A stretch of DNA of 64,000 nt from Elusimicrobiota bacterium (GTDB lineage Bacteria; Elusimicrobiota; Elusimicrobia; UBA1565; UBA9628), in the NCBI GenBank assembly GCA_003151975.1, contig PLZD01000031.1:6571-70570 (forward strand), written 5' to 3'. This document shows positions 1 through 64,000 of this stretch, in pieces. A program made the position numbers and the translations under genes. The notes below the pieces were generated by a model. That model had not been told where the DNA came from, did no database searches, and saw only the letters and a list, made by a program, of their open reading frames with translations. Every line of letters begins with the position of its first letter. Within the stretch, counting starts at the first letter, position 1.

Positions 1-288
1 CTCGCCGCCGATCGTCGCCGACGGCGTCAGGTAGTTGAGCGCGTCGCCGAGCACGCGCAGGACCCAAAGCTCGCGCAGACGGAAGTGCTTGGCCTGGTCC
101 TCGGGGAAAGCGCACAGCCACGCCGCCGAGTTGAAGAAATGGCAGAAGCCTTCCTGCGGCACTATCAGCAGAAAGCCCCAGCCCACGCCCAAGGCCGTGC
201 TTAAGACCACGCGCGCGTCTAGCTTCCAGAGCAGAATGAAGAAGGCCGCGATGGCGACGATCAGCAAGCCCCTCTGCACGTGCTTCAT
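1..288 (-). CDS. Partial CDS (first 96 codons; gene runs off the window start): flippase-like / lysyl-PG-synthase TM-region (UPF0104) family membrane protein
   Basis: Not in the ORF track because it has no stop in the window. Manual reverse translation from ATG (complement of 286-288) gives MKHVQRGLLIVAIAAFFILLWKLD...RVLGDALNYLTPSATIGGE. Hydrophobic N-terminus plus the NYLTPxxxGGE-type motif of this family. Confidence 0.5.
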   Translation of the reverse strand, partial: MKHVQRGLLIVAIAAFFILLWKLDARVVLSTALGVGWGFLLIVPQEGFCHFFNSAAWLCAFPEDQAKHFRLRELWVLRVLGDALNYLTPSATIGGE

Positions 289-313
289 GCCTCAAGCATA
301 CATCAAAAAGCGC

Positions 314-319
314 TATAAT
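314..319 (+). promoter_or_regulatory. Consensus -10 box TATAAT, 8 nt upstream of the ATG at 328 (leaderless or near-leaderless transcript)
   Basis: gcgcTATAATcggagccgATG read directly from the sequence. Confidence 0.45.
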
Positions 320-327
320 CGGAGCCG

Positions 328-1242
328 ATGAAGATTTTTGTCACCGGCGCTTCGGGTTTTGTCGGCTCCGCCGTCGCCAAGGCGTTCGCGCGCGCGGGGC
401 ACTCGGTCTACGGCCTCGTACGCAAGAAGGAAGACGCGCCGCGGCTCCAGCTCCACGAGGTCACGCCGGTTCTCGGCGAGATGAAGCGGCCGGACTCCTA
501 CGCCAAGTACGCGCTCGAGTCGCAGGTCCTCATCCACTGCGCCGCCGACCACGGCTCCGAGTACGAGTCGCTCGATCGCCTGACGGTCCACACTTTCCTG
601 GCGCTCGCCAAAAAGGCGCGCGCGCCGCGCACGTTGATCTACACCTCGGGCGTCTGGCTTTACGGAAACACGGGCGCCGCCTCCGTCGATGAGTCCTCCG
701 CCTTCGAGACGGCGCACCTCATCCCGTGGCGCGGCACGCATGAGAAGCGCGTGCTCGAGTCGTCGGGCCCGCTGCTGCGCGGCCTCGTCGTGCGCCCCGG
801 CTGCGTCTACGGCGGACGCGGCAGCCTGACGGGCTTCTGGTTTTCGGGCGCGCGCAAGGAAGGGTCGGCGCCGATCGTCGGCGACGGCCTCAACCGCTGG
901 ACGATGGTCCATGTCCATGATCTCGCCGACCTCTATGTGCGCCTGGCCGAGAGCAACGTGCGCTCCGAGCTCTTCAACGCGACCGACCGCTCGCGCTCGA
1001 CCGTGCTGGACTGCGCGCGCGCCGCAAGTCTCGCCGCCGGAGCCAAGGGCAAGGTCCGGCACCTCTCCGAAAAGGAAGCCGCCAAGTCCTACGGATTCCT
1101 CGCCAAGGGCCTCGCGCTCGATCAACACGTCGATTCGAGCAAGGCCGTGCGCCTTTTGGGCTGGACCCCGCGCCACGGGGGATTTGCCGACGGAGCCGAG
1201 AAGTATTTCGCCGCCTGGAAAGCGGCCCAAGGAGCGCCATGA
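328..1242 (+). CDS. NAD-dependent epimerase/dehydratase family protein
   Basis: N-terminal Rossmann motif MKIFVTGASGFVGSAV; 304 aa, typical for the family. Confidence 0.85.
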   Translation: MKIFVTGASGFVGSAVAKAFARAGHSVYGLVRKKEDAPRLQLHEVTPVLGEMKRPDSYAKYALESQVLIHCAADHGSEYESLDRLTVHTFLALAKKARAPRTLIYTSGVWLYGNTGAASVDESSAFETAHLIPWRGTHEKRVLESSGPLLRGLVVRPGCVYGGRGSLTGFWFSGARKEGSAPIVGDGLNRWTMVHVHDLADLYVRLAESNVRSELFNATDRSRSTVLDCARAASLAAGAKGKVRHLSEKEAAKSYGFLAKGLALDQHVDSSKAVRLLGWTPRHGGFADGAEKYFAAWKAAQGAP

Positions 1243-1469
1243 TCAACAAGACCGTCGCGGAGTTGGAAGCGGCCGCAGCGTCGCTGACGGACCCCAAGAA
1301 CAAAGCCGAGCTCACGGCGCTGGTCGCGCGCTTGAAGTCCGAGCTCAACGAGCTGCAGGGCAAGCACGAGAGCCTGCGCGTGTCGCTCAAGGGATTCGAG
1401 ACCACCCACCCCCAGTTGACCGAGGCCGTCAACGAGCTCGCCGGCTTCCTCGCCAAGCTCGGCATCTAG
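1239..1469 (+). CDS. Small coiled-coil protein, DUF4404-like
   Basis: 76 aa, helical; HPQLTEAVNELAGFLAKLGI C-terminus resembles DUF4404. ATGA overlap with the upstream gene. Confidence 0.55.
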   Translation: MINKTVAELEAAAASLTDPKNKAELTALVARLKSELNELQGKHESLRVSLKGFETTHPQLTEAVNELAGFLAKLGI

Positions 1470-1470
1470 G

Positions 1471-3147
1471 ATGCTGGCCCTGGCCCTTTCTTTCCTGATG
1501 CCCGCCTCCGCCGCCGTCACGCCGCCGACGCTCGCCTCGCTTAAGTTCTCCGGCACGCCCGAGTTCGTCCGCGCGGCCAAGGACGTCATCGACGTCCGCT
1601 TGTCCTTGCTTCCGAACTTCGCGGCGGAGTCGGGCCTCTTCGACGATGCCGTGCGCGTGCCCTCGTTCTCGGACGAGTCGGTGGCCAAGCTCGTCGCGCG
1701 CCTCGACAAGGATTTGTCCGGCATGCGCGCGATGCCCTGGCGCAAGTGGTCCGTCGACGAGCAGATCGATTTCCGCTGGACCTACGCGATGGCCCAGGAA
1801 GCCCGCCAGCAGCTCGCCGTCGAGAAAATCTACCGCCACCGCGCGGCGTCCTGGCTCGAGCCGCTGGCCAACGACTACATCGCGCTCCTGAGCTACGCGC
1901 CCGAGCGCGCCGACCTGCGCGCGGAACTCACGGCGCTCGTCCCCGCGATGGTCAAGGAAATGCGCGAGGTCTGCGCTCCCACGGTCAAGGACGTCAAGAC
2001 GGCCGACGGAATCCTCGCGGGATTGCTCTCGACGCTCAAGGCCGAGGCGCCTTCCGAGAAGCGCGACGCGGCGGTCGCTTCCCTCGAAACCTATCGCAAG
2101 GACATGGGCGAGCTCAAGGGCCTCAAGGATTTCGAGGTCATCGGCGCGGGCGCCTACGGCTGGCGTCTCAAGCACGCCTTGCTTCTGCCGTGGTCGCCTC
2201 AGGACTTGCTTCAGATCGCGAAGCTCGAGCTGTTCGTCGTCGACGAGGAAGCCGCCAAGCTGAAATCCTCGGTCGCGGCTCCCAAAGCCCTTCCCGAAGA
2301 AGTGGAGCTCGCGAAAAATCTGACGAAAGACTCCATGCTCGGCATGTACGACGAGATCGTGCGCCAGAACATGGCCTTCCTCAAGCGCTCCGAGCTGCTG
2401 ACCGTGCCCGAGGGAGTGGGCGCCATCCGCGCCCGCGAGACGCCCGAGGCGATGGTTCCGCTCACCGGCGACGGCGGCAGCATGAACCCGCCGCCTCCGT
2501 TTGCCGCCGGAGATCAAGGGTGGTGGAACGTCCAGCACTTCAAAGCTGACTGGACGCAGGACGTGCGCCTCTCCACCGTGCTCGACGCGCGCGAATTCCG
2601 CCGCACCGACGAAGGACCTTACGCGGTCCACGAGGGCGTGCCCGGGCATCACCTCCAGCTCTCCATCGCGCGGCTCAAGGTCAACCCGCTGCGCAATCTG
2701 CTCTACGACAACACGTTTGTCGAGGGCTGGGCCTTGTACGCGGAGCAAATGTTCCAAGAAGCCGGCGGCCTGGGGCCCAGCCCCGAGGCGCGTTACAACA
2801 CATTGATGTCCTACCGCTTCCGCATCCGGCGCGTCTTTTACGATGTGCGCGTCGAGACCGGCGAATGGGACCTGCAAAAGGGCGCCGATTTTAAAGATGA
2901 GAGCGTCAAGCCTGGATCAGGTTCCGTCGACCCTGAGATCCAGCGCGCGATCCAATGGCCGACGCAGCTGATCGGCTACTTCGTTGGCAAGCGCCAGATC
3001 GTCGCGCTCAAAGAAGACTACAAGCGCAAGCTCGGCGCGAAATATTCCGACCGGCTTTTCCACGACGAGCTGCTCGCGGTCGGCGGCATCCCCGTGGTCT
3101 TCGCGCGCGCCAAGCTCCTCGGCGAGCCCGTGCCGGACCTCGACTAG
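1471..3147 (+). CDS. DUF885 family protein (metallopeptidase-like fold), secreted
   Basis: Signal-like N-terminus; HEGVPGHHLQ motif characteristic of DUF885. Confidence 0.8.
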   Translation: MLALALSFLMPASAAVTPPTLASLKFSGTPEFVRAAKDVIDVRLSLLPNFAAESGLFDDAVRVPSFSDESVAKLVARLDKDLSGMRAMPWRKWSVDEQIDFRWTYAMAQEARQQLAVEKIYRHRAASWLEPLANDYIALLSYAPERADLRAELTALVPAMVKEMREVCAPTVKDVKTADGILAGLLSTLKAEAPSEKRDAAVASLETYRKDMGELKGLKDFEVIGAGAYGWRLKHALLLPWSPQDLLQIAKLELFVVDEEAAKLKSSVAAPKALPEEVELAKNLTKDSMLGMYDEIVRQNMAFLKRSELLTVPEGVGAIRARETPEAMVPLTGDGGSMNPPPPFAAGDQGWWNVQHFKADWTQDVRLSTVLDAREFRRTDEGPYAVHEGVPGHHLQLSIARLKVNPLRNLLYDNTFVEGWALYAEQMFQEAGGLGPSPEARYNTLMSYRFRIRRVFYDVRVETGEWDLQKGADFKDESVKPGSGSVDPEIQRAIQWPTQLIGYFVGKRQIVALKEDYKRKLGAKYSDRLFHDELLAVGGIPVVFARAKLLGEPVPDLD

Positions 3148-3149
3148 AC

Positions 3150-3860
3150 ATGCGCACGTCCATGGCGCTTCGCCGCAAGGTCGGGCCGCTGGAGGCGATC
3201 ACTTACAAAGGCGACGCGGACGCCCCAACCCTCGTTCTGTTTCACGGGTATGGGGCCGACGGCGCGGACCTGGCTCCGATCGCCACCGAACTTCCTTTGC
3301 GCAATCCCATCAACGCGGCCTTCCCCGACGGGCCTCTCGTGCTCAAGATCGACGGCGTGGCCAGCGGGCGGGCGTGGTTTCCGATCGACGTCGAGGCCAT
3401 CCAGAAAGCGCAGATGTCCGGCAAGACCGTCGACTGGTCGCAGCACGAGCCCAAGAGTCTTCCGGCCGCGCGCGAAGCCGCGGGCGAATTTCTCAAGGCG
3501 CTCGGCGTTCCGTGGAACAAGCTGATCCTCGGGGGTTTTAGCCAAGGCGCCATGCTGGCCGTCGACCTCGCCCTGCGCGCACCCCAGACGCCGCTGGGCC
3601 TGGTGATCCTCTCGGGCAATCTCATCAACGAGAAGGAGTGGCTCAAGCTCGCGGCCAACCGCAAGGGCATGCGCTTCGTGCAAAGCCACGGCACGAGCGA
3701 CCCGATCCTCGGCTACGAAGGCGCCAAGCGCCTGACCGGCGTCCTTCTGCAAGGGGGAATGACCGGGGAATTGCTGACCTTCGAGGGCGGCCACGGCATC
3801 CCGCAAGGCGTTATCGAAGAAGTCGCCAAATACGTCGAAAAGATCACTCCCGCCGAATAG
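3150..3860 (+). CDS. Alpha/beta hydrolase, phospholipase/carboxylesterase family
   Basis: LVLFHGYGADGADL and GGFSQGAML (GxSxG nucleophile elbow). The start was moved to the ATG at 3150 because the track ORF from 2955 overlaps the DUF885 gene with Arg-rich nonsense. Confidence 0.8.
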   Translation: MRTSMALRRKVGPLEAITYKGDADAPTLVLFHGYGADGADLAPIATELPLRNPINAAFPDGPLVLKIDGVASGRAWFPIDVEAIQKAQMSGKTVDWSQHEPKSLPAAREAAGEFLKALGVPWNKLILGGFSQGAMLAVDLALRAPQTPLGLVILSGNLINEKEWLKLAANRKGMRFVQSHGTSDPILGYEGAKRLTGVLLQGGMTGELLTFEGGHGIPQGVIEEVAKYVEKITPAE

Positions 3861-3930
3861 GCCTTAGGGCCCACCGCTTTTTGCCGTTTAGGCCCCTGAA
3901 AGAGAACGGCTTTCCGTCTATCCTTAAGAG

Positions 3931-5517
3931 ATGACGGGAAAGCTCTGGAACACGGCATTATCGCTGGTCCTGGCCCTCGGACTCGCGCTGCCCGCGCGCG
4001 CTCTCGAGGTCAAGGCCGCGCCGCAGGCCATCGTCCAGGGCATCCAACTGCATCTCGACAATCTTCAGATGCTGGGCAATCTGCCGGTACAGGGCCCGCA
4101 GCAAGTCCTCAAGACCGAACCCGCCAACGCGATCACCGAGCTTCCGGTCTCGTACATCCAGCAGGCCTACATCCGCGAGGCGACCGACCAACAGGCGCCC
4201 GCCGAGGCGGCCGCGGGACTCATCGTCGAGGCCGTCTCGCGCTATCCCTCCTTGGTCGGCCGCGTCAGCGAGGCTCTGCAGAAATCCGCGCCCGACGATC
4301 CCGAGACCACGCAAGCCGTCGAGAGCCTTTGGCGCTGGGCCGCCGACCAGCGCGGCAAGAATGACGACGATCCCGCCGCGGCGGGGCGCGTTTGGCAGCG
4401 CATTGAAAAGCTTTTTGACGGAAGAATTTCGGTGCCCGACAAAACGATGTCGAACGATCCGGCCAACGACGACGGATTCGCGCGGCGCAAGGGAGACATC
4501 GTCGCGTATCCCGCGAGCGTCAAGCCCAAACGCAAGCAAGTCGACGCGTGGCTCGCGCGGGGCGCAGACCCCGTCGAGCTCGCCTTCGGCGCGATGGACC
4601 CGGTGCTCGCCTCGGAATTGCTCGAGATGATCCACGCGCCGCCCGAGTATCACGCCTCGGCCGCCGCCTGGCTGCGCACCGGCAGCGCGGACGCCAAGGC
4701 GCGCCTCGCCGAGCGTCCCGATCTTCTGCAGGCGTTTTACGAAATTCGCCGCCAGCACGAGGGCGTCCTCAAGGAGCGCCACGACTCTTTGCCCGAGCTC
4801 ATCAACACTTACAAAGGCCAAGGCCCCGGGAAGCTGAGGGAAATCCTCGAGCATACCGTCGAGCAGGGCGGCGACTACGTCGTCGAGCAGAACGCGAGGA
4901 CTTGGCGTCTTTTGTCCGAAGACGCGCGCGAGGCCGCCGTCGCGCACATGGGCCCCGAGAATTTCGGCACGCGCACGACCGCCAAGCTTTACGTCGAGCT
5001 CACTTCGAAGACGGACCTCGGCGACCTCGCGAAGCGCTACGCGCTCGGCCGCAATCCCGAGGTCGTGGAGCGATATCTGACGATGCGCCGCGGCCGCTCG
5101 CGCTCGAGAACTGTCCTCGTTCCTCTAGAAAATATTTTGCCGTCTTGGATCCGCAAGGCCATGGAGCGGTTCGAGGAATGCACCGGCGCAAACTGCGTCA
5201 ACGCGGCGCTCGGCGTCCACGAGGACCGCGCGCACCGGCACCGCTACGTGACCGGCGAGGAGATGCTGCAGACTCTGGGCTCGTCTTTCGAGAAAATCAA
5301 ACCCGACAGCGAGTTGCAGGTCGGTGACATTCTGGTCTACACCGGCATGGACAAGCAGTTCCTGCACATGGCCGCTTATGTCGGCGGCGACTACGTCTTC
5401 AACAAGGCGGGCGCCAGCCGCTTCAATCCCTACGTCTTCCAGCACAAGGCCGTCGTCGAGGCCGCTTACTTCAAGACGGACGGCCTGCGGCTGATCGTCT
5501 TCCGGCGCAAGAATTAG
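3931..5517 (+). CDS. Secreted hypothetical protein with a C-terminal papain-like (NlpC/P60-superfamily-like) region
   Basis: Signal peptide LALGLALPARALE. The C-terminus has GANCVNAALG ... VGDILVYTG...FLHMAAYVGG, which resembles the Cys...His arrangement of NlpC/P60 proteins. Confidence 0.55.
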   Translation: MTGKLWNTALSLVLALGLALPARALEVKAAPQAIVQGIQLHLDNLQMLGNLPVQGPQQVLKTEPANAITELPVSYIQQAYIREATDQQAPAEAAAGLIVEAVSRYPSLVGRVSEALQKSAPDDPETTQAVESLWRWAADQRGKNDDDPAAAGRVWQRIEKLFDGRISVPDKTMSNDPANDDGFARRKGDIVAYPASVKPKRKQVDAWLARGADPVELAFGAMDPVLASELLEMIHAPPEYHASAAAWLRTGSADAKARLAERPDLLQAFYEIRRQHEGVLKERHDSLPELINTYKGQGPGKLREILEHTVEQGGDYVVEQNARTWRLLSEDAREAAVAHMGPENFGTRTTAKLYVELTSKTDLGDLAKRYALGRNPEVVERYLTMRRGRSRSRTVLVPLENILPSWIRKAMERFEECTGANCVNAALGVHEDRAHRHRYVTGEEMLQTLGSSFEKIKPDSELQVGDILVYTGMDKQFLHMAAYVGGDYVFNKAGASRFNPYVFQHKAVVEAAYFKTDGLRLIVFRRKN

Positions 5518-7034
5518 CGGTCGAGAAGGACGGGCGGGAAATGCGCCACGGGCGTGTCCTGCGTGATCTCGAAGACGCCGGGGATGTCATGGATGGGGCC
5601 GCGCAAGTCGTCGGGCGAGCCCATGAGGCCGAGGTAGTAGCGCCCCGGCCCGAGATAAGTAAAGCGAAAGCGTCCGTCTATGTCGGCGGGCATGCTGTCG
5701 CTCAAAGTCCCGCTCGAGACGAGGTTGGCGGGCTGGGTGCTGGCGCCGACGTAGAATAATCCGACGAGCATCCCGGCGGCAGGACCCGACGACATCAGGA
5801 CCGAGCCGCTGACCTCCCCGTCGTGCGTCGACTCGATCTGCGTCACCTCGATCTTCTTCTCGTAGATCGGCCAGAGGCCGTCGATCTTGATGAGCCACCA
5901 GCGCGCCTGGTCCTCGTTGCCGAACCGCGCGTACGCGCCCGAGAAGCCCTCGAAGATGTACTGCGACTGCGTGACGTCCTCGAAGCCTTCCTTGCGCGGC
6001 TTGGCCCGCGCGGAAAGCGCATCGAGAATGTCGAGCCGATCCCGCGTCTGCGGGCCGCCCTTCAAAAGATCGAGCGCACCGCGATAGTTCGGCGCGACGA
6101 CCGGCGGGAAGGCCAGGGCTTGGGCCTTGAGCGCGCGCTCGGCGTCCCACCAAAACAGCCAGCCATCGCGCAGGGCTTTGAGCCCTTGGCCCACGAAGAT
6201 GCTGCGGTAATGCCGCGCCTCGAAGTAGTCGTAAAGCTTGACGAGGTTTTTCTGCGTGATGTCGACGCCGTCGATCTCGGCTTTTTTCTGCTCGAGCACG
6301 TAGGGCTGCTCGTTGTAGGGACGCAGCCACGCGACGCCCACGGACACCGGCGGCTGGTTCCTGACGAGGTCGACCGCTTGCGCGAGCGTGCGCGCGCCGA
6401 GGTCCCAGCTCGTTTCGAGACGGTGCTGGCAGTACATCGCGCCGAAAAGCCACGGGGCCACTACGAGAGAGATGACAGTGATGCGATACTCCGCGAGATC
6501 ACCGTGGAGCAGTCCCGCGGCGACGAGGCCGCACGAGGTCATCAACAAAATGGGCAAGGTCGCGAGCAGAAGACTTCCGGTGAAATAGCCCATCAGGCGC
6601 CAAGCCTGCGCTATGATCAGCCAGCGGTAGGCGCAGAAGCCGAGAGACGTGAAAAGAATTCCCGTCGACAGACCGAGCAGCGGGCTCTTCCAGCCTCGCC
6701 GCAGGCAGGCAAAGCCGGCAGCACCAGTGACGCACGCAAAGCGCCAGGTCGCCCAAGTCTGCGAGAGCGGCATGCCGGGCGGCAATTCGTCTGGGCCGAA
6801 AAGATCGCGCGCGAGCAGCCAGCCGGCCGTGCGCGAGCACATCAGCAAAAGCAGGATGCCGCCGAGCCAGACGAGATAAGCCGGGCGCTCTTCGCGCGCC
6901 GAGTGAAGCAGTCCGACGATCAGCCCCGTGACGGCCAGGGCGAGCGTCAGGTCCACGAGCGCGGGCCAGCCGCCGAAGCCGCGCCAAAGGCCGCCGAGAA
7001 ATCCCGCGAAGACCGCCGCGCCGAAGCTTCCCAT
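5514..7034 (-). CDS. Polytopic membrane protein with a C-terminal extracytoplasmic domain, function unknown
   Basis: 506 aa. The N-terminal half is multi-TM. Lies 3 nt downstream of acs on the same strand. Confidence 0.6.
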   Translation of the reverse strand: MGSFGAAVFAGFLGGLWRGFGGWPALVDLTLALAVTGLIVGLLHSAREERPAYLVWLGGILLLLMCSRTAGWLLARDLFGPDELPPGMPLSQTWATWRFACVTGAAGFACLRRGWKSPLLGLSTGILFTSLGFCAYRWLIIAQAWRLMGYFTGSLLLATLPILLMTSCGLVAAGLLHGDLAEYRITVISLVVAPWLFGAMYCQHRLETSWDLGARTLAQAVDLVRNQPPVSVGVAWLRPYNEQPYVLEQKKAEIDGVDITQKNLVKLYDYFEARHYRSIFVGQGLKALRDGWLFWWDAERALKAQALAFPPVVAPNYRGALDLLKGGPQTRDRLDILDALSARAKPRKEGFEDVTQSQYIFEGFSGAYARFGNEDQARWWLIKIDGLWPIYEKKIEVTQIESTHDGEVSGSVLMSSGPAAGMLVGLFYVGASTQPANLVSSGTLSDSMPADIDGRFRFTYLGPGRYYLGLMGSPDDLRGPIHDIPGVFEITQDTPVAHFPPVLLDR

Positions 7035-7037
7035 CCG

Positions 7038-8984
<1,947 letters not shown>

Positions 8985-8990
8985 GGCGGG

Positions 8991-8999
8991 ATTCTAACA
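8991..8999 (-). promoter_or_regulatory. Extended -10 box TGTTAGAAT, 6 nt upstream of the acs ATG (leaderless candidate)
   Basis: The complement of 8991-8999 reads TGTTAGAAT, followed by cccgcc and then ATG (8984). Confidence 0.45.
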
Positions 9000-9065
9000 T
9001 TTTGGCTCGGGAGTGGAACATTTTGAGGGCGTAAATCGTATGTATATTAGGCGCCGCCCGCGCGC

Positions 9066-9094
9066 TTGCGTGAACTTGGGACGGCTGTTATACT
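9066..9094 (+). promoter_or_regulatory. Promoter TTGCGT-17 nt-TATACT (with TGT extension), 6 nt upstream of the hicB ATG
   Basis: TTGCGT at 9066-9071, TATACT at 9089-9094, ATG at 9101. Confidence 0.45.
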
Positions 9095-9100
9095 TGAAGC

Positions 9101-9367
9101 ATGGGCGGACGCAAGGGGAAACGAAAAGTGAAGCCATACCACTTGACCGCCGTTATTTGGAAAGAAGGCCGCCAGTACGTGTCGAAATGCCCGGAGTTGG
9201 GCGTCGCCTCGTTCGGCTCCACGCCGGAACGGGCCCGGGCCGCTCTTGAAGAGGCCGCCGAGCTCTTCATCTCGAACGCCAAGCGACTGCACCTGCTCAA
9301 GGACGTCGAGCCGGCGTTGTCCTCGGCCACGCGCTTTACCGTCCCTCTCGAAATCGCCCCAGCGTGA
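9101..9367 (+). CDS. hicB: HicB-family antitoxin
   Basis: YHLTAVIWKEGRQYVSKCPELGVASFGSTPERARAALEEA matches the HicB N-terminal fold. Overlaps hicA by 4 nt. Confidence 0.8.
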   Translation: MGGRKGKRKVKPYHLTAVIWKEGRQYVSKCPELGVASFGSTPERARAALEEAAELFISNAKRLHLLKDVEPALSSATRFTVPLEIAPA

Positions 9368-9594
9368 CGCGGCTGCCGTCCCTGTCGTCAACGCGGATCA
9401 TCCGCGTCCTGCTAGCCGCAGGTTTCGTTGAGGCCCCGGATCGCGGCAAGGGCAGTCATCGCGCGTTCGTCAAATACGACGAGCGCCCGCGATTGGTCAT
9501 TGTCCCTTACGGGAAAGATATTCCGCGCGGGACTTTGCTTGCAATCATTGCGCAGGCAGGGCTTACGCGCGATGAGTTTATCAGTCTGCTCTAA
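9364..9594 (+). CDS. hicA: HicA-family mRNA interferase toxin
   Basis: IIRVLLAAGFVE...GKGSHRAFV...VIVPYGKDIPRGTLLAIIAQAGL matches the HicA/YcfA signature. Confidence 0.85.
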   Translation: MTRLPSLSSTRIIRVLLAAGFVEAPDRGKGSHRAFVKYDERPRLVIVPYGKDIPRGTLLAIIAQAGLTRDEFISLL

Positions 9595-9998
9595 TCGCGT
9601 TGAGGCACGCCGTCTTTGATGTCGTAGTAATCGCCCTTTTGGGACACATGGCCGTGGATCCGCAGTTTCGTGCCGGTGGGACCGTCGAAGGCGCCCATAG
9701 AGACGCCGATCCAATCCAATTTGATCGGGTCCCAGAAGAGGGGGGAGCCGCAGGTGGAGCAGAAGCCGCGACGCACTTTCTCCGTGGACTGGTACCAAGT
9801 GATGTTCTTCGCGCCTTGGATGGTCACGGCGGAGCGGGGGACGTCGGTGCCCGCGAGGAAATGGCCCGAGGATTTTCGGCAGTGCCAGCAATGGCAGGCG
9901 TCGGGGCCGGGGAGATCGCCGCGGACCTCGAAGGTCACGGCTTTGCAGAGGCAGGAGCCTTTGTGCACGACTTTGGATGGTCGTACAGTTTTAGCCAT
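9591..9998 (-). CDS. GFA (glutathione-dependent formaldehyde-activating / CENP-V) family protein
   Basis: Cys clusters GSCLCKAV ... CHCWHCRK ... FCSTCGSPLF. The start was set at MAKTV, which forms a TAATG overlap with the upstream gene. Confidence 0.85.
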   Translation of the reverse strand: MAKTVRPSKVVHKGSCLCKAVTFEVRGDLPGPDACHCWHCRKSSGHFLAGTDVPRSAVTIQGAKNITWYQSTEKVRRGFCSTCGSPLFWDPIKLDWIGVSMGAFDGPTGTKLRIHGHVSQKGDYYDIKDGVPQRD

Positions 9999-10384
9999 TA
10001 TGCATTCTGTGTTAGCCAGTTTTCCAAGAGAGGTTTTGCGGAAGCAAGCCACGCAGCAATGTTCGACTGATGCATCTTGAGCAAAGCTTCGTCGGTAGAT
10101 TTATGCTTTGGATTCGCGAGAATATTACCTGCTTCGTCTTGCTCCGGCAACGGCAAATTGAATTCGACATTCTTCGTCTTAACATCGATGACTAGTCCCC
10201 AGGGTAGGGAATAAGGCTCGTAACCAAATCGGACAATATTCATCGGGCCGATAAAGTCGACGAAACTAATTCCTGGACTTTCGTGACGAATCTCCTCGGT
10301 CCGCTCTGGGACGAGAAAAGAGAAGATTCGACACACCTCCTTCTCGAAGAAACGATTTGGATTCAGTTCGTTCGTCGTATTCAT
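9998..10384 (-). CDS. Hypothetical protein in a visibly lower-GC gene
   Basis: 128-aa ORF, AT-richer than its neighbours, translationally coupled to the GFA gene. I recognise no motif. Confidence 0.5.
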   Translation of the reverse strand: MNTTNELNPNRFFEKEVCRIFSFLVPERTEEIRHESPGISFVDFIGPMNIVRFGYEPYSLPWGLVIDVKTKNVEFNLPLPEQDEAGNILANPKHKSTDEALLKMHQSNIAAWLASAKPLLENWLTQNA

Positions 10385-10487
10385 TTGTTGCTAACCGCAT
10401 CAGTATATGGACCAGTATATCAAGCGGCCCCGCAGAACGCCACGAAAGATTATTTCGCTGACAGCATCGCAATTCCGCATGAATCTT

Positions 10488-10496
10488 TGATATAAT
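10488..10496 (+). promoter_or_regulatory. Extended -10 box TGATATAAT upstream of rpmH (10 nt before the ATG)
   Basis: ctttGATATAATctcacccactATG read directly. Confidence 0.45.
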
Positions 10497-10506
10497 CTCA
10501 CCCACT

Positions 10507-10644
10507 ATGCTTCCTACATATCGACCTAACAAACGCAAACGCGCCAAACACATTGGTTTTCGCGCCCGCATGGCCACCGTCGGTGGCCGCCAGACGCTCA
10601 ACAGACGCCGCCGCAAAGGCCGTCACACTCTCGTAGTGGTCTGA
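10507..10644 (+). CDS. rpmH: 50S ribosomal protein L34
   Basis: Missing from the ORF track because it is shorter than 60 aa. Manual translation gives [45 protein letters not shown], the classic L34 sequence, directly upstream of rnpA. Confidence 0.9.
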
Positions 10645-10653
10645 GCCTGTGCC

Positions 10654-11010
10654 GTGTCGAGCCGTTTCGGCCCTGAGGCCCGCCTCGGGGGCCGGAAGGA
10701 TTATAGGCGCGTCTTTTCCGACGGCCGCAAGTTCGTCGGCCGCCACATGATCCTCTGGTCCAGTCTCAACGACGCCCCGCAAGCTGGGGCTCGTCTTGGC
10801 TTATCGGTGAGCGCCAAGGTGGGCAACGCAGTCCTGAGAAACCGCCTCAAAAGGCTGGTTCGCGAATCTTTTCGCCTCAACCGCGAAAAGTTCGAGCATG
10901 GCCGCGACATCGTCGTCTACTTGCGGCCGGGCTGCAACTGGCCCAAGCGCCAGGACGCCGAGGCCGAACTCCTCGAACTCAGCCGCAAAGCGGGACTGGT
11001 GCTCGCTTGA
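10654..11010 (+). CDS. rnpA: Ribonuclease P protein component
   Basis: Basic 118-aa protein with the GLSVSAKVGNAVLRNRLKRLVRE motif, in the rpmH-rnpA-yidD-yidC context. GTG start. Confidence 0.9.
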   Translation: MSSRFGPEARLGGRKDYRRVFSDGRKFVGRHMILWSSLNDAPQAGARLGLSVSAKVGNAVLRNRLKRLVRESFRLNREKFEHGRDIVVYLRPGCNWPKRQDAEAELLELSRKAGLVLA

Positions 11011-11225
11011 AAAAAATTCTGCTCGCGCTGATTCGACTTTATCAGTTCGCGTTAAGACCCATCCTTCCGCCGCGCTGCCGTTTCTACCCCAGCTGTTCCG
11101 ACTACGCCGCGCAAGCGGTTTCTGAATACGGCGCGTTCAAAGGAACGCGCTTGGCGCTAGCGCGCCTTCTCTGCTGTCATCCCTTTAATAGAGGCGGATA
11201 CGATCCCCTGATCAAGCATGGATAA
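11007..11225 (+). CDS. yidD: Membrane protein insertion efficiency factor YidD
   Basis: LIRLYQFALRPILPPRCRFYPSCSDYA signature. Confidence 0.9.
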   Translation: MKKILLALIRLYQFALRPILPPRCRFYPSCSDYAAQAVSEYGAFKGTRLALARLLCCHPFNRGGYDPLIKHG

Positions 11226-12795
11226 AAATCTTCTACTCGCAGTCTCACTCTCTCTCGCCGTCTACGCGGTCTGGTTCGGACTCATCGAGAAACGCGTCAT
11301 GCCGCCGGGCACCCAGACGCAAGCCAACGAGATCGCAGGCAGCCTCCACGGCGCGACGCCGGATGCCGGCGTGGGAGTGGCTCCCGCGCGCAAGTCTCTA
11401 GCCCAAGGCGTCGAGGCGACGCCGACCATGGATAAGGAAACCGCCCTCAAGTCCGCCGAGTCCGCGCAATTCGGAAAGGCGCAGGCCCTGATCGGCGCGA
11501 AGGGCGCGGGCGTCGTCAGCTGGAAGGAGACCGAGGCGCTCGGCGTCGTCGAACTCGTCGCCGACCCGCGGCCGGGCTTCTTTTCCACATTCCCCGACCT
11601 CACTTTCAACCGCGACAAGAACGCCGAAGGACTCGTCTACAAGTCCATGCTCGTCGACGGCACGACGGTCAAGAAAGAGTTCGTGCCCGAAGGCCCCAAT
11701 TCCCTGCCGCGCCTCAAGATCACCATCGAGAACCCGACCGCGCAGACTATCAACAGCGGCGCGTGGACGCTCGCTATCGGCCCGGGCCTCGGCACCATCG
11801 AGACCGAGAAAGTGGAAAACGCCAAGATCATGCGCGCCGTCGGCCTACTCGACGGTAAAAAGAAGGCCGACACGATCAAGCCGGGCGCGCACAACGAGAA
11901 CTACCGCTGGGTCGGAGTGGACAACCGCTATTTCCTGGCCGCCGTCGTGCCCGCGGCGGGAGACTTCGACCACATCGACTCGTCGCTCGAGCTGATAGGG
12001 ACCGTCTCTTCGCCCAAAGTCGTGCTGACCGCGAAATCCGTCTCGATCGAGCCGCGCGGCTCGCACACCTGGGAAGTGCCGTACTACATCGGAGCCAAGG
12101 GCTTCCGGTGGCTGTCGCACTACAACGCCGACCTCGACCAGGCGATCAACTTCGGAGTCTTTCACCCGATCGGGCGGCTCGTGCTGAGCGTCCTGCTGAA
12201 ACTTCACGACTATCTCGGGAACTTCGGCTGGTCGATCATCATACTGACGATCATGCTGCAGGCCATGCTGTTCCCGTTCACCTATCAAAGCCTCAAGTCG
12301 ATGGCGAAGATGAAGCGCCTTCAGCCCGAGATCGCGCGCCTGCAGCAGCGCTACGCCAAGGACCAGACGCGCCTCTCGCAGGAGACGATGGAGCTCTACA
12401 AAAAGGAGGGCGCCAATCCCTTGGGCGGCTGTCTTCCCATGGTGATCCAGATGCCGGTCTTCTACGCGCTCTACACGGCCCTGCGCAACGCTTGGGAGCT
12501 GCACGGCGCGGCTTGGATCTTCTGGGTTCACGATCTCTCGGCGAAGGATCCGTTCTACGTCCTGCCGCTGATCATGGGCGGCGTCATGTTCCTGCAGAAT
12601 AAATTAAACTCCCAGCAGGCGGCCGATCCCGCGCAGGCGCAAATGATGATGTGGATGCCCGTCATTTTCACTTTCATGTTTTTGAAGTTCCCGGCGGGCC
12701 TGGTGCTTTACTGGCTCACGAACAGCGTGGTCAGCACGACGCAGCAGATCGTCCTCAAGAATCACCTGAACCCGCCGGCCGTCGTTCGTCGCTGA
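11218..12795 (+). CDS. yidC: Membrane protein insertase YidC (long periplasmic-domain, diderm type)
   Basis: 525 aa. C-terminal 60-kDa insertase core: GWSIIILTIMLQAMLFP ... NPLGGCLPMVIQMPVFYALY. Confidence 0.95.
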   Translation: MDKNLLLAVSLSLAVYAVWFGLIEKRVMPPGTQTQANEIAGSLHGATPDAGVGVAPARKSLAQGVEATPTMDKETALKSAESAQFGKAQALIGAKGAGVVSWKETEALGVVELVADPRPGFFSTFPDLTFNRDKNAEGLVYKSMLVDGTTVKKEFVPEGPNSLPRLKITIENPTAQTINSGAWTLAIGPGLGTIETEKVENAKIMRAVGLLDGKKKADTIKPGAHNENYRWVGVDNRYFLAAVVPAAGDFDHIDSSLELIGTVSSPKVVLTAKSVSIEPRGSHTWEVPYYIGAKGFRWLSHYNADLDQAINFGVFHPIGRLVLSVLLKLHDYLGNFGWSIIILTIMLQAMLFPFTYQSLKSMAKMKRLQPEIARLQQRYAKDQTRLSQETMELYKKEGANPLGGCLPMVIQMPVFYALYTALRNAWELHGAAWIFWVHDLSAKDPFYVLPLIMGGVMFLQNKLNSQQAADPAQAQMMMWMPVIFTFMFLKFPAGLVLYWLTNSVVSTTQQIVLKNHLNPPAVVRR

Positions 12796-12825
12796 AGAAA
12801 TTTATTGCCGTCACGGAGGTGTGCG

Positions 12826-13785
12826 ATGGAAGGCATTGAAAGCGAAGGAAAGAGCGTGTCCGAGGCCGTCGAGGCCGCTCTCAAGAAGCTAGGCGTCAGA
12901 CGCGATCAGGTCGAAGTTCAGATTCTTCAGGAAGCAAGCGGCGGATTCATGGGCATCGGATCCAAGCCCGCCCGGGTCAAGATCACGCAGAAGCATTGGG
13001 GCGAGCCCACGCCAACCAACTTGCCGCCAAAGCCCTCGCCCCGCGCGGAGCGCCGCGTGCAGAATTCCGGGCCTCGCCGCGGACAGCCCGAGCGACGCGG
13101 TTCGGCGCCCCAGCCGCGTCACGAGAGTCCCCGGCCCGCGCCGAAGTCCTCGCCCAAGCCCGCCAGACCCGAGTCCCGGCCCGAACCGCGGCACGATCCC
13201 AAGCCTGAGCCGCGCCACGAGCCCAAGCACGAGCCGCGCCACGAACCGAGGCAAGAGCCGCGCCACGAACCCCGGCACGAGCCGCGCCGTGAGCCGCGGC
13301 CCGAAGCAGCGCCCGTCGACAGCAAAGCCGCCTGCCGCGAGTCGGAGGCCCTGCTCAAGGAACTCTTGAAGACCATGCAGTTCGACAGCGGCACGCTGAC
13401 CATCACCTGGGACGAGAAGCAAGAGCGCGTGAAGGCTCTGCTCGAATCCCAGGACGCCGAGTTTCTGATCGGCCAAGACGGCAAGGGCCTCGAGTCCTTC
13501 CAGTTCATCGCGACGCTCATGCTCAGCCGCCGGCTGGGCACGCCCGCGGCCGTGCAGGTCGAGACGCTCGGCTACTGGGAAAAGCGCGAGGCCGACATTC
13601 TCGGCCAAGCGCAGAAAGGCATCGAGGAGGTCAAGCGCACCGGCAAGTCGTTCCGGCTGCAGCCCATGGACCCCGCGATGCGGCGCCTGATCCACCGCAA
13701 CCTGCAGGATCATCCGGACGTCGAGACGGCGTCCGAGGGCGAGGGAAGCTGGCGCAAGATCGTCATCCGGCCGCGCCGAAAATAA
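12826..13785 (+). CDS. jag: Jag/KhpB-type RNA-binding protein (Jag_N + KH + R3H) with a repetitive Pro/Arg/Glu/His-rich linker
   Basis: Start at MEGIESEGKSVSEAVEAALKKLGV with GGAGG 6 nt upstream. The C-terminus has the R3H-type motif PMDPAMRRLIHRNLQD. Position is directly downstream of yidC. Confidence 0.85.
   Translation: MEGIESEGKSVSEAVEAALKKLGVRRDQVEVQILQEASGGFMGIGSKPARVKITQKHWGEPTPTNLPPKPSPRAERRVQNSGPRRGQPERRGSAPQPRHESPRPAPKSSPKPARPESRPEPRHDPKPEPRHEPKHEPRHEPRQEPRHEPRHEPRREPRPEAAPVDSKAACRESEALLKELLKTMQFDSGTLTITWDEKQERVKALLESQDAEFLIGQDGKGLESFQFIATLMLSRRLGTPAAVQVETLGYWEKREADILGQAQKGIEEVKRTGKSFRLQPMDPAMRRLIHRNLQDHPDVETASEGEGSWRKIVIRPRRK
13183..13302 (+). repeat. Five tandem 24-nt in-frame repeats (consensus gagccgcgccacgaaccNaggcaN) encoding (EPRHEPxx)n inside jag
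   Basis: Copies at 13183, 13207, 13231, 13255 and 13279, read directly. The protein reads PEPRHDPKPEPRHEPKHEPRHEPRQEPRHEPRHEPRREPRP. Confidence 0.85.
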
Positions 13786-13787
13786 CC

Positions 13788-15125
13788 GTGCGCGAGACGA
13801 TCGTCGGGGTGGCGACCCCGCCGGGCGACGGCGCTCTGGGCGTTCTGCGCCTGAGCGGAGCCGGGGCGCTGAGCGCCGCGGGGGGATTTATTTCTCCCGG
13901 CGGGCTCGAGCCGCGGAGAGCCACAAAAGTCCTCGCGAACAGCGCGGGCGAGTCCATCGACGAGTGCGTCGCCGTTTATTTTCCCGCGGCCGGCAGCCCG
14001 ACGGGCGAGGACCTCGTCGAGATTTGCTGCCACGGCTCGCCGTACATCGTCGAGCGGCTCGTCTCCGCCGCGCTGAATTGCGGCGCGCGCCAGGCGATGC
14101 CGGGAGAATTCACCGAGCGCGCCTTCTTGAACGGCAAAATGGACTTGGCGCAAGCCGAGGCCGTCTGCGATCTGATCGCGGCGCGCACCCAGGAGTCGCA
14201 CAAGGCGGCGCTTTCTCAGCTGGCGGGGGGACTCTCCAAGGAAATCGCGCGGCTGCGCGAGGCCATCCTCGAATTGCTCGTTCGCATCGAGGCGAACCTC
14301 GATCATCCCGAGGAAGATATCCCATCGATGTCCGCGGAAGAATTCGCGAAGTCCTGCGCGCGCTGCGCGGAAGGAATTTCTCGGCTCGCGTCGACGCATC
14401 AAAGAGGACGGCTCGTCCACGGCGGCGCTAAGATCGCCATCGTGGGCCGCCCCAACGCCGGCAAGTCGAGCCTGCTCAACGCCTTGCTCGGCCGCGACCG
14501 CGCCATCGTCTGCCCCGAGCCCGGCACGACGCGCGACACGCTGGAAGAGCCGGCCGACCTCAAGGGTCTGCGCGCCGTCTTGATCGACACGGCGGGCCTG
14601 CGCGACGACGCGCACGACGCCGCGGAGAAGATCGGCATCGAGCGCGCCGAGCGAGCGCTCGAAGCCGCCGATTTCGCCTTGCTCGTGATCGACGGTTCCC
14701 GCGAGGTCTCCGATGAGGACCGCCGCCTGCACGACCGCATCGTCAGGCGGGGCCGCGGATTGCTTTCCGTGCTCAGCAAGTCGGACTTGGGATCGCGCGG
14801 CGGAGATTTTCCGCAAGACTCGATCCGCGTTTCCTCGATCAGCGGCGAAGGCCTCGAGCTCTTGACCGCGAAGATCAAGCACGCGCTCGGCGCGAAGGAA
14901 GCGCGCGAGCCCATTCTCGTCACTTCCGTCCGCCATCACCAAGCGCTGCTGCGCGCACGCTCGGAAATCGAGGAAGCCGCGAACACCGCCGCGGAGAGCC
15001 GTTGGGAAGACCGCGCCGCCAGCCGCCTGCGCCAGTCCCTGCGCGCTCTCGACGAGATCACGGGCCCGGCCGCCGGCGACGAGGTGCTGGCCCAAATATT
15101 TTCAAAGTTCTGCGTCGGTAAATGA
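13788..15125 (+). CDS. mnmE: tRNA modification GTPase MnmE
   Basis: GRPNAGKSSLLNAL P-loop, DTAGLR, and the C-terminal FCVGK motif. Confidence 0.95.
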   Translation: MRETIVGVATPPGDGALGVLRLSGAGALSAAGGFISPGGLEPRRATKVLANSAGESIDECVAVYFPAAGSPTGEDLVEICCHGSPYIVERLVSAALNCGARQAMPGEFTERAFLNGKMDLAQAEAVCDLIAARTQESHKAALSQLAGGLSKEIARLREAILELLVRIEANLDHPEEDIPSMSAEEFAKSCARCAEGISRLASTHQRGRLVHGGAKIAIVGRPNAGKSSLLNALLGRDRAIVCPEPGTTRDTLEEPADLKGLRAVLIDTAGLRDDAHDAAEKIGIERAERALEAADFALLVIDGSREVSDEDRRLHDRIVRRGRGLLSVLSKSDLGSRGGDFPQDSIRVSSISGEGLELLTAKIKHALGAKEAREPILVTSVRHHQALLRARSEIEEAANTAAESRWEDRAASRLRQSLRALDEITGPAAGDEVLAQIFSKFCVGK

Positions 15126-15135
15126 GGTGCCTGAC

Positions 15136-15468
15136 ATGACGACCAAAAAGACGAAGAAATCCGCCCTCCCGGTGGTCCCCAAGACCCCGATCAAAGACAT
15201 CACTCCCGAGCAGCAAATCGTCGGCGCCGTGTTCTTGGGCAAGGTGCAGGACTATCTCTCGAAATTGGGCGTCGCGACGCTCGTGCTCGAGGCGCCGCTG
15301 GCCGTCGGCGACGCGATTCGCGTCAAAGGACACACGACCGACCTCACGCAGAAAGTCGATCACATCGAGGTCGAGCACAAGAGCGTGCCCAACGCGACCC
15401 CCGGCGACGGCGTGGGCCTTAAGCTCGCCGACAAAGTGCGCATCGGAGACGCGGTATACAAGATCTAG
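15136..15468 (+). CDS. Small stand-alone EF-Tu domain-II-like beta-barrel protein
   Basis: LAVGDAIRVKGHTTDLTQKVDHIEVEHKSVPNATPGDGVGLKL...IGDAVY resembles translation-factor domain 2. ATG at 15136 is preceded by GAGGTG. Confidence 0.55.
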   Translation: MTTKKTKKSALPVVPKTPIKDITPEQQIVGAVFLGKVQDYLSKLGVATLVLEAPLAVGDAIRVKGHTTDLTQKVDHIEVEHKSVPNATPGDGVGLKLADKVRIGDAVYKI

Positions 15469-15542
15469 ACTCTCGACGCACGGCGCGCTGGGTCCTGGGC
15501 CTGCTGCTCACCGTCAACCTGGTCAACTACCTCGACCGGCAG

Positions 15543-16682
15543 GTGCTTTACTCCTTGCTGCCGATGATCCAGCCCGAGCTCGGCATCAAGGACTTCCAGG
15601 CTGGAAGACTGGCCTCGGCCTTCATGATCGTCTACATGCTGGCCGCGCCCCCGATCGGCTACTGGGCCGATAAGCACGGCCGGAAATTTTGGATCACGCT
15701 CGGCGTCGCGCTCTGGAGCGTGGCCACGATGGCGTCGGGCATGGCAGTGACTTTCACGACGCTCTTCATGGCCCGCGCCGCGGTGGGCATCGGAGAGTCG
15801 TGCTACGGCGCGATCTCGCCCTCGTTTGTCGCCGAGCACTACCCCTCCGAAAAGCGCGGCTCCGTGCTGGCGCTCTTCTCGATGGCGATCCCCGTGGGAA
15901 GCGCGTTGGGCTACATCATCGGCGGCAACGTGGGGCAGATTTTCGGCTGGCGCAAGGCGTTCTACATCGTCGGCCTTCCCGGTCTGCTTCTGGCCTTCTT
16001 GACCTCGCGCCTCAAGGAGCCGCGCGTCACGATCGAATCGGTGCCGCACTCGGCCTTTTTCTCGTACCGCGCCCTCTTCGACATTCCCAGCTTCACGCTC
16101 GTGACGCTGGCCTTGGCCGCCATGACCTTCTCGTTGGGCGGCTACGCGGTCTGGATGCCGAGCTTTTTTCATAGAACCTGGGGAATGGACATCGGCAAAG
16201 CCGGCACGATTTTCGGCGGCATCACGGTCGTCTCGGGATTTTTGGGCAGCCTCCTCGGCGGCTGGCTCGCGGATTGGGCGCTGCGCTTCAACTCTCGCGC
16301 TCATTTCCTCGTCTCGGGCGCGGGGCTGGTGATCGGCATGCCGCTGGCCATGGCGGCCCTGCAATTTTCCGACTTCAAGACCTCCGCCTTCTTCCTTTTT
16401 CTCGCCGAATTTTTCTTGTTCCTCAACATGGGTCCACTGAACGCCGTCATCGTGAGCGTGACGGAACTAAAATCCCGCTCGATGGCCTTCGCGGCCAATA
16501 TTTTTGTCCTGCACGCTTTGGGCGACGCGATCTCGCCGATGATCATCGGCGCGGCCTCGGACCGCTGGGGACTGCAGAAGGCCCTGCTCGGCGCGAGCCT
16601 GCCGCTCGGTCTGGCCGGCGCGCTCTGCTTCTGGGGCATGGCGCACTACGACCGCGACGCTCGGAAGGTGGTTCATGCTTAA
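15543..16682 (+). CDS. MFS transporter (Spinster-like). The annotated start is the first canonical start codon, but the true N-terminus probably lies upstream.
   Basis: Multi-TM with MFS motifs (GYWADKHGRK). The in-frame upstream codons encode WVLGLLLTVNLVNYLDRQ, which is typical of MFS TM1, with no ATG/GTG/TTG among them. Confidence 0.8.
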   Translation: MLYSLLPMIQPELGIKDFQAGRLASAFMIVYMLAAPPIGYWADKHGRKFWITLGVALWSVATMASGMAVTFTTLFMARAAVGIGESCYGAISPSFVAEHYPSEKRGSVLALFSMAIPVGSALGYIIGGNVGQIFGWRKAFYIVGLPGLLLAFLTSRLKEPRVTIESVPHSAFFSYRALFDIPSFTLVTLALAAMTFSLGGYAVWMPSFFHRTWGMDIGKAGTIFGGITVVSGFLGSLLGGWLADWALRFNSRAHFLVSGAGLVIGMPLAMAALQFSDFKTSAFFLFLAEFFLFLNMGPLNAVIVSVTELKSRSMAFAANIFVLHALGDAISPMIIGAASDRWGLQKALLGASLPLGLAGALCFWGMAHYDRDARKVVHA

Positions 16683-17421
16683 GGCCGCGTGGCTGTTCAT
16701 CCGCTCGCCCTCGAAAGCGGCCAAGGCTCACTCCAAGGCCGCGCTCGACGGAAATTGCGCGTGGATCTATCTGATCTCCACGCTCGCCTTCATGCTGCTG
16801 TTCTGGCTCAAGCCCTTCGATTTCCCCGACCGCACGGCCCCGGTGCCCTTCGAGATGCAGGACCTCTCGTATTGGCTCAAGGCCGAGTTCTGGCAGCCCG
16901 TGCTCGAAGCCGGCTGGGTCGTCTTCCTGCTCGGCTTCATGAGCTTCTTCGCCGCGGGCTCGTGGCCCGTGCGCTTGGCCTCCGCCGTCGCGCTGACGGC
17001 CGCTCCAGGCGCGCTGATCGCGGCCTATGTCCAGTACAACGCGTTTCCCTACTGGGGCTTCGCGGCCGGCGCGGCGCTTTGGCTTCTGCCGTTTTATTTT
17101 CTGACGGCGCGCGCGGGCAAGTCCCAGTGGTGGCCGCTGATCAATTTCTCGATGGGCGTCAACGCGATCGGCTTGCCGATCGCGGCTTTGCTCGCGATCG
17201 CCGTGGCGCTCAACCAGGCCGACCTTTTTAAAGGCGTTCAGATCGCGGGTGGTTTGTGGCTTTTAGGCGCGATGATCATCGGCGTGCGAGAACTCTCGGG
17301 ACTGCGCTTGCCGCGCGCCTTCATGGCAGTCTTGCTTTCCGCCTTCGCGCAATTCGCGCTGGCGTTCTGCCTGCATTTCCTCGGCGCCAAGGGCGTCCTC
17401 AAAGCTCTTTTCTATGGGTGA
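16675..17421 (+). CDS. Integral membrane protein, function unknown
   Basis: 248 aa with about 6 hydrophobic segments. 8-nt overlaps with both neighbours. Confidence 0.6.
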   Translation: MLKAAWLFIRSPSKAAKAHSKAALDGNCAWIYLISTLAFMLLFWLKPFDFPDRTAPVPFEMQDLSYWLKAEFWQPVLEAGWVVFLLGFMSFFAAGSWPVRLASAVALTAAPGALIAAYVQYNAFPYWGFAAGAALWLLPFYFLTARAGKSQWWPLINFSMGVNAIGLPIAALLAIAVALNQADLFKGVQIAGGLWLLGAMIIGVRELSGLRLPRAFMAVLLSAFAQFALAFCLHFLGAKGVLKALFYG

Positions 17422-19132
17422 CGCGTACGACGTGATCGTCGTCGGCGCGGGCCACGCGGGCTGCGAAGCGGCGTTGGCCGCGGCGCGCATGGGCCGCAAG
17501 ACCTTGCTGCTGACGCAGAATCTCGACACGATCGCGGCCATGTCCTGCAATCCTTCGATCGGCGGCGTCGCCAAGGGCCAGCTCGTGCGCGAGGTCGACG
17601 CGCTCGGCGGCGAGATGGCCAAAAACACCGACAAGGCGGGCCTTCAGTTCAAGACTCTCAACCGCAGCAAGGGCCAGGCCGTGCACTCGCCGCGCGCGCA
17701 GTGCGACAAGAAGCTTTATCAGTATTCGATGAAGGAGACCGTCGAGTCGCAAGAGAATCTCGACGCGCGCCAAGACGAAGCCGCCGCGCTCTGGATCTCG
17801 GGCTCGCGCGTGCGCGGGATCGTTTCCAAGCGCGGCTTCCGCTACGAGGCCCGCGCCGTCGTGCTGACGACGGGGACCTTCCTCAACGGACTCGCGCACA
17901 TGGGCCTCGACACGTTCGCGGCGGGCCGCGCGGGAGATCCCCCGGCCGACCAGCTCTCCGGCAGCCTGCGCGAGCTGGGCTTCACCGTCGGGCGCATGAA
18001 GACGGGCACGCCGCCGCGGATCAATTCCCGCACGATCGATTTTTCCGCCTGCGAGCTCGACCCTAGCGACGAGCCGCCGATTCCTTTCTCGCATTTCACG
18101 GAACAGATCACCAACGAGCTGCTGCCCTGCCACATTACCTATACGAACCAAGCCACTCACAAAGTCATCCGCGAGAACCTCGACAGATCTCCTTTGTACA
18201 CCAACAAAATAAAATCCATCGGGCCGCGCTATTGCCCGTCGATCGAGGACAAGGTCGTGAAGTTCCCCGACAAAGAGCGACATCAGATCTTTCTCGAGCC
18301 CGAAGGCTACCGCACGCGCGAGGTCTACGTCAACGGCCTCTCGACGAGCCTGCCGGCCGACGCGCAGCTCGCCTTCGTGCGCTCGGTGCGCGGCCTCGAG
18401 AAAGCGGAAATCATGCGCTTCGGCTACGCGATCGAATATGATTTCTGCCCGCCCACTCAGCTCCACGAGACGCTCGAGACCAAGCTCGTGGCCGGCCTCT
18501 ATTTCGCGGGCCAGCTCAACGGCACGACGGGCTACGAGGAAGCCGCCGCCCAGGGCTTCATCGCGGGCGTCAACGCCGCGCTCGGCGTTATGAAGGAAGC
18601 TCCGCTGATCCTCGCGCGCGACCAAGCCTACATCGGCGTGCTCATCGACGATCTCGTGACCAAAGGAGTGGATGAGCCCTACCGGATGTTCACCTCGCGC
18701 GCCGAGTACCGGATGTCCCTGCGCTCCGACAATGCGGACCTGCGCCTCATGGAGCTGGGCCGGGGCCTCGGGCTGATCTCCGAGGAGATGATTTCCCGAT
18801 TCCGCCGCTACCAAGGGCTCGTCGGCGGAGAGGGGGAACTCCCGGACGAAGCGCTTTCCCCGTGGTCCATGGACAAGGTCCGCGCCCAGCGCGAGGTCCA
18901 AACCTCCTACGCCGGCTACGTCATGCGCGAGCGCCAAGCCGCCGAACGCTTGAGGTCATGGGAAGAGGTTGCGATTCCCGACGATCTTGATTTTTTCGCG
19001 GTTCCCTCGCTCCCCGCCGAGGCGCGCCAGAAGTTGACGAAGATTCGGCCGCGCACGCTCGGCCAGGCGGGCCGCATCCCGGGGATCACCCCGGCCGACG
19101 TGCAAATCCTGCATGTGAGCTCAAAACGATGA
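17414..19132 (+). CDS. mnmG: tRNA uridine 5-carboxymethylaminomethyl modification enzyme MnmG (GidA)
   Basis: YDVIVVGAGHAGCEAALAAARMG FAD motif and SCNPSIGG. At 572 aa it is somewhat shorter at the C-terminus than typical GidA. Confidence 0.95.
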   Translation: MGDAYDVIVVGAGHAGCEAALAAARMGRKTLLLTQNLDTIAAMSCNPSIGGVAKGQLVREVDALGGEMAKNTDKAGLQFKTLNRSKGQAVHSPRAQCDKKLYQYSMKETVESQENLDARQDEAAALWISGSRVRGIVSKRGFRYEARAVVLTTGTFLNGLAHMGLDTFAAGRAGDPPADQLSGSLRELGFTVGRMKTGTPPRINSRTIDFSACELDPSDEPPIPFSHFTEQITNELLPCHITYTNQATHKVIRENLDRSPLYTNKIKSIGPRYCPSIEDKVVKFPDKERHQIFLEPEGYRTREVYVNGLSTSLPADAQLAFVRSVRGLEKAEIMRFGYAIEYDFCPPTQLHETLETKLVAGLYFAGQLNGTTGYEEAAAQGFIAGVNAALGVMKEAPLILARDQAYIGVLIDDLVTKGVDEPYRMFTSRAEYRMSLRSDNADLRLMELGRGLGLISEEMISRFRRYQGLVGGEGELPDEALSPWSMDKVRAQREVQTSYAGYVMRERQAAERLRSWEEVAIPDDLDFFAVPSLPAEARQKLTKIRPRTLGQAGRIPGITPADVQILHVSSKR

Positions 19133-20184
19133 GAACGTTGCTCCTTCTGATTCTCTGCGCGGTCTCGGCCTCCGCCGAAGGAGCCTGGAACTTCGCGGTC
19201 TCGGGCGACTCGCGCAATTGCGGCGACGTCGTCATGCCCGCCATCGCCAAGAAGGCGGCCGCTAAATCCGCGGCGTTCTATTGGCACCTCGGCGACCTTC
19301 GCGCGACGTACAAGATCGACGAGGACATCGCGCGGCGGAATGATCAGCTCGCCTCGCCGCTCTCGACCGAGGCTTACCACGCCATGGAGTGGACGGACTT
19401 CATCGAGCATGAGATCAAGCCCTTCGCCATGCCCTTCTTCGTCGGCATCGGCAACCACGAGCTCATCCCGCCGAAGTCTCGCGAGGATTTCGTTTCGACC
19501 TTCTCCCAGTGGCTCGACGCTCCCGTCCTGAAGGATCAACGGCTGCGCGACGATCCCAAAAGCGACGCATCCCGGACCTACTATCACTGGAACAAGAACG
19601 GAATCGACTTTATCTTCCTCGACAACGCCAGCGCCGAGCAGTTCGACTCGGCCCAGTTGAGCTGGTTTGAAGGAGTGCTTGCGCGCGACGAGGCCGACGC
19701 CGCGATCAAGACCGTCGTCGTGGGCATGCACGAAGCCCTGCCGCAGAGCATCTCGTCGAACCACAGCATGGACCAAAGCGAGACGGGCGAGACGACGGGC
19801 CTGCGCGTTTACGCCGATCTTTTGGCCGCGCAGAACAAATTCTACAAGCGCGTGTACGTGCTGGCGAGCCATTCGCACTTCTTCATGAACGGAATCTTCA
19901 AGACGAAATATTGGCGCGAGCACGGCGGCGTCCTGCCCGGCTGGATCGTCGGCACGGCGGGCGCTGTGCGCTACCGGCTGCCGCCCGGGAGCAAATTCGC
20001 CAAGAAGGCCCAGACCGACGTCTACGGCTATCTTCTCGGGCGCGCCGAGCCGTCGGGCAAGATCGATTTCGAGTTCCAGCCGGTCGCCGAAACCGACATC
20101 CCGGACATCGTCGCGGCGCAGTACGAGCCCGGTCTTGTGCACTGGTGCTTCGCCGAAAATACGGACATCCCCACGCTCCAATGA
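19129..20184 (+). CDS. Secreted metallophosphoesterase (calcineurin-like)
   Basis: Signal peptide; [11 protein letters not shown] and GNHE motifs. Confidence 0.8.
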
Positions 20185-21425
20185 ACGTCCTCGTCCTGAA
20201 TTGCGGCTCGTCCTCGGTCAAGTTTCAGATCGTCGCGACGGATAAAGCCCGGATCGCCAAGGACGCCGACCGGCTCCTGGCCAAGGGCCTCATCGAGCGC
20301 GTCGGATCATTGGCGCTGATCACCTTCTCGGCTGAGGGCCGCGCCGTTTATAAAGACGAAGCGCCGCTCAAGGACGCCCGCGCGGCGATCGACCGCATCG
20401 CGCGCTGGATCGTGTCGGAGGAGGCGGGCATCCCCGGCGTGCGCTCGATGGCCGACATACACGCCGTCGGGCATCGCGTCGTGCACGGCGGCGAGCGCTT
20501 CAAGACCTCGATGGCCATCGACGACAAGGTCATCGCGGGAATCGAGGACTGCGTCGAATTGGCTCCCCTGCACAACCCGGCCAACCTCAAGGGCATCCGC
20601 GCAGCGCGCGAGCTCTTCGGCCGCGGCGTGCCCCAGATCGCCGTCTTCGATACCGCTTTTCATGCCACGATGCCCGAAACTTCGTATCTTTACGGAATTC
20701 CTTACCAGCTCTACCGCCGCCACAAAATTCGCCGCTACGGTTTTCACGGAACCTCGCATCGTTACGTCTCCTACCGCTACCGCACGATGCTCGGCCTTCC
20801 CAAAGAAAAGGTCGACATCATTACTTTGCATCTCGGCAACGGCTGCTCGGCCTGCGCGATCAAGAAAGGAGACTCGGTCAACACCTCGATGGGATTCACG
20901 CCGCTCGAGGGCCTGCTCATGGGCACGCGTTCGGGCGACCTCGACCCGTCGATCCTCGAGTATCTCGCGCTCAAGGAAGGCATGTCGCTCTCCGAGATCG
21001 ACTCGATGCTCAACAAGCAGAGCGGACTGCTCGGACTCTCAGGCTTGACCGGCGACATGCGCGACCTGCTCGAGGAGGAGGCCGAATCGCAAGACCGCCG
21101 CGCGCATTTGGCCATCGAGATCTTCTGCGCGCGCGTGCGCCGGTACATCGGCGGCTACTTCGCCGAGATGGGCGGCGCCGAGGCGTTGGTCTTCACGGGC
21201 GGCATCGGCGAGAACTCGCCGGAGATTCGCCGGCGCATCTGCGCGGGACTCGAGTGCCTCGGCTTGTCCGTCGACTCCCGCAAGAACGACTCGCTCAAAG
21301 GGACGCTCGGCGCGTTCAGCAAGCCTTCCTCGAAACTCAAGGCTTACGTCATTCCGACGGACGAAGAGCTTCTGATCGCGCGCGACGCCTACCGCGTCGT
21401 GTCCGGCATTCCCCTACCGCGCTAA
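20181..21425 (+). CDS. ackA: Acetate kinase
   Basis: Start at [17 protein letters not shown] (ATGA overlap). Also [14 protein letters not shown] and the GFHGTSH motifs. Confidence 0.95.
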
Positions 21426-22045
21426 TTGCCCGCGTGGTGGGCGACGTAGCCCGTCAGCCACGTCGTGATGTCGGAGAAACCCGGCGCGCCGTAACCGAAC
21501 GATTTCGCCTCGGCCGCCGCGTCGGCGACCGACTTGCCGTTGTAGAGCACTTGATACGCCGCGACGACCGCGCCGGTGCGGTCATGCCCCAGATGGCAGT
21601 GGACGAGCACGGGCTGCTTGGTCGAGTCCATGATGATGGCCAGGGCCGCGTCGACTTGGGCGTACGACGGCGAACTGTGGTTATCCATCAGCTGAGGGAT
21701 CAAGGTGATGCCATCCGCGGCCGCCCAATCCGGCTCGGCCGGATCGTCAGCGTTGAGTTTGAGTATCGTCTTGACGCCCTTGGCGGCGAGCTGAGAGACG
21801 CCCTGCTGGGTCGGCTGGCCCGAGCGATAGAGGATGCCGGTGACCTTCGCGAAGTTCGGCAGGCCTTGGCCCGAGCCAGCACCTGGATTCGGCGCCGGTG
21901 CGGGTCGCTTGGTCGCCGTCGCGGTGAATTTAAGGGGCGCTGCGGTGACCGAGCTCGCCCAGTTCGCTTCAGGCGTCTGCGCTCCAGCCCAGGACACGAG
22001 CCCGAAAAAGACCACCGGGGTAAGCCAGTTCTTCCAGTTCATCAT
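21422..22045 (-). CDS. Secreted protein-tyrosine / dual-specificity phosphatase-like protein
   Basis: Signal peptide plus the CX5R active-site loop [19 protein letters not shown]. Confidence 0.75.
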
Positions 22046-22236
22046 GCGCCCTCCTTTAATGACGCAGGGGAAGCCCGCGAGAGTCCGCGGCTTCCCCTGG
22101 TGGCTCCGGATTACGGTCCGGAGGTGGATGCTCCCCGACCAATCTCGGGGATTACAAGGTCATTTGGAGGTTAGCCCGCAAGGCCCATTGACAGCAGGGC
22201 CGTTAGGCCTATAGACGAATAGGACTTAAGACCTAC

Positions 22237-23676
22237 CTACTGCCCGCCGCCCAGGAAGACCGGATCCTGGTTGGTGTTGAACTCGCGGCGGGCGACGCGC
22301 GAGACTTCGGGCTTGAGGTAGTCGAAGGCCGCCTTGTAGTTCTGCGGGTGATCCTTGAGGCCCTTCAGGAAGAAGTAGGTGAAGAGGCCGTGGCCCTTGG
22401 TCTGGTAGGTGTTGCTGATCTCGTCGGCGCCGGCCGCGGCCAGCACGCTGATCTGCGCGGGGACCGAGGTCTGCACCATGTTGACCAGAGGACGCGCTCC
22501 GGAGGCGATGACCGAGCGGCCGCCCGCGCCCGAGAAGCAGGAGTCGAGCACGACGGTGACCTTGCCCGCCGGCAGTTTCGCGAGATAGGAATACATTCTT
22601 TGCACTGGATACGAGGTCTTGTCGAGGTAGGTCGGATCGCCGTCGTAGGGCACGAGATACGCGTCGCCTTTTGAGGGATCCGGCGCGCCGTGGCCGGAAT
22701 AATACACGAAGACCTCGTCGCCTTTCTCGACGCGGTTGGGCAGCCAGTTCTCGAAATATTTCTCGAAGTCGCTCTTGGTCGCCTGGCCGTCGACGAGGAC
22801 GGCGACGTTCTCCTCGGGAAAGCCCAGGGTCTGCGTCAGGTATTTGCCCACAAGACGCGCGTCGTTGGCGGCAAACTCCGCCGCGGGAAGACCGCCGCGG
22901 TAGTGCTCGATGCCGATCACGACGGCGTGCGCGCTTCTAGGCTTGCCGGTTGCGGCGGGAACGTCGTCGACATCGGAGCGCGGAGGAGGCGGCGGCTCTT
23001 TCTTGGCCACGGGACGAGGCGCGTCGTCGTACTGATCGTCGCGCGAGCGGCGCCGGCCGCGCCGGCGCGCCAGCTGCTCCTCGGAAGGCCGCATGTCGAC
23101 GGTGACCCGCTCGCCGGCCGCACCCACGACGCCGACCAAGGCGTCGGCGACTTCCTTGGCGGCCACGGGCATGCTCTTGCGCATCATGCCGTCGGCCGGA
23201 GACCCGGGCATGCCGCCCCAGGAGTTCTTCCAGTCGATGCCGCCGATCGAGCCGCCGGTCTGGCCGGTCGGATAGAAATTGATCTTCGTGTCGTCGAGCA
23301 GTTCCTCGCCGACGCCCATGATGTTGGGCACGGTTTTGGCCTGGACCGTCATGATGAGGTCGACGTTGCGCGCCGCCAGCTCCGTCAGGATGTCGGGCTC
23401 CTGCAAGGAATTGGCCTGGTCCGTGCTGAGCGGCCGGCCCGTGATGGCGTCGATGAGGGAGGAAGTGGCGTGCGTGTCGAGGACGTTGTAGCCGCGCGAG
23501 CTGAGCTCGGAGGCGATGGCGTCGGCGACCGCGGACTTGTTGGAGGTGGTGATGATCGCGCGGGGCCGCGTTTGCGGCTGGCGCGAGCCCTGGTTGATGA
23601 CGAGCCGCGAGCCTCCGCACGCGATGGATCCCGCCGCCGTCGCGGCGAGCAGCGAGAACCGCGCCAAGGTCTTCAA
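22237..23676 (-). CDS. Lipoprotein with a C-terminal caspase-like (peptidase C14) domain, paralog 1
   Basis: Lipobox LLAATAAGSIACGG. Caspase His/Cys dyad motifs YYSGHGAPD and VVLDSCFSGAGG. TTG start 1 nt after the paralog 2 stop. Confidence 0.85.
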   Translation of the reverse strand: MKTLARFSLLAATAAGSIACGGSRLVINQGSRQPQTRPRAIITTSNKSAVADAIASELSSRGYNVLDTHATSSLIDAITGRPLSTDQANSLQEPDILTELAARNVDLIMTVQAKTVPNIMGVGEELLDDTKINFYPTGQTGGSIGGIDWKNSWGGMPGSPADGMMRKSMPVAAKEVADALVGVVGAAGERVTVDMRPSEEQLARRRGRRRSRDDQYDDAPRPVAKKEPPPPPRSDVDDVPAATGKPRSAHAVVIGIEHYRGGLPAAEFAANDARLVGKYLTQTLGFPEENVAVLVDGQATKSDFEKYFENWLPNRVEKGDEVFVYYSGHGAPDPSKGDAYLVPYDGDPTYLDKTSYPVQRMYSYLAKLPAGKVTVVLDSCFSGAGGRSVIASGARPLVNMVQTSVPAQISVLAAAGADEISNTYQTKGHGLFTYFFLKGLKDHPQNYKAAFDYLKPEVSRVARREFNTNQDPVFLGGGQ

Positions 23677-23677
23677 G

Positions 23678-25171
23678 TTAGTTGCCTCCCTGCCACTCGG
23701 GATCCTGCTGTGTGTTCAGGTCGCGGCGCGCGACGCGCGAGACCTGGGGCTTGAGGTAGTCGAAGGCCGCCTTGAAATCGTCCGGGTGCTCCTTGAGGCC
23801 CTTGAGGAAGTAGTAGGTGAAGAGGCCGTGGCCCTTGGCCGCGTAGGTGTTGCTGATCTCGTCGGCGCCGGCCGCGGCCAGCACGCTGATCTTGGCCGGG
23901 ACCTTGGTCGGGACCATGTTGACGAGCGGGCGCGCGCCCGCGGCGATGACCGAGTGACCGCCCGCGCCGGAGAAGCACGAGTCGAGCACGACGGTGACCT
24001 TCGAGGCGGGGAGCTTGGCGAGCGCGGCGTAGAGCGCCTCGACGGGATAGCCCGTCTTGGCGATGTAGGTCGGGTCGCCGTCCCAGGGCACGAGATAAGC
24101 GTCGTGCGTTTGAATATTCGGTGCGCCATGACCCGAGAAATACACGAAAACTTCGTCGCCCTTCTCGACGCGGTTGGGCAGCCAGTTCTCGAAATCTTTC
24201 TCGAAGTCGCTCTTGCTCGCCTGGCCGTCGATGAGCAGCGCCACGTTCTCCTCGGGGAAGCCCAAGGTCTTGGTGACGTACTCGCGGACGAGCTTCGCGT
24301 CGTCGTCGGCGAATTCCGCCGCGGGCATACCGGCCTGCCGGTAGTGCGCGATGCCGATGATGACGGCGTGGCCATTTCGTTTGCCCGAGCCGGCGGGGAC
24401 TTCATCGACATCCGAGCGGATTTTGGCGGGAGCGGCGGGGGCAGCCGCGACGGCAGCGGCGGCGGGGCGCGTGCCGCGGCGGCGCGGGGCGCTGTCGGCG
24501 ACGTCGTTGGAGGCGGCGGCCGCGGCGTCCTTGATCTGGGGCAGGTCGCGGACGATGTCCTCGGCGAGCTTGGAGATGAGCGCCGCGATCGCGACGTCGG
24601 CGCCCTTCTGCATCATGTCGTTGGCGCCGCCAGGGAAGATCATCATGTGCGACATCTCGACCTTGAAATTCTCGGTGTAGCGCCGAATCTCGCGGCGGTC
24701 GGCGTCCTGGATAATGAGGTCGGCCTTGGCGTCGTACTTATCGCCGTACCAAATGATCGGCGAGGCCACGAAGAGCGTGAAGCCGGTCAAGAAGGCCTTG
24801 GCCGCCCACATCGGGTCGGCGACGTACTGAATGGCCATCTTCGCGGACATCGTCAGGTCGATGTCATCGGCCGAGCGGCCCATCGAGATCGGGAACTGGA
24901 CTTCCTTGAACGCACCGGTCTGGCGCAGGCCGTCGGCGATCTTGCCCGGAATGGACGGAGCGATCTCGCTGCTGGCGGTACCCGCGAATTGCGGGCTGAA
25001 CACCATGAAATTGCCGTTGACGGTCGAGCCCTCGGAGACGAGGCCGACGGTCAGATTCGTCGATTCCGACGCGTGCGGGATGGGAGGCGCCTGGTCGGGC
25101 TTGACGGAGGCGAAGCCGCAGCCGGAGATGAGAGTCGAGAGGGCGATGTACGCGGCGAGTGTTCTTTTCAT
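23678..25171 (-). CDS. Lipoprotein with a C-terminal caspase-like (peptidase C14) domain, paralog 2
   Basis: Start chosen at MKRTLAAYIALSTLISGCG (lipobox). YFSGHGAPN and VVLDSCFSGAGG motifs. Its N-terminal domain is unrelated to that of paralog 1. Confidence 0.85.
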   Translation of the reverse strand: MKRTLAAYIALSTLISGCGFASVKPDQAPPIPHASESTNLTVGLVSEGSTVNGNFMVFSPQFAGTASSEIAPSIPGKIADGLRQTGAFKEVQFPISMGRSADDIDLTMSAKMAIQYVADPMWAAKAFLTGFTLFVASPIIWYGDKYDAKADLIIQDADRREIRRYTENFKVEMSHMMIFPGGANDMMQKGADVAIAALISKLAEDIVRDLPQIKDAAAAASNDVADSAPRRRGTRPAAAAVAAAPAAPAKIRSDVDEVPAGSGKRNGHAVIIGIAHYRQAGMPAAEFADDDAKLVREYVTKTLGFPEENVALLIDGQASKSDFEKDFENWLPNRVEKGDEVFVYFSGHGAPNIQTHDAYLVPWDGDPTYIAKTGYPVEALYAALAKLPASKVTVVLDSCFSGAGGHSVIAAGARPLVNMVPTKVPAKISVLAAAGADEISNTYAAKGHGLFTYYFLKGLKEHPDDFKAAFDYLKPQVSRVARRDLNTQQDPEWQGGN

Positions 25172-25243
25172 GGTGATTAAGTTTACCACAATTATTTTCA
25201 CTATTCTCTGTCATTCGGAGCAATAATCGTGCCAAATCCCACC

Positions 25244-25272
25244 TTGACAATTAGCGGCTGCGATGGTACATT
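25244..25272 (+). promoter_or_regulatory. Promoter TTGACA-17 nt-TACATT (TGG-extended) upstream of the mlaC-like gene
   Basis: TTGACA at 25244-25249 and tggTACATT at 25264-25272. AAGGAG Shine-Dalgarno sequence at 25293-25298 before the ATG at 25304. Confidence 0.5.
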
Positions 25273-25303
25273 TCGTCTGTCCTTCATATCAGAGCAAGGA
25301 GCC

Positions 25304-25963
25304 ATGCCCATGCGCGAAATGATTCTCGCCGCCGCCGTCGTCCTCGCCTGCAGCCCCGTCCGCGCGGCCGACGAGCCCAGCGCCGACGCCAAGGAAGTTA
25401 AAACGCTCATCGCGACCGCCGTCGGCAGCACCATCGACGTCCTCAAGGACAAGAACAACGACAAAGACGCGCGCCGGAAGAAAGTCTACGCCCTTATTGA
25501 TCCCGTCGTCGACTGGCCGCTCATGGGCAAGCTCACGCTGGGGCGCGAGCACTGGCCGCAATTCGACGAGCCGCAGCGCAAGGAATTCCTCGAATCCTTC
25601 AGCCGCGTCATCCGCGACTCCGTCTACGACAAGGTCCAGGTTTACACCAACGAGACCGTAGATTTCGACGACGCGACTCCCGCCGACAAGGGGAAATACG
25701 CGCTGCTGATGCACGTCTTCTCGCAGGGCCAGAAGTTCAAGGCGCTCTTCAAGCTCCACCGAGAACAGGACGGAGCTTGGAAGGTCTACGATCTCGAGAT
25801 CGAGGGCATCAGCATGGTCAAGATTTACTCGGCGCAGTACGACCAGTTCCTCGCGAAGGGCACTCCCGACCAGCTGCTCGAGAAGCTCAAGGCCAAGGCG
25901 CTCGCGGTGCCCGATCAGTTCAAGGTCGTCGCGCGTCCCAAAAAAGTCGACGCGAAGCAGTAG
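25304..25963 (+). CDS. MlaC/Ttg2D-family periplasmic lipid-binding protein
   Basis: Signal peptide. IDPVVDWPLMGKLTLGREHWPQFDEPQRKEFLESFSRVIRDSVYDKV ... WKVYDLEIEGISMV matches the toluene-tolerance Ttg2D/MlaC pattern. Confidence 0.8.
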   Translation: MPMREMILAAAVVLACSPVRAADEPSADAKEVKTLIATAVGSTIDVLKDKNNDKDARRKKVYALIDPVVDWPLMGKLTLGREHWPQFDEPQRKEFLESFSRVIRDSVYDKVQVYTNETVDFDDATPADKGKYALLMHVFSQGQKFKALFKLHREQDGAWKVYDLEIEGISMVKIYSAQYDQFLAKGTPDQLLEKLKAKALAVPDQFKVVARPKKVDAKQ

Positions 25964-26038
25964 CCCGCGCTCAGCCGGCGGCCGCCAGAAATCGTCCCAG
26001 CCATTGACATTTTTTGGTTCCGGGGCTATACCTCGACC

Positions 26039-28588
26039 ATGTCTGCTCTTCGCGAGGCCTGGGGTCATTTCACGGACCGCGTCTGGCATCTCTACGACCG
26101 CGCGGTATTAAGGAACCCCAAGGCCTCGCTCGCGGCGCTCGGCGTGATCAGCCTCGTGTGCTGCTTCGGGCTCAAGGGCTTTCGCGCCGACGCCTCGGGC
26201 GATTCCCTGGTGCTCGAGCACGACGACGACGTCAAATACGCGCGGGCCGTCTCCGCGCGCTACGAGAACAACGACTTCGTCGTCATCGCCTACGAGCCGC
26301 CCGAAGGTCTCTTCGCCAAGCCCTCGCTCGACCGCCTGCGCGAAGTGCGCGACGCGCTCAGGAAAGTTCAAGGTGTTTCTTCGGTCGTTTCTATCCTCGA
26401 TGTCCCGCTGCTGCGCAACCCGCCGGGGCCGCTCAAGGATCTTCAGAAGAACATGAAGACGCTCGAGGACCCCAAGGCCGACTTGAAGCAGGCCATCGAG
26501 GAATTCAAGACGAGCCCGATCTACCAGAACCAGCTCGTCGGCGCGGACTTAAAATCCACCGCGATCCAAGTCAACTTCGCCGTCGACCCGAAGGACCAAG
26601 CCAACATCACGCGGCGCGCCGCCCTGCGCGAAAAGGACTACCGCAAGACAATCACGCTGGAAGATCGCGAAGAGCTCAAAGGGTTGGAGTCCTGGTACCG
26701 CTTATATAAGGACAAGGTCGCCGCGGTGCACCACGACGAGCTCCACGACATCCGCGCCATCATCGGCAAGTACCGCGGCCAGGCGCGCTTTCTGCTGGGC
26801 GGCATACCGATGATCATCGACGACATGATGACCTACATCCGCCACGACGTCGTCGTCTTCGGCATCGCGATCATGCTTTTCATCGCGTGCACGCTCTACA
26901 TCATCTACGGCCATATCCGTTGGGTCGTGCTGCCTTTGGCGAGCTGCGTGCTCTCGGTGATCCTCATGATGGGCGGGATGGGCTTGGCGCACTGGGATGT
27001 CACCGTGGTCTCGGCCAATTTCGTGACGCTCCAGCTGATCCTTACGATGGAGCTGGCGATCTACGTGATCTCGCGCTACCGCGAGCTCGTCTGGGCCAAG
27101 CCCCAAGCCGACAACCACGACCTCGTGCTCGAGACCGTACGCGAGGCTTGGGTGCCGGCGCTCTACATGAAGCTCACGACGATCGTCGGCTTTGAGTCGC
27201 TGATCTTCTGCGACATCTTGCCCGTCGTGCAGTTCGGCTGGATCATGACTTTGGGCGTGATCGTCTCGATGGTGCTCATCTACTGGCTCGTGCCGGCCGT
27301 GATGGTGCTATTCCCGAAATCGTCGCCGAAGGAAGAGCTCGAATGGGGCTCGCCCACGACCTTTCGCTTTGCGCGCTTCACGGTCAACCACGCCGCGATC
27401 ATCTACGCGCTGACGGTTCTGGTCTCGGTGGGGACGGCCGTGGGGATCAAGAGGCTCCAGGTCGAGAACAGCTTCATCGACTACTTCCGCAAGGACACCC
27501 CGATCTACAAAGGCATGCGCTTCATCGACGAATCTCTCGGCGGCACGACGCCCATCGAGATCATCTTGAAGCTCGGAAACGGGAAGCCGACGGCTGCGGC
27601 GGCGGAAGCCAAGGCTCCCGCCGACAAGTCCTTCGACGATTTCGACGAGTTCGAGAAGAAGGGCGCGGACGCGGAGAAATATTGGTACACCGCCGACCGC
27701 ATCGCGACCATCGAGAAGGTCCACGACTATCTCGAGAGCCTGCCCGAGACCGGCAAGGTCATGTCGCTGGCGACGCTCAGCAAGACGGCCGTCACGCTCA
27801 ACAATGGAAAGCCGCTCGACGACGTCAGCCTGACCTTCCTTTACAACTCCGCCGCGGGCTTCAAGGGCCTGCTGATCTCGCCCTACGTCTCGATCGAGAA
27901 CGACGAGGCGCGCATCACCGCGCGCATAAAGGATTCCAGCCCGTTCCTGCACCGCGCCGAACTCATCCGGCGCATCCGCCACGACCTCGTTTTCAAAGTC
28001 GGTCTCAAAGAAGAGGAGTTCCGGATCAGCGGCCTCATGCTGCTCTACAACAACATGCTGCAAAGCCTCTACACCTCGCAGATCAAGAGCATCGGCTTCT
28101 CGATCCTGGCGTTGTTCATCATGCTGCTGGTGCTGTTCCGTTCGGTCACGATCTCGCTGGTCGCGCTGCTGCCGCAGGTGCTGGCGTCTCTGAGCGTGCT
28201 GGGCGTGATGGGGCTGGGGGGAATCTCGCTCGACGTCATGACGATCACGATCGTCTCGATCGCGATGGGCATCGCCGTCAACAACACGATCCAATACGTC
28301 TACCGCTTTGAGCACGAGATCCAGCGCGACGGCAACTACGAGCGCGCCATGCACCACTGCCACCTGACCATCGGCAACCCGATCTTCTACACGTCGCTGA
28401 CGATCACGGTCGGCTTCGGGATTCTGGCCATTTCCAAGTTCGTGCCGACGATCATGTTCGGCCTGCTGATAGGGCTTGCGATGGTCGTGGCCCTGCTTTC
28501 GTCGCAGACTTTGCTGCCGGCCCTCATCCTTTTGACCAAGCCCTTTGGAGTCAAACGCAAGCCGTTGACGCGGGAAACGCCCCCTTGA
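26039..28588 (+). CDS. RND-superfamily exporter, MMPL / HpnN-like (two 6-TM bundles)
   Basis: 849 aa with two repeated blocks, each a large soluble loop followed by 5-6 TM helices (sterol-sensing-domain-like organisation). Confidence 0.8.
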   Translation: MSALREAWGHFTDRVWHLYDRAVLRNPKASLAALGVISLVCCFGLKGFRADASGDSLVLEHDDDVKYARAVSARYENNDFVVIAYEPPEGLFAKPSLDRLREVRDALRKVQGVSSVVSILDVPLLRNPPGPLKDLQKNMKTLEDPKADLKQAIEEFKTSPIYQNQLVGADLKSTAIQVNFAVDPKDQANITRRAALREKDYRKTITLEDREELKGLESWYRLYKDKVAAVHHDELHDIRAIIGKYRGQARFLLGGIPMIIDDMMTYIRHDVVVFGIAIMLFIACTLYIIYGHIRWVVLPLASCVLSVILMMGGMGLAHWDVTVVSANFVTLQLILTMELAIYVISRYRELVWAKPQADNHDLVLETVREAWVPALYMKLTTIVGFESLIFCDILPVVQFGWIMTLGVIVSMVLIYWLVPAVMVLFPKSSPKEELEWGSPTTFRFARFTVNHAAIIYALTVLVSVGTAVGIKRLQVENSFIDYFRKDTPIYKGMRFIDESLGGTTPIEIILKLGNGKPTAAAAEAKAPADKSFDDFDEFEKKGADAEKYWYTADRIATIEKVHDYLESLPETGKVMSLATLSKTAVTLNNGKPLDDVSLTFLYNSAAGFKGLLISPYVSIENDEARITARIKDSSPFLHRAELIRRIRHDLVFKVGLKEEEFRISGLMLLYNNMLQSLYTSQIKSIGFSILALFIMLLVLFRSVTISLVALLPQVLASLSVLGVMGLGGISLDVMTITIVSIAMGIAVNNTIQYVYRFEHEIQRDGNYERAMHHCHLTIGNPIFYTSLTITVGFGILAISKFVPTIMFGLLIGLAMVVALLSSQTLLPALILLTKPFGVKRKPLTRETPP

Positions 28589-28639
28589 TTTATTCCGGTT
28601 TGAGGGCTACAGTCAGACAGCGATGATGGGAGGAAAGAA

Positions 28640-29431
28640 ATGAAGAACATCCTCGGAGCGGCCGTTCTGGTTTCGCTGGCCGCGAGTTCCCTTCGCGCCG
28701 CGGAGCCGGCGAAGAAGCCGGACGAGAAAATGATCTCCATCGGAGCCAGCACCGAGTCCGAGTTCGAGGAGTTCGACGCCGAGTTCGGCAAGCAAAAGCA
28801 GGAGTCGCTGCGGGTCTCGGATCCCTTGCGCGGCTTCAACCGCGCGATGTTCTGGTTCAACGACAAGTTCTATTTCTACTTCGCCAAGCCCATCGCCAAA
28901 GGCTACGGCTTCATCATCCCCGAACCCGCGCGCGTATCCATCAACCGCGCCTTCACTAACTCGACTTTCGCCGTGCGGTTCGTCAACGCGGGCCTGCAGC
29001 TGCGCTTCAAGGGCGCGGGCCACGAGCTCGAGCGCTTTCTCGTCAACACCACGCTCGGCATCGGCGGGCTCTTCGATCCCGCGGACAAATGGTTCCACAT
29101 CAAGGCCTGCGAGGCCGACTTCGGCCAGACTTTCGGCCGCTGGGGCATCGGCCACGGCCCGCCGCTGGTCCTGCCCATTCTCGGCCAGACCAACGTCCGC
29201 GACGGCATCGGCCTGGTGCCGAATTTTCTCGGCGACCCGCCCTACTGGTTCCTCCCTTACTGGTCGTATGTCGGCTACACGGCCGGCGTGAAGATGAACT
29301 ACGTCTCCCTGCACATCGGCGACTACGAGAAGGTCAAGAAGGACTCGCTCGATCCCTACACCTTCATCCGCGACGCGCATCTGCAGTACCGCGAGAAGAA
29401 GGTCCAGGAAGCCAAGGAAAACAAGGACTAG
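28640..29431 (+). CDS. mlaA: MlaA/VacJ-family outer-membrane lipoprotein
   Basis: DPLRGFNRAMFWFNDKFY ... NTTLGIGGLFDPA ... DFGQTFGRWGIGHGPPLVLPILG matches the VacJ signature. Confidence 0.85.
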   Translation: MKNILGAAVLVSLAASSLRAAEPAKKPDEKMISIGASTESEFEEFDAEFGKQKQESLRVSDPLRGFNRAMFWFNDKFYFYFAKPIAKGYGFIIPEPARVSINRAFTNSTFAVRFVNAGLQLRFKGAGHELERFLVNTTLGIGGLFDPADKWFHIKACEADFGQTFGRWGIGHGPPLVLPILGQTNVRDGIGLVPNFLGDPPYWFLPYWSYVGYTAGVKMNYVSLHIGDYEKVKKDSLDPYTFIRDAHLQYREKKVQEAKENKD

Positions 29432-29493
29432 GCTTTACCGTCTTTTTTACCGCCGGAAACAAATCGCGGGACATCGGGCGCTATACTCCCAAC

Positions 29494-30264
29494 ATGGAGT
29501 CCCGCAAAGTGCTTGTCCCGGCACTTCTCGCCTTCGCCTCGGCCGGCTTGTTCATGCTGGTCCTAACCTCCAAGGAGAAGGCGCTAAGCCAATCCTTCGA
29601 GACGGGCCAAGTCCTGGTCGCGACCGTCGACATCCCCGAGCGCACCGTGCTCAAGCCCGACATGTTCGAGGCGATGTCCGTGCCGCGCAAGTTCATGCAG
29701 CAGGACGCCTTCGAGGTGCGCACGCCCTCGGACCTCAAGCAGATCTCGAACCTCGTCGCACGCGTGCGCATACCCAAAGGGAACCAGGTCACCGAATCGT
29801 CGCTGATCTCGCTCTCGCCCGACGCGGGCCTCAGCGTCAAGATTCCGCCGGGCTATCGCGGCGCGGTTCTGCCGATAGACCCGGGCATGAAGTCGCTCAT
29901 CAAGCCCGGCGACCGCGTGGATGTCCTGCTGACTTTCGACGCGATGATCGAAGGCTCGCGCGATAAAGCGACGGTCACGATTCTCCAGAACGTGCTCGTC
30001 GTCGCCGTGGGCAACGACATGGGCCAGGGTCAGAGCGCCGGACAGCGCAAGTCGATGAACGAGAAGGACGACCGATCCTCGGCGCTTAACGACAAGGCTC
30101 TGATTTCTCTCGCCCTCAATCCCAATGAGCTGCAATACCTGGCGCTCATGCAGCAGAAGGGAAACACTTCGATCGGCGTGCGCGGCCTCGGCGACAACGA
30201 GATGCACCCGATTCCGATCGCCGCCATGCCGTATCTCCTCAACGGCAACGCCAGAAAGCCTTAA
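29494..30264 (+). CDS. CpaB-like protein (N-terminal TM anchor, SAF domain, RcpC-type domain)
   Basis: Start at MESRKVLVPALLAFASAGLF. SAF-like GQVLVATVDIPERTVLKPDMF, then GYRGAVLPID...IKPGDRVDVLLTF...ILQNVLVVAVGN, typical of Flp-pilus CpaB. Confidence 0.7.
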   Translation: MESRKVLVPALLAFASAGLFMLVLTSKEKALSQSFETGQVLVATVDIPERTVLKPDMFEAMSVPRKFMQQDAFEVRTPSDLKQISNLVARVRIPKGNQVTESSLISLSPDAGLSVKIPPGYRGAVLPIDPGMKSLIKPGDRVDVLLTFDAMIEGSRDKATVTILQNVLVVAVGNDMGQGQSAGQRKSMNEKDDRSSALNDKALISLALNPNELQYLALMQQKGNTSIGVRGLGDNEMHPIPIAAMPYLLNGNARKP

Positions 30265-30587
30265 GCGGCCGCGTTCTTCAGCGTATCGCCGGCCTTGACG
30301 TCGTCGCGTTCAATACCGGTCAGAAGCACGCCGACGTTCTCGCCCGCCGCCGCGTGGTCGCGGTTCTCGCGCGCCAATTCGATTCCCGTCACGCGGCAGA
30401 CCTTCTCGGCGCCCGCGCCCGAGCGCACGACGGCTCGGACGCCGACTTTGATGACGCCGCTGGCGACCTTGCCGGTCACGACGACGCCGCGGCCCGAGAT
30501 ATGAAAAATGTCCTCGATGGTCATCGCGAACGAATCGCCGATCCGTCCCGGATCCTCGCCGCCGAACATCTTGTCGAATAATCCCAT
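30261..30587 (-). CDS. Small stand-alone EF-Tu domain-II-like beta-barrel protein (second copy of this fold in the window)
   Basis: Start at MGLFDKMFGG. FHISGRGVVVTGKVASGVIKVG ... AAAGENVGVLLTGIERDDVKAGDTL is very similar to EF-Tu domain 2. Confidence 0.6.
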   Translation of the reverse strand: MGLFDKMFGGEDPGRIGDSFAMTIEDIFHISGRGVVVTGKVASGVIKVGVRAVVRSGAGAEKVCRVTGIELARENRDHAAAGENVGVLLTGIERDDVKAGDTLKNAAA

Positions 30588-30627
30588 CGCACTCTGAGTG
30601 TGCCCCCGGAACCCGTCCGCGTCAAGG

Positions 30628-30633
30628 TATAAT
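30628..30633 (+). promoter_or_regulatory. Consensus -10 box TATAAT, 7 nt upstream of the rsmG ATG (leaderless candidate)
   Basis: aaggTATAATctcagcaATG read directly. Confidence 0.45.
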
Positions 30634-30640
30634 CTCAGCA

Positions 30641-31297
30641 ATGGAAGAAGCCTTCGCCATCCTTGAGACCTTCGCGGGCGAGCGCGGCGTCGAGCTCACG
30701 GCGCACAAGCGGAAGCTCATCGAAGAATACATCGGCGCCTTGCTCGAGCAGAACAAGACCGTCAATCTGACGGCCGAGGCAGACGCCTCGAGCATCCTCC
30801 TGCGCCACATCGCCGACGGCCTGGCCGCCATTCCCGTCTTAAAAAAGCACACCAACTCCGAGCACCCGCGCATCTGCGACGTCGGCTCGGGCGGGGGCTT
30901 CATCGGCATGTCGATCAAGATTTTCTGGCCCGAGGCCGAGGTCACGCTCATGGAAGCGCTGGACCGCAAGTTCAAGTTCCTCAACATGGCGGCCGCGCGC
31001 ACGGGGCTCAAAGGCCTGCGCGTGCTCAAGAAAAAAGCCGGCGTGGACCGCTTGAACTCGCTCGAGACCGGTTTCGATGCCGTCGTCGCGCGCGCGCTGG
31101 CACCCCTGCCCGAGGCGCTCAAGACCTGCCTGCCGCTGCTCAAGGAGGGGGGCGTCTTCGTCGACTACGAGTCCGATCGCGCGCGCGCCGACCCGAAGAC
31201 CCTAGCCGAACTCTCGGCAAGATTGGTAGAGTCTTTCCCATACCGATTACCCGGAGAGGACAAGGATCGGCATTTGGCCGTTTTCGGCCGCCAGTAG
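30641..31297 (+). CDS. rsmG: 16S rRNA (guanine527-N7)-methyltransferase RsmG (GidB)
   Basis: NKTVNLTA...LLRHIADGL...ICDVGSGGGFIGMSIKI motifs. Confidence 0.9.
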   Translation: MEEAFAILETFAGERGVELTAHKRKLIEEYIGALLEQNKTVNLTAEADASSILLRHIADGLAAIPVLKKHTNSEHPRICDVGSGGGFIGMSIKIFWPEAEVTLMEALDRKFKFLNMAAARTGLKGLRVLKKKAGVDRLNSLETGFDAVVARALAPLPEALKTCLPLLKEGGVFVDYESDRARADPKTLAELSARLVESFPYRLPGEDKDRHLAVFGRQ

Positions 31298-31307
31298 GAG
31301 GATCGCC

Positions 31308-31841
31308 ATGCAGATGCTCAACCGCTACTTCGTCCCCTTCGCGCTGATCCTGATCCTGTCCGCGCTGTGGTTCAACGTCGAGAACCCTTCCGACTGGCGC
31401 CACTGGGATTCGACCTACAAAGAGTCGCTGATCATCCTCGCGATCTCAATGGCGGTCAACTGGTACCTCTCGGTCAACACCTACCGCTACATCCATTGGG
31501 CCAAACAGATCAAGATACTCGAGGTCTGGCTCTACTTCCTTTTGGCGGCCGCGCTGTTCTGGCTTCTTGGACCCTCATGGGGGCCGATGTGGCTGCTCTT
31601 CGTGATGTCGCCGGTGGCCGCGGCGTTGTTCACCAACCGCTGGCACACCTTAGGATCCGCTCTGACCTCCGCGGGAACCATGCTACTGATCTACTACAAG
31701 CGCGGGCTCTTCCACGAGGGCATCGGCCCGGCGGAGGGCATGGCCTGCGTGCACGCCTCGTTTATCGTCGTCTTCGCGCTCTTCGTCTACGGGCTGGAGC
31801 AGACGGCTCTGCGCCTGAGAGACGTGGCACTGCGTCGCTAG
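31308..31841 (+). CDS. Integral membrane protein, function unknown
   Basis: 177 aa with 5 hydrophobic segments. AGGAGG Shine-Dalgarno sequence upstream. Confidence 0.55.
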   Translation: MQMLNRYFVPFALILILSALWFNVENPSDWRHWDSTYKESLIILAISMAVNWYLSVNTYRYIHWAKQIKILEVWLYFLLAAALFWLLGPSWGPMWLLFVMSPVAAALFTNRWHTLGSALTSAGTMLLIYYKRGLFHEGIGPAEGMACVHASFIVVFALFVYGLEQTALRLRDVALRR

Positions 31842-31900
31842 TAGGCGATCGCCACGGTCCTTGGAAAGTTAACCGAATGCCTGTACACTATTAGCGCGGT

Positions 31901-33100
31901 ATGGATGCCCTGTTCCGTGTCCGGGTCCTGATTTGGGTTCTCGTCCTGTCGCTTTGGGGCGTGATGGTCTACCAATTCCTAGGCGAGGAGGATAAGCCCG
32001 ACACCTCCGCCCAGATGCAGCCCGTGACCAATCCTTATAAGGACATGGCGCCCGTCGCCGAACCGCCCGAGCGCGCCGGCAAGGGCACGGCCCAGCCGAC
32101 GCCGTCCGAGATCGAGGCCCAGGCGCGCCTGCTCGCGAGCCAAACGCCGCCGCCTGACATAGCACCCGGGCAAGATCAGCCCATCGAGAACCCCCCGACC
32201 TTGGCCGGCGGGCCGGGAGCCGAGAACCGGCCCTCGTCGCTCGACTACATCCGGCCGATGACGCCCGAGGAAGCGCCGCCTCCGCCCGCGCACAAGACGC
32301 GCCGCATGCGCCGCGAGGAGCGCGTCTCGCGCAACAGAAGCGACGCCGACCTGCGCATCCCGCCGGGCTTCGTCAAGAACGTCACGCGCCACTTCGTCAT
32401 CTACTCCGAGGGCGACGCGGCCTCCGACCAGTTCGTGGGGCTCGCGGAGAACATCCACGGCAACCTCATGCTCGACCTGGCCTCGTTCTCGCCGTGGGCC
32501 AGCGACGAGAAGGTCACGATCTTCCTGTTCCGCAGCCAGGATACTTACCGCGAGGTCACGGGCCGACCCGCGTGGTCGGGCGGGGCAAGCTCGGTCCCTA
32601 AGCGCCGGCTCTACATCTACGAGAGCAACGAGCTGCCGGGCATCTTGGCGCACGAGCTCTGCCACATCTATTACGACGGCTTCTATCTCGACGGCCATGC
32701 CGACCCGCTATGGCTCTCGGAGGGCATGGCGACCCTGATCCAGGTCGAGCGCGGTCTGGCCGCGCCCGAGTGGCTCAAGGAGAACATGCGCATACTCGAG
32801 CGCGGCGGCGGCTACTCGATCGAGGAACTGATGAACGTCGCCAGCATGGAGGGCGCCTCCGACGACAAGGTGCGGCTCTGGTACACGCAGTCCTACAGCA
32901 TCGTGCGCTTCATGATCCGCACCCAGTACAAGTCGAGCTTCTACAAATTCTCCGAGTATCTGCGCGAGGGCAAGGACCCGACCCAAGCGCTCTACCGCGC
33001 CTACGGCATGCCCTACAACCGTCTGAAGGCGCTCGACTACGCCTGGCGGTACGATCTGGCCAACAGCACTCTCTCGAGCCTTTCGCGAGGCGCTAAGTGA
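31901..33100 (+). CDS. Membrane-anchored protein with an HExxH (MA-clan peptidase-like) domain
   Basis: N-terminal TM segment, a Pro-rich linker, then LAHELCHIYYDG (HExxH) and downstream WLSEGMA. Confidence 0.55.
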   Translation: MDALFRVRVLIWVLVLSLWGVMVYQFLGEEDKPDTSAQMQPVTNPYKDMAPVAEPPERAGKGTAQPTPSEIEAQARLLASQTPPPDIAPGQDQPIENPPTLAGGPGAENRPSSLDYIRPMTPEEAPPPPAHKTRRMRREERVSRNRSDADLRIPPGFVKNVTRHFVIYSEGDAASDQFVGLAENIHGNLMLDLASFSPWASDEKVTIFLFRSQDTYREVTGRPAWSGGASSVPKRRLYIYESNELPGILAHELCHIYYDGFYLDGHADPLWLSEGMATLIQVERGLAAPEWLKENMRILERGGGYSIEELMNVASMEGASDDKVRLWYTQSYSIVRFMIRTQYKSSFYKFSEYLREGKDPTQALYRAYGMPYNRLKALDYAWRYDLANSTLSSLSRGAK

Positions 33101-34461
33101 TCGCAGCACTTCTGGCTCTTCTCATTGCGAACTCGGCCCATGCCGATCCCGTCGCCGACGCAGTCAAGAAAGTCCTCCGCGAGTCGCGCGCGCATTCATC
33201 CGCCTATAACAATCTCCGAGAGTTCACCGCCATCGGCTCGCGCCTGAGCGGCACGCCGAACGCGGACAAGGCCGTCGATTGGGCCGTGAAGAAGCTCTCG
33301 ACCTACGGATTTGACCGCGTCTACACCCAGCCCGTCGAAGTGCCGCATTGGGAACGCGGGAGCGAGCGCGCCTCCGCGCTGCTCGCCGGCCGCGAGATTC
33401 CGCTCGCGATCGCAACGCTGGGCGGCAGCGTGGGGACTTCCTCGGGGCCCATCGAGGCCGAGGTCGTGGAAGCCGACGGACTCGAGGCGCTCAAAGATCT
33501 AAAAAACCTCGATGGTAAGATCGTTTTCTTCAACAAGCCGATGAACCCGATGAAATCCGACGCCTTCGAAGCCTACGGCGAAGCCGTCGGACAGCGCGGC
33601 AGCGGCGCCTCGAAGGCCGCGGCGCGGGGTGCGGTCGCCATGCTCGTGCGCTCGATGACGACCTTGACCGACGACCCCTTGCCGCATACCGGCGGCCTCA
33701 GGTACAGCACGGCCACGGCAAAAATACCGGCGGCCGCGCTGAGCACGCGCGACGCGAATTATCTCTCCAGACTCATCAAAGAGAACCCGGGCCTGCGCGT
33801 GCATCTCGATCTCGGCGCGCGGTCTTTGCCGCCGGTCGTCTCTCACAATGTGATCGCCGAGCTCAAGGGACGGGAAAAGCCCGACGAGATCGTCGTCATC
33901 GGCGGACATCTCGACAGCTGGGACCTGGGACCCGGCGCGCATGACGATGGCGCGGGCGTCGTCGAATCGATCGAGGCTCTGCGCGCGCTGAAAGCCTCCG
34001 GTGCGCGCCCCAGGCGCACCGCGCGCGCCGTGCTCTTCATGTCGGAGGAGGAGGGGGGATTTGGCGGGCGCGAGTACGCCAAACAAGCCCATCTGCTCGG
34101 CGAGCGCCACACGGCCGCGATCGAAACTGACCGCGGCGGCTTTGCGCCGCTGGGATTTTCGGCGAGCACGGAGACCTTGCGCTCCATCGCGGGGTGGAAG
34201 CCTTATCTCGCGCTCTCGGGCGCGGGCGCGTTCTTCCCCGGCGGCACGGGCACGGACACGGAACCCCTCGAGGATCAGGGCGTGCCATCCTTCGAGCTGA
34301 TCCCCGAGTCCTTCCACTACTTCGATTACCATCACGCCGCCCGCGACACGCTCTCCGCCGTCGATCCGAAGGAACTGCGCGACGGAGCCGCGGCGATGGC
34401 GGCCTTCGCCTATGTGGCGGCGGAACTCGACGCGCCGGCGACCCCAAATGTCTTAAAATAG
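33097..34461 (+). CDS. M28-family aminopeptidase with a PA domain
   Basis: VIGGHLDSWDLGPGAHDDGAGV and FMSEEEGGFGG metal-ligand motifs; signal peptide. Confidence 0.85.
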   Translation: MIAALLALLIANSAHADPVADAVKKVLRESRAHSSAYNNLREFTAIGSRLSGTPNADKAVDWAVKKLSTYGFDRVYTQPVEVPHWERGSERASALLAGREIPLAIATLGGSVGTSSGPIEAEVVEADGLEALKDLKNLDGKIVFFNKPMNPMKSDAFEAYGEAVGQRGSGASKAAARGAVAMLVRSMTTLTDDPLPHTGGLRYSTATAKIPAAALSTRDANYLSRLIKENPGLRVHLDLGARSLPPVVSHNVIAELKGREKPDEIVVIGGHLDSWDLGPGAHDDGAGVVESIEALRALKASGARPRRTARAVLFMSEEEGGFGGREYAKQAHLLGERHTAAIETDRGGFAPLGFSASTETLRSIAGWKPYLALSGAGAFFPGGTGTDTEPLEDQGVPSFELIPESFHYFDYHHAARDTLSAVDPKELRDGAAAMAAFAYVAAELDAPATPNVLK

Positions 34462-34467
34462 GACCTC

Positions 34468-35673
34468 TTGCGATTCTTCCTCGCCGTCATCGCCCTGCTC
34501 GCCCTGCGCGCCCCGGTCCGCGCCGAGGACGGCCTGGGCCTGCAGCGCGAGATCAGCGACATGATCCCGCTGCACCACAACGCGCCCGAGGACAAGCACG
34601 ACAAGAAGTGGGCGGTCCTGCCCGAGGCCGGCTACAGTCCCGATCAGCAGTTCAACGGCGGCGTCAAATTCACGGGGCGCCAGCTCACGTCCCAGGAGCT
34701 CACGCTCGACACGGAGCTCAACGCGGCGATGGGACGCCAAAAGGGGGCCGACGTCACGTTGCTGGCGCCCAAGCTGCTCGACGGGCGCGCCATCGGGATC
34801 GTCGAGTACCACTACTACCTGAGCCCCGCCAAACCGTTCTTCGGCCTGGGCGACAACCACGCGCGCTCGCCTCTTTCCTATCACTCGATAGAGAGGCAGC
34901 GGGCGCTGGCCGCGTTCGCTTACCACATGACGGACGATTTCGTCGTCGCCGCCGCCGGCGGCTGGCGGCAGACCAAGATCGAGCGCAGCGGCTCGAGCTC
35001 GGCGAGCCCCTCCACGCTCGACGCCTTCCCGGACCTCGCAGGCTCCGGCGTCAGCGGCACGAGCCCGCTGGCGCTGTCTCTGGTCTACAACGACCGAACG
35101 AGCATCACGCGGCCGACCAAAGGCTGGACCGTGATCGGCGCCTCGGAATGGGTCCCGCGCGGCTTGGATAACGATTTCGCTTTCGGTCGCTACACGCTCG
35201 ACGCGAGCTATCTGCATCCGCTCGGCTCGCCCACCTACATCATCGGCGCGCGCGCGCAAGGAGAGGTCGTCGAGGGGAAAAGCGGCAACATCCCATTTTT
35301 CGAGCTGGGCTCCTTGGGCGGCGCCGACGACATGCGCGGCTTCTTCCCCGACCGCTTTTTGGGCCGCCAGAAGATGCTCTTCAGCGCGGAGTTCCGCGCC
35401 AAGGTCGCCGATTTCCAATTCAGGGACTTGTGGCGCGTGAAGATCGACGGCGTCGTCTTCGGAGACATGGGGCGAGTCTTCCTGGCTCAATCGGAGATCT
35501 CCGGTTCTTTCCGGGAGAAATCGACCTTGCCCCAGCTTTTCAACGAGCAGCGCTTCGACGAGGGCGTCGGCGTGCGCATCGCGCTCGGCGAGGCGATCTT
35601 GGCGCGCATCGACGTGGGCTGGAGCAACGAGGACAACGCGCTGGTCTACCTCGTCTTCGGCCAGACCTTCTGA
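34468..35673 (+). CDS. Omp85/BamA-TamA-family outer-membrane beta-barrel without recognisable POTRA domains
   Basis: Signal peptide. Barrel motifs LGGADDMRGF ... GVGVRIALGEAILARIDVGW ... VYLVFGQTF, with a terminal Phe. Confidence 0.75.
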   Translation: MRFFLAVIALLALRAPVRAEDGLGLQREISDMIPLHHNAPEDKHDKKWAVLPEAGYSPDQQFNGGVKFTGRQLTSQELTLDTELNAAMGRQKGADVTLLAPKLLDGRAIGIVEYHYYLSPAKPFFGLGDNHARSPLSYHSIERQRALAAFAYHMTDDFVVAAAGGWRQTKIERSGSSSASPSTLDAFPDLAGSGVSGTSPLALSLVYNDRTSITRPTKGWTVIGASEWVPRGLDNDFAFGRYTLDASYLHPLGSPTYIIGARAQGEVVEGKSGNIPFFELGSLGGADDMRGFFPDRFLGRQKMLFSAEFRAKVADFQFRDLWRVKIDGVVFGDMGRVFLAQSEISGSFREKSTLPQLFNEQRFDEGVGVRIALGEAILARIDVGWSNEDNALVYLVFGQTF

Positions 35674-36860
35674 GCGCAAGCCGCCAGGCCCGCGCCCAAA
35701 CAAAGAGTCAGCGCGCCGGCGCAGGCCACGACCGCGGGCGCGCCGAAGCGGTCGGAGAGCGCGCCCATCGCGAGCGCGCCTACCGGCACGAGGCCGATGA
35801 AGGTCATCGTGTAGAGGCTTAAGACTCGTCCGCGCATGGCGTCGGGCACGGCGAACTGGATGGTGCTGTTCATGATGGGGAAAATGCTCATCATGCAGAA
35901 GCCGATGCCGAACTGCGCGGAGAGCGACAGCCAAAGCGTTTTCGAGAGCGCAAGCGCCGCAAGGAAAACGCCCCAGAACACGGCGCGCGCGGCCAGCTGC
36001 AAGTCGATCGCTCGCTCATTCTTGCGCGGGCTCACCAGAAAAGTTCCGCAGACCGCGCCGAGTCCCATCGCGGCGCCGAGCCAGCCCAACGTGCGCGCGT
36101 CGCCGTCGAGCGCGCGCTTGGCGATGACCGGCAGCAAGGTGCTATAGGGAGACGCGAAGAGGCAGAGCAGGCCGCACAGCGCGATCATCTTTCGGATTTG
36201 AGAATGTCCCAACGCGTAGCGCAGGCCTTCGGAAAGCTCTTGCAGGGGATGGCCCGCCTGCCGGCTTTGCGAAGGGCGCGGCGTGATCCAAGTCAGCGCG
36301 ATGATCTGCGGAATGAAAGTCGCCGCGTTGAGGAAAAAACAGCCGGCCTCGCCGAGCGGGCCGATCAGCATCGCGGCCCCGACCGGCCCCGCGATGCGCG
36401 CGCCGTTCTGAACGACGGCGTTGAGCGCTATCGCGGCCGGCAAGTCCTCCTTCTCGACCAAATCGACGGCGAAGGCGTGCCTCGTCGTGATGTCGATGCC
36501 GCTGCACATGCCGAGGACCGCCGCCATGATCAGCACGTGCCAGACCTGCACGCGCCCGCTCATGACCAGCGTCGCCAGCGCGACGGCCTGTAAGAGCGCC
36601 ACGACTTGGACCGCGATCAAAATGCGGCGCCTCTGCATGCGGTCGCAGAGAACTCCCGCGACGACAGTCATCACGATCGCCGTCGCGTTCTGGCAGACCG
36701 GGATCATCCCGAGCCAGAACGCGGACTTGCTCAAGCGATAAACGAGCCAGGCCTGCACGACGGTCTGCATCCAGGTCCCGGCCGAGGTGATGCTAAGACC
36801 GATGAAATAGGCGCGGTAATTCGGATTGCGCAGCAGCCGGAGGTGCGAGGGTGCTTGCAC
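35646..36860 (-). CDS. MFS transporter (EntS/MFS_3-like)
   Basis: RNPNYRAYFIGLSITSAGTWMQTVVQAWLVY N-terminus; 12 predicted TM helices. GTG start. Confidence 0.85.
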   Translation of the reverse strand: MQAPSHLRLLRNPNYRAYFIGLSITSAGTWMQTVVQAWLVYRLSKSAFWLGMIPVCQNATAIVMTVVAGVLCDRMQRRRILIAVQVVALLQAVALATLVMSGRVQVWHVLIMAAVLGMCSGIDITTRHAFAVDLVEKEDLPAAIALNAVVQNGARIAGPVGAAMLIGPLGEAGCFFLNAATFIPQIIALTWITPRPSQSRQAGHPLQELSEGLRYALGHSQIRKMIALCGLLCLFASPYSTLLPVIAKRALDGDARTLGWLGAAMGLGAVCGTFLVSPRKNERAIDLQLAARAVFWGVFLAALALSKTLWLSLSAQFGIGFCMMSIFPIMNSTIQFAVPDAMRGRVLSLYTMTFIGLVPVGALAMGALSDRFGAPAVVACAGALTLCLGAGLAACAQKVWPKTR

Positions 36861-38495
36861 TTAGTGTGGCGGGGGGTAAGGGCGCGGGTCGGTCGGAATC
36901 GTCTGCTTGATCTTGCCCTTCGTGCGCAGCATGTAGTCGATGGTCGACTTGACCGCGTCGCGGCCGAATTTGCGGGAAGAGGGAATCTGCGGCATGCGCA
37001 CCCAGACGACGGCCTGGATGTCGTCGTGCAGCATTTGCTCGAGAGGAGAAAGTTTGCGAGTGAGAGGCTCAGCGCCGTCCTTGCCCTGCATCGCGAGCAA
37101 GTCGCCGCCGACGGCGTCGAACGCCGCGCGCGGGAAGGAGCGAGTGGGCTCCTCGATCATCGCCTGGTAGATCTCGTCGCCCGCCTTCTTGCCCGCGAGC
37201 TTGCCGGCGAGGAACGAGAGCGCCTTGGCGATCGGCTTGGCCGTGCCGCCCGACTTCGGGATGTTCCAGCCGTCCGTGCGCACCGGATCGGCGATGAGCG
37301 CGGTGCAGTTGAGATGATCGTGTTCGTACTTAAAATCCTGCGCGTAGTACTGCGCGTAGCGTTGCTTGAAAGTTTCCTGAATCTTCTCGGGCACGCGGCC
37401 GTCCTTCATCACCATGACGAGCAAATAGCTGGGGCGATACCAGCTCTGGCCGCTGTTGAGGTCGGTCATGTACTTGTCCATGGGAACCATCGCGGCGATG
37501 ATCCCTTTTTCGCTGGTCGAGTTCATGTCGTAGAAGTTATTGAACATCCAATCAGCCATCGAGCCGTTCGGGCCGTAGCGGCCGGTAAAAAGCGAGAAGT
37601 GACCGGCCAACGCCTCGTCGTCGTCGCCCTGCGCGCCGTTGAGCATGACGCCCATGACGGGTTTACCTTCGTAATTCCGGTCTCCGTCCTTAGCTTCCCA
37701 GAGCAATTCGGTCTGGAACGGAGCTTGAGCGCCGCCCTTGTCGGCTTTGACGAGCTTGTCGACGCCGCCGCTGTCCTTGGCGTCGGCCGTCTTCAAGTTG
37801 GCCGCGTCGATGCGGTAGTCCTCGGGCCAGATCGTGCGTGCCACGAAAGTCTTCACGCCGTTGACCTCGGCATACTCGCCGCGCATGCGCAGCGTTTTGC
37901 CCTTGAGGTACTTAAGAGTAGACGCGTCGTAGTACGAGCGGTTCTCGGGGATCTTGTCGACGAGCGAGAAGGGGAGGATCGTGCCGTCCTTGAGCTTCAC
38001 TTCCTTGCCGTCGTCCGAAAGCGTGGCGCCTTCCACGAGCTCATGCGCGCCAAGCCAAATCAGCGCGGGCGTGCCGGCCTTGGGCGTGGCGATGACGTCG
38101 TTGAGAAAATACCATTTGCCTTGCTCGGGCGCGCGGCAGCCGGAACACCGGCCGGTGCCGATGACGAGTTCGTCCTCTTTATAGAGACCGACGAAGCCGT
38201 CGCTGATGCCGTGGGCCTGCGTGGGCTGGACGTCGACCGGAGCCGGGGCTGGCGCGGCTTCGGGCATTCGGGACGAGGTCGAGGTCGGAGCCGCGGTAAG
38301 CGGGGCCGCGGCCCTGGCCGGAGCGGCTTTGACGGGGACGAAGACCGCGGGCGCGTTGTGGGCGCCGTCGTAGGCGCCGCCGCCGGTGCTGAGAACGTCG
38401 AAGAGGTTGCCGATCGCCTGGTCGGAGATGGGTGCGGCAAAAATGGGGGAGGAAAGCGATAGGGCGACGGCGGCAGCGAGTAGGCGTTTCAGCAT
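36861..38495 (-). CDS. Secreted hypothetical protein (544 aa); I recognise no domain
   Basis: Signal peptide MLKRLLAAAVALSLSSPIFAAP. Long ORF whose composition matches the neighbouring genes. Abuts the MFS gene. Confidence 0.6.
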   Translation of the reverse strand: MLKRLLAAAVALSLSSPIFAAPISDQAIGNLFDVLSTGGGAYDGAHNAPAVFVPVKAAPARAAAPLTAAPTSTSSRMPEAAPAPAPVDVQPTQAHGISDGFVGLYKEDELVIGTGRCSGCRAPEQGKWYFLNDVIATPKAGTPALIWLGAHELVEGATLSDDGKEVKLKDGTILPFSLVDKIPENRSYYDASTLKYLKGKTLRMRGEYAEVNGVKTFVARTIWPEDYRIDAANLKTADAKDSGGVDKLVKADKGGAQAPFQTELLWEAKDGDRNYEGKPVMGVMLNGAQGDDDEALAGHFSLFTGRYGPNGSMADWMFNNFYDMNSTSEKGIIAAMVPMDKYMTDLNSGQSWYRPSYLLVMVMKDGRVPEKIQETFKQRYAQYYAQDFKYEHDHLNCTALIADPVRTDGWNIPKSGGTAKPIAKALSFLAGKLAGKKAGDEIYQAMIEEPTRSFPRAAFDAVGGDLLAMQGKDGAEPLTRKLSPLEQMLHDDIQAVVWVRMPQIPSSRKFGRDAVKSTIDYMLRTKGKIKQTIPTDPRPYPPPH

Positions 38496-38687
38496 TGAGA
38501 TATTATAGCATCCGGCCGGATTTAGTCATGGGCCGAATTTCCTAGGGATGTAGGCCCTCAGAGCGAAAGGATCGGCTGATCGGGACTGGCAATAAATGAC
38601 GGAAGGCACTATACTTTTCGAATGCAGGCGAAGAATCAGAATTTGGATAGGCTGATCAGCCTATTTACTAGATAGATTTCAATTCCA

Positions 38688-39245
38688 GTGCTGACGAAGA
38701 GCGACGCGATCGCGGCGGTCCGGAAAACACTTCCGCCAAACTTTGATGTTTGCGAAGAGCCCGTGATCGAGAGAGAGTACGGCTGGGTGATTTTTAGTCA
38801 GACCAAGCGTTACATCGAAACGAATGATCCCAGGTCAATGGCTTTAGGCAGCGGGGGCACCCTCGTTGAGAAGAATACCGGTCGACTAATTCAGTTTGGA
38901 AGTGCATATTCGATAGAGAAGAATCTCAAAATTTACGAAGCTAGGTATTTGGCTCACGATGACTTTGATCTCGTCGTCACCGCAATTAAGAACGCAGGAG
39001 AGGCAGTCCGTCTTCTTGGCGGACTCCATATAACATACATCAAACCCGAAATCCGGAACGAAACAACTTGGCGCATCGCCAAGGCTTACTCGGCCAAGCA
39101 ACTCCGGGAACGACTGAACCAGCTGCCGTGTCGATTCAATCTTGGCTCATTGTACTTTCGCTGGGATACGCTGGAGCGCATGAAAAATAGCTCCAGCTTG
39201 CTCTTCAAGCTCACGGCCAATACAGGGTTTCGCAATGAAATCTAA
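38688..39245 (+). CDS. YrhB-like (polymorphic-toxin immunity-protein-like) protein
   Basis: CEEPVIEREYGWVIFSQTKRYIETNDPRSMALGSGGTLVEKNTGRLIQFGS resembles the YrhB domain. The gene is visibly lower in GC than its flanks. Confidence 0.5.
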   Translation: MLTKSDAIAAVRKTLPPNFDVCEEPVIEREYGWVIFSQTKRYIETNDPRSMALGSGGTLVEKNTGRLIQFGSAYSIEKNLKIYEARYLAHDDFDLVVTAIKNAGEAVRLLGGLHITYIKPEIRNETTWRIAKAYSAKQLRERLNQLPCRFNLGSLYFRWDTLERMKNSSSLLFKLTANTGFRNEI

Positions 39246-39319
39246 CTTCGGCTTGAGTGGACGGCGGCCAGTCAGGATTTCCGATAGAGGCCGCCACTAG
39301 GCCAAGCGCTAGGAACACT

Positions 39320-39661
39320 ATGATCCGCCGCGACTGGTTCGAGCAGAGAATTGAAATCCTATCCCAAGCGATAGCCGCCGCTTTGGGACTCAAGGCGAAA
39401 GGGGATGTCCAAGCCGCCATCGTGAATATGGAAAACGCTTTTACAAAAGCCTTCGGTATGAACGTGGAACTTGCCCTGGGTTTTCCCTTCGACCAATTCC
39501 TCTCGTTCGCTTGCCGGGGGGAGAAGCCGACGCCGGAGCTCTTGGAGGCAATGGCGAAAACATTCGCCGCATGGTCGGATGTTCTCAAGGCCGCAGGACG
39601 AGACGCCGACGCGGCGTTGGCGCACGAACGGTCTCAAGAGTGCCTTCGGGGTGCGCGATGA
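39320..39661 (+). CDS. Hypothetical helical protein
   Basis: ATG at 39320 preceded by AGGAAC. ATGA coupling to the downstream HEAT-repeat gene. Confidence 0.45.
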   Translation: MIRRDWFEQRIEILSQAIAAALGLKAKGDVQAAIVNMENAFTKAFGMNVELALGFPFDQFLSFACRGEKPTPELLEAMAKTFAAWSDVLKAAGRDADAALAHERSQECLRGAR

Positions 39662-40383
39662 TCTGGCTCGCGCTCGGAGTCAACGCCGCGGCCTTCGCGT
39701 TCTTTCTCTGCTGGATTCTGTCCGGCGATGTGCTCTTCGGCCACTTCCAAGGGCCGCCCCAATTGATGTTCGCGGCGCTCGCGCTAGCCGCCGCCGGTCT
39801 CGTGGCTCTCGCGAACTGCCTGCGCGCGCGCCTGCAAGGAGCGACCATCGGCTGGCTCAAAGGCATCGCGCTGTCGATGGCCGCGATCATGTCTTGCTTG
39901 ATAATTCTCGCGGGCGCGACCGACCGCACGAAGCTCATCACCGAATATCACATGCGCCGCGTGAAAGCCTTGCGCGGCGCGGGCCCGCCAGCGATTCCCG
40001 AACTCACTGCGGCGTTAAAGGACAACAACCAATACGTGAGGGGGGAAGCGTTGACCATCTTGTCGTCGCTCGGCGCGCAGGCGGCGCCCGCCGTGCCGGC
40101 GTTGATCGAGGCGCTCAAGGACGCGAGGACGGGCCCCGACGCGGCGTGGGCTCTCGGCTGCATCGGGCCGCAGGCCGAGGCCGGCGTGCCGGCGTTGATC
40201 GACATCCTCGAGCACGACGAAGGCCCCGACATGAGGCCCGCGCAAATGGCGGCCTACGCGCTCGGGCGCATCGGTCCCGCGGCCAAGCCCGCGACTGCCG
40301 CCCTCACGAAGGCCTTGAAGAGCAAGGACGACAGTCTTCCCGCCACGGCCAAGCTCGCCCTCGAGCTCATCGAGAAGAAATAG
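39658..40383 (+). CDS. Membrane-anchored HEAT-repeat protein
   Basis: Start at MIWLALGVNAAAFAFFLCWIL, 3-4 TM segments, then repeated ...AIPELTAALKDNNQYVRGEAL.., ..AVPALIEALKD.., ..GVPALIDILEH.., ..ATAALTKALKSKD (PBS-lyase/HEAT-like repeats). Confidence 0.7.
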   Translation: MIWLALGVNAAAFAFFLCWILSGDVLFGHFQGPPQLMFAALALAAAGLVALANCLRARLQGATIGWLKGIALSMAAIMSCLIILAGATDRTKLITEYHMRRVKALRGAGPPAIPELTAALKDNNQYVRGEALTILSSLGAQAAPAVPALIEALKDARTGPDAAWALGCIGPQAEAGVPALIDILEHDEGPDMRPAQMAAYALGRIGPAAKPATAALTKALKSKDDSLPATAKLALELIEKK

Positions 40384-40462
40384 CCGAGACTCTCTCGCCA
40401 CTCGCGTCGGGCTTGCGCTCCGGCGAGGCTCCTGCTAAACTTATTGAAGGCCCATCGGAGGA

Positions 40463-40702
40463 ATGCAGATGACCGTAGACGCTAAGAAGGTCCTCGAGAA
40501 AGCTCTGACCTTGCCGCCAATGGAGCGCGCGGAGCTCGTCGAGCAGATTCTCTCCAGTTTTGAATTTCCAGCACGCGACGAGATCGACGCCTTGTGGGCG
40601 AAAGAAGCCGAGTCCCGAATCGACGCCTACGACCAAGGCAAGCTCAAAGCCTCATCGGCTAGCAAGGTCTTCGACAAGATCGATAAGCGCAAGAAGAAAT
40701 GA
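40463..40702 (+). CDS. Putative addiction-module antitoxin (TIGR02574-like)
   Basis: LTLPPMERAELVEQILSSF....EIDALWAKEAESRIDAYDQGKLK is characteristic of the family. 4-nt overlap with the toxin gene. Confidence 0.75.
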   Translation: MQMTVDAKKVLEKALTLPPMERAELVEQILSSFEFPARDEIDALWAKEAESRIDAYDQGKLKASSASKVFDKIDKRKKK

Positions 40703-40992
40703 AGGTCGTCTTCCTTCAACCCGCCGAGGCTGAGCTCGTCGAAGCCGTCACTTACTACAATCTCCAAAGCGAAGGTCTGGGCTTCGAATTTGCCGCCGAA
40801 GTAAAACGCACGCTGGGCAGAATAATGCGTTACCCGGAAGCCTGGACCTCCCTTTCCAATCGGTCACGCCGCTGCCGCACCAGCAGATTCCCTTACGGCA
40901 TCGTCTACCAATTGAGGGAAGACTCCATCCTCGTCGTGGCTGTCATGCATCTCCACAAGCATCCCGACTCCTGGAAGTCCCGCCTACACTGA
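40699..40992 (+). CDS. RelE/ParE-family toxin
   Basis: 97 aa. AEAELVEAVTYY ... RRCRTSRFPYGIVYQLREDSILVVAVMHLHKHP matches the ParE/RelE pattern. Confidence 0.8.
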   Translation: MKVVFLQPAEAELVEAVTYYNLQSEGLGFEFAAEVKRTLGRIMRYPEAWTSLSNRSRRCRTSRFPYGIVYQLREDSILVVAVMHLHKHPDSWKSRLH

Positions 40993-41111
40993 ATTTCGGC
41001 GCGACAACGCAAACGCACTCTCGTTGCCGTCATACGGGTAGGCCCAAAGCCTGCAAGCGCCCGGGCATATCGGCCCACAGTGCTCGAACCGCGCGCCCGT
41101 ATAATAAGAGC

Positions 41112-41282
41112 ATGGCAAACCCCGTAGGCATGCGCGAGCTGGAAACCGACTGGACCGAAGCCGCTTTCAACAAGACGGACATCGGATCAAAAACAAATCC
41201 GCTGGTCATGCTGACCTCTCCCAAAGGCCGGCTTTCACGCTGGTCGCAGAGCGTGCGCAAAGCTCTGCGCGATTCGCGCTAA
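41112..41282 (+). CDS. Possible leaderless small ORF (56 aa), hypothetical
   Basis: Not in the track (shorter than 60 aa). TATAAT at 41100-41105 lies 6 nt before the ATG. MANPVGMRELETDWTEAAFNKTDIGSKTNPLVMLTSPKGRLSRWSQSVRKALRDSR. Third codon positions are GC-rich. An intrinsic terminator follows at 41300-41333. Confidence 0.4.
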   Translation: MANPVGMRELETDWTEAAFNKTDIGSKTNPLVMLTSPKGRLSRWSQSVRKALRDSR

Positions 41283-41299
41283 AACAAAAAAAGAAAATT

Positions 41300-41333
41300 C
41301 GCCGCGCGGCATCGCTTGCGCGGCGTTGTTTTT
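41300..41333. terminator. Intrinsic terminator (bidirectional: A-tract, 8-bp GC stem, T-tract)
   Basis: aaaacaaaaaaagaaaatt CGCCGCGC ggcatcgctt GCGCGGCG ttgttttt. Confidence 0.65.
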
Positions 41334-41350
41334 CGGCCTATTTTTGAGGG

Positions 41351-41380
41351 GGGCCCTTTGGGCCCTTTCTCGTCGAGAAA
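41351..41380. promoter_or_regulatory. Bipartite motif GGGCCC-TTT-GGGCCC + palindrome TTTCTCGTCGAGAAA, upstream of the mraZ promoter. A second copy of this architecture lies at 59782-59814.
   Basis: Read directly. Further TTTCTCG / TTTCTGA half-sites at 41390 and 41403. Confidence 0.5.
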
Positions 41381-41427
41381 TCGTCCTGATTTCTCGGTCT
41401 CATTTCTGACACGAAAAAATCGCCCCC

Positions 41428-41456
41428 TTGACAAACGCATACTCATCCTCTATACT
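41428..41456 (+). promoter_or_regulatory. Pmra-type sigma-70 promoter TTGACA-17 nt-TATACT
   Basis: TTGACA at 41428-41433 and TATACT at 41451-41456. Confidence 0.7.
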
Positions 41457-41466
41457 CGCTTCACTG

Positions 41467-41513
41467 GTGGGAGAAAGTGGGAAGAAAATCCCCACCAGTG
41501 GAATAAAGTGGGA
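41467..41513 (+). promoter_or_regulatory. Putative MraZ operator: four GTGG(G/A)A direct repeats with 10 / 21 / 10 nt start-to-start spacing
   Basis: GTGGGA at 41467, GTGGGA at 41477, GTGGAA at 41498, GTGGGA at 41508. Located between the -10 box and the mraZ ATG. Confidence 0.6.
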
Positions 41514-41520
41514 AACCAAA

Positions 41521-41970
41521 ATGAGCCTGCTGATCGGTCGATACGAGTACTCGCTGGACAGCAAGAACCGGCTGGGCATTCCCCCGAAGTTCAGGGAAGC
41601 TCTTTTACAAGAGAAGGCCGACCGGTTCTTCCTGACCAGCGGGATCGACGGCTGCCTGTATCTCTTCCTGCCTTCGCAGTGGAACAAGCTTTTGGAGAAC
41701 GACCTGCAGGCTTTCAACTTGCCGGACAAGGAGCAGGAGCGGGCCTTCAAGCGCAAATTTTTCTCGGAAGCGACGGACGTGGAGCTGGACTCGGCGGGGA
41801 GAATCCTCGTCCCTCAGTTCCTGAAAGCCCACGCGGGCCTGAAAGGCGATGTGCTTGTCCAAGGTGCAGGAACCAGAGCTGAGGTATGGGACAAAGCCAA
41901 GTGGAACTCCTACAACAAGGCGAAGGTGGAGCCGACTTTCAAGAAGGTCAGCAAGACCATCGAAATATGA
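41521..41970 (+). CDS. mraZ: Transcriptional regulator MraZ
   Basis: Start at MSLLIGRYEYSLDSKNRLGIPPKFRE, with a second DxxGR repeat (ELDSAGRILVPQFL). Confidence 0.95.
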   Translation: MSLLIGRYEYSLDSKNRLGIPPKFREALLQEKADRFFLTSGIDGCLYLFLPSQWNKLLENDLQAFNLPDKEQERAFKRKFFSEATDVELDSAGRILVPQFLKAHAGLKGDVLVQGAGTRAEVWDKAKWNSYNKAKVEPTFKKVSKTIEI

Positions 41971-42968
41971 GCACATGGGCACCCTACTGGCAGAGCCGGC
42001 TCTTGTGGGAGATCACGCGCGGATCTTCGCACAATGCCCCCGATCTCGCCCTGAGCGTCATTGACTCTCTTATGAACCCGAGACAATACGAGCATCAGCC
42101 CGTCCTGCTGGCGGAGGTGTTGGACTCGCTGATTACCGACCCCGGAGGCCTGTACCTGGACGCCACGCTTGGACTTGGCGGCCACTCCGAGGCCATCCTC
42201 CGCGCAATTTCGGCCCAAAGTAAGCTGATGGGATTGGACATGGATCCTGAAGCACTTCTTGCCGCGCAGAGTCGGCTGAAGTCGCTCCCCGGACAATTCC
42301 GGGCGGTCCGCGCCAATTTCAGAACCTTGGGCCGTGTTTTGGACGCAGAGAAGTTCTTCCCGCTGACGGGCGCGTTGTTCGACCTCGGCGTGTCCTCGAT
42401 GCACTTCGACAACCCCGAGCGGGGTTTCTCGTTCATGCACGAGGGGCCCCTCGACATGCGCCTTTCTCCCGATAACAAGCTGACCGCCGCCCAGATCGTC
42501 AACGTCTGGCCCGCGGAGCAGATCGCGCTTCTTATAAAGGAGTACGGCGAAGACCCCAGCGCGAATAAAATCGCCCGCGCCATCGTCGCGCGCCGCGACC
42601 AGAAGCTTTTCACCACGACGACCGAACTGGCCGAGGTCATCTCGGACATACTGCCGCGCGGCAAGACGCACGCGGCGACCCGCACTTTCATGGCCCTGCG
42701 GATCGCGGTCAACGCGGAGCTCGAGAACCTGACCGGCGGTCTCGAGGCCGTCCTGCCCTTCATACAGCAAGGCGGGCGCATCGCCGTCATCACTTTCCAT
42801 TCGCTCGAGGACCGCATCGTCAAGAAGCTGTTCTCGTCGTGGGAAACGGCCAACCTTTGCCGTACAATCGAGATCCGCGGGAAGGCCGTCGTCAAGCCTT
42901 CGGGCGCGGAGCTCGAACGCAATCCTCGGGCCCGGAGCGCGAAGCTCCGGGTAGTGGAGAAGCTGTAA
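41967..42968 (+). CDS. rsmH: 16S rRNA (cytosine1402-N4)-methyltransferase RsmH (MraW)
   Basis: HQPVLLAEVLDSL...YLDATLGLGGHSEAIL...FDLGVSSMHFD...ITFHSLEDRIVK. The start is either the ATG at 41967 (ATGA overlap with mraZ) or the ATG at 42072. Confidence 0.9.
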   Translation: MSTWAPYWQSRLLWEITRGSSHNAPDLALSVIDSLMNPRQYEHQPVLLAEVLDSLITDPGGLYLDATLGLGGHSEAILRAISAQSKLMGLDMDPEALLAAQSRLKSLPGQFRAVRANFRTLGRVLDAEKFFPLTGALFDLGVSSMHFDNPERGFSFMHEGPLDMRLSPDNKLTAAQIVNVWPAEQIALLIKEYGEDPSANKIARAIVARRDQKLFTTTTELAEVISDILPRGKTHAATRTFMALRIAVNAELENLTGGLEAVLPFIQQGGRIAVITFHSLEDRIVKKLFSSWETANLCRTIEIRGKAVVKPSGAELERNPRARSAKLRVVEKL

Positions 42969-42982
42969 CAAGGGGTGAACCT

Positions 42983-43168
42983 ATGATGAAAAGCAATTCG
43001 ATGCTGCGCGGCTCGAGCTCGGGACTTGCGGCGATCATCCAGGTAGGCACCACGGTGGGGTTTCTCACCGATAGGCAGGAGACCGTGAATCTCTCGCCGC
43101 TCAGCCCCGCGACAGCGGGGTACGTGTGGCGGAGGGTCTTCCTCCAGGGGAAGGGACACAGAGCCTAG
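42983..43168 (+). CDS. Possible small ORF (61 aa) inserted between rsmH and ftsL, hypothetical
   Basis: ATG at 42983 preceded by AAGGGGTGA. Third codon positions are GC-rich like real genes. MMKSNSMLRGSSSGLAAIIQVGTTVGFLTDRQETVNLSPLSPATAGYVWRRVFLQGKGHRA. I recognise no family. Confidence 0.4.
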   Translation: MMKSNSMLRGSSSGLAAIIQVGTTVGFLTDRQETVNLSPLSPATAGYVWRRVFLQGKGHRA

Positions 43169-43179
43169 AACAAGATTTT

Positions 43180-43379
43180 GGCGCCCGCCTTCTCGGCGGG
43201 GCGGGCGCCAACCAGTTTGACGGACGGGAACTCGGCGGCCCGTCCGTCAACCCTCTGGCGGGCCCCCTTCTCGGCGGGGGGGCCCGCCACCCCTCCGGGG
43301 GTGACGAATTTGGCGGTGGAGCACTCGGCGGCTCCACCGCCAACACTACGGCGGGCCCCTTCTCGGCGGGGGGCCCGCC
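43180..43379. repeat. Array of five perfect 10-11-bp GC-rich hairpins with variable, fully compensated stems and a conserved 10-nt loop NNCTCGGCGG
   Basis: HP1 43180-43209 GGCGCCCGCC/TTCTCGGCGG/GGCGGGCGCC. HP2 43219-43248 GACGGACGGG/AACTCGGCGG/CCCGTCCGTC. HP3 43257-43288 GGCGGGCCCCC/TTCTCGGCGG/GGGGGCCCGCC. HP4 43312-43341 GGCGGTGGAG/CACTCGGCGG/CTCCACCGCC. HP5 43350-43379 GGCGGGCCCC/TTCTCGGCGG/GGGGCCCGCC. Confidence 0.85.
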
Positions 43380-43392
43380 CCAATTTCTCAGC

Positions 43393-43423
43393 GTAAAAGT
43401 CGCGGTAAAAGTCGTGCTATAAT
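43393..43423 (+). promoter_or_regulatory. Candidate internal ftsL promoter: tandem 12-nt direct repeats GTAAAAGTCG(C/T)G x2 followed by the extended -10 box TGCTATAAT
   Basis: Repeats at 43393-43404 and 43405-43416. TATAAT at 43418-43423, 14 nt before the ftsL ATG. Confidence 0.5.
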
Positions 43424-43437
43424 GTTCGCGCCAACGA

Positions 43438-43776
43438 ATGATCGACCTCAATAATCGGAACTTCAAGATCATAGCGGGCAGCCTCTTCGTCTTGGGGCTG
43501 GCCTGGCAGCAGATTGAAGCCACCCGTCTGGGTTACGAGGTCGAACGCGCGCGTCATGAGGAACGAATACTCCGCGGACGCATCGGCGCGGTTCAGATTC
43601 AGCTCGAAACCAGCCTCTCCCCGGCCCAGTTGGCACTTCAGGCGAAAGCCATGGGCATGATTCAGTGCGATCCCGCTTCCCTGCGCGTCCTCGGCGGTCC
43701 GGACGCGGGGCGCGGGCAAGAGACCTTCCTGGGGAGACTTTTCTCCAGGTCGTTGAAGTCGCCGCTTAGCACTTAA
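43438..43776 (+). CDS. ftsL: Cell division protein FtsL
   Basis: 112 aa, a single TM segment (IIAGSLFVLGLAWQQI) followed by a coiled coil. Sits between rsmH and ftsI. Confidence 0.7.
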   Translation: MIDLNNRNFKIIAGSLFVLGLAWQQIEATRLGYEVERARHEERILRGRIGAVQIQLETSLSPAQLALQAKAMGMIQCDPASLRVLGGPDAGRGQETFLGRLFSRSLKSPLST

Positions 43777-43791
43777 AGAGCGCCAGCTAAA

Positions 43792-45441
43792 ATGGATACG
43801 CGCGCGCGCCTCGTCTTAGCCGCCTCTTTCGCTATGCTCCCGATGGTCCCGCTCGTGGGACAGCTCGCCCGCCTGCAAGTCATGGAGCACCGCAGCCTCG
43901 ATTCGCGCGCCGGCAGCGAGTTCAACCGCAGCCTCGAGGAAGTCACGCCGCGCGCCGATATACTCGACCGCAACGGCAAGGTCCTGGCGCAGTCCCTGCA
44001 GGTTTGGTCGGCGTTTCTCGATAAGAACATGGCCGTCGACTGCAATGCCGTCGCCTTCAAGCTTTCGGCTCCTTTGAAACTCGCGCCCACCGAGCTCCTG
44101 CGCCGCTGCAAATCTCCCGGGCGCTTCATCTGGCTTTCGAAGAGCATGGACTACGAGGCGAGCCAAGCCGCGACGAATACGCACCTCGAGGGGCTCGGCA
44201 TCGTGCCAAGCCAAGACCGTTTCTATCCGAACGGCATGCTGGCACGGAACGTGATCGGGCAGTTGTCCTCGGATGGGAAGGGGATCGCGGGCATCGAGCT
44301 GACCCAGGACGCGCGCATGACCGGCAAACCACGAAAATTCAAATTGATTCGAGATGGTTCGGGCCGGACGATCTACAAGAGCATCGAGGGCGACGCGCCG
44401 CCGCCGGAGCCTCTGCAGTTGACGCTCGACCGCAACGTCCAATATTACGCCGAGGAGGCCTTGCAGGAGGCTTCCGCGCAGTACTCCGCCGAAGGAGGGT
44501 TCGTCATCGTGCAGGATCCCTCCACCGGCGAAATCCTCGCGATGGCCGCCTCGCCCGCGAACCCGCTCAAGAATCCGGTCGTGCAGGACACCTACGAGCC
44601 CGGCTCGACCTTCAAGCTCGTGACCGCCGCGGCCGTGCTCGAGGAGGGCGCCGTCAAGCTGACCGACACCTTCAACTGCGAGAACGGCGCCTTCGAAGTC
44701 GCGCCCGGCGTCGTGATCCACGACCACGAGCCGCTGGGCACGGCGACGCTCAGCCAAATCCTCGAGCGCTCCTCGAACATCGGCGCCGCCAAGGTCGTCG
44801 AGCGCCTGGGCTCGCTGCGCTTCTACCGGTACGCGCGGGCCTTTGGATTCGCCAATCGCACCGGCTTGGAATTGCCGGGAGAGACCGCCGGCGAGATGCG
44901 CCCGCTCTCCGACATGACGAAGGTGGCGCTGGCCGCGGCGAGCTACGGCTACGGCATCGGCGTGAGCCCGCTGCAGGCCGTGGGCGCCTACAGCGCGGTC
45001 GCCAACGGCGGGACGCTGTGGGAGCCCGTCATCCTGAAAAACGCCAAGGCGACGCGCGTGCGCCGCGTGATCTCCGAGGCCACGGCCAACACCCTCAAGG
45101 GCATGCTCGTCGGCGTCGTCGAGCGCGGCACCGGCACGCCGGCGCAGATCCCGGGATTTACGGTGGCCGGCAAGACGGGAACCTCGCGCCAGATGGAGCC
45201 CGGCACGCATAAATATTCGACGACGCGCTACAACGCGTCCTTCATCGGATTTCTGCCGGCGGATCAGCCGCGCTGGACGATCCTCGTCGTGCTTCAAAAC
45301 CCCAAGGGTTCCTACTACGGCGCGCAGGTCGCGGCCCCCGTCTTCGCCAAGCTCGGGCGGCGCCTGCTGACCATGAAGGCCGTCGCCCCGGACCGCCCCC
45401 TGCGTCTCGCGGCCGCAAGCGAGCGCGGGAGCGCGCGTTGA
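43792..45441 (+). CDS. ftsI: Penicillin-binding protein 3-type transpeptidase (FtsI)
   Basis: PBP dimerisation domain plus transpeptidase motifs (YEPGSTFK = SxxK, SSN, KTGTS). Confidence 0.9.
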   Translation: MDTRARLVLAASFAMLPMVPLVGQLARLQVMEHRSLDSRAGSEFNRSLEEVTPRADILDRNGKVLAQSLQVWSAFLDKNMAVDCNAVAFKLSAPLKLAPTELLRRCKSPGRFIWLSKSMDYEASQAATNTHLEGLGIVPSQDRFYPNGMLARNVIGQLSSDGKGIAGIELTQDARMTGKPRKFKLIRDGSGRTIYKSIEGDAPPPEPLQLTLDRNVQYYAEEALQEASAQYSAEGGFVIVQDPSTGEILAMAASPANPLKNPVVQDTYEPGSTFKLVTAAAVLEEGAVKLTDTFNCENGAFEVAPGVVIHDHEPLGTATLSQILERSSNIGAAKVVERLGSLRFYRYARAFGFANRTGLELPGETAGEMRPLSDMTKVALAAASYGYGIGVSPLQAVGAYSAVANGGTLWEPVILKNAKATRVRRVISEATANTLKGMLVGVVERGTGTPAQIPGFTVAGKTGTSRQMEPGTHKYSTTRYNASFIGFLPADQPRWTILVVLQNPKGSYYGAQVAAPVFAKLGRRLLTMKAVAPDRPLRLAAASERGSAR

Positions 45442-46946
45442 CACAGAGCCTCGCAGAACTCCTGCGTTGGGTCTCGCCGATCGAGGTCCGCGGCCCCAAG
45501 GACGTCCAGATCACGGGACTGACGCATGATTCACGAACCGTCAAGCCGGGGGACTTGTTCTTCGCGCTGCCCGGTTCTAAGACCGACGGCAACCGCCACG
45601 TGCGCAAGGCTTGCGAGCTGGGCGCCGTCGCCGTCGTCAGCGAGCTCGCGCCGCCGCCGGCGCCGCTGAGCTTCGCGGGCACCTGGATCAAGGTCTCAAG
45701 CGCCGTCTCAGCGATGGGCGCGATGGCCGACCAATTCTTCGAGCATCCCTCGGGCGCCATGACCGTCATCGGCGTGACCGGCACCAACGGCAAGACGACC
45801 ACGACATACTTTCTCGAGTCGATCATCAAGGCCTGCGGCGGCGTGCCCGCCGTCGCCGGCACGATCGATTATCGTTTGCGCGGCGAAGTCGTCTCGAAGG
45901 CCCCGAACACGACGCCGATCTCGCTCGAGCTGCTGCGCCTCATGGCGCGCTTTCGCGACGGCGGGGCCACGCATGTGGCCATGGAAGTCTCCTCGCACGC
46001 CCTCTCGCTGAAGCGCGTCGAGGAAGTCGACTTCGACGCGGCCGTTTTCACCAATCTCAGCCGGGACCACTTGGACTTCCATGGCACCGTCGAGGAATAT
46101 TTCTCGGCCAAGGCCCGGCTCTTCGAGCTGCTGACGAAAGTCTCGAACAAGAAAGAGCTGCGCGTCGCCGCGATCAACGCCGACGACGCCCGCGCGGACT
46201 CCCTCAAGCGCAAAGCTTCGGGCTCGCTGGTGCTGACCTACGGCTTCCGCTCCGGCGCCGACATCCGCGCCGACAACCTGCAGATGGGCCGCGACGGCTC
46301 GACCTTCGAGTTTCGCTTCAACGAGAAGACCCATAAGGCGCAGATCAGGCTCGTCGGCGCGCACAATGTTTCAAACGCATTAGGGGCTCTCACGGCGTCT
46401 CTTGGATTAGGCATGCCCGTCGAGAAGGTTCTGGCCGGACTCAAAGGTCTTCTTTTCGTCCCCGGGCGCCTGGAGCCCATCGACGAGGGGCAAGACTTTA
46501 AGGTGCTCGTCGACTACGCGCACACCGACAGCGCGCTCGAAACCGTGCTCGAGTATCTCGAAAAACTTCCTCACTCGAAGATCATTACCGTCGTCGGCTG
46601 CGGCGGCGAGCGCGACCGCACCAAGCGCGGGCCCATGGGCGTCGCCGCCTGCCGGCACTCGAATCTGGCCATCATCACGAGCGATAATCCGCGCGGTGAA
46701 GATCCGCTCGCCATCATCGCGGACATCGAGGACGGGCTCAAGAAAAGCTCCCTCAAAAATTATAAAATCGAGCCCGACCGGGGAGCCGCGATCGCGTTGG
46801 CCGTCCATTCGGCGCGCCCCGGCGATTTGGTGCTGATCGCGGGTAAGGGACACGAGGATTATCAGATATTGAAGGATAGGACGATCCCGTTCGACGACCG
46901 GGAGTCTGCTCGCAGCGCCGTGCGCCGCAAGCTCGGAAAATCATAA
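45438..46946 (+). CDS. murE: UDP-N-acetylmuramoyl-L-alanyl-D-glutamate--2,6-diaminopimelate ligase
   Basis: GVTGTNGKTTT P-loop and DNPR motif (ITSDNPRGEDP). dcw context. Confidence 0.95.
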   Translation: MTQSLAELLRWVSPIEVRGPKDVQITGLTHDSRTVKPGDLFFALPGSKTDGNRHVRKACELGAVAVVSELAPPPAPLSFAGTWIKVSSAVSAMGAMADQFFEHPSGAMTVIGVTGTNGKTTTTYFLESIIKACGGVPAVAGTIDYRLRGEVVSKAPNTTPISLELLRLMARFRDGGATHVAMEVSSHALSLKRVEEVDFDAAVFTNLSRDHLDFHGTVEEYFSAKARLFELLTKVSNKKELRVAAINADDARADSLKRKASGSLVLTYGFRSGADIRADNLQMGRDGSTFEFRFNEKTHKAQIRLVGAHNVSNALGALTASLGLGMPVEKVLAGLKGLLFVPGRLEPIDEGQDFKVLVDYAHTDSALETVLEYLEKLPHSKIITVVGCGGERDRTKRGPMGVAACRHSNLAIITSDNPRGEDPLAIIADIEDGLKKSSLKNYKIEPDRGAAIALAVHSARPGDLVLIAGKGHEDYQILKDRTIPFDDRESARSAVRRKLGKS

Positions 46947-48313
46947 TGAAGCTCGACACGACCTGGGAGATCATGGCCCGCGCGGCCGGGGGACGGCTCA
47001 TCCTCGGCTCGCCGACCGACCGCGTCGACTCGGTCTCAACGGACACGAGATCCCTTAAGAACGACGAGGCCTTCTGGGCACTCAAGGGGCCCCGCTACGA
47101 CGCGCACAGCATGCTCAACGAGGCGTTGGCCGAGCGATCCTCGGGCTGGATCATCGAGCAGGGCAAGCCCTACCCCAAGGCCGCCAAGCCCAAGCACTTG
47201 ATCGAGGTGCCCGACACGCTCAAGGCCCTGCAAGCGTTCGCGGCGCACCACCGCGCCCGCTTCGAGATTCCCGTAGTCGGCATCACGGGCTCCAACGGCA
47301 AGACGACGACCAAGGAAATGCTCAAATGCATCTTGTCCCCGCTGGGCGCGACCTGCGCCTCTCCGGGCAACTGGAACAATCAGGTCGGCGTACCGCTCTC
47401 CGTCCTTGAGCTGACCGAGGAGCACCGCTACGCGATCTTCGAGCTGGCCGATTCCCACCCAGGCGATATCAAGGAAGTGGCGCGCGTCGCCCAGCCCACC
47501 TTGGCCGTGCTGACCAATCTCGGCCGCGACCACCTCGAGTTCTACGGCTCGATGGAAGCCAATTTCAAGACGAAGTCCGAGCTCATCGAGGCTCTGCCCG
47601 CCGACGGCAAGGCGGTCATCAACAGCGACGACGAGTGGCTGTCGGCGCTGGAAGCCCGCCTGGGAGCGCGCGCGATCACTTTCGGCATGAACCCGCGGGC
47701 GCGCGTCAGCTTCGCCGAGAAAGACGAACTCATCGTCGACCGGCACAAGCTCAAGCTGAGCCTGCGCTCGCTCGGCAAGCTCTCGCGCTACAACGCGGCG
47801 GCCGCCGCGGCCGCGGCCCTGGCGCTGGGTATTTCCGCCGACAAGATCCGCGAGGGCCTGGAGTCGTATCGACCGTCCAATATGCGACTCCAGGTCATGA
47901 CGCACTCCACGGGTTCTTTGATCATCATGGACGCCTACAACGCCAATCCCGACTCGATGCGCGCCGCCATCGAGGGCTTCGTCGACGAGTATCCCATCGA
48001 GGAGAAGGTGCTCGTCCTCGGCGACATGAAGGAACTCGGCATCGACTCGCGCCTCTTCCACCAACAGCTCGCGGCCTGGGTCGCGACCTTGCCCCTGCGC
48101 GCGGTTTATCTTGCCGGCCGCGAGATGGAGGCCGCCTACGAGGTGCTCAAGAAGGCCAAGCCCAAGTTTTCGTTCGCCCACGCCGAGACCGCGGACGGGC
48201 TGCGCGACAAGATCCGCGGGGAACTTGCGCCCGGACGCGCGGTGTTTCTCAAGGCGTCTCGGGCCATGAGGTTCGAGACGATCCTGGAATCGCTTTCATG
48301 CTCTATTATTTAA
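46946..48313 (+). CDS. murF: UDP-N-acetylmuramoyl-tripeptide--D-alanyl-D-alanine ligase
   Basis: GITGSNGKTTTKEM, DAYNANPDSM. dcw context. Confidence 0.9.
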   Translation: MKLDTTWEIMARAAGGRLILGSPTDRVDSVSTDTRSLKNDEAFWALKGPRYDAHSMLNEALAERSSGWIIEQGKPYPKAAKPKHLIEVPDTLKALQAFAAHHRARFEIPVVGITGSNGKTTTKEMLKCILSPLGATCASPGNWNNQVGVPLSVLELTEEHRYAIFELADSHPGDIKEVARVAQPTLAVLTNLGRDHLEFYGSMEANFKTKSELIEALPADGKAVINSDDEWLSALEARLGARAITFGMNPRARVSFAEKDELIVDRHKLKLSLRSLGKLSRYNAAAAAAAALALGISADKIREGLESYRPSNMRLQVMTHSTGSLIIMDAYNANPDSMRAAIEGFVDEYPIEEKVLVLGDMKELGIDSRLFHQQLAAWVATLPLRAVYLAGREMEAAYEVLKKAKPKFSFAHAETADGLRDKIRGELAPGRAVFLKASRAMRFETILESLSCSII

Positions 48314-49383
48314 CCGCGTTTCGGGAAAGGTTCGGCGCGCTGAACCTATTCCAGTACATCACTTTCCGCGCCGGCGGCGCGGCGCTGACCTCTTTGGTGC
48401 TCTCGCTCGTGCTGGGCCCGGGGCTCATCCGGGCGCTGACCCGCCGCAAGGTGGGGCAAGTCCAGCGCACCGACGGCCCCGCCACGCACCTCGGCAAGCA
48501 CGGCACGCCCACGATGGGCGGCGTGCTGATCTTCCTGAGCCTGGTCTCGAGCACGCTCCTGTGGATGAGGCCCGACGACCGGTTCACCTGGCTGCTGCTG
48601 GCCGTGGTCGTCGTCCTCGCCGCGGTCGGCGCCTGGGACGATTGGCTCAAGCTCTCCCAGAAGAGCTCGGCGGGATTCTCGTCGCGCGGCAAGCTCATCA
48701 TGCAGACGAGCGTGGGCCTGGCCGTCGCGCTTTATCTGGCGGTGCACCCGCCCAACGGCGGCTCGGCCACCATGCTCAACATACCCTACGGCAAGGACCG
48801 CTTCCTCGAGCTCGGCTCGCTCTATTACGTTCTGGCCGCCATGATGATCGTGGGCTGCTCCAACGCCGTCAACCTGACGGACGGCATGGACGGCCTGGCC
48901 GCGGGCTCGATCATCTTCTGCGCGATCACCTACGGCGTCTTCGCCTACATGGCCGGCAACATCAAGTTCGCGACCTACCTGCGCATCATCCACGTCGAGG
49001 GCGCCGGCGAGATCACCGTGTTCCTCGCGGGCCTCGTCGGCAGCTGCCTGGGCTTCCTGTGGTTCAACTCCTATCCCGCCGAGATGTTCATGGGCGACAC
49101 GGGCTCGCTGTTCTTGGGCGGCGCGATCGCGACCGTGGCGCTTTGCGTCAAGCAAGAGCTGATCCTGCCCATCGTCGGCGGCGTCTTCGTCGCCGAGACG
49201 ATCTCGGTCATCATGCAGATGGGCTCGTTCAAGCTCCGCAAGGGCAAGCGCATTTTCAAGATGGCGCCGCTGCACCACCATTTCGAGCTCGGCGGCATCG
49301 CGGAACCCAAGGTCACCGTGCGCTTCTGGATCGCCGGCATCGTTTTGATGCTGACGGCCCTCGCGTCGCTGAAAATCAGATGA
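48298..49383 (+). CDS. mraY: Phospho-N-acetylmuramoyl-pentapeptide transferase
   Basis: Start at MLYYLTAFRERFGALNLFQYITFR. NAVNLTDGMDGLA and APLHHHFE motifs. Confidence 0.95.
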   Translation: MLYYLTAFRERFGALNLFQYITFRAGGAALTSLVLSLVLGPGLIRALTRRKVGQVQRTDGPATHLGKHGTPTMGGVLIFLSLVSSTLLWMRPDDRFTWLLLAVVVVLAAVGAWDDWLKLSQKSSAGFSSRGKLIMQTSVGLAVALYLAVHPPNGGSATMLNIPYGKDRFLELGSLYYVLAAMMIVGCSNAVNLTDGMDGLAAGSIIFCAITYGVFAYMAGNIKFATYLRIIHVEGAGEITVFLAGLVGSCLGFLWFNSYPAEMFMGDTGSLFLGGAIATVALCVKQELILPIVGGVFVAETISVIMQMGSFKLRKGKRIFKMAPLHHHFELGGIAEPKVTVRFWIAGIVLMLTALASLKIR

Positions 49384-50759
49384 GATTCGATCCCAAGGCG
49401 TTCAAAAAGAAGAAAGCCTGCGTGATCGGCCTGGGGACCTCGGGCCTCGCGGCGGCCAAGCTCCTCGCCAAAAAAGGCTTCAAGGTCTTCGGAACGGACA
49501 CTCGCCCGGCTAAAGAATTACGGAAAAGCCTGCCGCGCCTTCCGGCATCCGTAACTTGGGAGGCAGGCGGCCACAGCGACCGAATCTTGAAGTGCGGCTT
49601 CGCCGTGAAGAGCCCCGGCCTGCCGCCGCACTTGCCCGTCTTCAACAAGTTCAAGGCCGCCGGCATCCCCGTCTTCAGCGAGCTCGAAGTGGCCCTGGCC
49701 TACTCCAAGTGCAGGGAGATCGTCGCCATCACGGGAACCAACGGGAAGACGACGACGACGGCACTGACCGCCGAGATTTTCAAGAAGGCCAAGAAGAAAG
49801 TCTTCGTCTGCGGCAACATCGGCGTGCCGATTTCCGAGCTCGCGCCCAAGGCCGGCGCGCGCGACGTGATCGTCATGGAAGCCTCGAGCTACCAGCTCGA
49901 GGACAGCCGCCACTTCCATCCGCAGGCGGCGGCGATCCTCAACATCACCCCCGATCACCTCGACCATCACGGCAGCATGGCACGCTACATCGACGCCAAG
50001 GCCAAAATCTTCCGCGAGCAAAGCGCCGGCGACGCGTGCGTGTTCAACTTCAACGACGCCATCGTCGTGAAGCTCTCGCGCCGCACGCGCGGGCGCAAGC
50101 TGTTCTTCGCGAGTCAGAATCACGGTCCGGTCCACGCGTGGCCGGCGAAAGGCAAGCTCGTCTTCAAGCTCCCCGGCTCCAAGAAGGAAATCTCGCTGAC
50201 GCCGCCGGCCCTCCCCGGCTCGCACAACCTCGAGAACGCGATGGCCGCCGCTTTGCTGGCGCTCGCCCGCGGCGTCAAGCCCGCCGCGATCCAGGCCGCG
50301 TTCAAGGCCTTCAAGGGCGTCGAGCACCGCATCGAGGAGGCCGGCACGCATCACGGCCTGCGCTGCGTCAACGATTCGAAGGCGACCAACGTCGACTCGA
50401 CGATGGTCGCGCTCAAGGCTTTCGCGGACGCCGCCGACGGCGCCGCGCCGAACATTCTTCTGATCCTCGGCGGACTGGACAAGGGCCTGCCCTACACGCC
50501 GCTCAAGGGGCTCATCACGAAGACCGTCAAAGGGATACTCTCGATCGGCTCGGCCGCGCGCAAGGTGGAGGAAGACCTCAGCGGGCTGGTGCCCATATTC
50601 CCGTGCGGCGACCTCAAGACCGCCGTCGACACAGCTTTTAGAATAGGTTCAAAAGGGGACGTTTTGCTCTTGTCTCCCGCGTGCGCGTCGTTCGACCAGT
50701 TTAAGAATTTCGAGGACCGCGGCCGCCAATTCAAGGAGCTTGTCAGCAGGCTCGGATGA
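49380..50759 (+). CDS. murD: UDP-N-acetylmuramoylalanine--D-glutamate ligase
   Basis: Start at MRFDPKAFKKKKACVIGLGTSGLAAAK (ATGA overlap). ITGTNGKTTT motif. Confidence 0.95.
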   Translation: MRFDPKAFKKKKACVIGLGTSGLAAAKLLAKKGFKVFGTDTRPAKELRKSLPRLPASVTWEAGGHSDRILKCGFAVKSPGLPPHLPVFNKFKAAGIPVFSELEVALAYSKCREIVAITGTNGKTTTTALTAEIFKKAKKKVFVCGNIGVPISELAPKAGARDVIVMEASSYQLEDSRHFHPQAAAILNITPDHLDHHGSMARYIDAKAKIFREQSAGDACVFNFNDAIVVKLSRRTRGRKLFFASQNHGPVHAWPAKGKLVFKLPGSKKEISLTPPALPGSHNLENAMAAALLALARGVKPAAIQAAFKAFKGVEHRIEEAGTHHGLRCVNDSKATNVDSTMVALKAFADAADGAAPNILLILGGLDKGLPYTPLKGLITKTVKGILSIGSAARKVEEDLSGLVPIFPCGDLKTAVDTAFRIGSKGDVLLLSPACASFDQFKNFEDRGRQFKELVSRLG

Positions 50760-51871
50760 ACTTAAGGCGCAGAACCCAGATGGACTACACTTTGCTCGGC
50801 GTCGCGCTCGCGCTGGTCTGCGTGGGTCTCGTCATGATTTATTCCGCCAGCGCAATCTGGGCCGAACAAAATCTCGGCCACTCGCTCTACTTCTTCAAGC
50901 GGCAACTAATCTGGGCGTCGATCAGCCTGTTCGCGATGTCGTTCTTCAGCCGCTTCGACTACAACCGCTACCGCGAGATGGTCCTGCCCATTTTCTTCGT
51001 GACCGTTCTGGGCCTGATCGGGGCGCTGGCGAGCCTGCCGATCGCCGGCGTGCACCGATGGATCCGCGTGGGTCCCATCGGCCTGCAGCCCGCGGAGTTC
51101 GCCAAGCTGACCTCGGTGCTGTTCCTCGCCTATTATCTTGACCGCAAGCGCAGCAAGACGAGCTCACCCTGGTGGGGCCTCGTGGCGCCGACGGCCGTCG
51201 TGTTCGTGCTGCTCGCGCTGATCGGCAAGGAGCCCGACCTCGGCACGCCCTCTCTCATGCTCGTCGTCGCGATGCTCTTGATCTTCATCGGCGGCGGCCA
51301 GCTCAAGCACTTGGGCGCGGCCTTCCTCGCCTTCATGCCGGTGCTGGCCTACGAGCTCATCAAGTATCCCTACCGTCGCGCGAGGATGATGAACTTCCTC
51401 GCGCCGTTCAACGACCCCAAAGGCACCGGCTATCAGCTGGCGCAGGCGATCCTGGCGGTAGGCTCGGGCGGGTGGTTCGGCAAGGGCTTCGGGGCCTCCA
51501 AGCTCAAGCTCATGTACCTGCCGACGCCGCACACCGACTTCATCTTCCCGGTGATCTGCGAGGAGCTGGGCCTGATCGGAGCGCTCGCGCTCTTGGCGTT
51601 ATTTGCCACTTTGCTCGTCCGCGGCACGCGCATCGCCCGCCAGGCGCCCAACCTGTTCGGCACTTTGCTTGCCGCCGGCATCACCTTCACGATCTGCCTG
51701 CAGGCGTTCTTCAACATGGGCATGTCGATCGGCCTGCTGCCGACGAAGGGCATCCCGCTGCCGTTCATCTCGTTTGGCGGCTCGTCCTTGCTTGCGACCT
51801 TGATCGGCGTAGGCGTTCTGCTTAACATCTCGCGGCAGACCCAGGCGGCCGCGCTGGCGCCGCAGAAATAG
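50756..51871 (+). CDS. ftsW: Peptidoglycan glycosyltransferase FtsW (SEDS family)
   Basis: 10-TM SEDS pattern: LQPAEFAKL ... LPTPHTDFIF ... GLLPTKGIPLPFISFGGSS. Confidence 0.9.
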   Translation: MNLRRRTQMDYTLLGVALALVCVGLVMIYSASAIWAEQNLGHSLYFFKRQLIWASISLFAMSFFSRFDYNRYREMVLPIFFVTVLGLIGALASLPIAGVHRWIRVGPIGLQPAEFAKLTSVLFLAYYLDRKRSKTSSPWWGLVAPTAVVFVLLALIGKEPDLGTPSLMLVVAMLLIFIGGGQLKHLGAAFLAFMPVLAYELIKYPYRRARMMNFLAPFNDPKGTGYQLAQAILAVGSGGWFGKGFGASKLKLMYLPTPHTDFIFPVICEELGLIGALALLALFATLLVRGTRIARQAPNLFGTLLAAGITFTICLQAFFNMGMSIGLLPTKGIPLPFISFGGSSLLATLIGVGVLLNISRQTQAAALAPQK

Positions 51872-52986
51872 TGGCCAAGAGAGTCGTCATCGCCGCCGGC
51901 GGCACGGGGGGGCATTTCTACCCGGGGCTCGTGCTGGCCAAGACCCTGCGCTCGCGGGGCTGGCAGCCGCTGATCTTGGTCCGTCTCGACGATCCGGGCA
52001 TCGCGACCCTCGAGCGCGAGGGCATCCCATCCGTCGAGGTCGACCTCCAGGGTCTGCCGAGAAGCCTGAGCCCGAAGCTTGCGGTCTTCGGCTGGAAGCT
52101 CTCGAAGTCGGTGCTGTTCGCGCGCCGGCTGCTGCGCGATTTCAAGCCGGACATCGTCGTCGGCATGGGCGGCTACTTGACGGTTCCTGCGGCGCTCGCG
52201 GCCAAGGCCTCGCGCACGCCGCTTGTGATCCACGACTCCAACGCGGTGCTGGGCCAGGCCAACAAGCTCGCCGCCATGCTCGGCGCGCGGCTTTTCTGGG
52301 GCTTGCCTCCCGTCAAGGGCGGGGGAATCGTAACAGGCACGCCGATTCGACCGGAACTTTGGAAGGTCATGAACTCCGCCGACGCGCGCCGCCGCCTGGA
52401 GCTCGAGCCCGGCAAGACGACCGTGCTGGTCTTCGGCGGCTCGCAAGGCGCCAAGGGACTCAACCGCGAGGCGCCTCGCGCGCTTTGCAACGCCGCCAAC
52501 GCCGCGCCCAACAAGCTTCAGGTCCTGCACCTGACCGGGCCCAAGGAGCACGCCGAGGTTCTGCGCGCCTACGAAGGCTCGCCTCTCGCGGCGAAGGTCC
52601 TGCCGCGCTTGGACGCGATGGAAGCCGCCTACGGCGCCGCCGACCTCGTCTTGTGCCGCTCGGGCGCGGGCACGCTGGCGGAGCTCGCCGCCCAGCGCAA
52701 GCCCGCCGTGCTCGTCCCATTCCCCTTCGCGGCGGAGAATCACCAGGAAGCCAACGCCCGCGTGCTCGAGCGCGCGGGCGCCTCCCTTGTAATTCTTGAG
52801 AAGGACCTGCCGGGCCGCCTCGCGTCGCTGCTGGCCGATTTGCTATTCTCGCCTAAAGGCGCCGAAGAACTTTCCTCGATGTCCGCGGCCTACGCCAAGC
52901 TTTCGCTTCCCAAACCGGAACGGGCCGCCGAGGAGCTCGCCGACGCGATCGAAAATGAAGCCACGAATTCTCGTCTGCAACGATGA
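51871..52986 (+). CDS. murG: UDP-N-acetylglucosamine--N-acetylmuramyl-(pentapeptide) pyrophosphoryl-undecaprenol GlcNAc transferase
   Basis: VIAAGGTGGHFYPGL and the C-terminal ENHQEANA motif. Confidence 0.95.
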   Translation: MAKRVVIAAGGTGGHFYPGLVLAKTLRSRGWQPLILVRLDDPGIATLEREGIPSVEVDLQGLPRSLSPKLAVFGWKLSKSVLFARRLLRDFKPDIVVGMGGYLTVPAALAAKASRTPLVIHDSNAVLGQANKLAAMLGARLFWGLPPVKGGGIVTGTPIRPELWKVMNSADARRRLELEPGKTTVLVFGGSQGAKGLNREAPRALCNAANAAPNKLQVLHLTGPKEHAEVLRAYEGSPLAAKVLPRLDAMEAAYGAADLVLCRSGAGTLAELAAQRKPAVLVPFPFAAENHQEANARVLERAGASLVILEKDLPGRLASLLADLLFSPKGAEELSSMSAAYAKLSLPKPERAAEELADAIENEATNSRLQR

Positions 52987-53689
52987 CGGCATCCACGGCC
53001 CCGGCCTGCCTCCGCTGGTCTCCGCGATGCGGCGCTTGGGATCGGTCACCGTCGTCGTGCCCGACCAAGAACGCTCGGCCGACTCGCACTCGCTGACCCT
53101 CCACAAGCCGATCAGAATCCGGGAAGTCCGTCCCGGCACGTTCACTTTGAACGGAAGTCCCGCCGACTGCGCGCGGCTCGGCATTCTCGAGATCATGAAG
53201 GAGAAGGTCGACCTCGTGGTCTCGGGCATCAACCGAGGCTACAATCTCGGCGAGGACGTGGTCTACTCCGGCACGGTGGCCGCCGCGCGCGAGGCGACCT
53301 TGATCGGCGTGCCCGCCGTCGCATTCTCCCATGCTCCGGAGTCTTCGGCCTACGCCGCATCCGCCGCGTGGGCGCTCAAGATCGCGCGCAAGATTCTCAA
53401 GAGCGGACTTCCCGAGGGAGTCCTGCTCAACGTCAATTTCCCGGGCGGCGCGATCAAGCGGCCGCAGATCGTGCGCCTGGGCCAGCGCATCTACAGCAAG
53501 GACGTGACCAAGCGCTCCGATCCTCGCGGCGGGCACTACTATTGGCTCGCCGGCACGAAGGTCACCAGCGTTCGGGCCAAGGGCACGGATGTGACCGCGA
53601 TCATGGAAGGGCACGCCTCGATCACGCCGCTGCATCTCGACAGCACGGATTTTACGATGCTCGACACTTTGCGCGTATGGGAGTTCTAG
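52955..53689 (+). CDS. surE: 5'/3'-nucleotidase SurE
   Basis: Start at MKPRILVCNDDGIHGPGL. GINRGYNLGEDVVYSGTVAAAREA. Overlaps the murG 3' end by 32 nt. Confidence 0.9.
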   Translation: MKPRILVCNDDGIHGPGLPPLVSAMRRLGSVTVVVPDQERSADSHSLTLHKPIRIREVRPGTFTLNGSPADCARLGILEIMKEKVDLVVSGINRGYNLGEDVVYSGTVAAAREATLIGVPAVAFSHAPESSAYAASAAWALKIARKILKSGLPEGVLLNVNFPGGAIKRPQIVRLGQRIYSKDVTKRSDPRGGHYYWLAGTKVTSVRAKGTDVTAIMEGHASITPLHLDSTDFTMLDTLRVWEF

Positions 53690-54687
53690 CCCTCCTCGCG
53701 GTCTTCGCGGTGGGCGCGGTCTCAGCCCAAGAAATCAGCTCGTCGACCGCCCGACCGGAGGTCACTCTCTCGGCGGTCGGAGACATCCGCTTGAACGGGC
53801 CGGTCGGCGACATCATCAGGGCGCACGGCGCGCAGGCGCCGGTGGCGGCGATCAAGGACTTGCTCTCGGCCGACATCGTCTTCGGAAACCTCGAGACGAG
53901 CGTCACCAAACGCGGCACCAAGACGCCCAAGACCTGGAACTTCCGCAGCCCGCCCCAAAATCTTAAGGCGCTCGATGAGGGCGGCTTTACGATGGTCAAC
54001 CTCGCCAACAACCACGTTTGGGATTACGGCGAAGTGGGCTTCCGCGACACGCTGTCGGCGGTCAAGAAGGCCGGCTTCCTTTATATAGGGGGCGGCAAGA
54101 ACCTCGCCGAAGTCTCGAAGCCGAATATCGTCGAGATCAACGGCATTAAAGTGGGTTTCCTTGGATTTACCAGCACCTTCCCCATGGAGGCCTGGGCCAG
54201 AAAGAACAAGCCTGGCGTCAATTACAGCGACTTCGACAAATTCCCCGCGGTGATCGCGGCGGCCAAGCGCGAGTGCGACGTGCTCGTCGTCTCCTTTCAC
54301 GGCGGTACCGAGCTCGCCGAAGAGCCCAACCAGATCCAGAAAGATTTCATGCACTTGGCGGTCACCGCGGGCGCGGACTTGATTCTCGGCCATCACCCGC
54401 ACGTGCTTCAAGCCGTCGAGGTCTACAAGGACAAGCCGATCCTCTACAGCCTCGGCAATTTTTTGTTCGTCTCACCCGCTCCAGCCACGAGGCCGACGGT
54501 CATCGCCAAGATCACGCTCAACGCGCAAGGCGTCAGCCGCATCGACTTTGTGCCCGTGGACACGAACTGGGGCACGCCCAAGCCCGTCTCGGGCGAGGAG
54601 GCCAAGGCGGTCTTCCAAGCTCTCGACCGCCAGGGCGCCTTGACGCAGTTTCCGCAGCGGTTCAAGGTCCTCTCGTCCGGCTCATGA
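53677..54687 (+). CDS. CapA-family (PGA_cap metallophosphatase-like) secreted protein
   Basis: Signal peptide. LSAVGDIRL ... DIVFGNLETS ... MVNLANNHVWDYG ... VSFHGGTE ... ILGHHPHVLQ. Confidence 0.8.
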   Translation: MGVLALLAVFAVGAVSAQEISSSTARPEVTLSAVGDIRLNGPVGDIIRAHGAQAPVAAIKDLLSADIVFGNLETSVTKRGTKTPKTWNFRSPPQNLKALDEGGFTMVNLANNHVWDYGEVGFRDTLSAVKKAGFLYIGGGKNLAEVSKPNIVEINGIKVGFLGFTSTFPMEAWARKNKPGVNYSDFDKFPAVIAAAKRECDVLVVSFHGGTELAEEPNQIQKDFMHLAVTAGADLILGHHPHVLQAVEVYKDKPILYSLGNFLFVSPAPATRPTVIAKITLNAQGVSRIDFVPVDTNWGTPKPVSGEEAKAVFQALDRQGALTQFPQRFKVLSSGS

Positions 54688-55481
54688 AGCCGCTCTCGAT
54701 TTGGCCCACCGCGCTCGACCTCGCCTGGAACGAGCCCGATAAAAATCTCAGTCTGATCGACGATGCGATCTCGCGTCGTCTCAAGGATCAGACCTTGGTC
54801 TCCGACGAGCTCTTGTTCCTTTTTCCCGAACTGACCTTGACGGGATTTGTCACCAAGGATCCGCCCGGCTTGGTGCTCGGCGAAAGACCGCTCAAGGAGC
54901 TCGCCGAGATCGCGGCCGCGAGAAAGATCGCGATCGCCGCGGGTTTTCCAGAACGCAACCCCGCAGATGCTAAGAAACCCTTCAACTCGCTCGCGCTGTT
55001 CGGCTCCGACGGGAAACTCGTCGCACGCTACCGAAAGCTGCATCTTTTCACCTGGGGCAAGAGCCCCGAGTCCGATGTTTATTCGTGCGGCGACAAGGGT
55101 GTCGTCTGCGAGTACCGCGGCTGGAAATTGGGCCTCGGCATCTGTTTCGACGTGCGCTTCAGCGGACTCTTTCACCAATACGCGCGCTCGAATGTCGACG
55201 CCATGCTCATCAGCGCCTGCTGGGTCGGCGGGCCGCACAAGACTTACCAGTATAAAACGCTCTGTTCCGCGCACGCCATCCTGACCCAATCGTTCGTCGC
55301 GGCGGTCAACCGCTCCGGACGCGATCCCGCCTTCGAGTACGACGGCGCCGAGTACGGCTTTTCGCCCTTCGGCGAGGAGACGGCAAACGGCAAGCCTCTG
55401 GTCCTGGACGCCTCTGCGCTTGAGGCCTGCCGCAAGCTCGTCGTGCGGCCCTCGGACCGGGACGCCTACGAAGTCGGCTGA
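54684..55481 (+). CDS. Carbon-nitrogen hydrolase (nitrilase superfamily) protein
   Basis: FPELTLTGF (Glu), YRKLHLF (Lys) and LGLGICFDVRF (Cys) catalytic-triad contexts. Confidence 0.8.
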   Translation: MKPLSIWPTALDLAWNEPDKNLSLIDDAISRRLKDQTLVSDELLFLFPELTLTGFVTKDPPGLVLGERPLKELAEIAAARKIAIAAGFPERNPADAKKPFNSLALFGSDGKLVARYRKLHLFTWGKSPESDVYSCGDKGVVCEYRGWKLGLGICFDVRFSGLFHQYARSNVDAMLISACWVGGPHKTYQYKTLCSAHAILTQSFVAAVNRSGRDPAFEYDGAEYGFSPFGEETANGKPLVLDASALEACRKLVVRPSDRDAYEVG

Positions 55482-55526
55482 GACCGTCTTGAAGGCCTGG
55501 CGCCGCAAAAGTTAAGATACCTGCCT

Positions 55527-56201
55527 ATGCTCAGCATGCTCCGCAAGATTCCGTTTCTGGGCCAGCTCAAGCCCAAGGACCTGCGCGAGGTCCACAAGAT
55601 TTCGAAGATCCGGGAGTACGGCCCCGGCGAGATCATCTTCACGAAGGCGCAGTCGGCCAATCAAATGTTCGTCGTGCTCTCCGGCCGCATCAAGATCTTC
55701 ACGCACTCGGGCGGCAAGAAGCGCAAGACCTTCGCGTATCTCGAGCCCGGAGACTTCTTCGGAGAAATGGCCCTGCTCGAGGGCAAGTCCCGCTCGGCGT
55801 CGGCCGAAGCGGTCAGCTACTCGCGCCTGCTCGTCATCACCAACACCGAGTTCCGCAAGCTCCTGATGAACGATCCCGAGCTCACGATGTATCTCATGAA
55901 GACCGTCTGCGCGCGCCTGCGCAAGGCCAATGAGGCCATCGAAGGCATGATGTTCCGCAACATCCTCGGCCGCGTGGCCCAGGCGCTCACCGAGCTCGGT
56001 CGGCGCGGGCGCAAGATTCGCGGCGGCATCGAGCTCAACGAGCACTACACTCAGCAGGAGCTCGCCGATCTCGTCGGCACGACCCGCGAGCCGCTCACGC
56101 GCGCGCTCTCCACTTTGCGCCGCGTCCAGCTCATCGAAAGCTCCGATGGCCGCTACTTCATCAAGGATCCGGTCAAGCTCGGGGCCATCGGCCTAGTTTG
56201 A
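55527..56201 (+). CDS. Crp/Fnr-family transcriptional regulator
   Basis: cNMP-binding motif GDFFGEMALLEG..RSASA plus a C-terminal HTH (TQQELADLVGTTREPLTRALSTL). Confidence 0.85.
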   Translation: MLSMLRKIPFLGQLKPKDLREVHKISKIREYGPGEIIFTKAQSANQMFVVLSGRIKIFTHSGGKKRKTFAYLEPGDFFGEMALLEGKSRSASAEAVSYSRLLVITNTEFRKLLMNDPELTMYLMKTVCARLRKANEAIEGMMFRNILGRVAQALTELGRRGRKIRGGIELNEHYTQQELADLVGTTREPLTRALSTLRRVQLIESSDGRYFIKDPVKLGAIGLV

Positions 56202-58006
56202 TGGCTCACCCGCTGGCCACCGGGCTTCGCACGCATCCCTGCGCCGTCCTGACGGCGCAAGACGACCAGAAAGAAGTCACGCTCGCCGGCTGGGTCGACT
56301 CGCGCCGCGACCACGGCGGCCTATACTTCTTCGATCTGCGCGACCGTTCCGGGCTCGTCCAGGTCGTCGCCGAGCCCGAGCACGCCGAAGTCTTCAAGAC
56401 CGCCGAGGGCTTGGGCGCGGAATGCGTCGTCCAAGTGACCGGCGTCGTTCGCCGCCGCCCGAAGGGGGGAGAGAATCCGAAACTCCCGACCGGCGAGATC
56501 GAGATCGCGGCCAAGTCCATCAAGGTCCTCAGCGTCTCAAAGCCGCTTCCCTTCGACATCGCCGAGAACTCCACCGTCAGCGAAGAGAATCGTCTCAAGT
56601 ACCGCTTTCTCGATCTGCGCCGGCGCAAGATGCTCGGCAATCTCACGACGCGCCACACGGTCGCGATGGCCGCGCGCAACGCGCTCGCCGCCGACGGCTT
56701 CATCGAAGTCGAGACGCCGATGCTCACCAAGGCCACGCCCGAGGGCGCGCGCGACTTCCTTGTACCGTCTCGATTGTCGCCGGGGAACTTCTACGCCCTG
56801 CCGCAGTCGCCGCAGATCTTCAAACAGATTCTGATGGTCTCCGGCATCGAGCGCTACTTTCAGCTCGCTCGCGCTTTCCGCGACGAGGACCTGCGGGCCG
56901 ACCGCCAGCCCGAGCACACCCAGATCGACGTCGAGATGAGCTTCGTGACGGAGGCCGACGTCCACGCGGCCGCGGAAAAGATGATGAAGGCCATCTTCAA
57001 GGCGGCGGTCGGCATCGATCTATCGACGCCGTTTCCGCGCCTGGACTACGTCGACGCGATGCGGCGCTTCGGCTCGGACAAGCCCGACCAGCGCTTCGGG
57101 TACGAGATCGTCGATCTGACGGACGTTTTCAAAGACTCGCAGTTCAAGGTCTTCGGCGAGAACGCCCGCGGCGGGGGCGCCGTGCGCGCGATCTCGTGCG
57201 CGGCCGAGTTCTCGCGCTCCGAGGTCGACAAGCTGACCGATCTCGCCAAAGCCCACGGCGCCAAGGGTCTGGCCTGGATCAAGTGGACCACCGCCGGGCC
57301 CGAGTCGCCGATCTTGAAGTTCCTGTCGGGCGGGGAGATCGAGAACATCAAGGAAAAGACCGGCGCCCAACCCGGCTGGTACAGTTTCTTCGGCGCCGAC
57401 AAGGACGCCTCGGTCTCCACGACTCTCGGAGCGATCCGCAAGGAGCTCATCAACAAACTCAAGCCCAAGCCTTCGACTCCCTGGCACTTCTGCTGGATCA
57501 CGCACTTCCCGCTGCTCGAGTGGGAGCCCGAGGAGAAGCGCTGGACCTTCGCGCACAATCCCTTCACCGCGCCGCTCGAAGACGAAATTCCGAAGCTCGA
57601 TACCGAGCCGGGCATGGTCCGCTCGCACCAGTACGATCTCGTCTTGAATGGCGTCGAACTCGCTTCGGGCTCGATCCGCAACCACCGCGCCGATCTGCAG
57701 CGCAAGATTTTCGGTCTCATGGGCTTCGACGCGGACGAGCAGATGCGGCAGTTCGGACTGCTGCTCAACGCGCTCGACTTCGGCGCGCCGCCGCACGGCG
57801 GCTTTGGCATGGGCCTCGACCGCCTCTGCGCGCTCCTCTGCGGCGAAGACTCGATCCGCGAGGTCATCGCCTTCCCGAAGACGCAGAAGGGCACCTGCCC
57901 GCTCTCCGAAGCTCCCGGGCCGGTCAAGCCCAAGCAACTGAAAGAACTCCACATCAAAATAGATCTGCCGCCGGTCAAACCGGCGGCAGACCCACAGACC
58001 GCCTAA
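56201..58006 (+). CDS. aspS: Aspartate--tRNA ligase
   Basis: GWVDSRRDHGGLYFFDLRDRSG, FRDEDLRADRQPEHTQID, GGFGMGLDRL. ATG at 56201 (TGATG junction with crp); the track start at 56198 is a TTG. Confidence 0.97.
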   Translation: MAHPLATGLRTHPCAVLTAQDDQKEVTLAGWVDSRRDHGGLYFFDLRDRSGLVQVVAEPEHAEVFKTAEGLGAECVVQVTGVVRRRPKGGENPKLPTGEIEIAAKSIKVLSVSKPLPFDIAENSTVSEENRLKYRFLDLRRRKMLGNLTTRHTVAMAARNALAADGFIEVETPMLTKATPEGARDFLVPSRLSPGNFYALPQSPQIFKQILMVSGIERYFQLARAFRDEDLRADRQPEHTQIDVEMSFVTEADVHAAAEKMMKAIFKAAVGIDLSTPFPRLDYVDAMRRFGSDKPDQRFGYEIVDLTDVFKDSQFKVFGENARGGGAVRAISCAAEFSRSEVDKLTDLAKAHGAKGLAWIKWTTAGPESPILKFLSGGEIENIKEKTGAQPGWYSFFGADKDASVSTTLGAIRKELINKLKPKPSTPWHFCWITHFPLLEWEPEEKRWTFAHNPFTAPLEDEIPKLDTEPGMVRSHQYDLVLNGVELASGSIRNHRADLQRKIFGLMGFDADEQMRQFGLLLNALDFGAPPHGGFGMGLDRLCALLCGEDSIREVIAFPKTQKGTCPLSEAPGPVKPKQLKELHIKIDLPPVKPAADPQTA

Positions 58007-58127
58007 GCAGTCCCGTTTCAGGCGGTAGTCCCCAGTCGGGCATCGACCTAGGTCTTTAGTCCCATGCGCCGTTTTCTCCAGGGCGCTACTCTTTTCGTAA
58101 TGGCGCTCTACCCGAAAGGAGCCAGCC

Positions 58128-58265
58128 GTGGCGACAGTTCAAGATCATCCCGAAATGATGTCGTTGGAAAGGATCGAAGGAGCCGAGGTCCTGGTGCGCG
58201 CGACGAACTTGCGCTACCGGGTCATGGCCGGTTATTGGATCTGCGTCGGCGTCGGGGCCCAATAA
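58128..58265 (+). CDS. Possible small ORF (45 aa), hypothetical
   Basis: Not in the track. AAGGAG lies 6 nt before the GTG at 58128. VATVQDHPEMMSLERIEGAEVLVRATNLRYRVMAGYWICVGVGAQ. The stop codon abuts the terminator hairpin. Confidence 0.35.
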   Translation: MATVQDHPEMMSLERIEGAEVLVRATNLRYRVMAGYWICVGVGAQ

Positions 58266-58290
58266 AAAGCCCTCCTTCCGGAGGGCTTTG
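58264..58290. terminator. Bidirectional intrinsic terminator
   Basis: aaaaAGCCCTCC ttcc GGAGGGCTttg. Lies between the small ORF (+) and the tRNA-like repeat (-). Confidence 0.7.
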
Positions 58291-58291
58291 T

Positions 58292-58340
58292 TCAAACTGG
58301 TGGACGTGACAGGGATCGAACCTGCGATCTCTTCCTTGCG
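58292..58340 (-). repeat. Direct-repeat copy 1: 49 nt equal to tRNA-Ala(CGC) positions 34-76 (anticodon through CCA) plus a 6-nt trailer. No 5' half is present (att-site-like).
   Basis: The minus strand reads CGCAAGGAAGAGATCGCAGGTTCGATCCCTGTCACGTCCACCAGTTTGA. It contains a T-arm GCAGG/TTCGATC/CCTGT, the acceptor 3' strand CACGTCC, discriminator A, and CCA. Confidence 0.7.
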
Positions 58341-58375
58341 GGCCGAGCCCGCAGCCAGTTAGACGTGGGGGTGGC

Positions 58376-59080
58376 CTAGGCCATGGAGGCGATCCGACGC
58401 ATGAGCGCCATGCACCGCTCAGTCCGTTCCGGACCCTCCCTGCCTGGCCGGAGACTCCCTTCAAGAGCTGGGAGGAATCGATCATGAGCCAGAAGCCGCT
58501 TGAACTCTCGGCCAAGGTACTGGCGGACCTCGGCCGCGGCGGCGTCGACCTTCTGCTCGACCTCGGGGCAGCCATCGAGCAAGGCGATGATATCTTCCAG
58601 ATCCTTGCTGGCCTGGAAGTCCTCGCGGCCGCGATCGCGAAAGGCCGCGAGCTTCGACGCAAGCAGGTACGGCAATGAGAAGACCCGGACGCGCTCCTTG
58701 TTCGGGAGAACAACCTCTTCTGCGTTGGCCATGCCGGTGGGATACCATTGATTGCTGAAACCCAGGACCGCGCCCTTAGTCGGCATCACGTCCACCTTGA
58801 TGCCGGAGAACCGCCAGCGGCAGATCGGGGCATCCTCGCCGACTGCGTGCTTGAAGCCGAGCTTGCGGAGTTCAGCCTCAAGCTCGTGGTATTGACCTGT
58901 TCCCGCGATCTCGACCACGCAGTCCACGTCGTCCGTGGGGCGCGTCGCGGGGGCGGCGGGATCGGTGATGAAGAGGTCGACCGTCGCGCCGCCGACAAAG
59001 ACGACCTTCTGCTTGAGGTCCTTGAGACCCTTGGCCACGACGGCCAGCATGGCGACGTTCTTGGAAGTTTTTCTAGGCAT
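58376..59080 (-). CDS. Nucleotidyltransferase-fold protein, AbiEii/AbiGii-toxin-like
   Basis: VFVGGATVDLFITD...TDDVDCVV fits the GG...DxD polymerase-beta-type NTase motif. 234 aa. 8-nt overlap with the upstream wHTH gene. Confidence 0.65.
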   Translation of the reverse strand: MPRKTSKNVAMLAVVAKGLKDLKQKVVFVGGATVDLFITDPAAPATRPTDDVDCVVEIAGTGQYHELEAELRKLGFKHAVGEDAPICRWRFSGIKVDVMPTKGAVLGFSNQWYPTGMANAEEVVLPNKERVRVFSLPYLLASKLAAFRDRGREDFQASKDLEDIIALLDGCPEVEQKVDAAAAEVRQYLGREFKRLLAHDRFLPALEGSLRPGREGPERTERCMALMRRIASMA

Positions 59081-59594
59081 GCAGTCGGCGCTTCAGTTCC
59101 TCGCCAGCCAGCTGGCGTTCGCGCGCCCGGCCGACCCGGAGAGCGTCGACCAGGGCGAGGAGTTGATGGAGCTTGGGGTCCTTGCTGGCGGCCTCGGGGG
59201 CCGATTCGTAGAGAGGCTCGATGGCCTGGCCCCGGACGTTGCCGTGACCCCAAGGCCAGACGTATTGGTCGTCCTTGTTGGACACGATCTCCTTCGAGAG
59301 GGGGAGAGCCGAATGAGCCGTCGGCATCCCGCGGCAGACCCGGCCCGGCGCCGCGGGATAGGCGTACTTGAGGCCATGCAGAATGAACTCCGCGAGCGCC
59401 GGGCGGATTAGCTTCTTCTTCGAACTGTCGAGAAAGCCCGATTTCTTGCTCCGCTCCAGGGACATGCTGACCTCGGAGAGCGAGAGCCCGAGCTCCTGGG
59501 CCAAGTCAACGAGCCGCCAGGAACGGTCCCCGGAGGTCGCCAGCTTGAGCAGCACGAGCACGTCTTGGGGCTTGAGCCCGCCCGATGATCTCAT
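59073..59594 (-). CDS. Winged-helix DNA-binding protein, candidate cognate antitoxin/regulator (AbiEi-like)
   Basis: Start at MRSSGGLKPQDVLVLLKLATSGDRSWRLVDLAQELGLSLSEVSMSLERSKKSGFL (wHTH). Confidence 0.55.
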   Translation of the reverse strand: MRSSGGLKPQDVLVLLKLATSGDRSWRLVDLAQELGLSLSEVSMSLERSKKSGFLDSSKKKLIRPALAEFILHGLKYAYPAAPGRVCRGMPTAHSALPLSKEIVSNKDDQYVWPWGHGNVRGQAIEPLYESAPEAASKDPKLHQLLALVDALRVGRARERQLAGEELKRRLHA

Positions 59595-59600
59595 GTCCCT

Positions 59601-59639
59601 AGTATAACAGGAGATTTCGCATTTTGCAAATCGCGAAAT
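59601..59639 (-). promoter_or_regulatory. Leaderless-type promoter (TGTTATACT, 6 nt before the ATG) with a 26-nt near-palindromic operator
   Basis: The complement of 59601-59609 reads TGTTATACT. The palindrome ATTTCGCGATTTGCAAAATGCGAAAT is the complement of 59614-59639, with 11 of 13 arm positions pairing. Confidence 0.5.
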
Positions 59640-59661
59640 AGAGAGAGGAAACGGACCCAAC

Positions 59662-59696
59662 AAAAAACCGCCCCAGCGAAACCTCCACTGGAGCGG
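59662..59696 (-). terminator. Intrinsic terminator directly downstream of repeat copy 2 (minus strand)
   Basis: Minus strand: CCGCTCCAG tggaggtttcg CTGGGGCGG TTTTTTG. 9-bp stem including one G-U pair. Confidence 0.6.
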
Positions 59697-59699
59697 CCA

Positions 59700-59748
59700 T
59701 CAAACTGGTGGACGTGACAGGGATCGAACCTGCGACCTCTTCCTTGCG
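59700..59748 (-). repeat. Direct-repeat copy 2 of the tRNA-Ala(CGC) 3' half. The upstream sequence does not form a canonical D-arm or acceptor stem.
   Basis: Minus strand: ...GGGCGTAAAAGGGCCTTAGGTCCTT CGC AAGGAAGAGGTCGCAGGTTCGATCCCTGTCACGTCCACCA. The anticodon-loop context TT-CGC-AA is present, but only 3 of 5 anticodon-stem pairs form and there is no D-arm. Confidence 0.6.
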
Positions 59749-59781
59749 AAGGACCTAAGGCCCTTTTACGCCCCCCGACGG

Positions 59782-59814
59782 GGACCCGATTTGGACCCGT
59801 TTCTCGACGAGAAA
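59782..59814. promoter_or_regulatory. Second copy of the bipartite motif: GGACCC-GATTT-GGACCC + palindrome TTTCTCGACGAGAAA
   Basis: Read directly. The palindrome core is the reverse complement of the one at 41366-41380. Confidence 0.5.
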
Positions 59815-59937
59815 CCGGCTTGCATCGGGTTACATGGCCTGACATGGCTTTATGCCGCTTTTCACCGCGACTTGGCATAAACTGCGGACCGTAAATTCAG
59901 TCGTACCACCTCGACTCGGCACCGTCTGAACGGAAAC

Positions 59938-59946
59938 ATTATACCA
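59938..59946 (-). promoter_or_regulatory. Orphan extended -10 box TGGTATAAT on the minus strand, pointing toward repeat copy 2
   Basis: The complement of 59938-59946. No convincing ORF lies downstream before the tRNA-like element. Confidence 0.4.
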
Positions 59947-60023
59947 GACGATCGCCTCCTGGCGTTCAACGAAGTTCGTTATGACCTCACCTTCGAGACC
60001 GTAGAAATTTGAGCGATCCTTGA

Positions 60024-60053
60024 TTGGACTTTCGCGGGGTCTCGCCATATAAT
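60024..60053 (+). promoter_or_regulatory. Promoter TTGGAC-18 nt-TATAAT for the gene at 60144 (about 85-nt leader containing a GTCTC/GAGAC hairpin)
   Basis: TTGGAC at 60024-60029 and TATAAT at 60048-60053. GGGAGGAGGA Shine-Dalgarno sequence before the ATG at 60144. Confidence 0.5.
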
Positions 60054-60143
60054 CGGGACAAGTATGCAACGCGGCGACCCTGAAATAATTTCGTTGCCGG
60101 AAGCTCCAGAAGAGTCTCGCCCGGGAGACCGGGAGGAGGACAT

Positions 60144-60713
60144 ATGAGAAAACACAACAAGCCGTGGAAGGCGCTGCAGGATGGTCTCTCGGAAGCCATC
60201 AAAGGGGCGGGCGACGTCGGCGTCGCCATCGTCGACACCGTCGCCGACATGCTAGGGGTCGCGCTCCAGGACTCGGGAAAGCTCGGCGCTTCCGCGCTGG
60301 GCACCGTCTCCGAGATCGCGGGCGCCGTAGTCCAGGCGGCCGCGAAAGTCGGCGGGGAGATTGGCCTGGTGGCCAAGGGCTTCCTGCTCGGCCTGCTGAG
60401 AGCTACTGAAGAGACCGGGGAGGAGGCGTTGGCGACTATCGGCCACGCCGCCGGGTCTTTCATGAAGCAGACCGGCGCGGTGGGCGGCGACCTTTGCGCC
60501 GCGGCCACCGGGCTCGTTGAGGGCGCGATCGCGCTCGCCAAGGAGCTCGGCCTCGACGCGGTCGATGCCGGCTCGACGGCCGCGCAGGCGGCGCTGGAGG
60601 CGGCCTACGAAGTGAGCGCCACCGCGGGCGACAAGGTCCGTGACGCGCTCAAGGGTACCATCTCGGGCATCAAGGTGGTGCTCAAGGAGCCCTTCCGGAC
60701 GCCGGACCGCTGA
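60144..60713 (+). CDS. Hypothetical Ala/Gly-rich helical-repeat protein
   Basis: 189 aa, strong Shine-Dalgarno sequence, repetitive A/G/V-rich amphipathic segments. I recognise no family. Confidence 0.6.
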   Translation: MRKHNKPWKALQDGLSEAIKGAGDVGVAIVDTVADMLGVALQDSGKLGASALGTVSEIAGAVVQAAAKVGGEIGLVAKGFLLGLLRATEETGEEALATIGHAAGSFMKQTGAVGGDLCAAATGLVEGAIALAKELGLDAVDAGSTAAQAALEAAYEVSATAGDKVRDALKGTISGIKVVLKEPFRTPDR

Positions 60714-60787
60714 CAACGTGGCACACGGGATCAGGTCCCGGGGGATTCTGACCCCCGGGGCCGCCCGGGGACTTCCCAGGAGGACCT

Positions 60788-61264
60788 ATGAAGAGAATAT
60801 TCTTGGCGCTGACCATCCTCATGACGGGCAGTACGGTCTGGGCACAGCAAGCCGGGCAGTTCGGCGCGGGTGTCATCCTTGGTGATCCGACCGGACTGAC
60901 CGTCAAGTATTGGCTCGACGGCACGAAGGCCATCGACGCCGGCGTCGGGTTCAGCGGGGACGCGACCCTCTATACCGACTTCCTCTGGCACAGCTGGGAC
61001 ATCCTGCCGCAGCCCAAGCAGGGTAAGCTGGGCCTGTATGTCGGGGGCGGTCCTCAGATCGATACCGAGGATTCGACGGAATTCGGTATCCGTGCGATTG
61101 GGGGCATCGACTATTGGATCGCCAACCACCCCATCGAGCTGTTCCTCGAAGGAGGCCCGGCGTTCATGCTGACGACCGAGAACGATGAAGACCGCGAGAT
61201 AGACTTCAACGCCGGTCTCGGCGTGAGGTTCTACTTCGGCGTGACCGGAGGCGGGAAGAAGTGA
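60788..61264 (+). CDS. Small outer-membrane beta-barrel protein
   Basis: Signal peptide MKRIFLALTILMTGSTVWAQQ. Alternating beta-strand pattern. C-terminal GLGVRFYFG. Confidence 0.7.
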   Translation: MKRIFLALTILMTGSTVWAQQAGQFGAGVILGDPTGLTVKYWLDGTKAIDAGVGFSGDATLYTDFLWHSWDILPQPKQGKLGLYVGGGPQIDTEDSTEFGIRAIGGIDYWIANHPIELFLEGGPAFMLTTENDEDREIDFNAGLGVRFYFGVTGGGKK

Positions 61265-61279
61265 TTTCCCGAAATCGCC

Positions 61280-61963
61280 ATGAGGAATCCCGCGGCGATG
61301 TGCCTCCTCTGCTTGAGCGCGTTGGCTTGGGCGACGGAGGAGGGAACTGAGAATCCGTCACCGACGGCACAGTCGTCGGGGGCGGACCCGGCCCACCAGC
61401 GCACCTTCCGGATCATGCTGTCTCAATCGGAGAAGATCGACCGCTACGATGCGCTGATCCTCAGATACTCTCAGAACCGGCGGCTTAATCCGCGCCTGGT
61501 CAAATCCGTCATCGCCGCTGAGTCCGGGTTCTACAAGGGGGCGCTGTCCCCCAAAGGAGCCCGAGGCTTGATGCAGATCTTGCCGCGGACCGCCGAGGAG
61601 ATGGGAGTGAATCCCGAACAGCTCCGTGACCCGGAGTCTAACCTGCGCGCCGGGACGGCATACCTGAGCTGGCTATACCGGACGGCTTGGAAGGCGTACG
61701 GGCTTGAAGGCGTCAGTTTTCGCGATGGGCCGCCGTGGGCTCAGCGCCGAGTGATCGCCGCCTATAACGGCGGACCGAGACAGCTCTATCGGCGACAATG
61801 GCCGAGGCAGACACAGCTCTACGTGCGGGAGGTCATGCTCTACTACCGCTCGCCGGTGACGACTTTGCGTGCGCGGCGGCTTCCTTTGGCTCCGGCGCTT
61901 CCCTCCGCCGCACTGACCGCGTGTTTCCCTGAACCGGAGGGCCCTGGGCGAAAGGTTTTGTAA
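61280..61963 (+). CDS. Lytic transglycosylase (SLT domain) protein
   Basis: VKSVIAAESGFYKGALSPKGARGLMQILPRTA ... AYNGGP motifs. Confidence 0.85.
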   Translation: MRNPAAMCLLCLSALAWATEEGTENPSPTAQSSGADPAHQRTFRIMLSQSEKIDRYDALILRYSQNRRLNPRLVKSVIAAESGFYKGALSPKGARGLMQILPRTAEEMGVNPEQLRDPESNLRAGTAYLSWLYRTAWKAYGLEGVSFRDGPPWAQRRVIAAYNGGPRQLYRRQWPRQTQLYVREVMLYYRSPVTTLRARRLPLAPALPSAALTACFPEPEGPGRKVL

Positions 61964-62049
61964 GAGAATTGAGCGGCGTTTTGTTTTGGCGGAGGTATAT
62001 TATCATCAGGACCTAGACCAGTTCCTCAAGGCCGGAAGGAGGCTTCAAC

Positions 62050-62700
62050 ATGGAGACTGAGATGCGAGGATCGTTCGGCTGGCGATTGGTCCTTCTGGAG
62101 TTATGCGCTGTGTCCATCGCGGCCGGCGGCTCCATGGATTGGGAGCAGGCGCGCCGCTTCGCCGCCCAGGCCGAGCCTGCGCCCTGGACGAAAGACATCG
62201 TGTCAGCCCATATCTCGGACTGGCCGGAAATTCCGAGGCTCGAGGCCGGCAAGATCATGGACAAGTACGGCCTCCCGGACGAGATCACGGCCAATTCGCT
62301 CGTCTGGAAAGAGCGCGAGGATTGGTCGAGGGTGGCGCTTTATCGCAACGAGGATTTCGCGCACCGCTCGGGCGTGCTCGAACAGAGCATCGACTACGCG
62401 GTTCCGATGGACCGCTGGCGGGACTTGAACGCCCTGGATATCGGCGTCTCCTATGTCCCCGAGGAAGAAATTCTGGTGGCCAGCTCCGAGAGCGAGGAAA
62501 TCAATACGCTCGCTCTCAATATCGTCGTGGACGTGGTCAAGGGCCGGCGCCAGGTCGAGGTGGCGCGGAACTTTTACCGCAGAACCCTCGACCTGGCCCT
62601 GTCGGGGAAGTCTTCGCGCTATACGCGGGGATTGCTTTTCTCTCCCGAGCGGCACCGGACCACGCGACGGCCGCCGTGGCCCCAGCAGCTCAGGCCGTAG
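62050..62700 (+). CDS. Hypothetical secreted protein
   Basis: 216 aa, GGAGG Shine-Dalgarno sequence, hydrophobic N-terminus. I recognise no motif. Confidence 0.5.
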   Translation: METEMRGSFGWRLVLLELCAVSIAAGGSMDWEQARRFAAQAEPAPWTKDIVSAHISDWPEIPRLEAGKIMDKYGLPDEITANSLVWKEREDWSRVALYRNEDFAHRSGVLEQSIDYAVPMDRWRDLNALDIGVSYVPEEEILVASSESEEINTLALNIVVDVVKGRRQVEVARNFYRRTLDLALSGKSSRYTRGLLFSPERHRTTRRPPWPQQLRP

Positions 62701-62752
62701 TCACTATAGAAGGATTTGGCGCGGCTGTAATAAGTTATAGAATGGGGCATCA

Positions 62753-63889
62753 ATGACAAACCGCGCGATTCGCATCCTTTTGATTGACGACGACGACGAC
62801 GAGGTCGTCTTGCTGCGCGAAATGCTCTCCGCCATCGGCAAGGACGACTATGCCTTGGAACAGGCGGCCACATACGCGGAAGGGCTCGCGGGCCTGCGGT
62901 CCGGACAGCACGACGTCGCTCTTGTAGATTACCGTCTCGGACCCCGGGACGGACTCGATCTCATGCGCGAGGCCAAGAAGCTGGGCTGCCAGACGCCGAT
63001 GATTTTCCTGACGGGCATGGGCCGCCACGAGATCGACCTCGAGGCCATGGGGGCCGGCGCCGTCGACTATTTGGCGAAAGGCAAGGTCGATCCCGAGTCT
63101 TTGGAGCGATCGATCCGGTACGCCGTGGAGCGCAAGACTCTAGAAGCGATGTTCGTCCAATCCGAGAAACTCTCCGCCATGGGCCAGCTCGCCGCGGGGC
63201 TGGCGCACGAGCTCAACAATCCGTTGATGCTGATCATCGGCACAGTCAAGACTTTGCTTGAAGCCGAACCCGTGGACCCGCACCTAGCCGAAGCCTTGAA
63301 GAGGATCGACCGCTCCAGCGAGCGCTGCCGCGAACTCGTGCGCGAGCTGCTGGCCTTCTCTCGCAAGGACGAGTCGCCATCTCACGAATTCGATCTCACT
63401 GAGGCCGTCGTCGCCGCCCTATCATTGGTCAAGACCCAGGCCAAGATACAGGGAGTTGCCATTGAGAACGAAGCGCCCCACATCCCTTTGAAGATTCTGG
63501 GGCATAAAAGCCACATCGAGCAGGTCGTCATCAATCTCTGCAACAACGCGCTCGACGCCATGCCTACGGGAGGACGACTCTCTATCCATCTCGGACGCAC
63601 GCACCGCAAGCAGCGCGATTTCGCGCAGGTTAAGGTCAGCGATACGGGTCCCGGAATACCAGCGAAGCTCATGGGCAGAATCTTTGAGCCGTTCTTCACC
63701 ACCAAGCCCGCGGACAAGGGGACGGGCCTCGGTCTGTCCATCATTCAAAAGTTGGTGCACCAACACGGCGGCGAGGTCGAGGTCGCGAGCGTCGAGAAGA
63801 GGGGCACCTCCTTCACCGTGACCTTGCCGTTGGCCGAGACGAAGCGCTCGCGGAGCACCCGACATGCGACACAAGATCCTGGTCGTTGA
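62753..63889 (+). CDS. Hybrid response-regulator receiver / histidine kinase (REC-HisKA-HATPase_c)
   Basis: [13 protein letters not shown]...DVALVDYRL (REC), [10 protein letters not shown] (H-box), DTGPGI and GTGLGLSI (G-boxes). Confidence 0.9.
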
Positions 63890-64000
63890 CGACGAGGCGG
63901 AGAACCGCTCCTTCCTTAAGGGGATTCTTGAGCGGGAAGGTTTCAGCGTCGCGGCCGCGCAGGAGGCCAGAGAAGCCCTCGCCTCGGCCGGGGAGTCCTC
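63864..64000 (+). CDS. Response regulator receiver protein (partial; runs off the window end)
   Basis: [39 protein letters not shown]. Confidence 0.8.
   Translation, partial: MRHKILVVDDEAENRSFLKGILEREGFSVAAAQEAREALASAGES

Follow-up and report, generated by a model that had tools for sequence, protein, structure and literature searches.

A conserved MlaC–RND–MlaA gene module in Elusimicrobiota and other phyla: a candidate proton-driven lipid-trafficking system with an unrelated cpaB neighbour

The plus strand of a 64-kb window (the whole stretch of DNA analysed here) from an uncultured Elusimicrobiota bacterium carries a gene for an MlaC-like protein, followed by genes for an MMPL-type RND transporter, for MlaA and for CpaB (Table 1). 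GC3 lies between 0.83 and 0.89 across the four ORFs, and the intergenic gaps are 75 nt (mlaC–RND), 51 nt (RND–mlaA) and 62 nt (mlaA–cpaB). A sequence-only reading of the window had described a four-gene cluster, and both the arrangement on the plus strand and the MlaC, RND, MlaA and CpaB domains are borne out by HMM searches with Pfam and NCBIfam. The same reading stated that mlaD, mlaE and mlaF are absent from the window and that no other tad/cpa genes lie nearby. This agrees with our result that no mlaD/E/F, tad, shc or hpn gene occurs among its Pfam-scanned ORFs, a set comprising all ORFs save a few small ones.

Table 1. Features of the locus, with positions counted from the first nucleotide of the window.
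Feature	Position	Strand	Remarks
Sigma-70-like promoter TTGACA-N17-TACATT	25244..25272	+	upstream of mlaC; 10/12 consensus matches, extended TG
MlaC-like periplasmic lipid carrier, 217 aa	25310..25963	+	Pfam MlaC 1e-34; alternative start 25304
Promoter-like element TTGACA-N17-TATACC, weaker	26004..26032	+	read from sequence; 6 nt upstream of RND start codon
RND/MMPL-type inner-membrane transporter, 849 aa, module core	26039..28588	+	Pfam MMPL 4e-29
MlaA-family outer-membrane protein, 263 aa	28640..29431	+	Pfam MlaA 1e-60; signal peptide without lipobox
cpaB 5' region CTTTACCGTCTTTTTTAC ... GAAACAAA ... TATACT	29433..29493	+	conserved; outside module
CpaB (Flp/Tad pilus assembly protein), 256 aa	29494..30264	+	TIGR03177, Pfam RcpC + SAF; adjacent, independent gene

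It had been suggested that one promoter, with its TTGACA at 25244, serves the whole cluster. A promoter is indeed present there and is conserved, as both hexamers of TTGACA-N17-TACATT and their spacing are kept upstream of mlaC in two relatives (L081 and L085); that it is the single promoter is insecure, because further promoter-like boxes precede the RND gene (TTGACA at 26004, TATACC at 26027) and cpaB (TATACT at 29482, 6 nt upstream of the ATG). The element ahead of the RND gene fails the scan rule on position 6 of its second hexamer and is specific to this genome, and the gap between mlaC and the RND gene in relatives is only 1–10 nt. The MlaC-like protein scores 120 bits with Pfam MlaC, above the gathering score, and its closest solved structures are canonical MlaC proteins (E 3e-8). 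Under curated cut-offs it reaches 57.5 against 160.1 for HpnM (TIGR03481) and 34.7 against 195 for E. coli-type MlaC. It starts with an SPI-type signal peptide (...VRA/ADEP), and the same peptide type is found in 45 of 47 orthologs, cleavable signal peptides being typical of MlaC orthologs.

The MlaA protein likewise exceeds the Pfam gathering score (205 bits) and matches the MlaA structure 5nuq in the PDB (E 8e-22), while the E. coli equivalog model gives 96.8 against a cut-off of 375. A GGGAGG Shine-Dalgarno sequence lies upstream of its ATG. The protein had been taken for the outer-membrane lipoprotein MlaA/VacJ; the family is correct, but its signal peptide, MKNILGAAVLVSLAASSLRA/AEP, is devoid of a lipobox cysteine, and therefore the window protein is no lipoprotein. 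Of the 41 MlaA orthologs that belong to the module, only 17 possess a lipobox.

Since a sequence search of the PDB with the RND transporter returned only a marginal match, to one transmembrane (TM) bundle of HpnN (E 3e-11), its fold was placed through a predicted structure and Foldseek. The AF2 model (pLDDT 82.6) has 12 TM helices, with one large periplasmic domain following TM1 and another following TM7, and a helical hairpin is inserted in periplasmic domain 1 (residues 184–245). The model matches MmpL3, MmpL4, MmpL5 and HpnN with TM-scores of 0.60–0.78, normalised by target length; the predicted fold also matches NPC1. TM4 contains a carboxylate, E338, whereas most orthologs have D/E748 in TM10 instead. 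At least one carboxylate of the TM4/TM10 pair is kept in 58 of 59 aligned orthologs, and intermediate sequences hold both acids, the residue having been relocated in the subclade of the window RND. By its predicted fold and this carboxylate, the transporter resembles a lipid exporter driven by protons. The best structural matches are the mycobacterial lipid and siderophore exporters MmpL3, MmpL4 and MmpL5 (target-normalised TM-scores of 0.64–0.78), with which the window RND appears to share a 12-TM monomer, two periplasmic domains and a TM4/TM10 proton relay, the carboxylate of the latter being read from the window sequence. They export lipids to a periplasmic acceptor, similar to what is proposed below for the window RND. 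On the other hand, they are only 13–16% identical to it, MmpL4 and MmpL5 bear a coiled coil in periplasmic domain 2 rather than a hairpin in domain 1, and MmpL proteins have MmpS or AcpM as partners instead of MlaC and MlaA.

A survey of the species-representative genomes of GTDB confirmed RND orthologs at 562 of the 600 matches listed, so that at least 562 exist. Gene neighbourhoods were compared at 80 species-representative loci whose RND ortholog is 39–60% identical to that of the window. MlaA and MlaC are directly adjacent to the RND gene on the same strand at 47 of these 80 loci, in the order MlaA–MlaC–RND at 26 and MlaC–RND–MlaA at 21, and another five loci have a partial set. The remaining 28, including SAR11, Marinobacter and some Desulfobacterales, are without adjacent MlaA or MlaC, and thus the RND can do without linked partners or use ones whose genes lie elsewhere. 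The triad is distributed over at least seven phyla (Elusimicrobiota, Planctomycetota, Desulfobacterota, Nitrospirota, SAR324, Lentisphaerae and Campylobacterota), and both gene orders occur within Elusimicrobiota, which indicates that adjacency outlasts rearrangement. MlaC, RND and MlaA therefore constitute a real conserved module, and the earlier proposal that they form a functional unit with the RND at the inner-membrane position gains support from an adjacency that persists despite the shuffling of order. That the three are unrelated genes brought side by side by chance has a vanishingly small probability: nothing speaks in its favour for the triad, where recurrence in two orders and many phyla refutes it, although it is true of cpaB.

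All-against-all BLASTP clustering of approximately 3,700 ORFs neighbouring the RND gene revealed no fourth conserved gene in the 80 loci, no other family being present in more than 11 of them; the recurring neighbours are RND-internal shadow ORFs and housekeeping genes (dnaB, rplI, purF, alr, guaB, an SDR and an ABC ATPase). A MlaE- or MlaD-like family also does not recur near the module across these loci. In Campylobacterota, the loci of Arcobacter (L071) and of a member of Sulfurimonadaceae (L062) carry members of the RND family with MlaA, MlaC and RND adjacent, and their RNDs are 42–43% identical to the window RND over residues 18–840, a comparison in which these Campylobacterota orthologs stand in for Cj1373 of Campylobacter jejuni. 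The triad is thus a multi-phylum module, neither a Campylobacter curiosity nor a hopanoid-specific device.

The cpaB gene does not share this history. Its product was correctly identified as a CpaB-like protein with SAF and RcpC domains, as it passes NCBIfam TIGR03177 (105.1 bits against a cut-off of 71) and matches Pfam RcpC (2e-16) and SAF (4e-4), but the start is at 29494 rather than at the ORF start of 29089, because the upstream part of the ORF has non-coding GC3; an independent gene call agrees. The hydrophobic N-terminus, VLVPALLAFASAGLFMLVL, reads as an N-terminal TM anchor. The sequence-only reading made this orphan CpaB the fourth component of the system, a periplasm-spanning adaptor or bridge joining the RND pump to MlaA, and a number of features fit: cpaB follows mlaA by 62 nt on the same strand, a sequence scan detected no terminator between the two, the window is without other tad genes, and CpaB/RcpC proteins assemble into rings in the periplasm (PDB 9gzr). 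However, six-frame ORFs of the RND-centred loci were searched with phmmer and subsequently with an HMM made from 120 homologs of CpaB; none of the 86 other loci gave a CpaB match even at E<=10, and CpaB was rejected as a module member. Co-occurrence across phyla, a check proposed with the sequence-only reading, holds for MlaC, RND and MlaA but not for CpaB. Different genes follow the module in the relatives whose RNDs are 81%, 78% and 74% identical, and in the sister genome GCA_016194705.1 the module and a 77% identical CpaB ortholog are on separate contigs, the latter adjoining rsmG in a synteny of rsmG, a 177-aa protein and a peptidase that is shared with the window. The blocks of the cpaB 5' region recur ahead of cpaB at the loci L088 and L089, with a different and divergent gene on their upstream side, so this region is conserved whatever its upstream neighbour. 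CpaB homologs with 62–65% identity are inside canonical tad pilus loci in three of three cases (pilin-TadE-CpaB-secretin-CpaE/F-TadB-TadC), whereas the window cpaB is detached from other tad genes, likewise in two relatives with 71–77% identity.

On this comparative evidence, the four-component view is largely refuted and strikes us as highly improbable. Judging from synteny and family membership, cpaB is a gene of the Tad pilus, equipped with a conserved 5' regulatory region of its own, and a chance neighbour of the module; it appears to belong with the downstream rsmG block and to have reached mlaA by a rearrangement in this lineage. A leaderless cpaB transcript beginning at about 29494 is predicted, as is an internal start ahead of the RND gene. 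Read-through transcription from mlaA into cpaB may occur, given that no terminator was found between them, but in view of the comparative evidence such co-transcription is irrelevant to function. The adaptor idea is therefore dropped, and no further effort is needed there.

Two preprints have already proposed that an RND transporter works with MlaC and MlaA, one for Cj1371–1373 and the other for HpnN/HpnM/HpnS. The latter proteins are a candidate hopanoid transport pathway consisting of an RND, an MlaC-like and an MlaA-like protein (PMC12324291), and their logical architecture of an RND with a periplasmic MlaC-like and an outer-membrane MlaA-like protein is the same as in the window. It could accordingly be argued that the window triad is an equivalent system for hopanoids or other isoprenoid lipids, in which the RND would pass hopanoids or squalene-derived lipids to an HpnM-like MlaC and an HpnS-like MlaA. 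Besides this published precedent, HpnM is the best NCBIfam model for the MlaC-like protein, the RND weakly matches the HpnN models, HpnN is its nearest solved structure by sequence, and in one relative (74% identical RND) a squalene/phytoene synthase gene (SQS_PSY) lies divergent from the module. We regard this reading as distinctly improbable. The sequence-only label “MMPL/HpnN-type” is right in its MMPL part, but the protein fails the HpnN family models, with scores of 96.9 against a cut-off of 751.85 (TIGR03480) and 64.6 against 1100 (NF052374), and every HpnN or HpnM score, including that of the MlaC-like protein, is 3- to 17-fold under its curated cut-off. The HpnN structures (5khn and 6wu0) have a fold related to that of the window RND (TM-score of about 0.6), but MmpL4/5 and MmpL3 match it equally well or better, sequence similarity is confined to the single TM bundle mentioned above, and hopanoid genes were not found near the module in the 64-kb window. 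Moreover, the same RND family and triad extend to Campylobacterota, which are reported to lack squalene-hopene cyclase (SHC). HpnN identity of the RND was rejected on the basis of the curated cut-offs and of this occurrence in Campylobacterota.

The other proposal concerns Campylobacter jejuni, where Cj1371-Cj1372-Cj1373 is an mlaA-mlaC-RND operon, its MlaC has been shown to bind phospholipids and lysophospholipids, and a lipid/H+ antiporter of the RND type is proposed to load MlaC for anterograde transfer to MlaA (bioRxiv 10.64898/2026.08.28.747810). As in the window, the three genes are adjacent on one strand, and the mechanism is the one put forward here for the window triad, a proposal in both cases. 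The window differs from this operon in the order MlaC–RND–MlaA, in a 75-nt mlaC–RND spacer with a promoter-like box where C. jejuni has an overlapping stop and start, in an MlaA without lipobox, in an RND whose putative proton-relay carboxylate is shifted to TM4, and in a host that belongs to another phylum. Compared with the canonical Mla system of E. coli (MlaA and MlaC with MlaFEDB), the MlaA and MlaC domain families are common to both, and so is the notion of a periplasmic shuttle between an inner-membrane machine and the outer membrane. In contrast, the co-encoded inner-membrane partner in the window is an RND pump and not the MlaFEDB ABC/MCE complex, MlaA and MlaC score far too low for the equivalog models of E. 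coli, the window MlaA is no lipoprotein, and the likely direction of transport is opposite.

We think it reasonably likely that the region 25310–29431 is a conserved three-gene module for envelope lipid trafficking that works in the following way, with cpaB outside of it. The triad probably moves lipids between both membranes. The RND transporter in the inner membrane would extract an amphipathic lipid, most likely a glycerophospholipid or lysophospholipid, powered by the proton gradient via the carboxylate of the TM4/TM10 pair, and would pass it to the soluble periplasmic carrier MlaC, which in turn would take it across to outer-membrane MlaA, thus achieving anterograde delivery. A physical hand-over between RND, MlaC and MlaA is implied by this scheme, and the suggested direction and substrate follow, by analogy, from how RND exporters generally behave and from lipid binding by C. 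jejuni MlaC. The canonical Mla system is generally held to run retrograde, which counts against an anterograde reading.

Alternatively, the triad may act in the retrograde direction or in repair and detoxification, with MlaA and MlaC retrieving mislocalised lipids or hydrophobic toxins that the RND either expels or inserts into the inner membrane, or MlaA and MlaC may serve an MlaFED encoded elsewhere and be merely co-regulated with the pump. Apart from the retrograde operation of canonical MlaA and MlaC, this is favoured by the literature, which records MlaDEF in cultured Elusimicrobia, and therefore this genome may encode an ABC partner as well. We nevertheless consider it unlikely. To our knowledge, the RND transporters characterised so far export outward, from the inner membrane or periplasm. 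The tight adjacency across phyla, mlaC and the RND gene often overlapping or being 1 nt apart, points to a stoichiometric partnership and not to co-regulation, and the lack of an MlaE- or MlaD-like family recurring with the module in the 80 loci argues in the same direction. C. jejuni provides evidence on both sides, as it possesses both systems, while its MlaC does not depend on the MlaFEDB pathway of E. coli for its action (bioRxiv 10.64898/2026.08.28.747810).

If the anterograde reading of the triad is true, it bears on a larger question. How phospholipids get to the outer membrane has long been a problem. For E. coli the present answer is AsmA-like bridges, and an RND–MlaC–MlaA route powered by the proton gradient would add a second phospholipid pathway to the outer membrane, one with a different mechanism. 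As a tentative and possibly too far-reaching extension, the MlaA/MlaC shuttle outside the classical Proteobacteria might chiefly serve this widespread MmpL-like RND family rather than MlaFEDB, which would provide numerous diderm phyla (Elusimicrobiota, Planctomycetota including anammox bacteria, Desulfobacterota, Nitrospirota, SAR324 and Campylobacterota) with pmf-driven anterograde phospholipid export to the outer membrane, parallel to AsmA-like bridges. Owing to its breadth, the triad offers several tractable hosts and defined residues for mutation. The phyla with the triad include some that a survey of 1083 genomes rated as largely devoid of MlaA and MlaC.

The window carries four plus-strand genes between 25310 and 30264, all with coding-type GC3 (0.83–0.89) in a segment of 61–67% GC that belongs to an uncultured member of the Elusimicrobiota, and searches against Pfam and NCBIfam assign them to MlaC, an RND transporter, MlaA and CpaB, as had been read from the sequence alone. 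The fourth gene had been drawn as an ORF from 29089; its true start is 29494, which is also given by an independent gene call, and the first 405 nt of the longer ORF overlap mlaA and show non-coding GC3. The best matches of the RND protein are all proteins of Elusimicrobia MAGs (70–81% identity). The module is surrounded by housekeeping genes (rnpA-yidC-jag-mnmE, mnmG, rsmG and the dcw cell-wall cluster) and by two caspase-domain genes, and no mlaD, mlaE, mlaF, other tad or hopanoid gene was found among the window ORFs scanned, in agreement with the earlier remark that mlaDEF and tad genes are missing nearby.

Features of the window and of the orthologous cpaB loci
Feature	Position	Strand	Remarks
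Gene 1, MlaC family, 217 aa	25310-25963	+	Pfam 1e-34; cleavable signal peptide
Gene 2, MMPL-type RND transporter, 849 aa	26039-28588	+	Pfam 4e-29
Gene 3, MlaA family, 263 aa	28640-29431	+	Pfam 1e-60
Gene 4, CpaB, 256 aa	29494-30264	+	RcpC and SAF domains; NCBIfam CpaB 105 bits (cut-off 71)
Conserved upstream region and cpaB, window	29433-30264
Same, L088 (sister genome GCA_016194705.1)	7940-8768
Same, L089 (locus of another relative)	7940-8774
TTGACA-N17-TACATT motif	25244
TTGACA-N17-TATACC promoter-like element	26004-26032		6 nt before RND start codon
rsmG	30641
177-aa gene	31308
Peptidase gene	31901
EF-Tu domain-2-like ORF, 108-126 aa	30261-30641	-	4-nt overlap with cpaB stop
Peptidase_C14 protein, 479 aa	22237-23676	-
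Peptidase_C14 protein, 507 aa	23678-25201	-
2dG-II purine-riboswitch aptamer (RF03165)	22092-22162	-	full-length match; 84.3 bits (gathering score 60)
Phosphatase-like protein, 207 aa	21422-22045	-

An RND profile was scanned against one genome per GTDB species, and relatives were confirmed at at least 562 loci (562 of the 600 matches examined). The best 80 of these, at 39–60% identity, were kept, and partners were sought in their six-frame ORFs using HMMs derived from the window proteins together with their first matches. Both MlaA and MlaC directly adjoin the RND gene on the same strand in 47 of these best 80 loci, ordered MlaA-MlaC-RND in 26 and MlaC-RND-MlaA in 21; a partial triad was seen in 5 further loci, some at contig ends, and the RND gene stands alone in 28 (SAR11, Marinobacter, Saccharospirillum, a Desulfobacterales subgroup and a Fibrobacteraceae MAG). 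Within this set the full triad occurs in Elusimicrobiota, Desulfobacterota, Nitrospirota, SAR324, Lambdaproteobacteria, Lentisphaerae, Planctomycetota (Scalindua, Brocadiaceae, Pirellulales, Phycisphaerae) and Campylobacterota (Arcobacter, Sulfurimonadaceae). Elusimicrobiota contain both gene orders, so the three genes have stayed side by side while their order changed, as is classically seen for genes that function as a unit. When neighbouring ORFs of the 80 loci were clustered all against all, no other family occurred in more than 11 loci, the recurrent ones being dnaB, rplI, purF, alr and similar, and the conserved unit comprises these three genes and no others. The MlaC-RND-MlaA triad is thus a genuine, widely conserved, putative lipid-trafficking module; this part of the four-gene lipid system proposed in the sequence-only reading stands, whereas the membership of CpaB and the HpnN type of the pump do not.

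RND orthologs of 39–42% identity without adjacent MlaA or MlaC include those of SAR11 (loci L066, L067, L069, L070, L072, L076 and L077), which adjoin rplI-dnaB and purF, and those of Saccharospirillum and Marinobacter (L065, L073, L078 and L079). Among close relatives, the genome with the 78% identical RND has MlaC-RND-MlaA and then a DedA/VTT gene, the one at 74% has a divergent SQS_PSY gene, MlaA-MlaC-RND and then a PLD-like gene, and the one at 81% has MlaC-RND followed by convergent genes. Lipid-related genes flank the module in GCA_016194705.1 (L081) and GCA_016212795.1 (L083): DedA/VTT, PLD/cardiolipin-synthase-like (one of 1049 aa encoded directly after the RND), fatty-acid hydroxylase, SQS_PSY, and a PUFA-synthase-like PKS with an NMO enoyl reductase. 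These Elusimicrobiota neighbours are weakly consistent with lipid metabolism and do not pinpoint a substrate.

CpaB had been proposed as the fourth component. An HMM of 120 CpaB homologs matched nothing in 86 RND-centred loci, with E values up to 10 allowed, and in the closest relatives genes other than cpaB come after the module. In the sister genome GCA_016194705.1 the module lies on contig JACQAZ010000021 and a CpaB ortholog (77%) on JACQAZ010000026, where cpaB is followed immediately by rsmG, a 179-aa gene and a Peptidase_MA_2 gene. The same order is found downstream of cpaB in the window, and cpaB therefore travels with the rsmG block rather than the module. Three genomes share about 60 nt ahead of cpaB, with differing genes further upstream that are divergent in two of them; the conserved blocks (CTTTACCGTCTTTTTTAC, GAAACAAA and, 6 nt ahead of the ATG, a -10-like box) suggest a promoter of its own for cpaB, and the spacing of the box would be consistent with a leaderless transcript. 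On these grounds CpaB was rejected as a component: it adjoins mlaA by rearrangement and is to be dropped from the module. CpaB homologs at 62–65% identity lie inside canonical tad loci in 3 of the 3 cases examined (pilin, TadE, CpaB, secretin, CpaE/CpaF fusion, TadB, TadC, TPR); the gene in the window is thus an authentic Tad CpaB that, in this lineage, no longer lies in its tad locus, as is also the case in L088 and L089. These tad loci encode a very short secretin (237–246 aa) and a fused CpaE/CpaF ATPase of 743–776 aa. The small minus-strand ORF between cpaB and rsmG, in which nothing but an EF-Tu domain-2-like barrel was recognized, has no counterpart at the equivalent position of the sister genome (L088).

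The RND had been described as HpnN type, and it falls below both HpnN models (97 vs 752 bits and 65 vs 1100 bits); the MlaC-like protein likewise falls below both the HpnM and the MlaC equivalog models. A PDB sequence search with the RND, a family without solved structure, gave only a weak match to one transmembrane bundle of HpnN (E 3e-11). An AlphaFold2 model based on 59 orthologs (mean pLDDT 82.6, pTM 0.76) shows TM1, a first periplasmic domain (~200 residues, including a long helical hairpin formed by 184–245), then TM2-6 and TM7, followed by a second periplasmic domain and TM8-12. Foldseek groups this model with monomeric lipid-handling RNDs at 11–16% sequence identity, with TM-scores normalised to target of 0.66–0.78 for MmpL4/5 and MmpL3 and ~0.6 for HpnN, and with further matches to NPC1, Patched and Dispatched. 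In MmpL3-type transporters the TM4/TM10 pair carries the proton relay. Most orthologs have [S/A]338 and H342 in TM4 and [D/E]748, [D/N]749 and H752 in TM10; in the window subclade, which comprises 8 sequences of at least 71% identity, TM4 has E338 and Y342, and TM10 has N748, N749 and Q752. The putative relay carboxylate has thus moved from TM10 D/E748 to TM4 E338 in this Elusimicrobiota subclade, coupled with H342Y and H752Q. A few sequences have both acids, and at least one TM4/TM10 carboxylate is present in 58 of the 59 aligned sequences; such relocation with one acid retained is what would be expected of a functional proton-coupled transporter.

The RND is predicted in the inner membrane, MlaC as a soluble protein with a signal peptide (45 of 47 MlaC orthologs have no lipobox), and MlaA as exported; the window MlaA lacks the lipobox cysteine, contrary to its earlier description as a lipoprotein. 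In the proposed scheme the RND would extract lipid from the inner membrane using the proton gradient and load it onto MlaC, which would carry it on to MlaA in the outer membrane. Export is the favoured direction because outward transport is the rule among characterised RND pumps. The favoured substrate is a glycerophospholipid or lysophospholipid, since the nearest solved MlaC relatives bind phospholipids, since the module occurs in Campylobacterota, which are reported to lack squalene-hopene cyclase, and since C. jejuni MlaC, from an equivalent operon, binds phospholipids and lysophospholipids (bioRxiv 10.64898/2026.08.28.747810).

That 2026 preprint reports C. jejuni mlaA (Cj1371) and mlaC (Cj1372) as co-transcribed with an RND transporter (Cj1373) and proposes PMF-driven anterograde transport, with MlaC alone characterised. 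Drawing on microsynteny and AlphaFold 3, a 2025 preprint proposes an analogous HpnN-HpnM-HpnS hopanoid route for Proteobacteria (PMC12324291); the window RND family is distinct from HpnN. The idea of RND, MlaC and MlaA acting together is therefore already published as a hypothesis, and the Elusimicrobiota locus is a further member of this kind, unsurprising to a specialist familiar with these preprints. A review of MlaA mentions no RND link, and a survey of 1083 genomes found MlaA/B/C sparse and mostly proteobacterial, with cultured Elusimicrobia MlaDEF-positive and MlaA/C-negative. Coexistence with MlaFEDB is at least as likely as its replacement in this genome, because cultured Elusimicrobia have MlaDEF and C. 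jejuni has both systems. We found no published account of how widely the triad, with one and the same non-HpnN RND family, is distributed among phyla; thanks to phylum-wide conservation and clear mutational targets, a possible second route of anterograde phospholipid transport is open to direct testing.

The TTGACA motif noted earlier upstream of mlaC was recovered by scanning and is kept at this place in two relatives. The mlaC-RND spacer is 75 nt in the window versus only 1–10 nt in relatives, and the TTGACA-N17-TATACC element may, in this genome alone, serve as an internal promoter or give rise to a leaderless RND transcript. Divergent from mlaC lie the genes of the two tandem paralogous caspase-domain proteins, both with hydrophobic, signal- or lipoprotein-like N-termini. 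The riboswitch aptamer match sits in the 5' leader of a minus-strand gene for a dual-specificity/tyrosine-phosphatase-like protein, an unusual gene downstream of a purine-clan riboswitch.

What the first reader, a model, noticed from the sequence alone, without database searches (positions are those of the whole stretch)
43180..43379. Five tandem perfect hairpins with covarying stems and a conserved 10-nt loop, inside the dcw cluster between rsmH and ftsL
Each unit is a 10-11-bp GC stem with no mismatches in any of the five (51 bp in total).

The stem sequences differ: GGCGCCCGCC, GACGGACGGG, GGCGGGCCCCC, GGCGGTGGAG and GGCGGGCCCC. Every difference is matched by the complementary change in the partner arm.

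The 10-nt loop is nearly invariant: TTCTCGGCGG three times, AACTCGGCGG once, CACTCGGCGG once.

Units start 38-39 nt apart, except for one 55-nt step that holds an extra mini-hairpin (43289-43302). Most are flanked by T-rich 5' and AAC 3' sequence.

A variable stem with a conserved loop is the reverse of a CRISPR repeat or a REP element, where the sequence itself is conserved. It is the architecture of multi-hairpin RNAs that display a protein-binding motif in their loops, such as the CsrB/RsmZ-type sponges.

No hairpin has a U-tract, so none looks like a plain terminator. dcw clusters normally run from rsmH straight into ftsL. Here a 470-bp insert carries a small ORF, this array and a fresh TATAAT promoter for ftsL.

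Candidate roles: a 3'-UTR-derived or independent structured sRNA, an RNA-protein sponge, a processing or exonuclease barrier that separates mraZ-rsmH from ftsL-onward expression, or single-stranded-DNA hairpin sites for a recombinase.
Basis: seen in the sequence. Interest (0 to 1): 0.85.

Follow-up and report, generated by a model that had tools for sequence, protein, structure and literature searches.

The report
Conserved-loop RNA hairpin array before ftsL
A string of RNA hairpins with an unchanging loop (CUCGGCGG) and freely varying stems always sits between a tiny unknown gene and the cell-division gene ftsL in a broad group of uncultured Elusimicrobia; it matches no Rfam family and probably acts as a docking site that controls how division genes are expressed.

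Summary
Window 43178-43379 holds five perfect hairpins with 10-13 bp stems and the loop NNCTCGGCGG. They are the only hairpins of this type in the 64 kb.

This is not a generic repeat. Units occur at the same place in 34 of 35 Elusimicrobia species genomes, plus 24 metagenome contigs: 1 to about 9 units, right after the stop codon of a conserved orphan small ORF (about 60 aa) and upstream of ftsL. A covariance model found 127 hits in 635 kb, and all of them lie in that spacer.

The loop core stays the same while MurE falls to about 50% identity. All 12 stem pairs show compensating changes. G·U outnumbers A·C 35 to 5, so selection acts on sense-strand RNA.

No Rfam family matches and I found no literature on it.

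Downstream context varies by lineage: a conserved extended -10 promoter, a canonical terminator, or only a Shine-Dalgarno sequence before ftsL.

Best reading (inferred): a new cis-acting RNA recognition hairpin at the mraZ-rsmH-smORF / ftsL boundary. An unknown factor would read its loop and control read-through or transcript fate. The sponge, passive-terminator and smORF-coupled models remain open. The DNA-level, REP-like and coding models are rejected.

The parts
42983..43168 (+). Conserved orphan small ORF (61 aa; motif GYVWRRVFL near the C-terminus). It always lies directly upstream of the hairpin(s).
   Evidence: 75% identical to the ORF at the same position in L001. Alignments A1 and A5 have invariant Y47 and W49. 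The profile search found 46 hits; the 35 best are all 48-83 aa and none links the family to a larger one. No Pfam or NCBIfam hit. Found upstream of the array in every locus with enough sequence.
43178..43211 (+). Hairpin unit 1: 12-bp stem, loop TTCTCGGCGG. The folded stem starts 12 nt after the smORF stop; the perfect stem starts 10 nt after it.
   Evidence: covariance-model hit of 50.3 bits.
43217..43250 (+). Hairpin unit 2: 12-bp stem, loop AACTCGGCGG.
   Evidence: covariance-model hit of 42.2 bits.
43256..43289 (+). Hairpin unit 3: 12-bp stem, loop TTCTCGGCGG.
   Evidence: covariance-model hit of 43.9 bits.
43289..43302 (+). Small unrelated hairpin, CACCCC-TCCG-GGGGTG (UNCG-type tetraloop), filling the one long step in the array.
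43310..43343 (+). Hairpin unit 4: 13-bp stem, loop (C)ACTCGGCG(G).
   Evidence: covariance-model hit of 47.3 bits.
43350..43379 (+). Hairpin unit 5, the last unit: 10-bp stem GGCGGGCCCC, loop TTCTCGGCGG, followed by CCAATTTC. The stem sequence of this unit is nearly conserved in L128, L007 and L004.
   Evidence: covariance-model hit of 47.8 bits.
43393..43416 (+). 12-nt direct duplication (gtaaaagtcgcg / gtaaaagtcgtg) between the array and the -10 element. It is absent from relatives.
   Evidence: read directly from the sequence.
43415..43423 (+). Extended -10 promoter element TGCTATAAT, 14 nt before the ftsL ATG. This implies a very short leader.
   Evidence: Seen as TGnTATAAT, TGnTATGAT or TGnTAGAAT after the array in most related loci. 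The simple -35/-10 scan does not call it, because there is no -35.
43438..43776 (+). FtsL-like gene (112 aa).
   Evidence: It sits between rsmH and ftsI. Sub-threshold match to NCBIfam FtsL_Actino (E 3.6e-7, 30 bits against a cut-off of 55). Weak DivIC and FtsL Pfam hits in homologues.
42090..42968 (+). rsmH (16S rRNA m4C1402 methyltransferase family), upstream of the smORF.
   Evidence: Pfam Methyltransf_5, E 9.6e-96.

Best explanation
**What it is**
The array is a previously undescribed sense-strand RNA motif. Each unit is a hairpin of about 34 nt whose stem can have almost any sequence and whose loop carries the invariant core CUCGGCGG. The array is transcribed as the tail of the mraZ-rsmH-smORF message and begins a few nucleotides after the smORF stop codon.

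**Proposed mechanism**
The loop is a recognition site for a sequence-specific trans-acting factor, most likely a protein. One candidate is the adjacent small protein with its basic C-terminus. The hairpin or hairpins act in cis at the boundary between the upstream genes and ftsL. They would decide whether transcription or the transcript continues into the division genes (regulated read-through or termination), or how long the upstream message survives. Arrays arise from tandem duplication of an ancestral single hairpin. Extra copies would raise the number of factor-binding sites.

**Shown**
- The structure, its strand, its covariation and the loop conservation.
- Its strict locus specificity.
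- Its linkage to the smORF.
- The variable downstream context.

**Inferred**
- That a factor exists, and what it is.
- The regulatory outcome.
For: **Structure under selection**
- 74 distinct units align without gaps.
- All 12 stem pairs show changes on both sides: 210 such cells, covariation score 0.743 against 0.183 in shuffles, 0 of 500 shuffles as high.
- Sliding the 3' partner by 1-3 columns drops pairing from 90% to 41-53%.

**RNA on the sense strand**
- 35 G·U against 5 A·C among non-Watson-Crick pairs, in 76 units chosen on Watson-Crick content only (p = 1.4e-6).
- The model scores about 40-54 bits on the + strand for well-formed units and 30 bits or less on the - strand.

**The loop is read by something**
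- CTCGGCGG is unchanged in 118 units. These come from genomes whose MurE is only 48-74% and FtsI 38-73% identical to the window's.
- Stems differ even between neighbouring units.

**Locus-specific**
- 127 of 127 covariance-model hits in 635 kb lie in the smORF-ftsL spacer.
- Only 3 of 201 other CTCGGCGG occurrences sit in any hairpin.
- All 24 true arrays from the metagenome scan flank smORF and/or FtsL.

**Boundary role**
- The first unit starts 2-16 nt after the smORF stop.
- After the last unit comes one of three things:
  - a conserved extended -10 and then ftsL;
  - a canonical GC hairpin with a T-tract directly before ftsL, with no room for a promoter (L153, L157);
  - only a Shine-Dalgarno sequence and the ATG (L155, L158).
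- In the last two layouts ftsL can be expressed only by reading through the hairpin region.
Against: - There are no expression, 3'-end or binding data. These organisms are uncultured metagenome-assembled genomes.
- No candidate binding protein was identified by any test. The smORF protein models poorly (pLDDT 42.8 and 58.6) and has no known RNA-binding domain.
- In the window's own clade a promoter lies between the array and ftsL. There the array is not part of the promoter-proximal ftsL transcript and could matter only for the upstream message.
- No alternative (antiterminator) pairing with the downstream terminator was evident.
- The units used for the covariation count were pre-selected for the exact loop and a stem of 9 bp or more. 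The paired percentage is therefore partly circular.
Confidence: 0.5

Rival explanations
1. Passive structural element. The hairpins serve only as factor-independent terminators or insulators and as barriers to 3'-exonucleases. They would end and stabilise the mraZ-rsmH-smORF message and shield the ftsL promoter from read-through, as REP/BIME elements do in E. coli operons.
For: - The stems are GC-rich and perfect.
- The array sits at the 3' end of the upstream cistrons, immediately before a conserved promoter in most lineages.
- The last unit is followed by a T-run of 3 or more in 19 of 26 cases, against 13 of 56 internal units.
- The L157 unit itself passes the simple terminator scan.
Against: - A passive barrier does not need an 8-nt loop core that stays invariant down to about 50% MurE identity.
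- In L155 and L158 the last hairpin is followed directly by the ftsL Shine-Dalgarno sequence and ATG with no promoter. Efficient termination there would silence essential division genes.
- Lineages with a single unit carry a separate canonical terminator right after it. That would be redundant if the unit itself were the terminator.
Confidence: 0.2
2. Trans-acting RNA. The array is released from the 3' UTR as a stable multi-hairpin RNA. It would titrate an RNA-binding protein (a CsrB/RsmZ-like sponge), or base-pair through its loops with targets carrying CCGCCGAG.
For: - The architecture matches: variable stems, an identical loop motif repeated 1 to about 9 times, and copy number that differs between species.
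- The stable hairpins would resist exonucleases.
Against: - Many lineages have a single unit, which is a poor sponge.
- There is no promoter of its own. The array starts 2-16 nt after a stop codon.
- The loops lack GGA, the CsrA motif (read from the sequence).
- No recurrent complementary CCGCCGAG site exists in the dcw loci: at most 3 of 37 loci share a 60-nt bin.
- The strict linkage to one locus argues for a cis role.
Confidence: 0.12
3. Element coupled to smORF translation. The first hairpin sits within the footprint of a ribosome terminating on the smORF. Translation of the smORF (a conserved, possibly regulatory nascent peptide) would then melt or reshape the hairpin and set downstream events, as in attenuation or arrest-peptide systems.
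For: - The first unit begins 2-16 nt (typically about 9) after the stop codon in nearly all loci.
- smORF conservation is concentrated in a C-terminal aromatic/basic motif, GYVWRRVF.
- The smORF and the hairpin always occur together.
Against: - The distance from the conserved peptide motif to the stop codon varies: 9-15 residues after the W.
- This model explains neither the conserved loop nor the multiple copies.
- All three stop codons are used.
- Terminators commonly lie close to stop codons anyway.
Confidence: 0.08
4. DNA-level or mobile element: single-stranded-DNA hairpins for a recombinase or transposase, a REP/MITE-like repeat, or a coding repeat.
For: - The inverted repeats are perfect.
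- Copy number differs between close relatives: 5 in the window, 3 in L002, 2 in L128.
- Some arrays hold identical neighbouring units, which indicates recent tandem duplication (L137).
Against: - G·U against A·C is 35 to 5, which shows strand-specific selection at the RNA level.
- There are no copies outside the one spacer in 635 kb or in the metagenome hits.
- The loop orientation is fixed.
- The period of about 38 nt is not a multiple of 3, so the conserved loop would be read in a different frame in each successive unit.
- The ORF across the array has no Pfam hit.
Confidence: 0.04

Closest known systems
CsrB/RsmY/RsmZ-type multi-hairpin protein sponges
   Same: Both have a string of stem-loops with divergent stems that display one short conserved motif in the loops. 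Copy number differs between species.
   Different: Sponges are stand-alone sRNA genes with their own promoter and terminator, and their loop motif is GGA. Here the motif is CUCGGCGG with no GGA. The element starts directly after a stop codon inside the dcw cluster, and many lineages carry only one unit. No Rfam sponge family matched.
REP/BIME intercistronic palindromes of Enterobacteria
   Same: Both are GC-rich hairpins, often in tandem, between cistrons or at 3' ends, where they can stabilise upstream mRNA. This role of REP elements is from my own knowledge.
   Different: REP elements are dispersed in hundreds of copies with a conserved stem sequence. Here the locus is unique, the stems vary with compensation, and the loop is the conserved part.
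Phage lambda nut site (boxB hairpin bound by the arginine-rich N protein) and HK022 put RNA (processive antitermination)
   Same: In both, a small hairpin is recognised through its loop, lies upstream of terminators, and is encoded next to a small basic protein. This layout resembles L153, L157 and L160, where one conserved hairpin is followed by a canonical terminator and then a long operon.
   Different: There is no sequence or structural similarity to boxB (a GNRA-like pentaloop). No boxA was looked for or noticed. Binding by the smORF protein is pure conjecture. In most lineages a promoter follows the array.
mraW RNA motif (Rfam RF01746; Weinberg et al. 2010, PMC2864571)
   Same: It is a candidate cis-regulatory structured RNA associated with the mraZ/mraW(rsmH) end of the dcw cluster.
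   Different: It occurs in Actinomycetales, upstream of mraW, with a different structure. It did not match here even at E <= 10.
ANTAR-regulated dual-hexaloop terminator/antiterminator RNAs; 6C RNA
   Same: Both are tandem hairpins with variable stems and conserved loop positions. 6C gave a weak match of 23.5 bits.
   Different: The ANTAR loop consensus (A at position 1 and G at position 4 of a hexaloop, from my own knowledge) is not met by CUCGGC. The 6C score is far below its gathering score of 47, and the loops here are not C-rich.

Membership tests
Any Rfam 15 family (including BjrC80, 6C, Xoo2, mraW RF01746, CsrB/RsmZ families) | Covariance-model score at or above the family's gathering threshold | tested here: not met
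   Best match is BjrC80 at 26.9 bits (gathering score 80). 6C reaches 23.5 (47) and Xoo2 20.0 (45). No mraW or Csr/Rsm hit appears at E <= 10. The whole window at gathering thresholds gives only a 2dG-II riboswitch elsewhere.
CsrA/RsmA-binding sponge RNAs | GGA (ANGGA) motifs presented in the hairpin loops | tested here: not met
   The loops are NNCTCGGCGG, and no GGA occurs in any loop of the units listed.
CsrA/RsmA-binding sponge RNAs | Independent sRNA gene with its own promoter and terminator | tested here: not met
   The first hairpin begins 2-16 nt after the smORF stop codon. No promoter-like site lies upstream of the array.
REP/BIME or other dispersed palindromic repeats (MITE-like) | Many copies dispersed through unrelated intergenic regions of the same genome | tested here: not met
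   The 64-kb window has no other copy. The covariance model over 635 kb from 40 sources hits only the smORF-ftsL spacer. All 24 true arrays in metagenomes are next to smORF and/or FtsL. Complete genomes could not be scanned.
REP/BIME or other dispersed palindromic repeats (MITE-like) | Conserved stem sequence among copies | tested here: not met
   Stems vary, with 2-6 standard pair types at each of the 12 pairs (3 or more at 11 of them), while the loop is invariant.
Canonical intrinsic (Rho-independent) terminator | GC-rich hairpin with a short loop, followed at once by a U-tract | tested here: inconclusive
   No unit in the window passes the terminator scan. Internal units lack T-runs. Last units often have T3-T4 (19 of 26), and the L157 unit passes the scan. 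Loops of 6-10 nt are long for a terminator.
CRISPR array | Identical direct repeats separated by unique spacers of about 30 nt | tested here: not met
   The units differ in sequence, with linkers of only 4-7 nt apart from the one 20-nt step that holds the mini-hairpin. Tandem Repeats Finder reports no array here.
Lambda-type nut/boxB-N antitermination | Loop-specific binding of the hairpin by an arginine-rich peptide, and terminator read-through that depends on it | not testable with these tools
   Only the layout is suggestive: a small basic protein gene, then a conserved-loop hairpin, then a terminator.
Protein-coding repeat | A conserved open reading frame through the repeat, with a period divisible by 3 | tested here: not met
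   The period is 38-39 nt. Unit number varies from 1 to about 9. The ORF at 43126-43422 has no Pfam hit.

The most novel reading that the evidence does not exclude
The orphan small protein and the hairpins form a dedicated two-part system: a roughly 60-aa basic protein and its cognate loop-recognised RNA site or sites. The system would gate RNA polymerase read-through from mraZ-rsmH into the ftsL-to-ftsZ division/cell-wall operon. That would be a chromosomal, N/boxB-like processive antitermination or attenuation switch for the divisome in a poorly known phylum. Copy number would act as an evolvable gain control.
Probability: 0.15. Interest if true: 0.85.

Novelty: new variant of a known kind. 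Interest (0 to 1): 0.62.

Why it matters
Little is known about how the dcw cluster is regulated beyond MraZ and a few promoters in model bacteria. Nothing is known for Elusimicrobia. This element is an invariant 8-nt loop on freely covarying stems, fixed at one gene junction across class-level divergence and always paired with an orphan small ORF. That pattern is the signature of a specific RNA-factor interaction.

If the element gates expression of ftsL and the downstream division genes, it would be a new post-initiation control point for cell division. It would also be a new RNA-recognition module: an 8-nt loop code with any stem, which could be useful as an orthogonal tethering tag.

It also gives a clean, testable case of a hairpin array whose copy number changes quickly between species.

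There is a practical point as well. The arrays tend to break or collapse metagenome assemblies at the dcw cluster.

Tried and rejected
1. **Triple-loop DNA pattern on viral contigs.** Multi-loop patterns are therefore unspecific, so I did not use one for the genome scan.
2. **Rfam at permissive E-values.** Only sub-threshold matches to generic GC hairpins.
3. **Structure prediction for the smORF.** I tried a 6-sequence and a 46-sequence alignment. pLDDT was 42.8 and 58.6, too poor for a fold search, so none was run.
4. **Remote homology of the smORF.** The family is small and orphan, with no known domain.
5. **Conserved complementary target (CCGCCGAG) for loop base-pairing within the dcw loci.** No recurrent position.
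6. **Alternative pairing of the loop GGCGG with the 3' end of the stem (CCGCC).** Rejected. When the outer stem covaries (GGTGG/CCACC, GACGG/CCGTC) the loop stays GGCGG, so that pairing is not maintained.
7. **Arrest-peptide idea.** The distance from the conserved peptide motif to the stop codon is variable.
8. **Mimicry of the RsmH substrate (16S h44 around C1402).** I saw no convincing similarity from memory and could not test it, because no rRNA is in the window.
9. **Literature searches.** I searched for the motif string and for Elusimicrobia, ftsL and RNA motifs. Nothing relevant was found.

Full report
**1. The observation**

Reading window 43160-43400 and scanning the whole window for perfect hairpins confirm five hairpins, at 43178-43211, 43217-43250, 43256-43289, 43310-43343 and 43350-43379.
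- The loops are TTCTCGGCGG (three times), AACTCGGCGG and CACTCGGCGG.
- The loop core CTCGGCGG starts at 43192, 43231, 43270, 43324 and 43362.
- The one long step holds a small CACCCC-TCCG-GGGGTG hairpin at 43289-43302.
- The rest of the 64 kb has only four other perfect hairpins of 10 bp or more, and none has this loop.
- The region folds 7.7 standard deviations better than shuffles.
- Tandem Repeats Finder does not see the array, because the units differ in sequence.

**2. Context in the window**

The gene order is as follows:
- a strong promoter-like site at 41428-41456;
- mraZ;
- rsmH, ending at 42968;
- a 61-aa ORF at 42983-43168;
- the array;
- TGCTATAAT at 43415-43423;
- an FtsL-like gene at 43438-43776;
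- ftsI, murE and the rest of the cluster.

**3. Organism and relatives**

The FtsL-like protein has homologues only in Elusimicrobia metagenome-assembled genomes (MAGs) and metagenomes.
- Contigs encoding close homologues carry the same element at the same place, with different unit numbers: 5 in the window and in an independent assembly, L003; 3 in L002; 2 in L001/L128; at least 4 in L007; 5 in L004; and 5 longer, internally looped units in L005.
- Unit 1 of L002 has the stem GGCGGGCGCC where the window has GGCGCCCGCC. That is a triple compensated change, and the loop keeps its orientation.

**4. Breadth and locus specificity**

- A scan of one genome per GTDB species with the FtsL alignment returned 35 Elusimicrobia loci of up to 20 kb.
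- Thirty-two of them have exact CTCGGCGG on the sense strand within 700 nt upstream of ftsL. They hold 1-7 copies, usually about 38 nt apart.
- L130 and L134 carry variant loops (TTTCGGCGG, TACTCGGCGC) on the same kind of stem.
- L161 cannot be judged, because its contig begins 59 nt before ftsL.
- Of 118 upstream motifs, 92 lie entirely within a predicted hairpin loop. In most of the remaining 26 the folding program merely extends the stem into the motif.
- Of 201 other occurrences of the 8-mer on either strand in the same 635 kb, only 3 sit in any hairpin, and those are weak.
- A covariance model built from 74 distinct units gave 127 hits at E <= 1 in 635 kb. Every hit is in the smORF-ftsL spacer. 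The minus-strand hits are the same hairpins at roughly half the score.
- A two-unit DNA pattern scanned over JGI metagenome contigs gave 30 hits. Twenty-four have the smORF and/or FtsL beside them on the same strand. The other six are not hairpins of this kind but coding or tandem repeats.

**5. Structure, strand and selection**

- The 74 distinct units align without gaps.
- All 12 stem pairs show changes on both sides. Each pair has 2-6 standard pair types, and 11 of the 12 have three or more. The covariation score is 0.743 against 0.183 +/- 0.015 in shuffles.
- Sliding the 3' partner by 1-3 columns drops pairing from 90% to 41-53%.
- Caveat: these units were chosen for the exact loop and a stem of 9 bp or more, so the percentage paired is partly circular. 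The diversity of pair types is not.
- To determine the strand I chose units only on Watson-Crick content (at least 7 of 10 pairs). Among the non-Watson-Crick pairs there were 35 G·U against 5 A·C (binomial p = 1.4e-6). Units are not phylogenetically independent, but the asymmetry is large.
- The structure is therefore selected in RNA, on the strand that encodes the dcw genes.
- The loop core does not change across genomes whose MurE is 48-74% and FtsI 38-73% identical to the window's. The two loop bases before the core differ by clade: TT, CA, TA or AA near the window, CT in a second clade, and TA in the most distant one.
- Some lineages add a conserved bulged A (L004) or an asymmetric internal loop (L005, L131) 2-3 bp below the loop.

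**6. The small ORF**

- The 61-aa ORF is a real, conserved gene. It is 75% identical in L001.
- The family has invariant Y47 and W49, and nearly invariant L28, R31, L37, R51 and F53.
- A profile search of 1.84 billion representative proteins found 46 hits. The 35 best are all 48-83 aa, and none links the family to a larger one.
- It has no Pfam or NCBIfam match.
- AlphaFold models are poor, showing only a helix at residues 12-34 (pLDDT 42.8 and 58.6).
- It lies upstream of the hairpins in every locus where the sequence is available. In the low-GC locus L154 only a weak, degenerate remnant could be read.
- The first hairpin starts 2-16 nt (typically about 9) after its stop codon, and all three stop codons are used.

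**7. What follows the array**

- Near the window, and in a second large clade, a conserved extended -10 element (TGnTATAAT, TGnTATGAT or TGnTAGAAT) lies 9-15 nt or a little more before the ftsL start.
- In the most distant clade there is one unit with a nearly fixed sequence: CTGGTGGGCACC-TACTCGGCGG-GGTGCCTGCCGAATTT, with up to three G·U pairs.
- That single unit is followed either by a canonical GC hairpin with a T-tract directly before ftsL (L153, L157, L160; also L135) or directly by a Shine-Dalgarno sequence and the ATG (L155, L158).
- Last units are more often followed by a T-run of 3 or more than internal units are (19 of 26 against 13 of 56).

**8. Interpretation**

Three facts together point to a cis-acting RNA site that a sequence-specific factor reads through its loop:
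- the loop is invariant while the stems are free to change;
- selection is strand-specific;
- the element is strictly confined to one gene junction.

Three layouts occur: promoter after the array, terminator after the hairpin, or nothing but a ribosome-binding site. The only feature common to all is the position at the end of the smORF cistron and before ftsL.

In the layouts without a promoter, ftsL and the downstream essential genes can be expressed only by reading through the hairpin, and in L153 and L157 through a canonical terminator as well. The hairpin therefore cannot be a simple efficient terminator. Regulated read-through, or control of transcript fate, is the most economical reading.

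The adjacent small basic protein is an obvious but untested candidate for the factor. The layout recalls lambda N and its boxB hairpin, but nothing beyond the layout supports that comparison. I put about 0.5 on the general statement and about 0.15 on the specific smORF-antitermination version.

**9. Rivals**

- A purely passive terminator or exonuclease barrier (0.2) explains the stems and the position, but not the loop.
- A released sponge or sRNA (0.12) fits the architecture. It does not fit the single-unit lineages, the lack of a promoter, the absence of GGA, or the absence of a recurrent complementary site.
- Coupling to smORF translation (0.08) explains the fixed distance to the stop codon, but not the loop or the repeats.
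- DNA-level, mobile or coding explanations (0.04) conflict with the G·U asymmetry, the single locus and the 38-nt period.

**10. Comparison with known families**

- No Rfam 15 family reaches its threshold. The best match is BjrC80 at 26.9 bits against 80, and the dcw-associated mraW motif RF01746 of Actinomycetales (PMC2864571) does not match at all.
- Literature searches for the motif string and for Elusimicrobia, ftsL and RNA motifs found nothing relevant.
- The element works like known loop-display hairpins (Csr/Rsm sponges, boxB, ANTAR targets) and sits where REP/BIME elements sit. It fails the defining features of each of these that could be tested.

**11. Caveats**

- All data come from metagenome assemblies.
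- Several contigs end inside or beside the array (L007, L167, L178, L182, L186), and L149 has a run of N within it. Copy numbers may therefore be collapsed, and the 5/3/2 differences between close relatives need long reads.
- Only dcw neighbourhoods were available from the relatives, about 570 kb in all, together with the 64-kb window. Complete genomes were not scanned.
- There are no expression data.

**12. Verdict**

The element is a new, deeply conserved, locus-specific RNA hairpin motif of Elusimicrobia, tied to an orphan small gene at the entrance to the division genes. Its mechanism remains inferred.

Noticed in passing
window 22092-22162 (-), with a perfect 11-bp hairpin at 22065-22099: A 2dG-II (2'-deoxyguanosine-II) purine riboswitch aptamer scores 84.3 bits against a gathering score of 60. 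The overlapping 11-bp hairpin could be its expression platform or terminator.
   Followed up: no
L007, L167, L178, L182, L186 (contig ends) and L149 about 1578-1626 (run of N): Many metagenome contigs start or end inside or beside the hairpin array, and one MAG has an N-gap within it. The arrays seem to break or collapse short-read assemblies, so unit counts may be too low.
   Followed up: partly
window 43393-43416: A 12-nt direct duplication (gtaaaagtcgcg / gtaaaagtcgtg) lies between the last hairpin and the -10 element. It is absent from L128 and L007, and it moves the array 12 nt further from the promoter.
   Followed up: no
L137 5250-5477; L138 9149-9375: Some arrays contain identical or alternating (two-unit period) neighbouring units. 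This indicates recent tandem duplication, whereas the window's five units all differ.
   Followed up: partly
L004 6923-7108; L005 3020-3300; L131 about 9860-9920: These are lineage-specific elaborations of the unit. L004 has a conserved bulged A three base pairs below the loop. L005 and L131 have roughly 20-bp stems with an asymmetric internal loop (GC / GAAT) below a 2-3-bp loop-closing helix.
   Followed up: partly
window 40469-40992 (L003 7032-7555): An Unstab_antitox/ParE-like toxin-antitoxin pair lies just upstream of the mraZ promoter region.
   Followed up: no
window 13177-13313 and 24432-24527: There is a 12/24/36-nt tandem repeat (CGGCACGAGCCG..., about 10 copies) and a (GCG)n tract of about 33 copies. 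I did not examine whether they are coding.
   Followed up: no
window 41428-41456: A near-consensus promoter (TTGACA-17-TATACT, 11 of 12 matches) lies about 65 nt upstream of the called mraZ start. It is probably the cluster's main promoter.
   Followed up: no
viral contigs L008-L127: CTCGGCGG repeated at periods of 12-33 nt is common in IMG/VR contigs. These are tandem, apparently coding, repeats without hairpins and are unrelated to this element.
   Followed up: partly

Follow-up and report, generated by a model that had tools for sequence, protein, structure and literature searches.

CIMEs (cis-mobilizable elements), which retain both att sites and carry no recombinase, and their tandem accretion were first described for ICESt1-related elements of Streptococcus thermophilus, and both their definition and the accretion scenario have been reviewed (PMC5704250). 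Genomic islands at tRNA genes leave a signature consisting of a regenerated tRNA and a displaced fragment, and can use anticodon-centred sites and form tandem arrays, as collected in Islander with a lower size limit of 2 kb (PMC4383910); sublocation classes have been defined for tRNA att sites (Williams 2002, as cited in PMC4383910). AbiE, a type IV toxin-antitoxin and abortive infection system, pairs a wHTH antitoxin (AbiEi) with a DUF1814 nucleotidyltransferase (AbiEii) (PMC3985639), and the PDC systems of PADLOC are untested candidates (10.1101/2024.01.29.577857).

We analysed a 64-kb stretch of DNA (hereafter the window) in which two direct repeats of the 3′ part of tRNA-Ala(CGC) enclose a toxin-antitoxin islet. 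The locus is probably a tandem array of integrated elements at tRNA-Ala(CGC), with the islet as an att-flanked, integrase-less and CIME-like remnant. Like a CIME, the islet retains attL and attR, is devoid of integration and transfer genes, and it may be joined in tandem to a second element inserted at this att site. It differs from the described CIMEs in its host, an uncultured Elusimicrobia lineage, in its target, tRNA-Ala(CGC), and in its content, which is a toxin-antitoxin cassette only. Furthermore, no functional partner element or integrase is seen here, and cis-mobilisation of the islet is putative, as is its descent from a conjugative or mobilizable element.

As in Islander-type islands, a displaced 3′ tRNA fragment repeated in the same orientation marks the ends, several fragments occur at one tRNA, and the identity block runs from the anticodon loop past the CCA. 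Unlike such islands, the islet contains no tyrosine integrase, is smaller than 2 kb, and has no regenerated tRNA in view (window plus 6.7 kb); a unit without integrase and below 2 kb is filtered out by design, and standard island finders discard it. The islet is real but familiar: it is an ordinary scar of successive island insertions at a tRNA gene, followed by decay. It provides a probable example from an uncultured phylum of tRNA-targeted islands piling up and eroding to a putatively addictive toxin-antitoxin cassette with att scars, and leaves the current understanding of island biology unchanged.

Origin of the repeats and the flank of copy 1

The repeats, copy 1 (58292-58340, minus strand) and copy 2 (59700-59748, minus strand), are 49 nt each and differ by a single mismatch at a variable-loop position, where copy 1 carries A for G. 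No repeat-like match with up to three mismatches was seen in shuffled sequence (0/100 shuffles). Read on the minus strand, the repeats consist of tRNA-Ala(CGC) positions 34-76 (43 nt) followed by GTTTGA (6 nt), and this 3′ part has the hallmarks of a bona fide tRNA-Ala, namely the T-arm, the acceptor 3′ strand with U70, A73 and CCA. Indeed, an intact 76-nt tRNA-Ala(CGC) with exactly the same 43-nt 3′ part is present at eight loci of related Elusimicrobia genomes (L-numbers such as L038, L061, L066, L079, L087, L102, L115, L121 and L129 denote loci of other genomes compared with the window), and the 28-nt T-arm/acceptor segment of the repeat matches more than 100 genuine tRNA-Ala genes from Elusimicrobia, Acidobacteriota and Bdellovibrionota. 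A first-pass annotation of the window had described two 49-nt repeats with one mismatch and assigned them to tRNA-Ala(CGC) positions 34-76 plus GTTTGA; both statements hold, and the comparison it had suggested, of the 49-mer with the 3′ half of a genuine tRNA-Ala(CGC), gave an exact match over the 43 nt when run on the related genomes. Neither the exact 43-nt or 28-nt att sequence nor a relative of the toxin was present in the viral contigs searched, which gives no indication that the elements are phages.

Copy 1, which would be the displaced 3′ part of the tRNA and the outermost att site, is joined to native chromosomal flank. It is followed by a bidirectional terminator hairpin (58265-58290; GCCCTCC-GGAA-GGAGGGC plus T-run, read from the sequence) which, on the minus strand, comes after the 3′ end of the tRNA and, on the plus strand, after a small ORF and aspS. 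Blastn and alignment show this terminator to be conserved in L038 and L102, behind the intact tRNA-Ala(CGC), and in L087, behind the orphan tRNA half. In both L038 and L102, the sequence that follows the intact tRNA can be aligned with copy 1, the terminator and the ~90 nt after it. The gene order histidine kinase, response regulator, mltG, tRNA-Ala(CGC), facing a convergent aspS, is found in L061 and in L102, whose aspS is 74% identical. This conserved order indicates that tRNA-Ala(CGC) is ancestrally tail-to-tail with aspS.

The outer flank of copy 2

ARAGORN at default settings detected no tRNA gene in the 64-kb window or in the identical source contig stretch to 6.7 kb past its end, and Rfam at the gathering score found none. 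At standard thresholds, no complete cloverleaf (7-bp acceptor stem, D-arm, anticodon arm and T-arm) was present. The window plus 6.7 kb contains neither a regenerated full-length tRNA at the proximal end nor a third att copy, and tblastn with the L066 and L121 integrases as queries found no integrase relatives in the window or the 6.7-kb extension. Unless they have been lost, the intact tRNA and any integrase have to be located >11 kb past copy 2. The earlier remarks that no intact tRNA is visible and that no recombinase gene lies between the repeats, where there are two genes only, are thus upheld, and the ARAGORN run on the window that had been proposed yields no complete canonical tRNA-Ala at copy 2.

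Copy 2 is nevertheless tRNA-like. Together with its upstream sequence, it alone scores against the Rfam tRNA model, at 19.1 bits (gathering threshold 29) with 59709-59773 aligned to the full model, and ARAGORN calls it only under relaxed or mitochondrial settings, as a tRNA without D-arm. The fold has 6/7 acceptor pairs (GGGCGTA), 3/5 anticodon-stem pairs and no D-arm, exactly as the first-pass annotation had drawn it. Furthermore, the identity of copy 2 to a genuine tRNA extends over 48 nt (positions 29-76), including 5 nt (TCCTT) at 59749-59753, and so exceeds that of copy 1 by 5 nt. These features would fit a copy 2 that is the original tRNA-Ala(CGC), its 5′ half decayed in place by D-arm deletion and substitutions, within a single decayed island and with no second element. 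We consider this highly improbable, since the same non-tRNA sequence, 133 nt long, lies beside the L087 orphan half, where the intact tRNA is 19.9 kb away, since L087 differs at 2/7 ‘acceptor’ positions with no compensation, and since mltG and the tRNA promoter, the upstream neighbours expected from the relatives, are absent by copy 2.

The sequence outside copy 2 (59749-59881, minus strand) is instead foreign and conserved. It is 72% identical over 136 nt to the sequence beside the L087 orphan half (E 5.8e-11 without the repeat), a homology that spans 133 nt and rests on this one other genome. Because these 133 nt match the island-side flank of the L087 orphan half, copy 2 appears to be an internal att site, the junction of the islet with the arm of a second integrated element, and not a dead tRNA. 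The stretch GGGCGTA...TCCTT, which might be taken for a decayed tRNA 5′ half, is conserved island-arm sequence by its L087 homology, and we rejected copy 2 as a decayed tRNA on this ground. Of the earlier idea of a decayed island that had lost its tRNA 5′ half, the decay would still apply to the islet itself, but the stretch that could pass for a 5′ half remnant is island arm. For annotation, this junction may be miscalled as a degenerate tRNA by tRNA finders, and copy 2 should not be labelled a tRNA pseudogene.

In L087, the orphan half closes a ~19.9-kb insertion, and in L079 the intact tRNA is on the same contig with mltG upstream. No integrase was found in the 13 kb of the L079/L087 insertion that are sequenced, on either side of the middle 8 kb, and we therefore describe it as no more than an insertion with a tRNA at one end and an orphan half at the other. 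The arm in L087 directly adjoins the native-type terminator, so that the toxin-antitoxin islet together with copy 1 constitutes an extra unit in the window. Since copy 1 has a native flank and the DNA outside copy 2 is homologous to the island-side end in L087, the best fit among the explanations offered by the first-pass annotation is a tandem array of islands whose true tRNA lies outside the window. The arm also contains a palindrome, TTTCTCGACGAGAAA (59800-59814), which is found again in L129, where it lies at the left end of the islet, and which has variants in L066, L079, L093 and L121, and a tRNA-like stretch, GGGCGTAAAAGGGCCTTAGGTCCTT.

Beyond the arm lies an AT-richer non-coding stretch (59882-60143, GC about 0.53) that holds a promoter-like site for a gene encoding a 189-aa protein and has no homology in any locus compared; it could belong to the interior of the second element or mark a rearrangement junction. 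The genes past the arm, for the 189-aa protein, SLT and two-component systems, are not obviously island cargo. The 189-aa gene has seven homologs, all on short contigs; in relatives the gene order differs, with mnmA nearby, and the gene thus gave no marker for the extent of the second element. Neither the body nor the integrase nor the far end of that element was found, and it may be no more than a stub attached to rearranged chromosome.

The toxin-antitoxin cassette

Only two genes lie between the repeats. The product of the candidate toxin gene (58376-59080, minus strand) is a DUF1814/AbiEii-like nucleotidyltransferase with 234 aa, or 224 aa by the gene call of the database, in which the nucleotidyltransferase motif GG...DDVD is visible. 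The candidate antitoxin/repressor gene (59073-59594, minus strand) encodes a 173-aa wHTH protein, with an 8-nt overlap with the start of the toxin gene. In Pfam, the toxin matches AbiEii (PF08843; E 3.4e-7, 30.9 bits, cut-off 22.5), and in PADLOC it matches the profiles PDC-M21B (E 1.1e-65) and AbiEii (E 7e-5). The antitoxin matches PDC-M21A (E 2e-46), with weak matches below cut-off to a Pfam MarR_2 HTH and an ArsR-like NCBIfam model. The adjacent pair thus contains both profiles, PDC-M21A and PDC-M21B, that define the PADLOC candidate system PDC-M21. These matches agree with the earlier naming of a wHTH gene and an AbiEii-like gene, and the cassette is best annotated as a candidate defence or addiction module.

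As in AbiE, the operon is bicistronic with the antitoxin first, the genes overlap and the promoter has an inverted-repeat operator; the toxin also has its match to Pfam AbiEii, and the matches of the two proteins to the PDC-M21 profiles are strong. In contrast to AbiE, the antitoxin is short and contains none of the AbiEi Pfam domains (two-domain wHTH plus C-terminal type) in its 173 aa, and the toxin matches the AbiEii profiles of Pfam and PADLOC only weakly. The toxin has 4257 homologs, and among the matches listed those with names are almost all from Elusimicrobia; a metagenome scan with back-translated peptide patterns of the toxin, which are too specific, returned three loci. Every homologous toxin examined has the same 173-174 aa gene upstream.

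The cassette has a promoter-like site and predicted operator (59601-59639, minus strand), with a −35 TTGCAA, a 17-nt spacer and a −10 TATACT. The −10 ends 6 nt before the ATG, and the mRNA is therefore probably leaderless. A 26-nt palindrome, ATTTCGC-AT-TTTGCAAA-TC-GCGAAAT (59614-59639), overlaps the −35, and the region is kept in L121, L123, L128, L129 and L132. Conservation of the operator palindrome is only suggestive of autoregulation. The leaderless promoter and palindromic operator had both been noted before and are recovered here.

A terminator hairpin with T-run derived from the islet directly follows copy 2 (59698-59666, minus strand) and would have served the tRNA back when copy 2 belonged to it. 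Each copy is thus followed by a different intrinsic terminator, that of copy 1 being the native hairpin (58290-58265), in line with the earlier description. These terminators, and the conserved and co-varying hairpin upstream of the orphan halves in relatives, are what one would look for if the tRNA 3′-half copies were functional RNA modules, for instance processed or CCA-tagged transcript 3′ ends, and not recombination scars, a possibility that the first-pass annotation had raised and that we regard as barely credible. The copies are antisense to nothing, with the toxin gene upstream of copy 1 and non-coding arm DNA upstream of copy 2, the acceptor 5′ strand is not conserved, and integration at a tRNA fully explains their positions, orientation and flanks.

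Origin of the islet

The tandem array could have arisen as follows. An element with a tyrosine integrase would have recombined in the segment of the tRNA from the anticodon loop to the 3′ end, duplicating 43 nt of tRNA sequence and a further 6 nt. Copy 1 would be the native 3′ part, moved outward with the native terminator and aspS still beside it. Either before or after this event, a second element, whose arm is different, would have used the same site, and copy 2 would thereby have become an internal junction with the second-element arm on its outer side. The inner element would have shrunk to the 1.26-kb toxin-antitoxin cassette and its terminator, presumably by decay from a larger, integrase-bearing island. 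The cassette would likely have persisted through a putative addiction or defence activity, with the wHTH protein predicted to repress its own near-leaderless promoter via the palindromic operator and to neutralise the AbiEii-like toxin. The repeats, their tRNA identity, the cassette profiles and the absence of an integrase together support the earlier reading of att duplicates, left by tyrosine-integrase-type integration, that bound an integrase-less toxin-antitoxin islet.

Related cassettes are found next to tRNA genes in two other genomes. In L121, tRNA-Glu(CTC) is followed by an integrase and then by the antitoxin and toxin genes (toxin 70% identical), and this integrase is 54.5% identical to the one beside the identical tRNA-Ala(CGC) in L066. 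In L129, an intact tRNA-Val(CAC) is followed by antitoxin and toxin genes without an integrase, and then by a 22-nt repeat of the tRNA-Val 3′ end. The two integrase-less islets of this family, independent and at different tRNAs, could suggest that the islet is not the stump of a larger island but a miniature non-autonomous element with a minimal attP, excised and integrated in trans as a 1.4-kb circle by an integrase from an island already resident or newly arriving. The islet holds almost only its cassette, and it adjoins the arm of another element, as expected if the integrase of that element had acted. However, outside the cassette the two islets have no end sequence in common, so that islet ends serving as a common attP were rejected, and their identity blocks differ, 49 nt from the anticodon in the window and 22 nt from the T-loop in L129. 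Such differences leave no sign of a shared mobile unit carrying an attP of its own. Just 35 nt make up the right arm, 5/8 homologous cassettes lie in the chromosome without repeats, and no circular form or empty-site variant was found. We therefore regard trans-mobilisation as unlikely, and the earlier suggestion of a mini-island mobilised in trans gains no support from islet ends that differ from those of L129. The broader proposal, doubtful at best, would make PDC-M21 cassettes the smallest integrase-parasitic mobile elements (~1.4-1.7 kb), with only a tRNA-matching core site and an addiction module, and with island integrases acting in trans to insert and excise them at different tRNAs (Ala-CGC here, Val-CAC in L129).

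Alternatively, the tRNA 3′ part might already have been present as a short tandem duplication when the cassette entered it, through illegitimate or homologous recombination, and the cassette would then at no time have belonged to an att-bounded mobile element. Short arrangements of tRNA, spacer (56-125 nt) and orphan are common at tRNA-Ala in relatives, and the cassette boundaries are sharp and context-independent, with many non-island sites. This origin is very unlikely, since the short-spacer lineage has a different anticodon stem and retains an intact tRNA, the islet is unlike the conserved spacer of those arrangements, and, of the homologous cassettes, that of L121 is directly linked to an integrase and that of L129 to tRNA att repeats.

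The tandem array is incomplete as far as it can be followed, in the window plus 6.7 kb. No form intermediate between an integrase-bearing island and the islet was found at this locus, and the islet arms, ~50 nt on the left and 35 nt on the right, are very short and have nothing in common with other islands. Insertions at tRNA-Ala elsewhere form a decay series, from the 19.9-kb insertion of L079/L087 through an integrase-less islet of ~1 kb (L115) to tRNA-orphan spacers of 56-125 nt, and the tRNA-Ala(CGC) site is to be annotated as a recombination hotspot.

Repeats, tRNA identity and the enclosed cassette

The two 49-nt direct repeats, on the minus strand at 58292-58340 (copy 1) and 59700-59748 (copy 2), differ by a single mismatch and read CGC-AAGGAAG-AG(G/A)TC-GCAGG-TTCGATC-CCTGT-CACGTCC-A-CCA-GTTTGA, in agreement with the first-pass annotation. 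They are the only sites in the 64-kb window at three or fewer mismatches, and none was found in 100 shuffles. A 28-nt T-arm/acceptor segment, scanned against one genome per species (GTDB representatives), was found at at least 118 loci, nearly all of them intact tRNA-Ala genes (CGC, GGC or UGC) in Elusimicrobia, Acidobacteriota and Bdellovibrionota. GGGCGTGTAGCTCAGCTGGGAGAGCGCTTCCTTCGCAAGGAAGAGGTCGCAGGTTCGATCCCTGTCACGTCCACCA is present in 8 of these loci and its final 43 nt are identical to copy 2, which identifies the 49-mer as a genuine tRNA-Ala(CGC) 3' part, as had been proposed. The closest relatives of both the aspS gene of the window and the toxin are from Elusimicrobia.

Between the repeats are two overlapping genes, both on the minus strand. 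The putative antitoxin gene (59073-59594) encodes a wHTH protein of 173 aa with a weak match to MarR_2 (Pfam) and a match to PADLOC PDC-M21A (E 2e-46), and the putative toxin gene (58376-59080) encodes a nucleotidyltransferase of 234 aa matching Pfam AbiEii above the cut-off (E 3.4e-7) and PADLOC PDC-M21B (E 1e-65). These matches bear out the earlier description of a wHTH and AbiEii-like pair as the sole genes of the islet. A promoter-like TTGCAA-17-TATACT ends 6 nt ahead of the ATG and is overlapped by a 26-nt palindrome (59614-59639), both being kept upstream of all homologous gene pairs inspected. A hairpin with a T-run follows copy 2 (59698-59666, minus strand) and a different one follows copy 1 (58290-58265, minus strand), so that the promoter, the palindromic operator and the two different terminators were all found as first described. 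The cassette resembles the AbiE type IV toxin-antitoxin system (PMC3985639) in the way its operon is laid out, in its toxin domain and in its operator, but its antitoxin has no match to AbiEi families. For this reason, and because PDC systems are candidates (10.1101/2024.01.29.577857), we file it under candidate system PDC-M21 and call it only "AbiE-like".

No tRNA was found in the 64-kb window by ARAGORN, nor by Rfam at the gathering score, consistent with the initial impression that no intact tRNA is present. Copy 2 with its upstream sequence reaches 19.1 bits against the Rfam tRNA model (threshold 29) and ARAGORN reports it, as a tRNA-Ala(cgc) lacking the D-arm, only when its settings are relaxed or mitochondrial; copy 1 gave neither alignment nor call in the same searches. 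The reported absence of a recombinase was upheld, since neither the window nor L001, a stretch of the source contig from an ENA metagenome assembly that is identical to window 50144-64000, has a match to the integrase adjoining the identical tRNA-Ala(CGC) at another locus, L066, or to its L121 relative. mltG is likewise absent from both. L001 reaches 6.7 kb past the window; this extension has no tRNA, and its genes are all either two-component or unknown.

Flanks of the two copies

At two related loci, L102 and L061, genes for a histidine kinase, a response regulator, mltG and tRNA-Ala(CGC) lie in this order, convergent with aspS, the L102 aspS being 74% identical to that of the window. Copy 1 with its terminator and a further ~90 nt, including a small conserved ORF, aligns to the sequence that follows the intact tRNA in L038 (78% over 173 nt) and in L102 (89% over 81 nt). 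Because of these alignments, copy 1 appears to be the original tRNA 3' end, displaced with its chromosomal flank still attached. Situated between aspS and the terminator, the ORF (58155-58265, plus strand; 36 aa, MMSLERIEGAEVLVRATNLRYRVMAGYWICVGVGAQ) may be a real small gene, because L038 shares its C-terminal half (…EGAEVLVLSSNLRYRVMAGRWVCVGCGAG). Within the last aspS codons, a 17-pair inverted repeat (57959-57995; GTGGGTCTGCCGCCGG-TTT-GACCGGCGGCAGATCTAT) was marked in the scan as a terminator-like element of the minus strand.

Directly beyond copy 2, a stretch of 133 nt (59749-59881, here the arm) includes GGGCGTA...TCCTT, which resembles a remnant tRNA 5' half. With the repeat, the arm is 79% identical over 180 nt to sequence adjoining an orphan (a displaced tRNA 3' half) in L087, and without the repeat 72% over 136 nt (E 5.8e-11). 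Both L087 and L079 come from a single contig, with the orphan at ~1.4 kb and an intact tRNA-Ala(CGC) in the same orientation at ~21.3 kb, mltG upstream, so the orphan closes a 19.9-kb insertion. In L087 a native-type terminator directly follows the arm; compared with L087, the window carries an additional unit made up of the toxin-antitoxin islet and copy 1. We infer that copy 2 is the junction with a second element. The alternative that copy 2 is a dead tRNA, with GGGCGTA...TCCTT as its decayed 5' half, was rejected: its outer flank is homologous to the sequence adjoining the L087 orphan, and the acceptor-like heptamer (GGGCGTA in the window, GCGCGCG in L087) has changed without compensation, which disfavours a conserved tRNA-like fold.

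The arm contains a palindrome, TTTCTCGACGAGAAA (59800-59814), that recurs at the tRNA-proximal end of an islet at a tRNA-Val gene (L129), with variants in L066, L079, L093 and L121, suggesting a shared element family. The 189-aa gene after the arm is rare, with only 7 homologs among 5.8 billion proteins. In the window (60144-61963) it precedes a 158-aa gene and an SLT gene, whereas in relatives (L133 and the P0241 contig were compared) it comes after the SLT transglycosylase gene and is itself followed by a 149-aa gene and mnmA; these differing neighbours indicate that gene order has been rearranged near the att site. The second element may be large (>11 kb), or it may be no more than a stub that abuts rearranged chromosome.

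Together, the pattern agrees with the signature of tRNA-targeted integration, namely a regenerated tRNA with a displaced fragment, anticodon-centred sites and tandem arrays (PMC4383910), and fits the definition of a CIME, which keeps attL and attR, has lost its integration genes and often stands in tandem after accretion (PMC5704250). Among the explanations offered in the first-pass annotation, a tandem array whose true tRNA lies elsewhere, together with island decay, is the best supported. Either insertion order of the two elements would give the present layout.

The cassette and tRNA-Ala sites in other genomes

Homologs of the toxin number 4257 (E <= 1e-5), and the organism-named ones among the best 120 are almost all from Elusimicrobia. 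The islet DNA is 70-76% identical to five other contexts from operator to toxin stop, and nothing beyond is shared. We compared eight cassette contexts, including the window, with its tRNA-Ala repeats and no integrase. L129/L130 has an intact tRNA-Val(CAC), the cassette, ~355 nt and a 22-nt tRNA-Val 3'-end repeat, also without integrase; in L121 tRNA-Glu(CTC) is followed by an integrase, the cassette, other genes and an HTH_17 gene; the short contig L128 resembles L121 in having the cassette ahead of an HTH_17 gene and one of ~250 aa, with neither tRNA nor repeat; and four are chromosomal sites without repeats. These contexts point to the cassette as frequent island cargo that has twice been the sole survivor, as the only content of an att-bounded unit. 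The identity blocks differ, starting from the anticodon in the window islet and from the T-loop in the L129 islet, and the islet ends are unrelated, which speaks for separate decay events rather than for one self-defined mini-element. The second integrase-less islet of this cassette family (L129 9294-11100, also in L130 and L131) has its tRNA-Val(CAC) 3'-end repeat, GGTTCAAATCCTGCACCGCCCA (22 nt), 1735 nt on, after the antitoxin-toxin pair.

The tyrosine integrases of L066 (1859-3079) and L121 (8105-9376), 54.5% identical, lie directly downstream of tRNA-Ala(CGC) and tRNA-Glu(CTC), respectively. Both loci have a common left end, with TTATCGACGGAGAA, a terminator hairpin and a TGCCAT-repeat promoter region, and appear to belong to a single island family in which the tRNA target has switched.

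Every stage is represented at tRNA-Ala sites elsewhere: the 19.9-kb insertion of L079/L087, a ~20-kb insertion on a Dormibacterota contig (L092/L069), a ~1-kb integrase-less islet from tRNA-Ala(CGC) to an orphan 3' half in an Acidobacteriota genome (L115 5152-6240), its single gene encoding 198 aa with a signal peptide and a PEP-CTERM-like C-terminus, and, in eight Elusimicrobia genomes, a spacer of just 56-125 nt from tRNA to orphan half. At these eight loci (L003, L014, L024, L037, L070, L104, L110 and L116; e.g. L024 7613-7740, reverse strand) the orphan is the last ~48 nt of tRNA-Ala(CGC), downstream of the intact tRNA. In the conserved spacer, the 5' strand of the anticodon stem recurs in inverted form (CGAACGAGGCGC), and there is a hairpin around an AGCA loop, whose stems (GGCGCC/GGCGCC, GGCGGC/GCCGCC, GCGGCC/GGCCGC and GGAGCC/GGCTCC) show apparently compensatory changes. 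The unit could be an attL-attR scar with almost nothing left in it, or else a small structured RNA.

Elsewhere in the window, Rfam RF03165 (2'-dG-II purine riboswitch aptamer; gathering score 60) strongly matches 22092-22162 on the minus strand, at 84.3 bits and E 1.9e-20.
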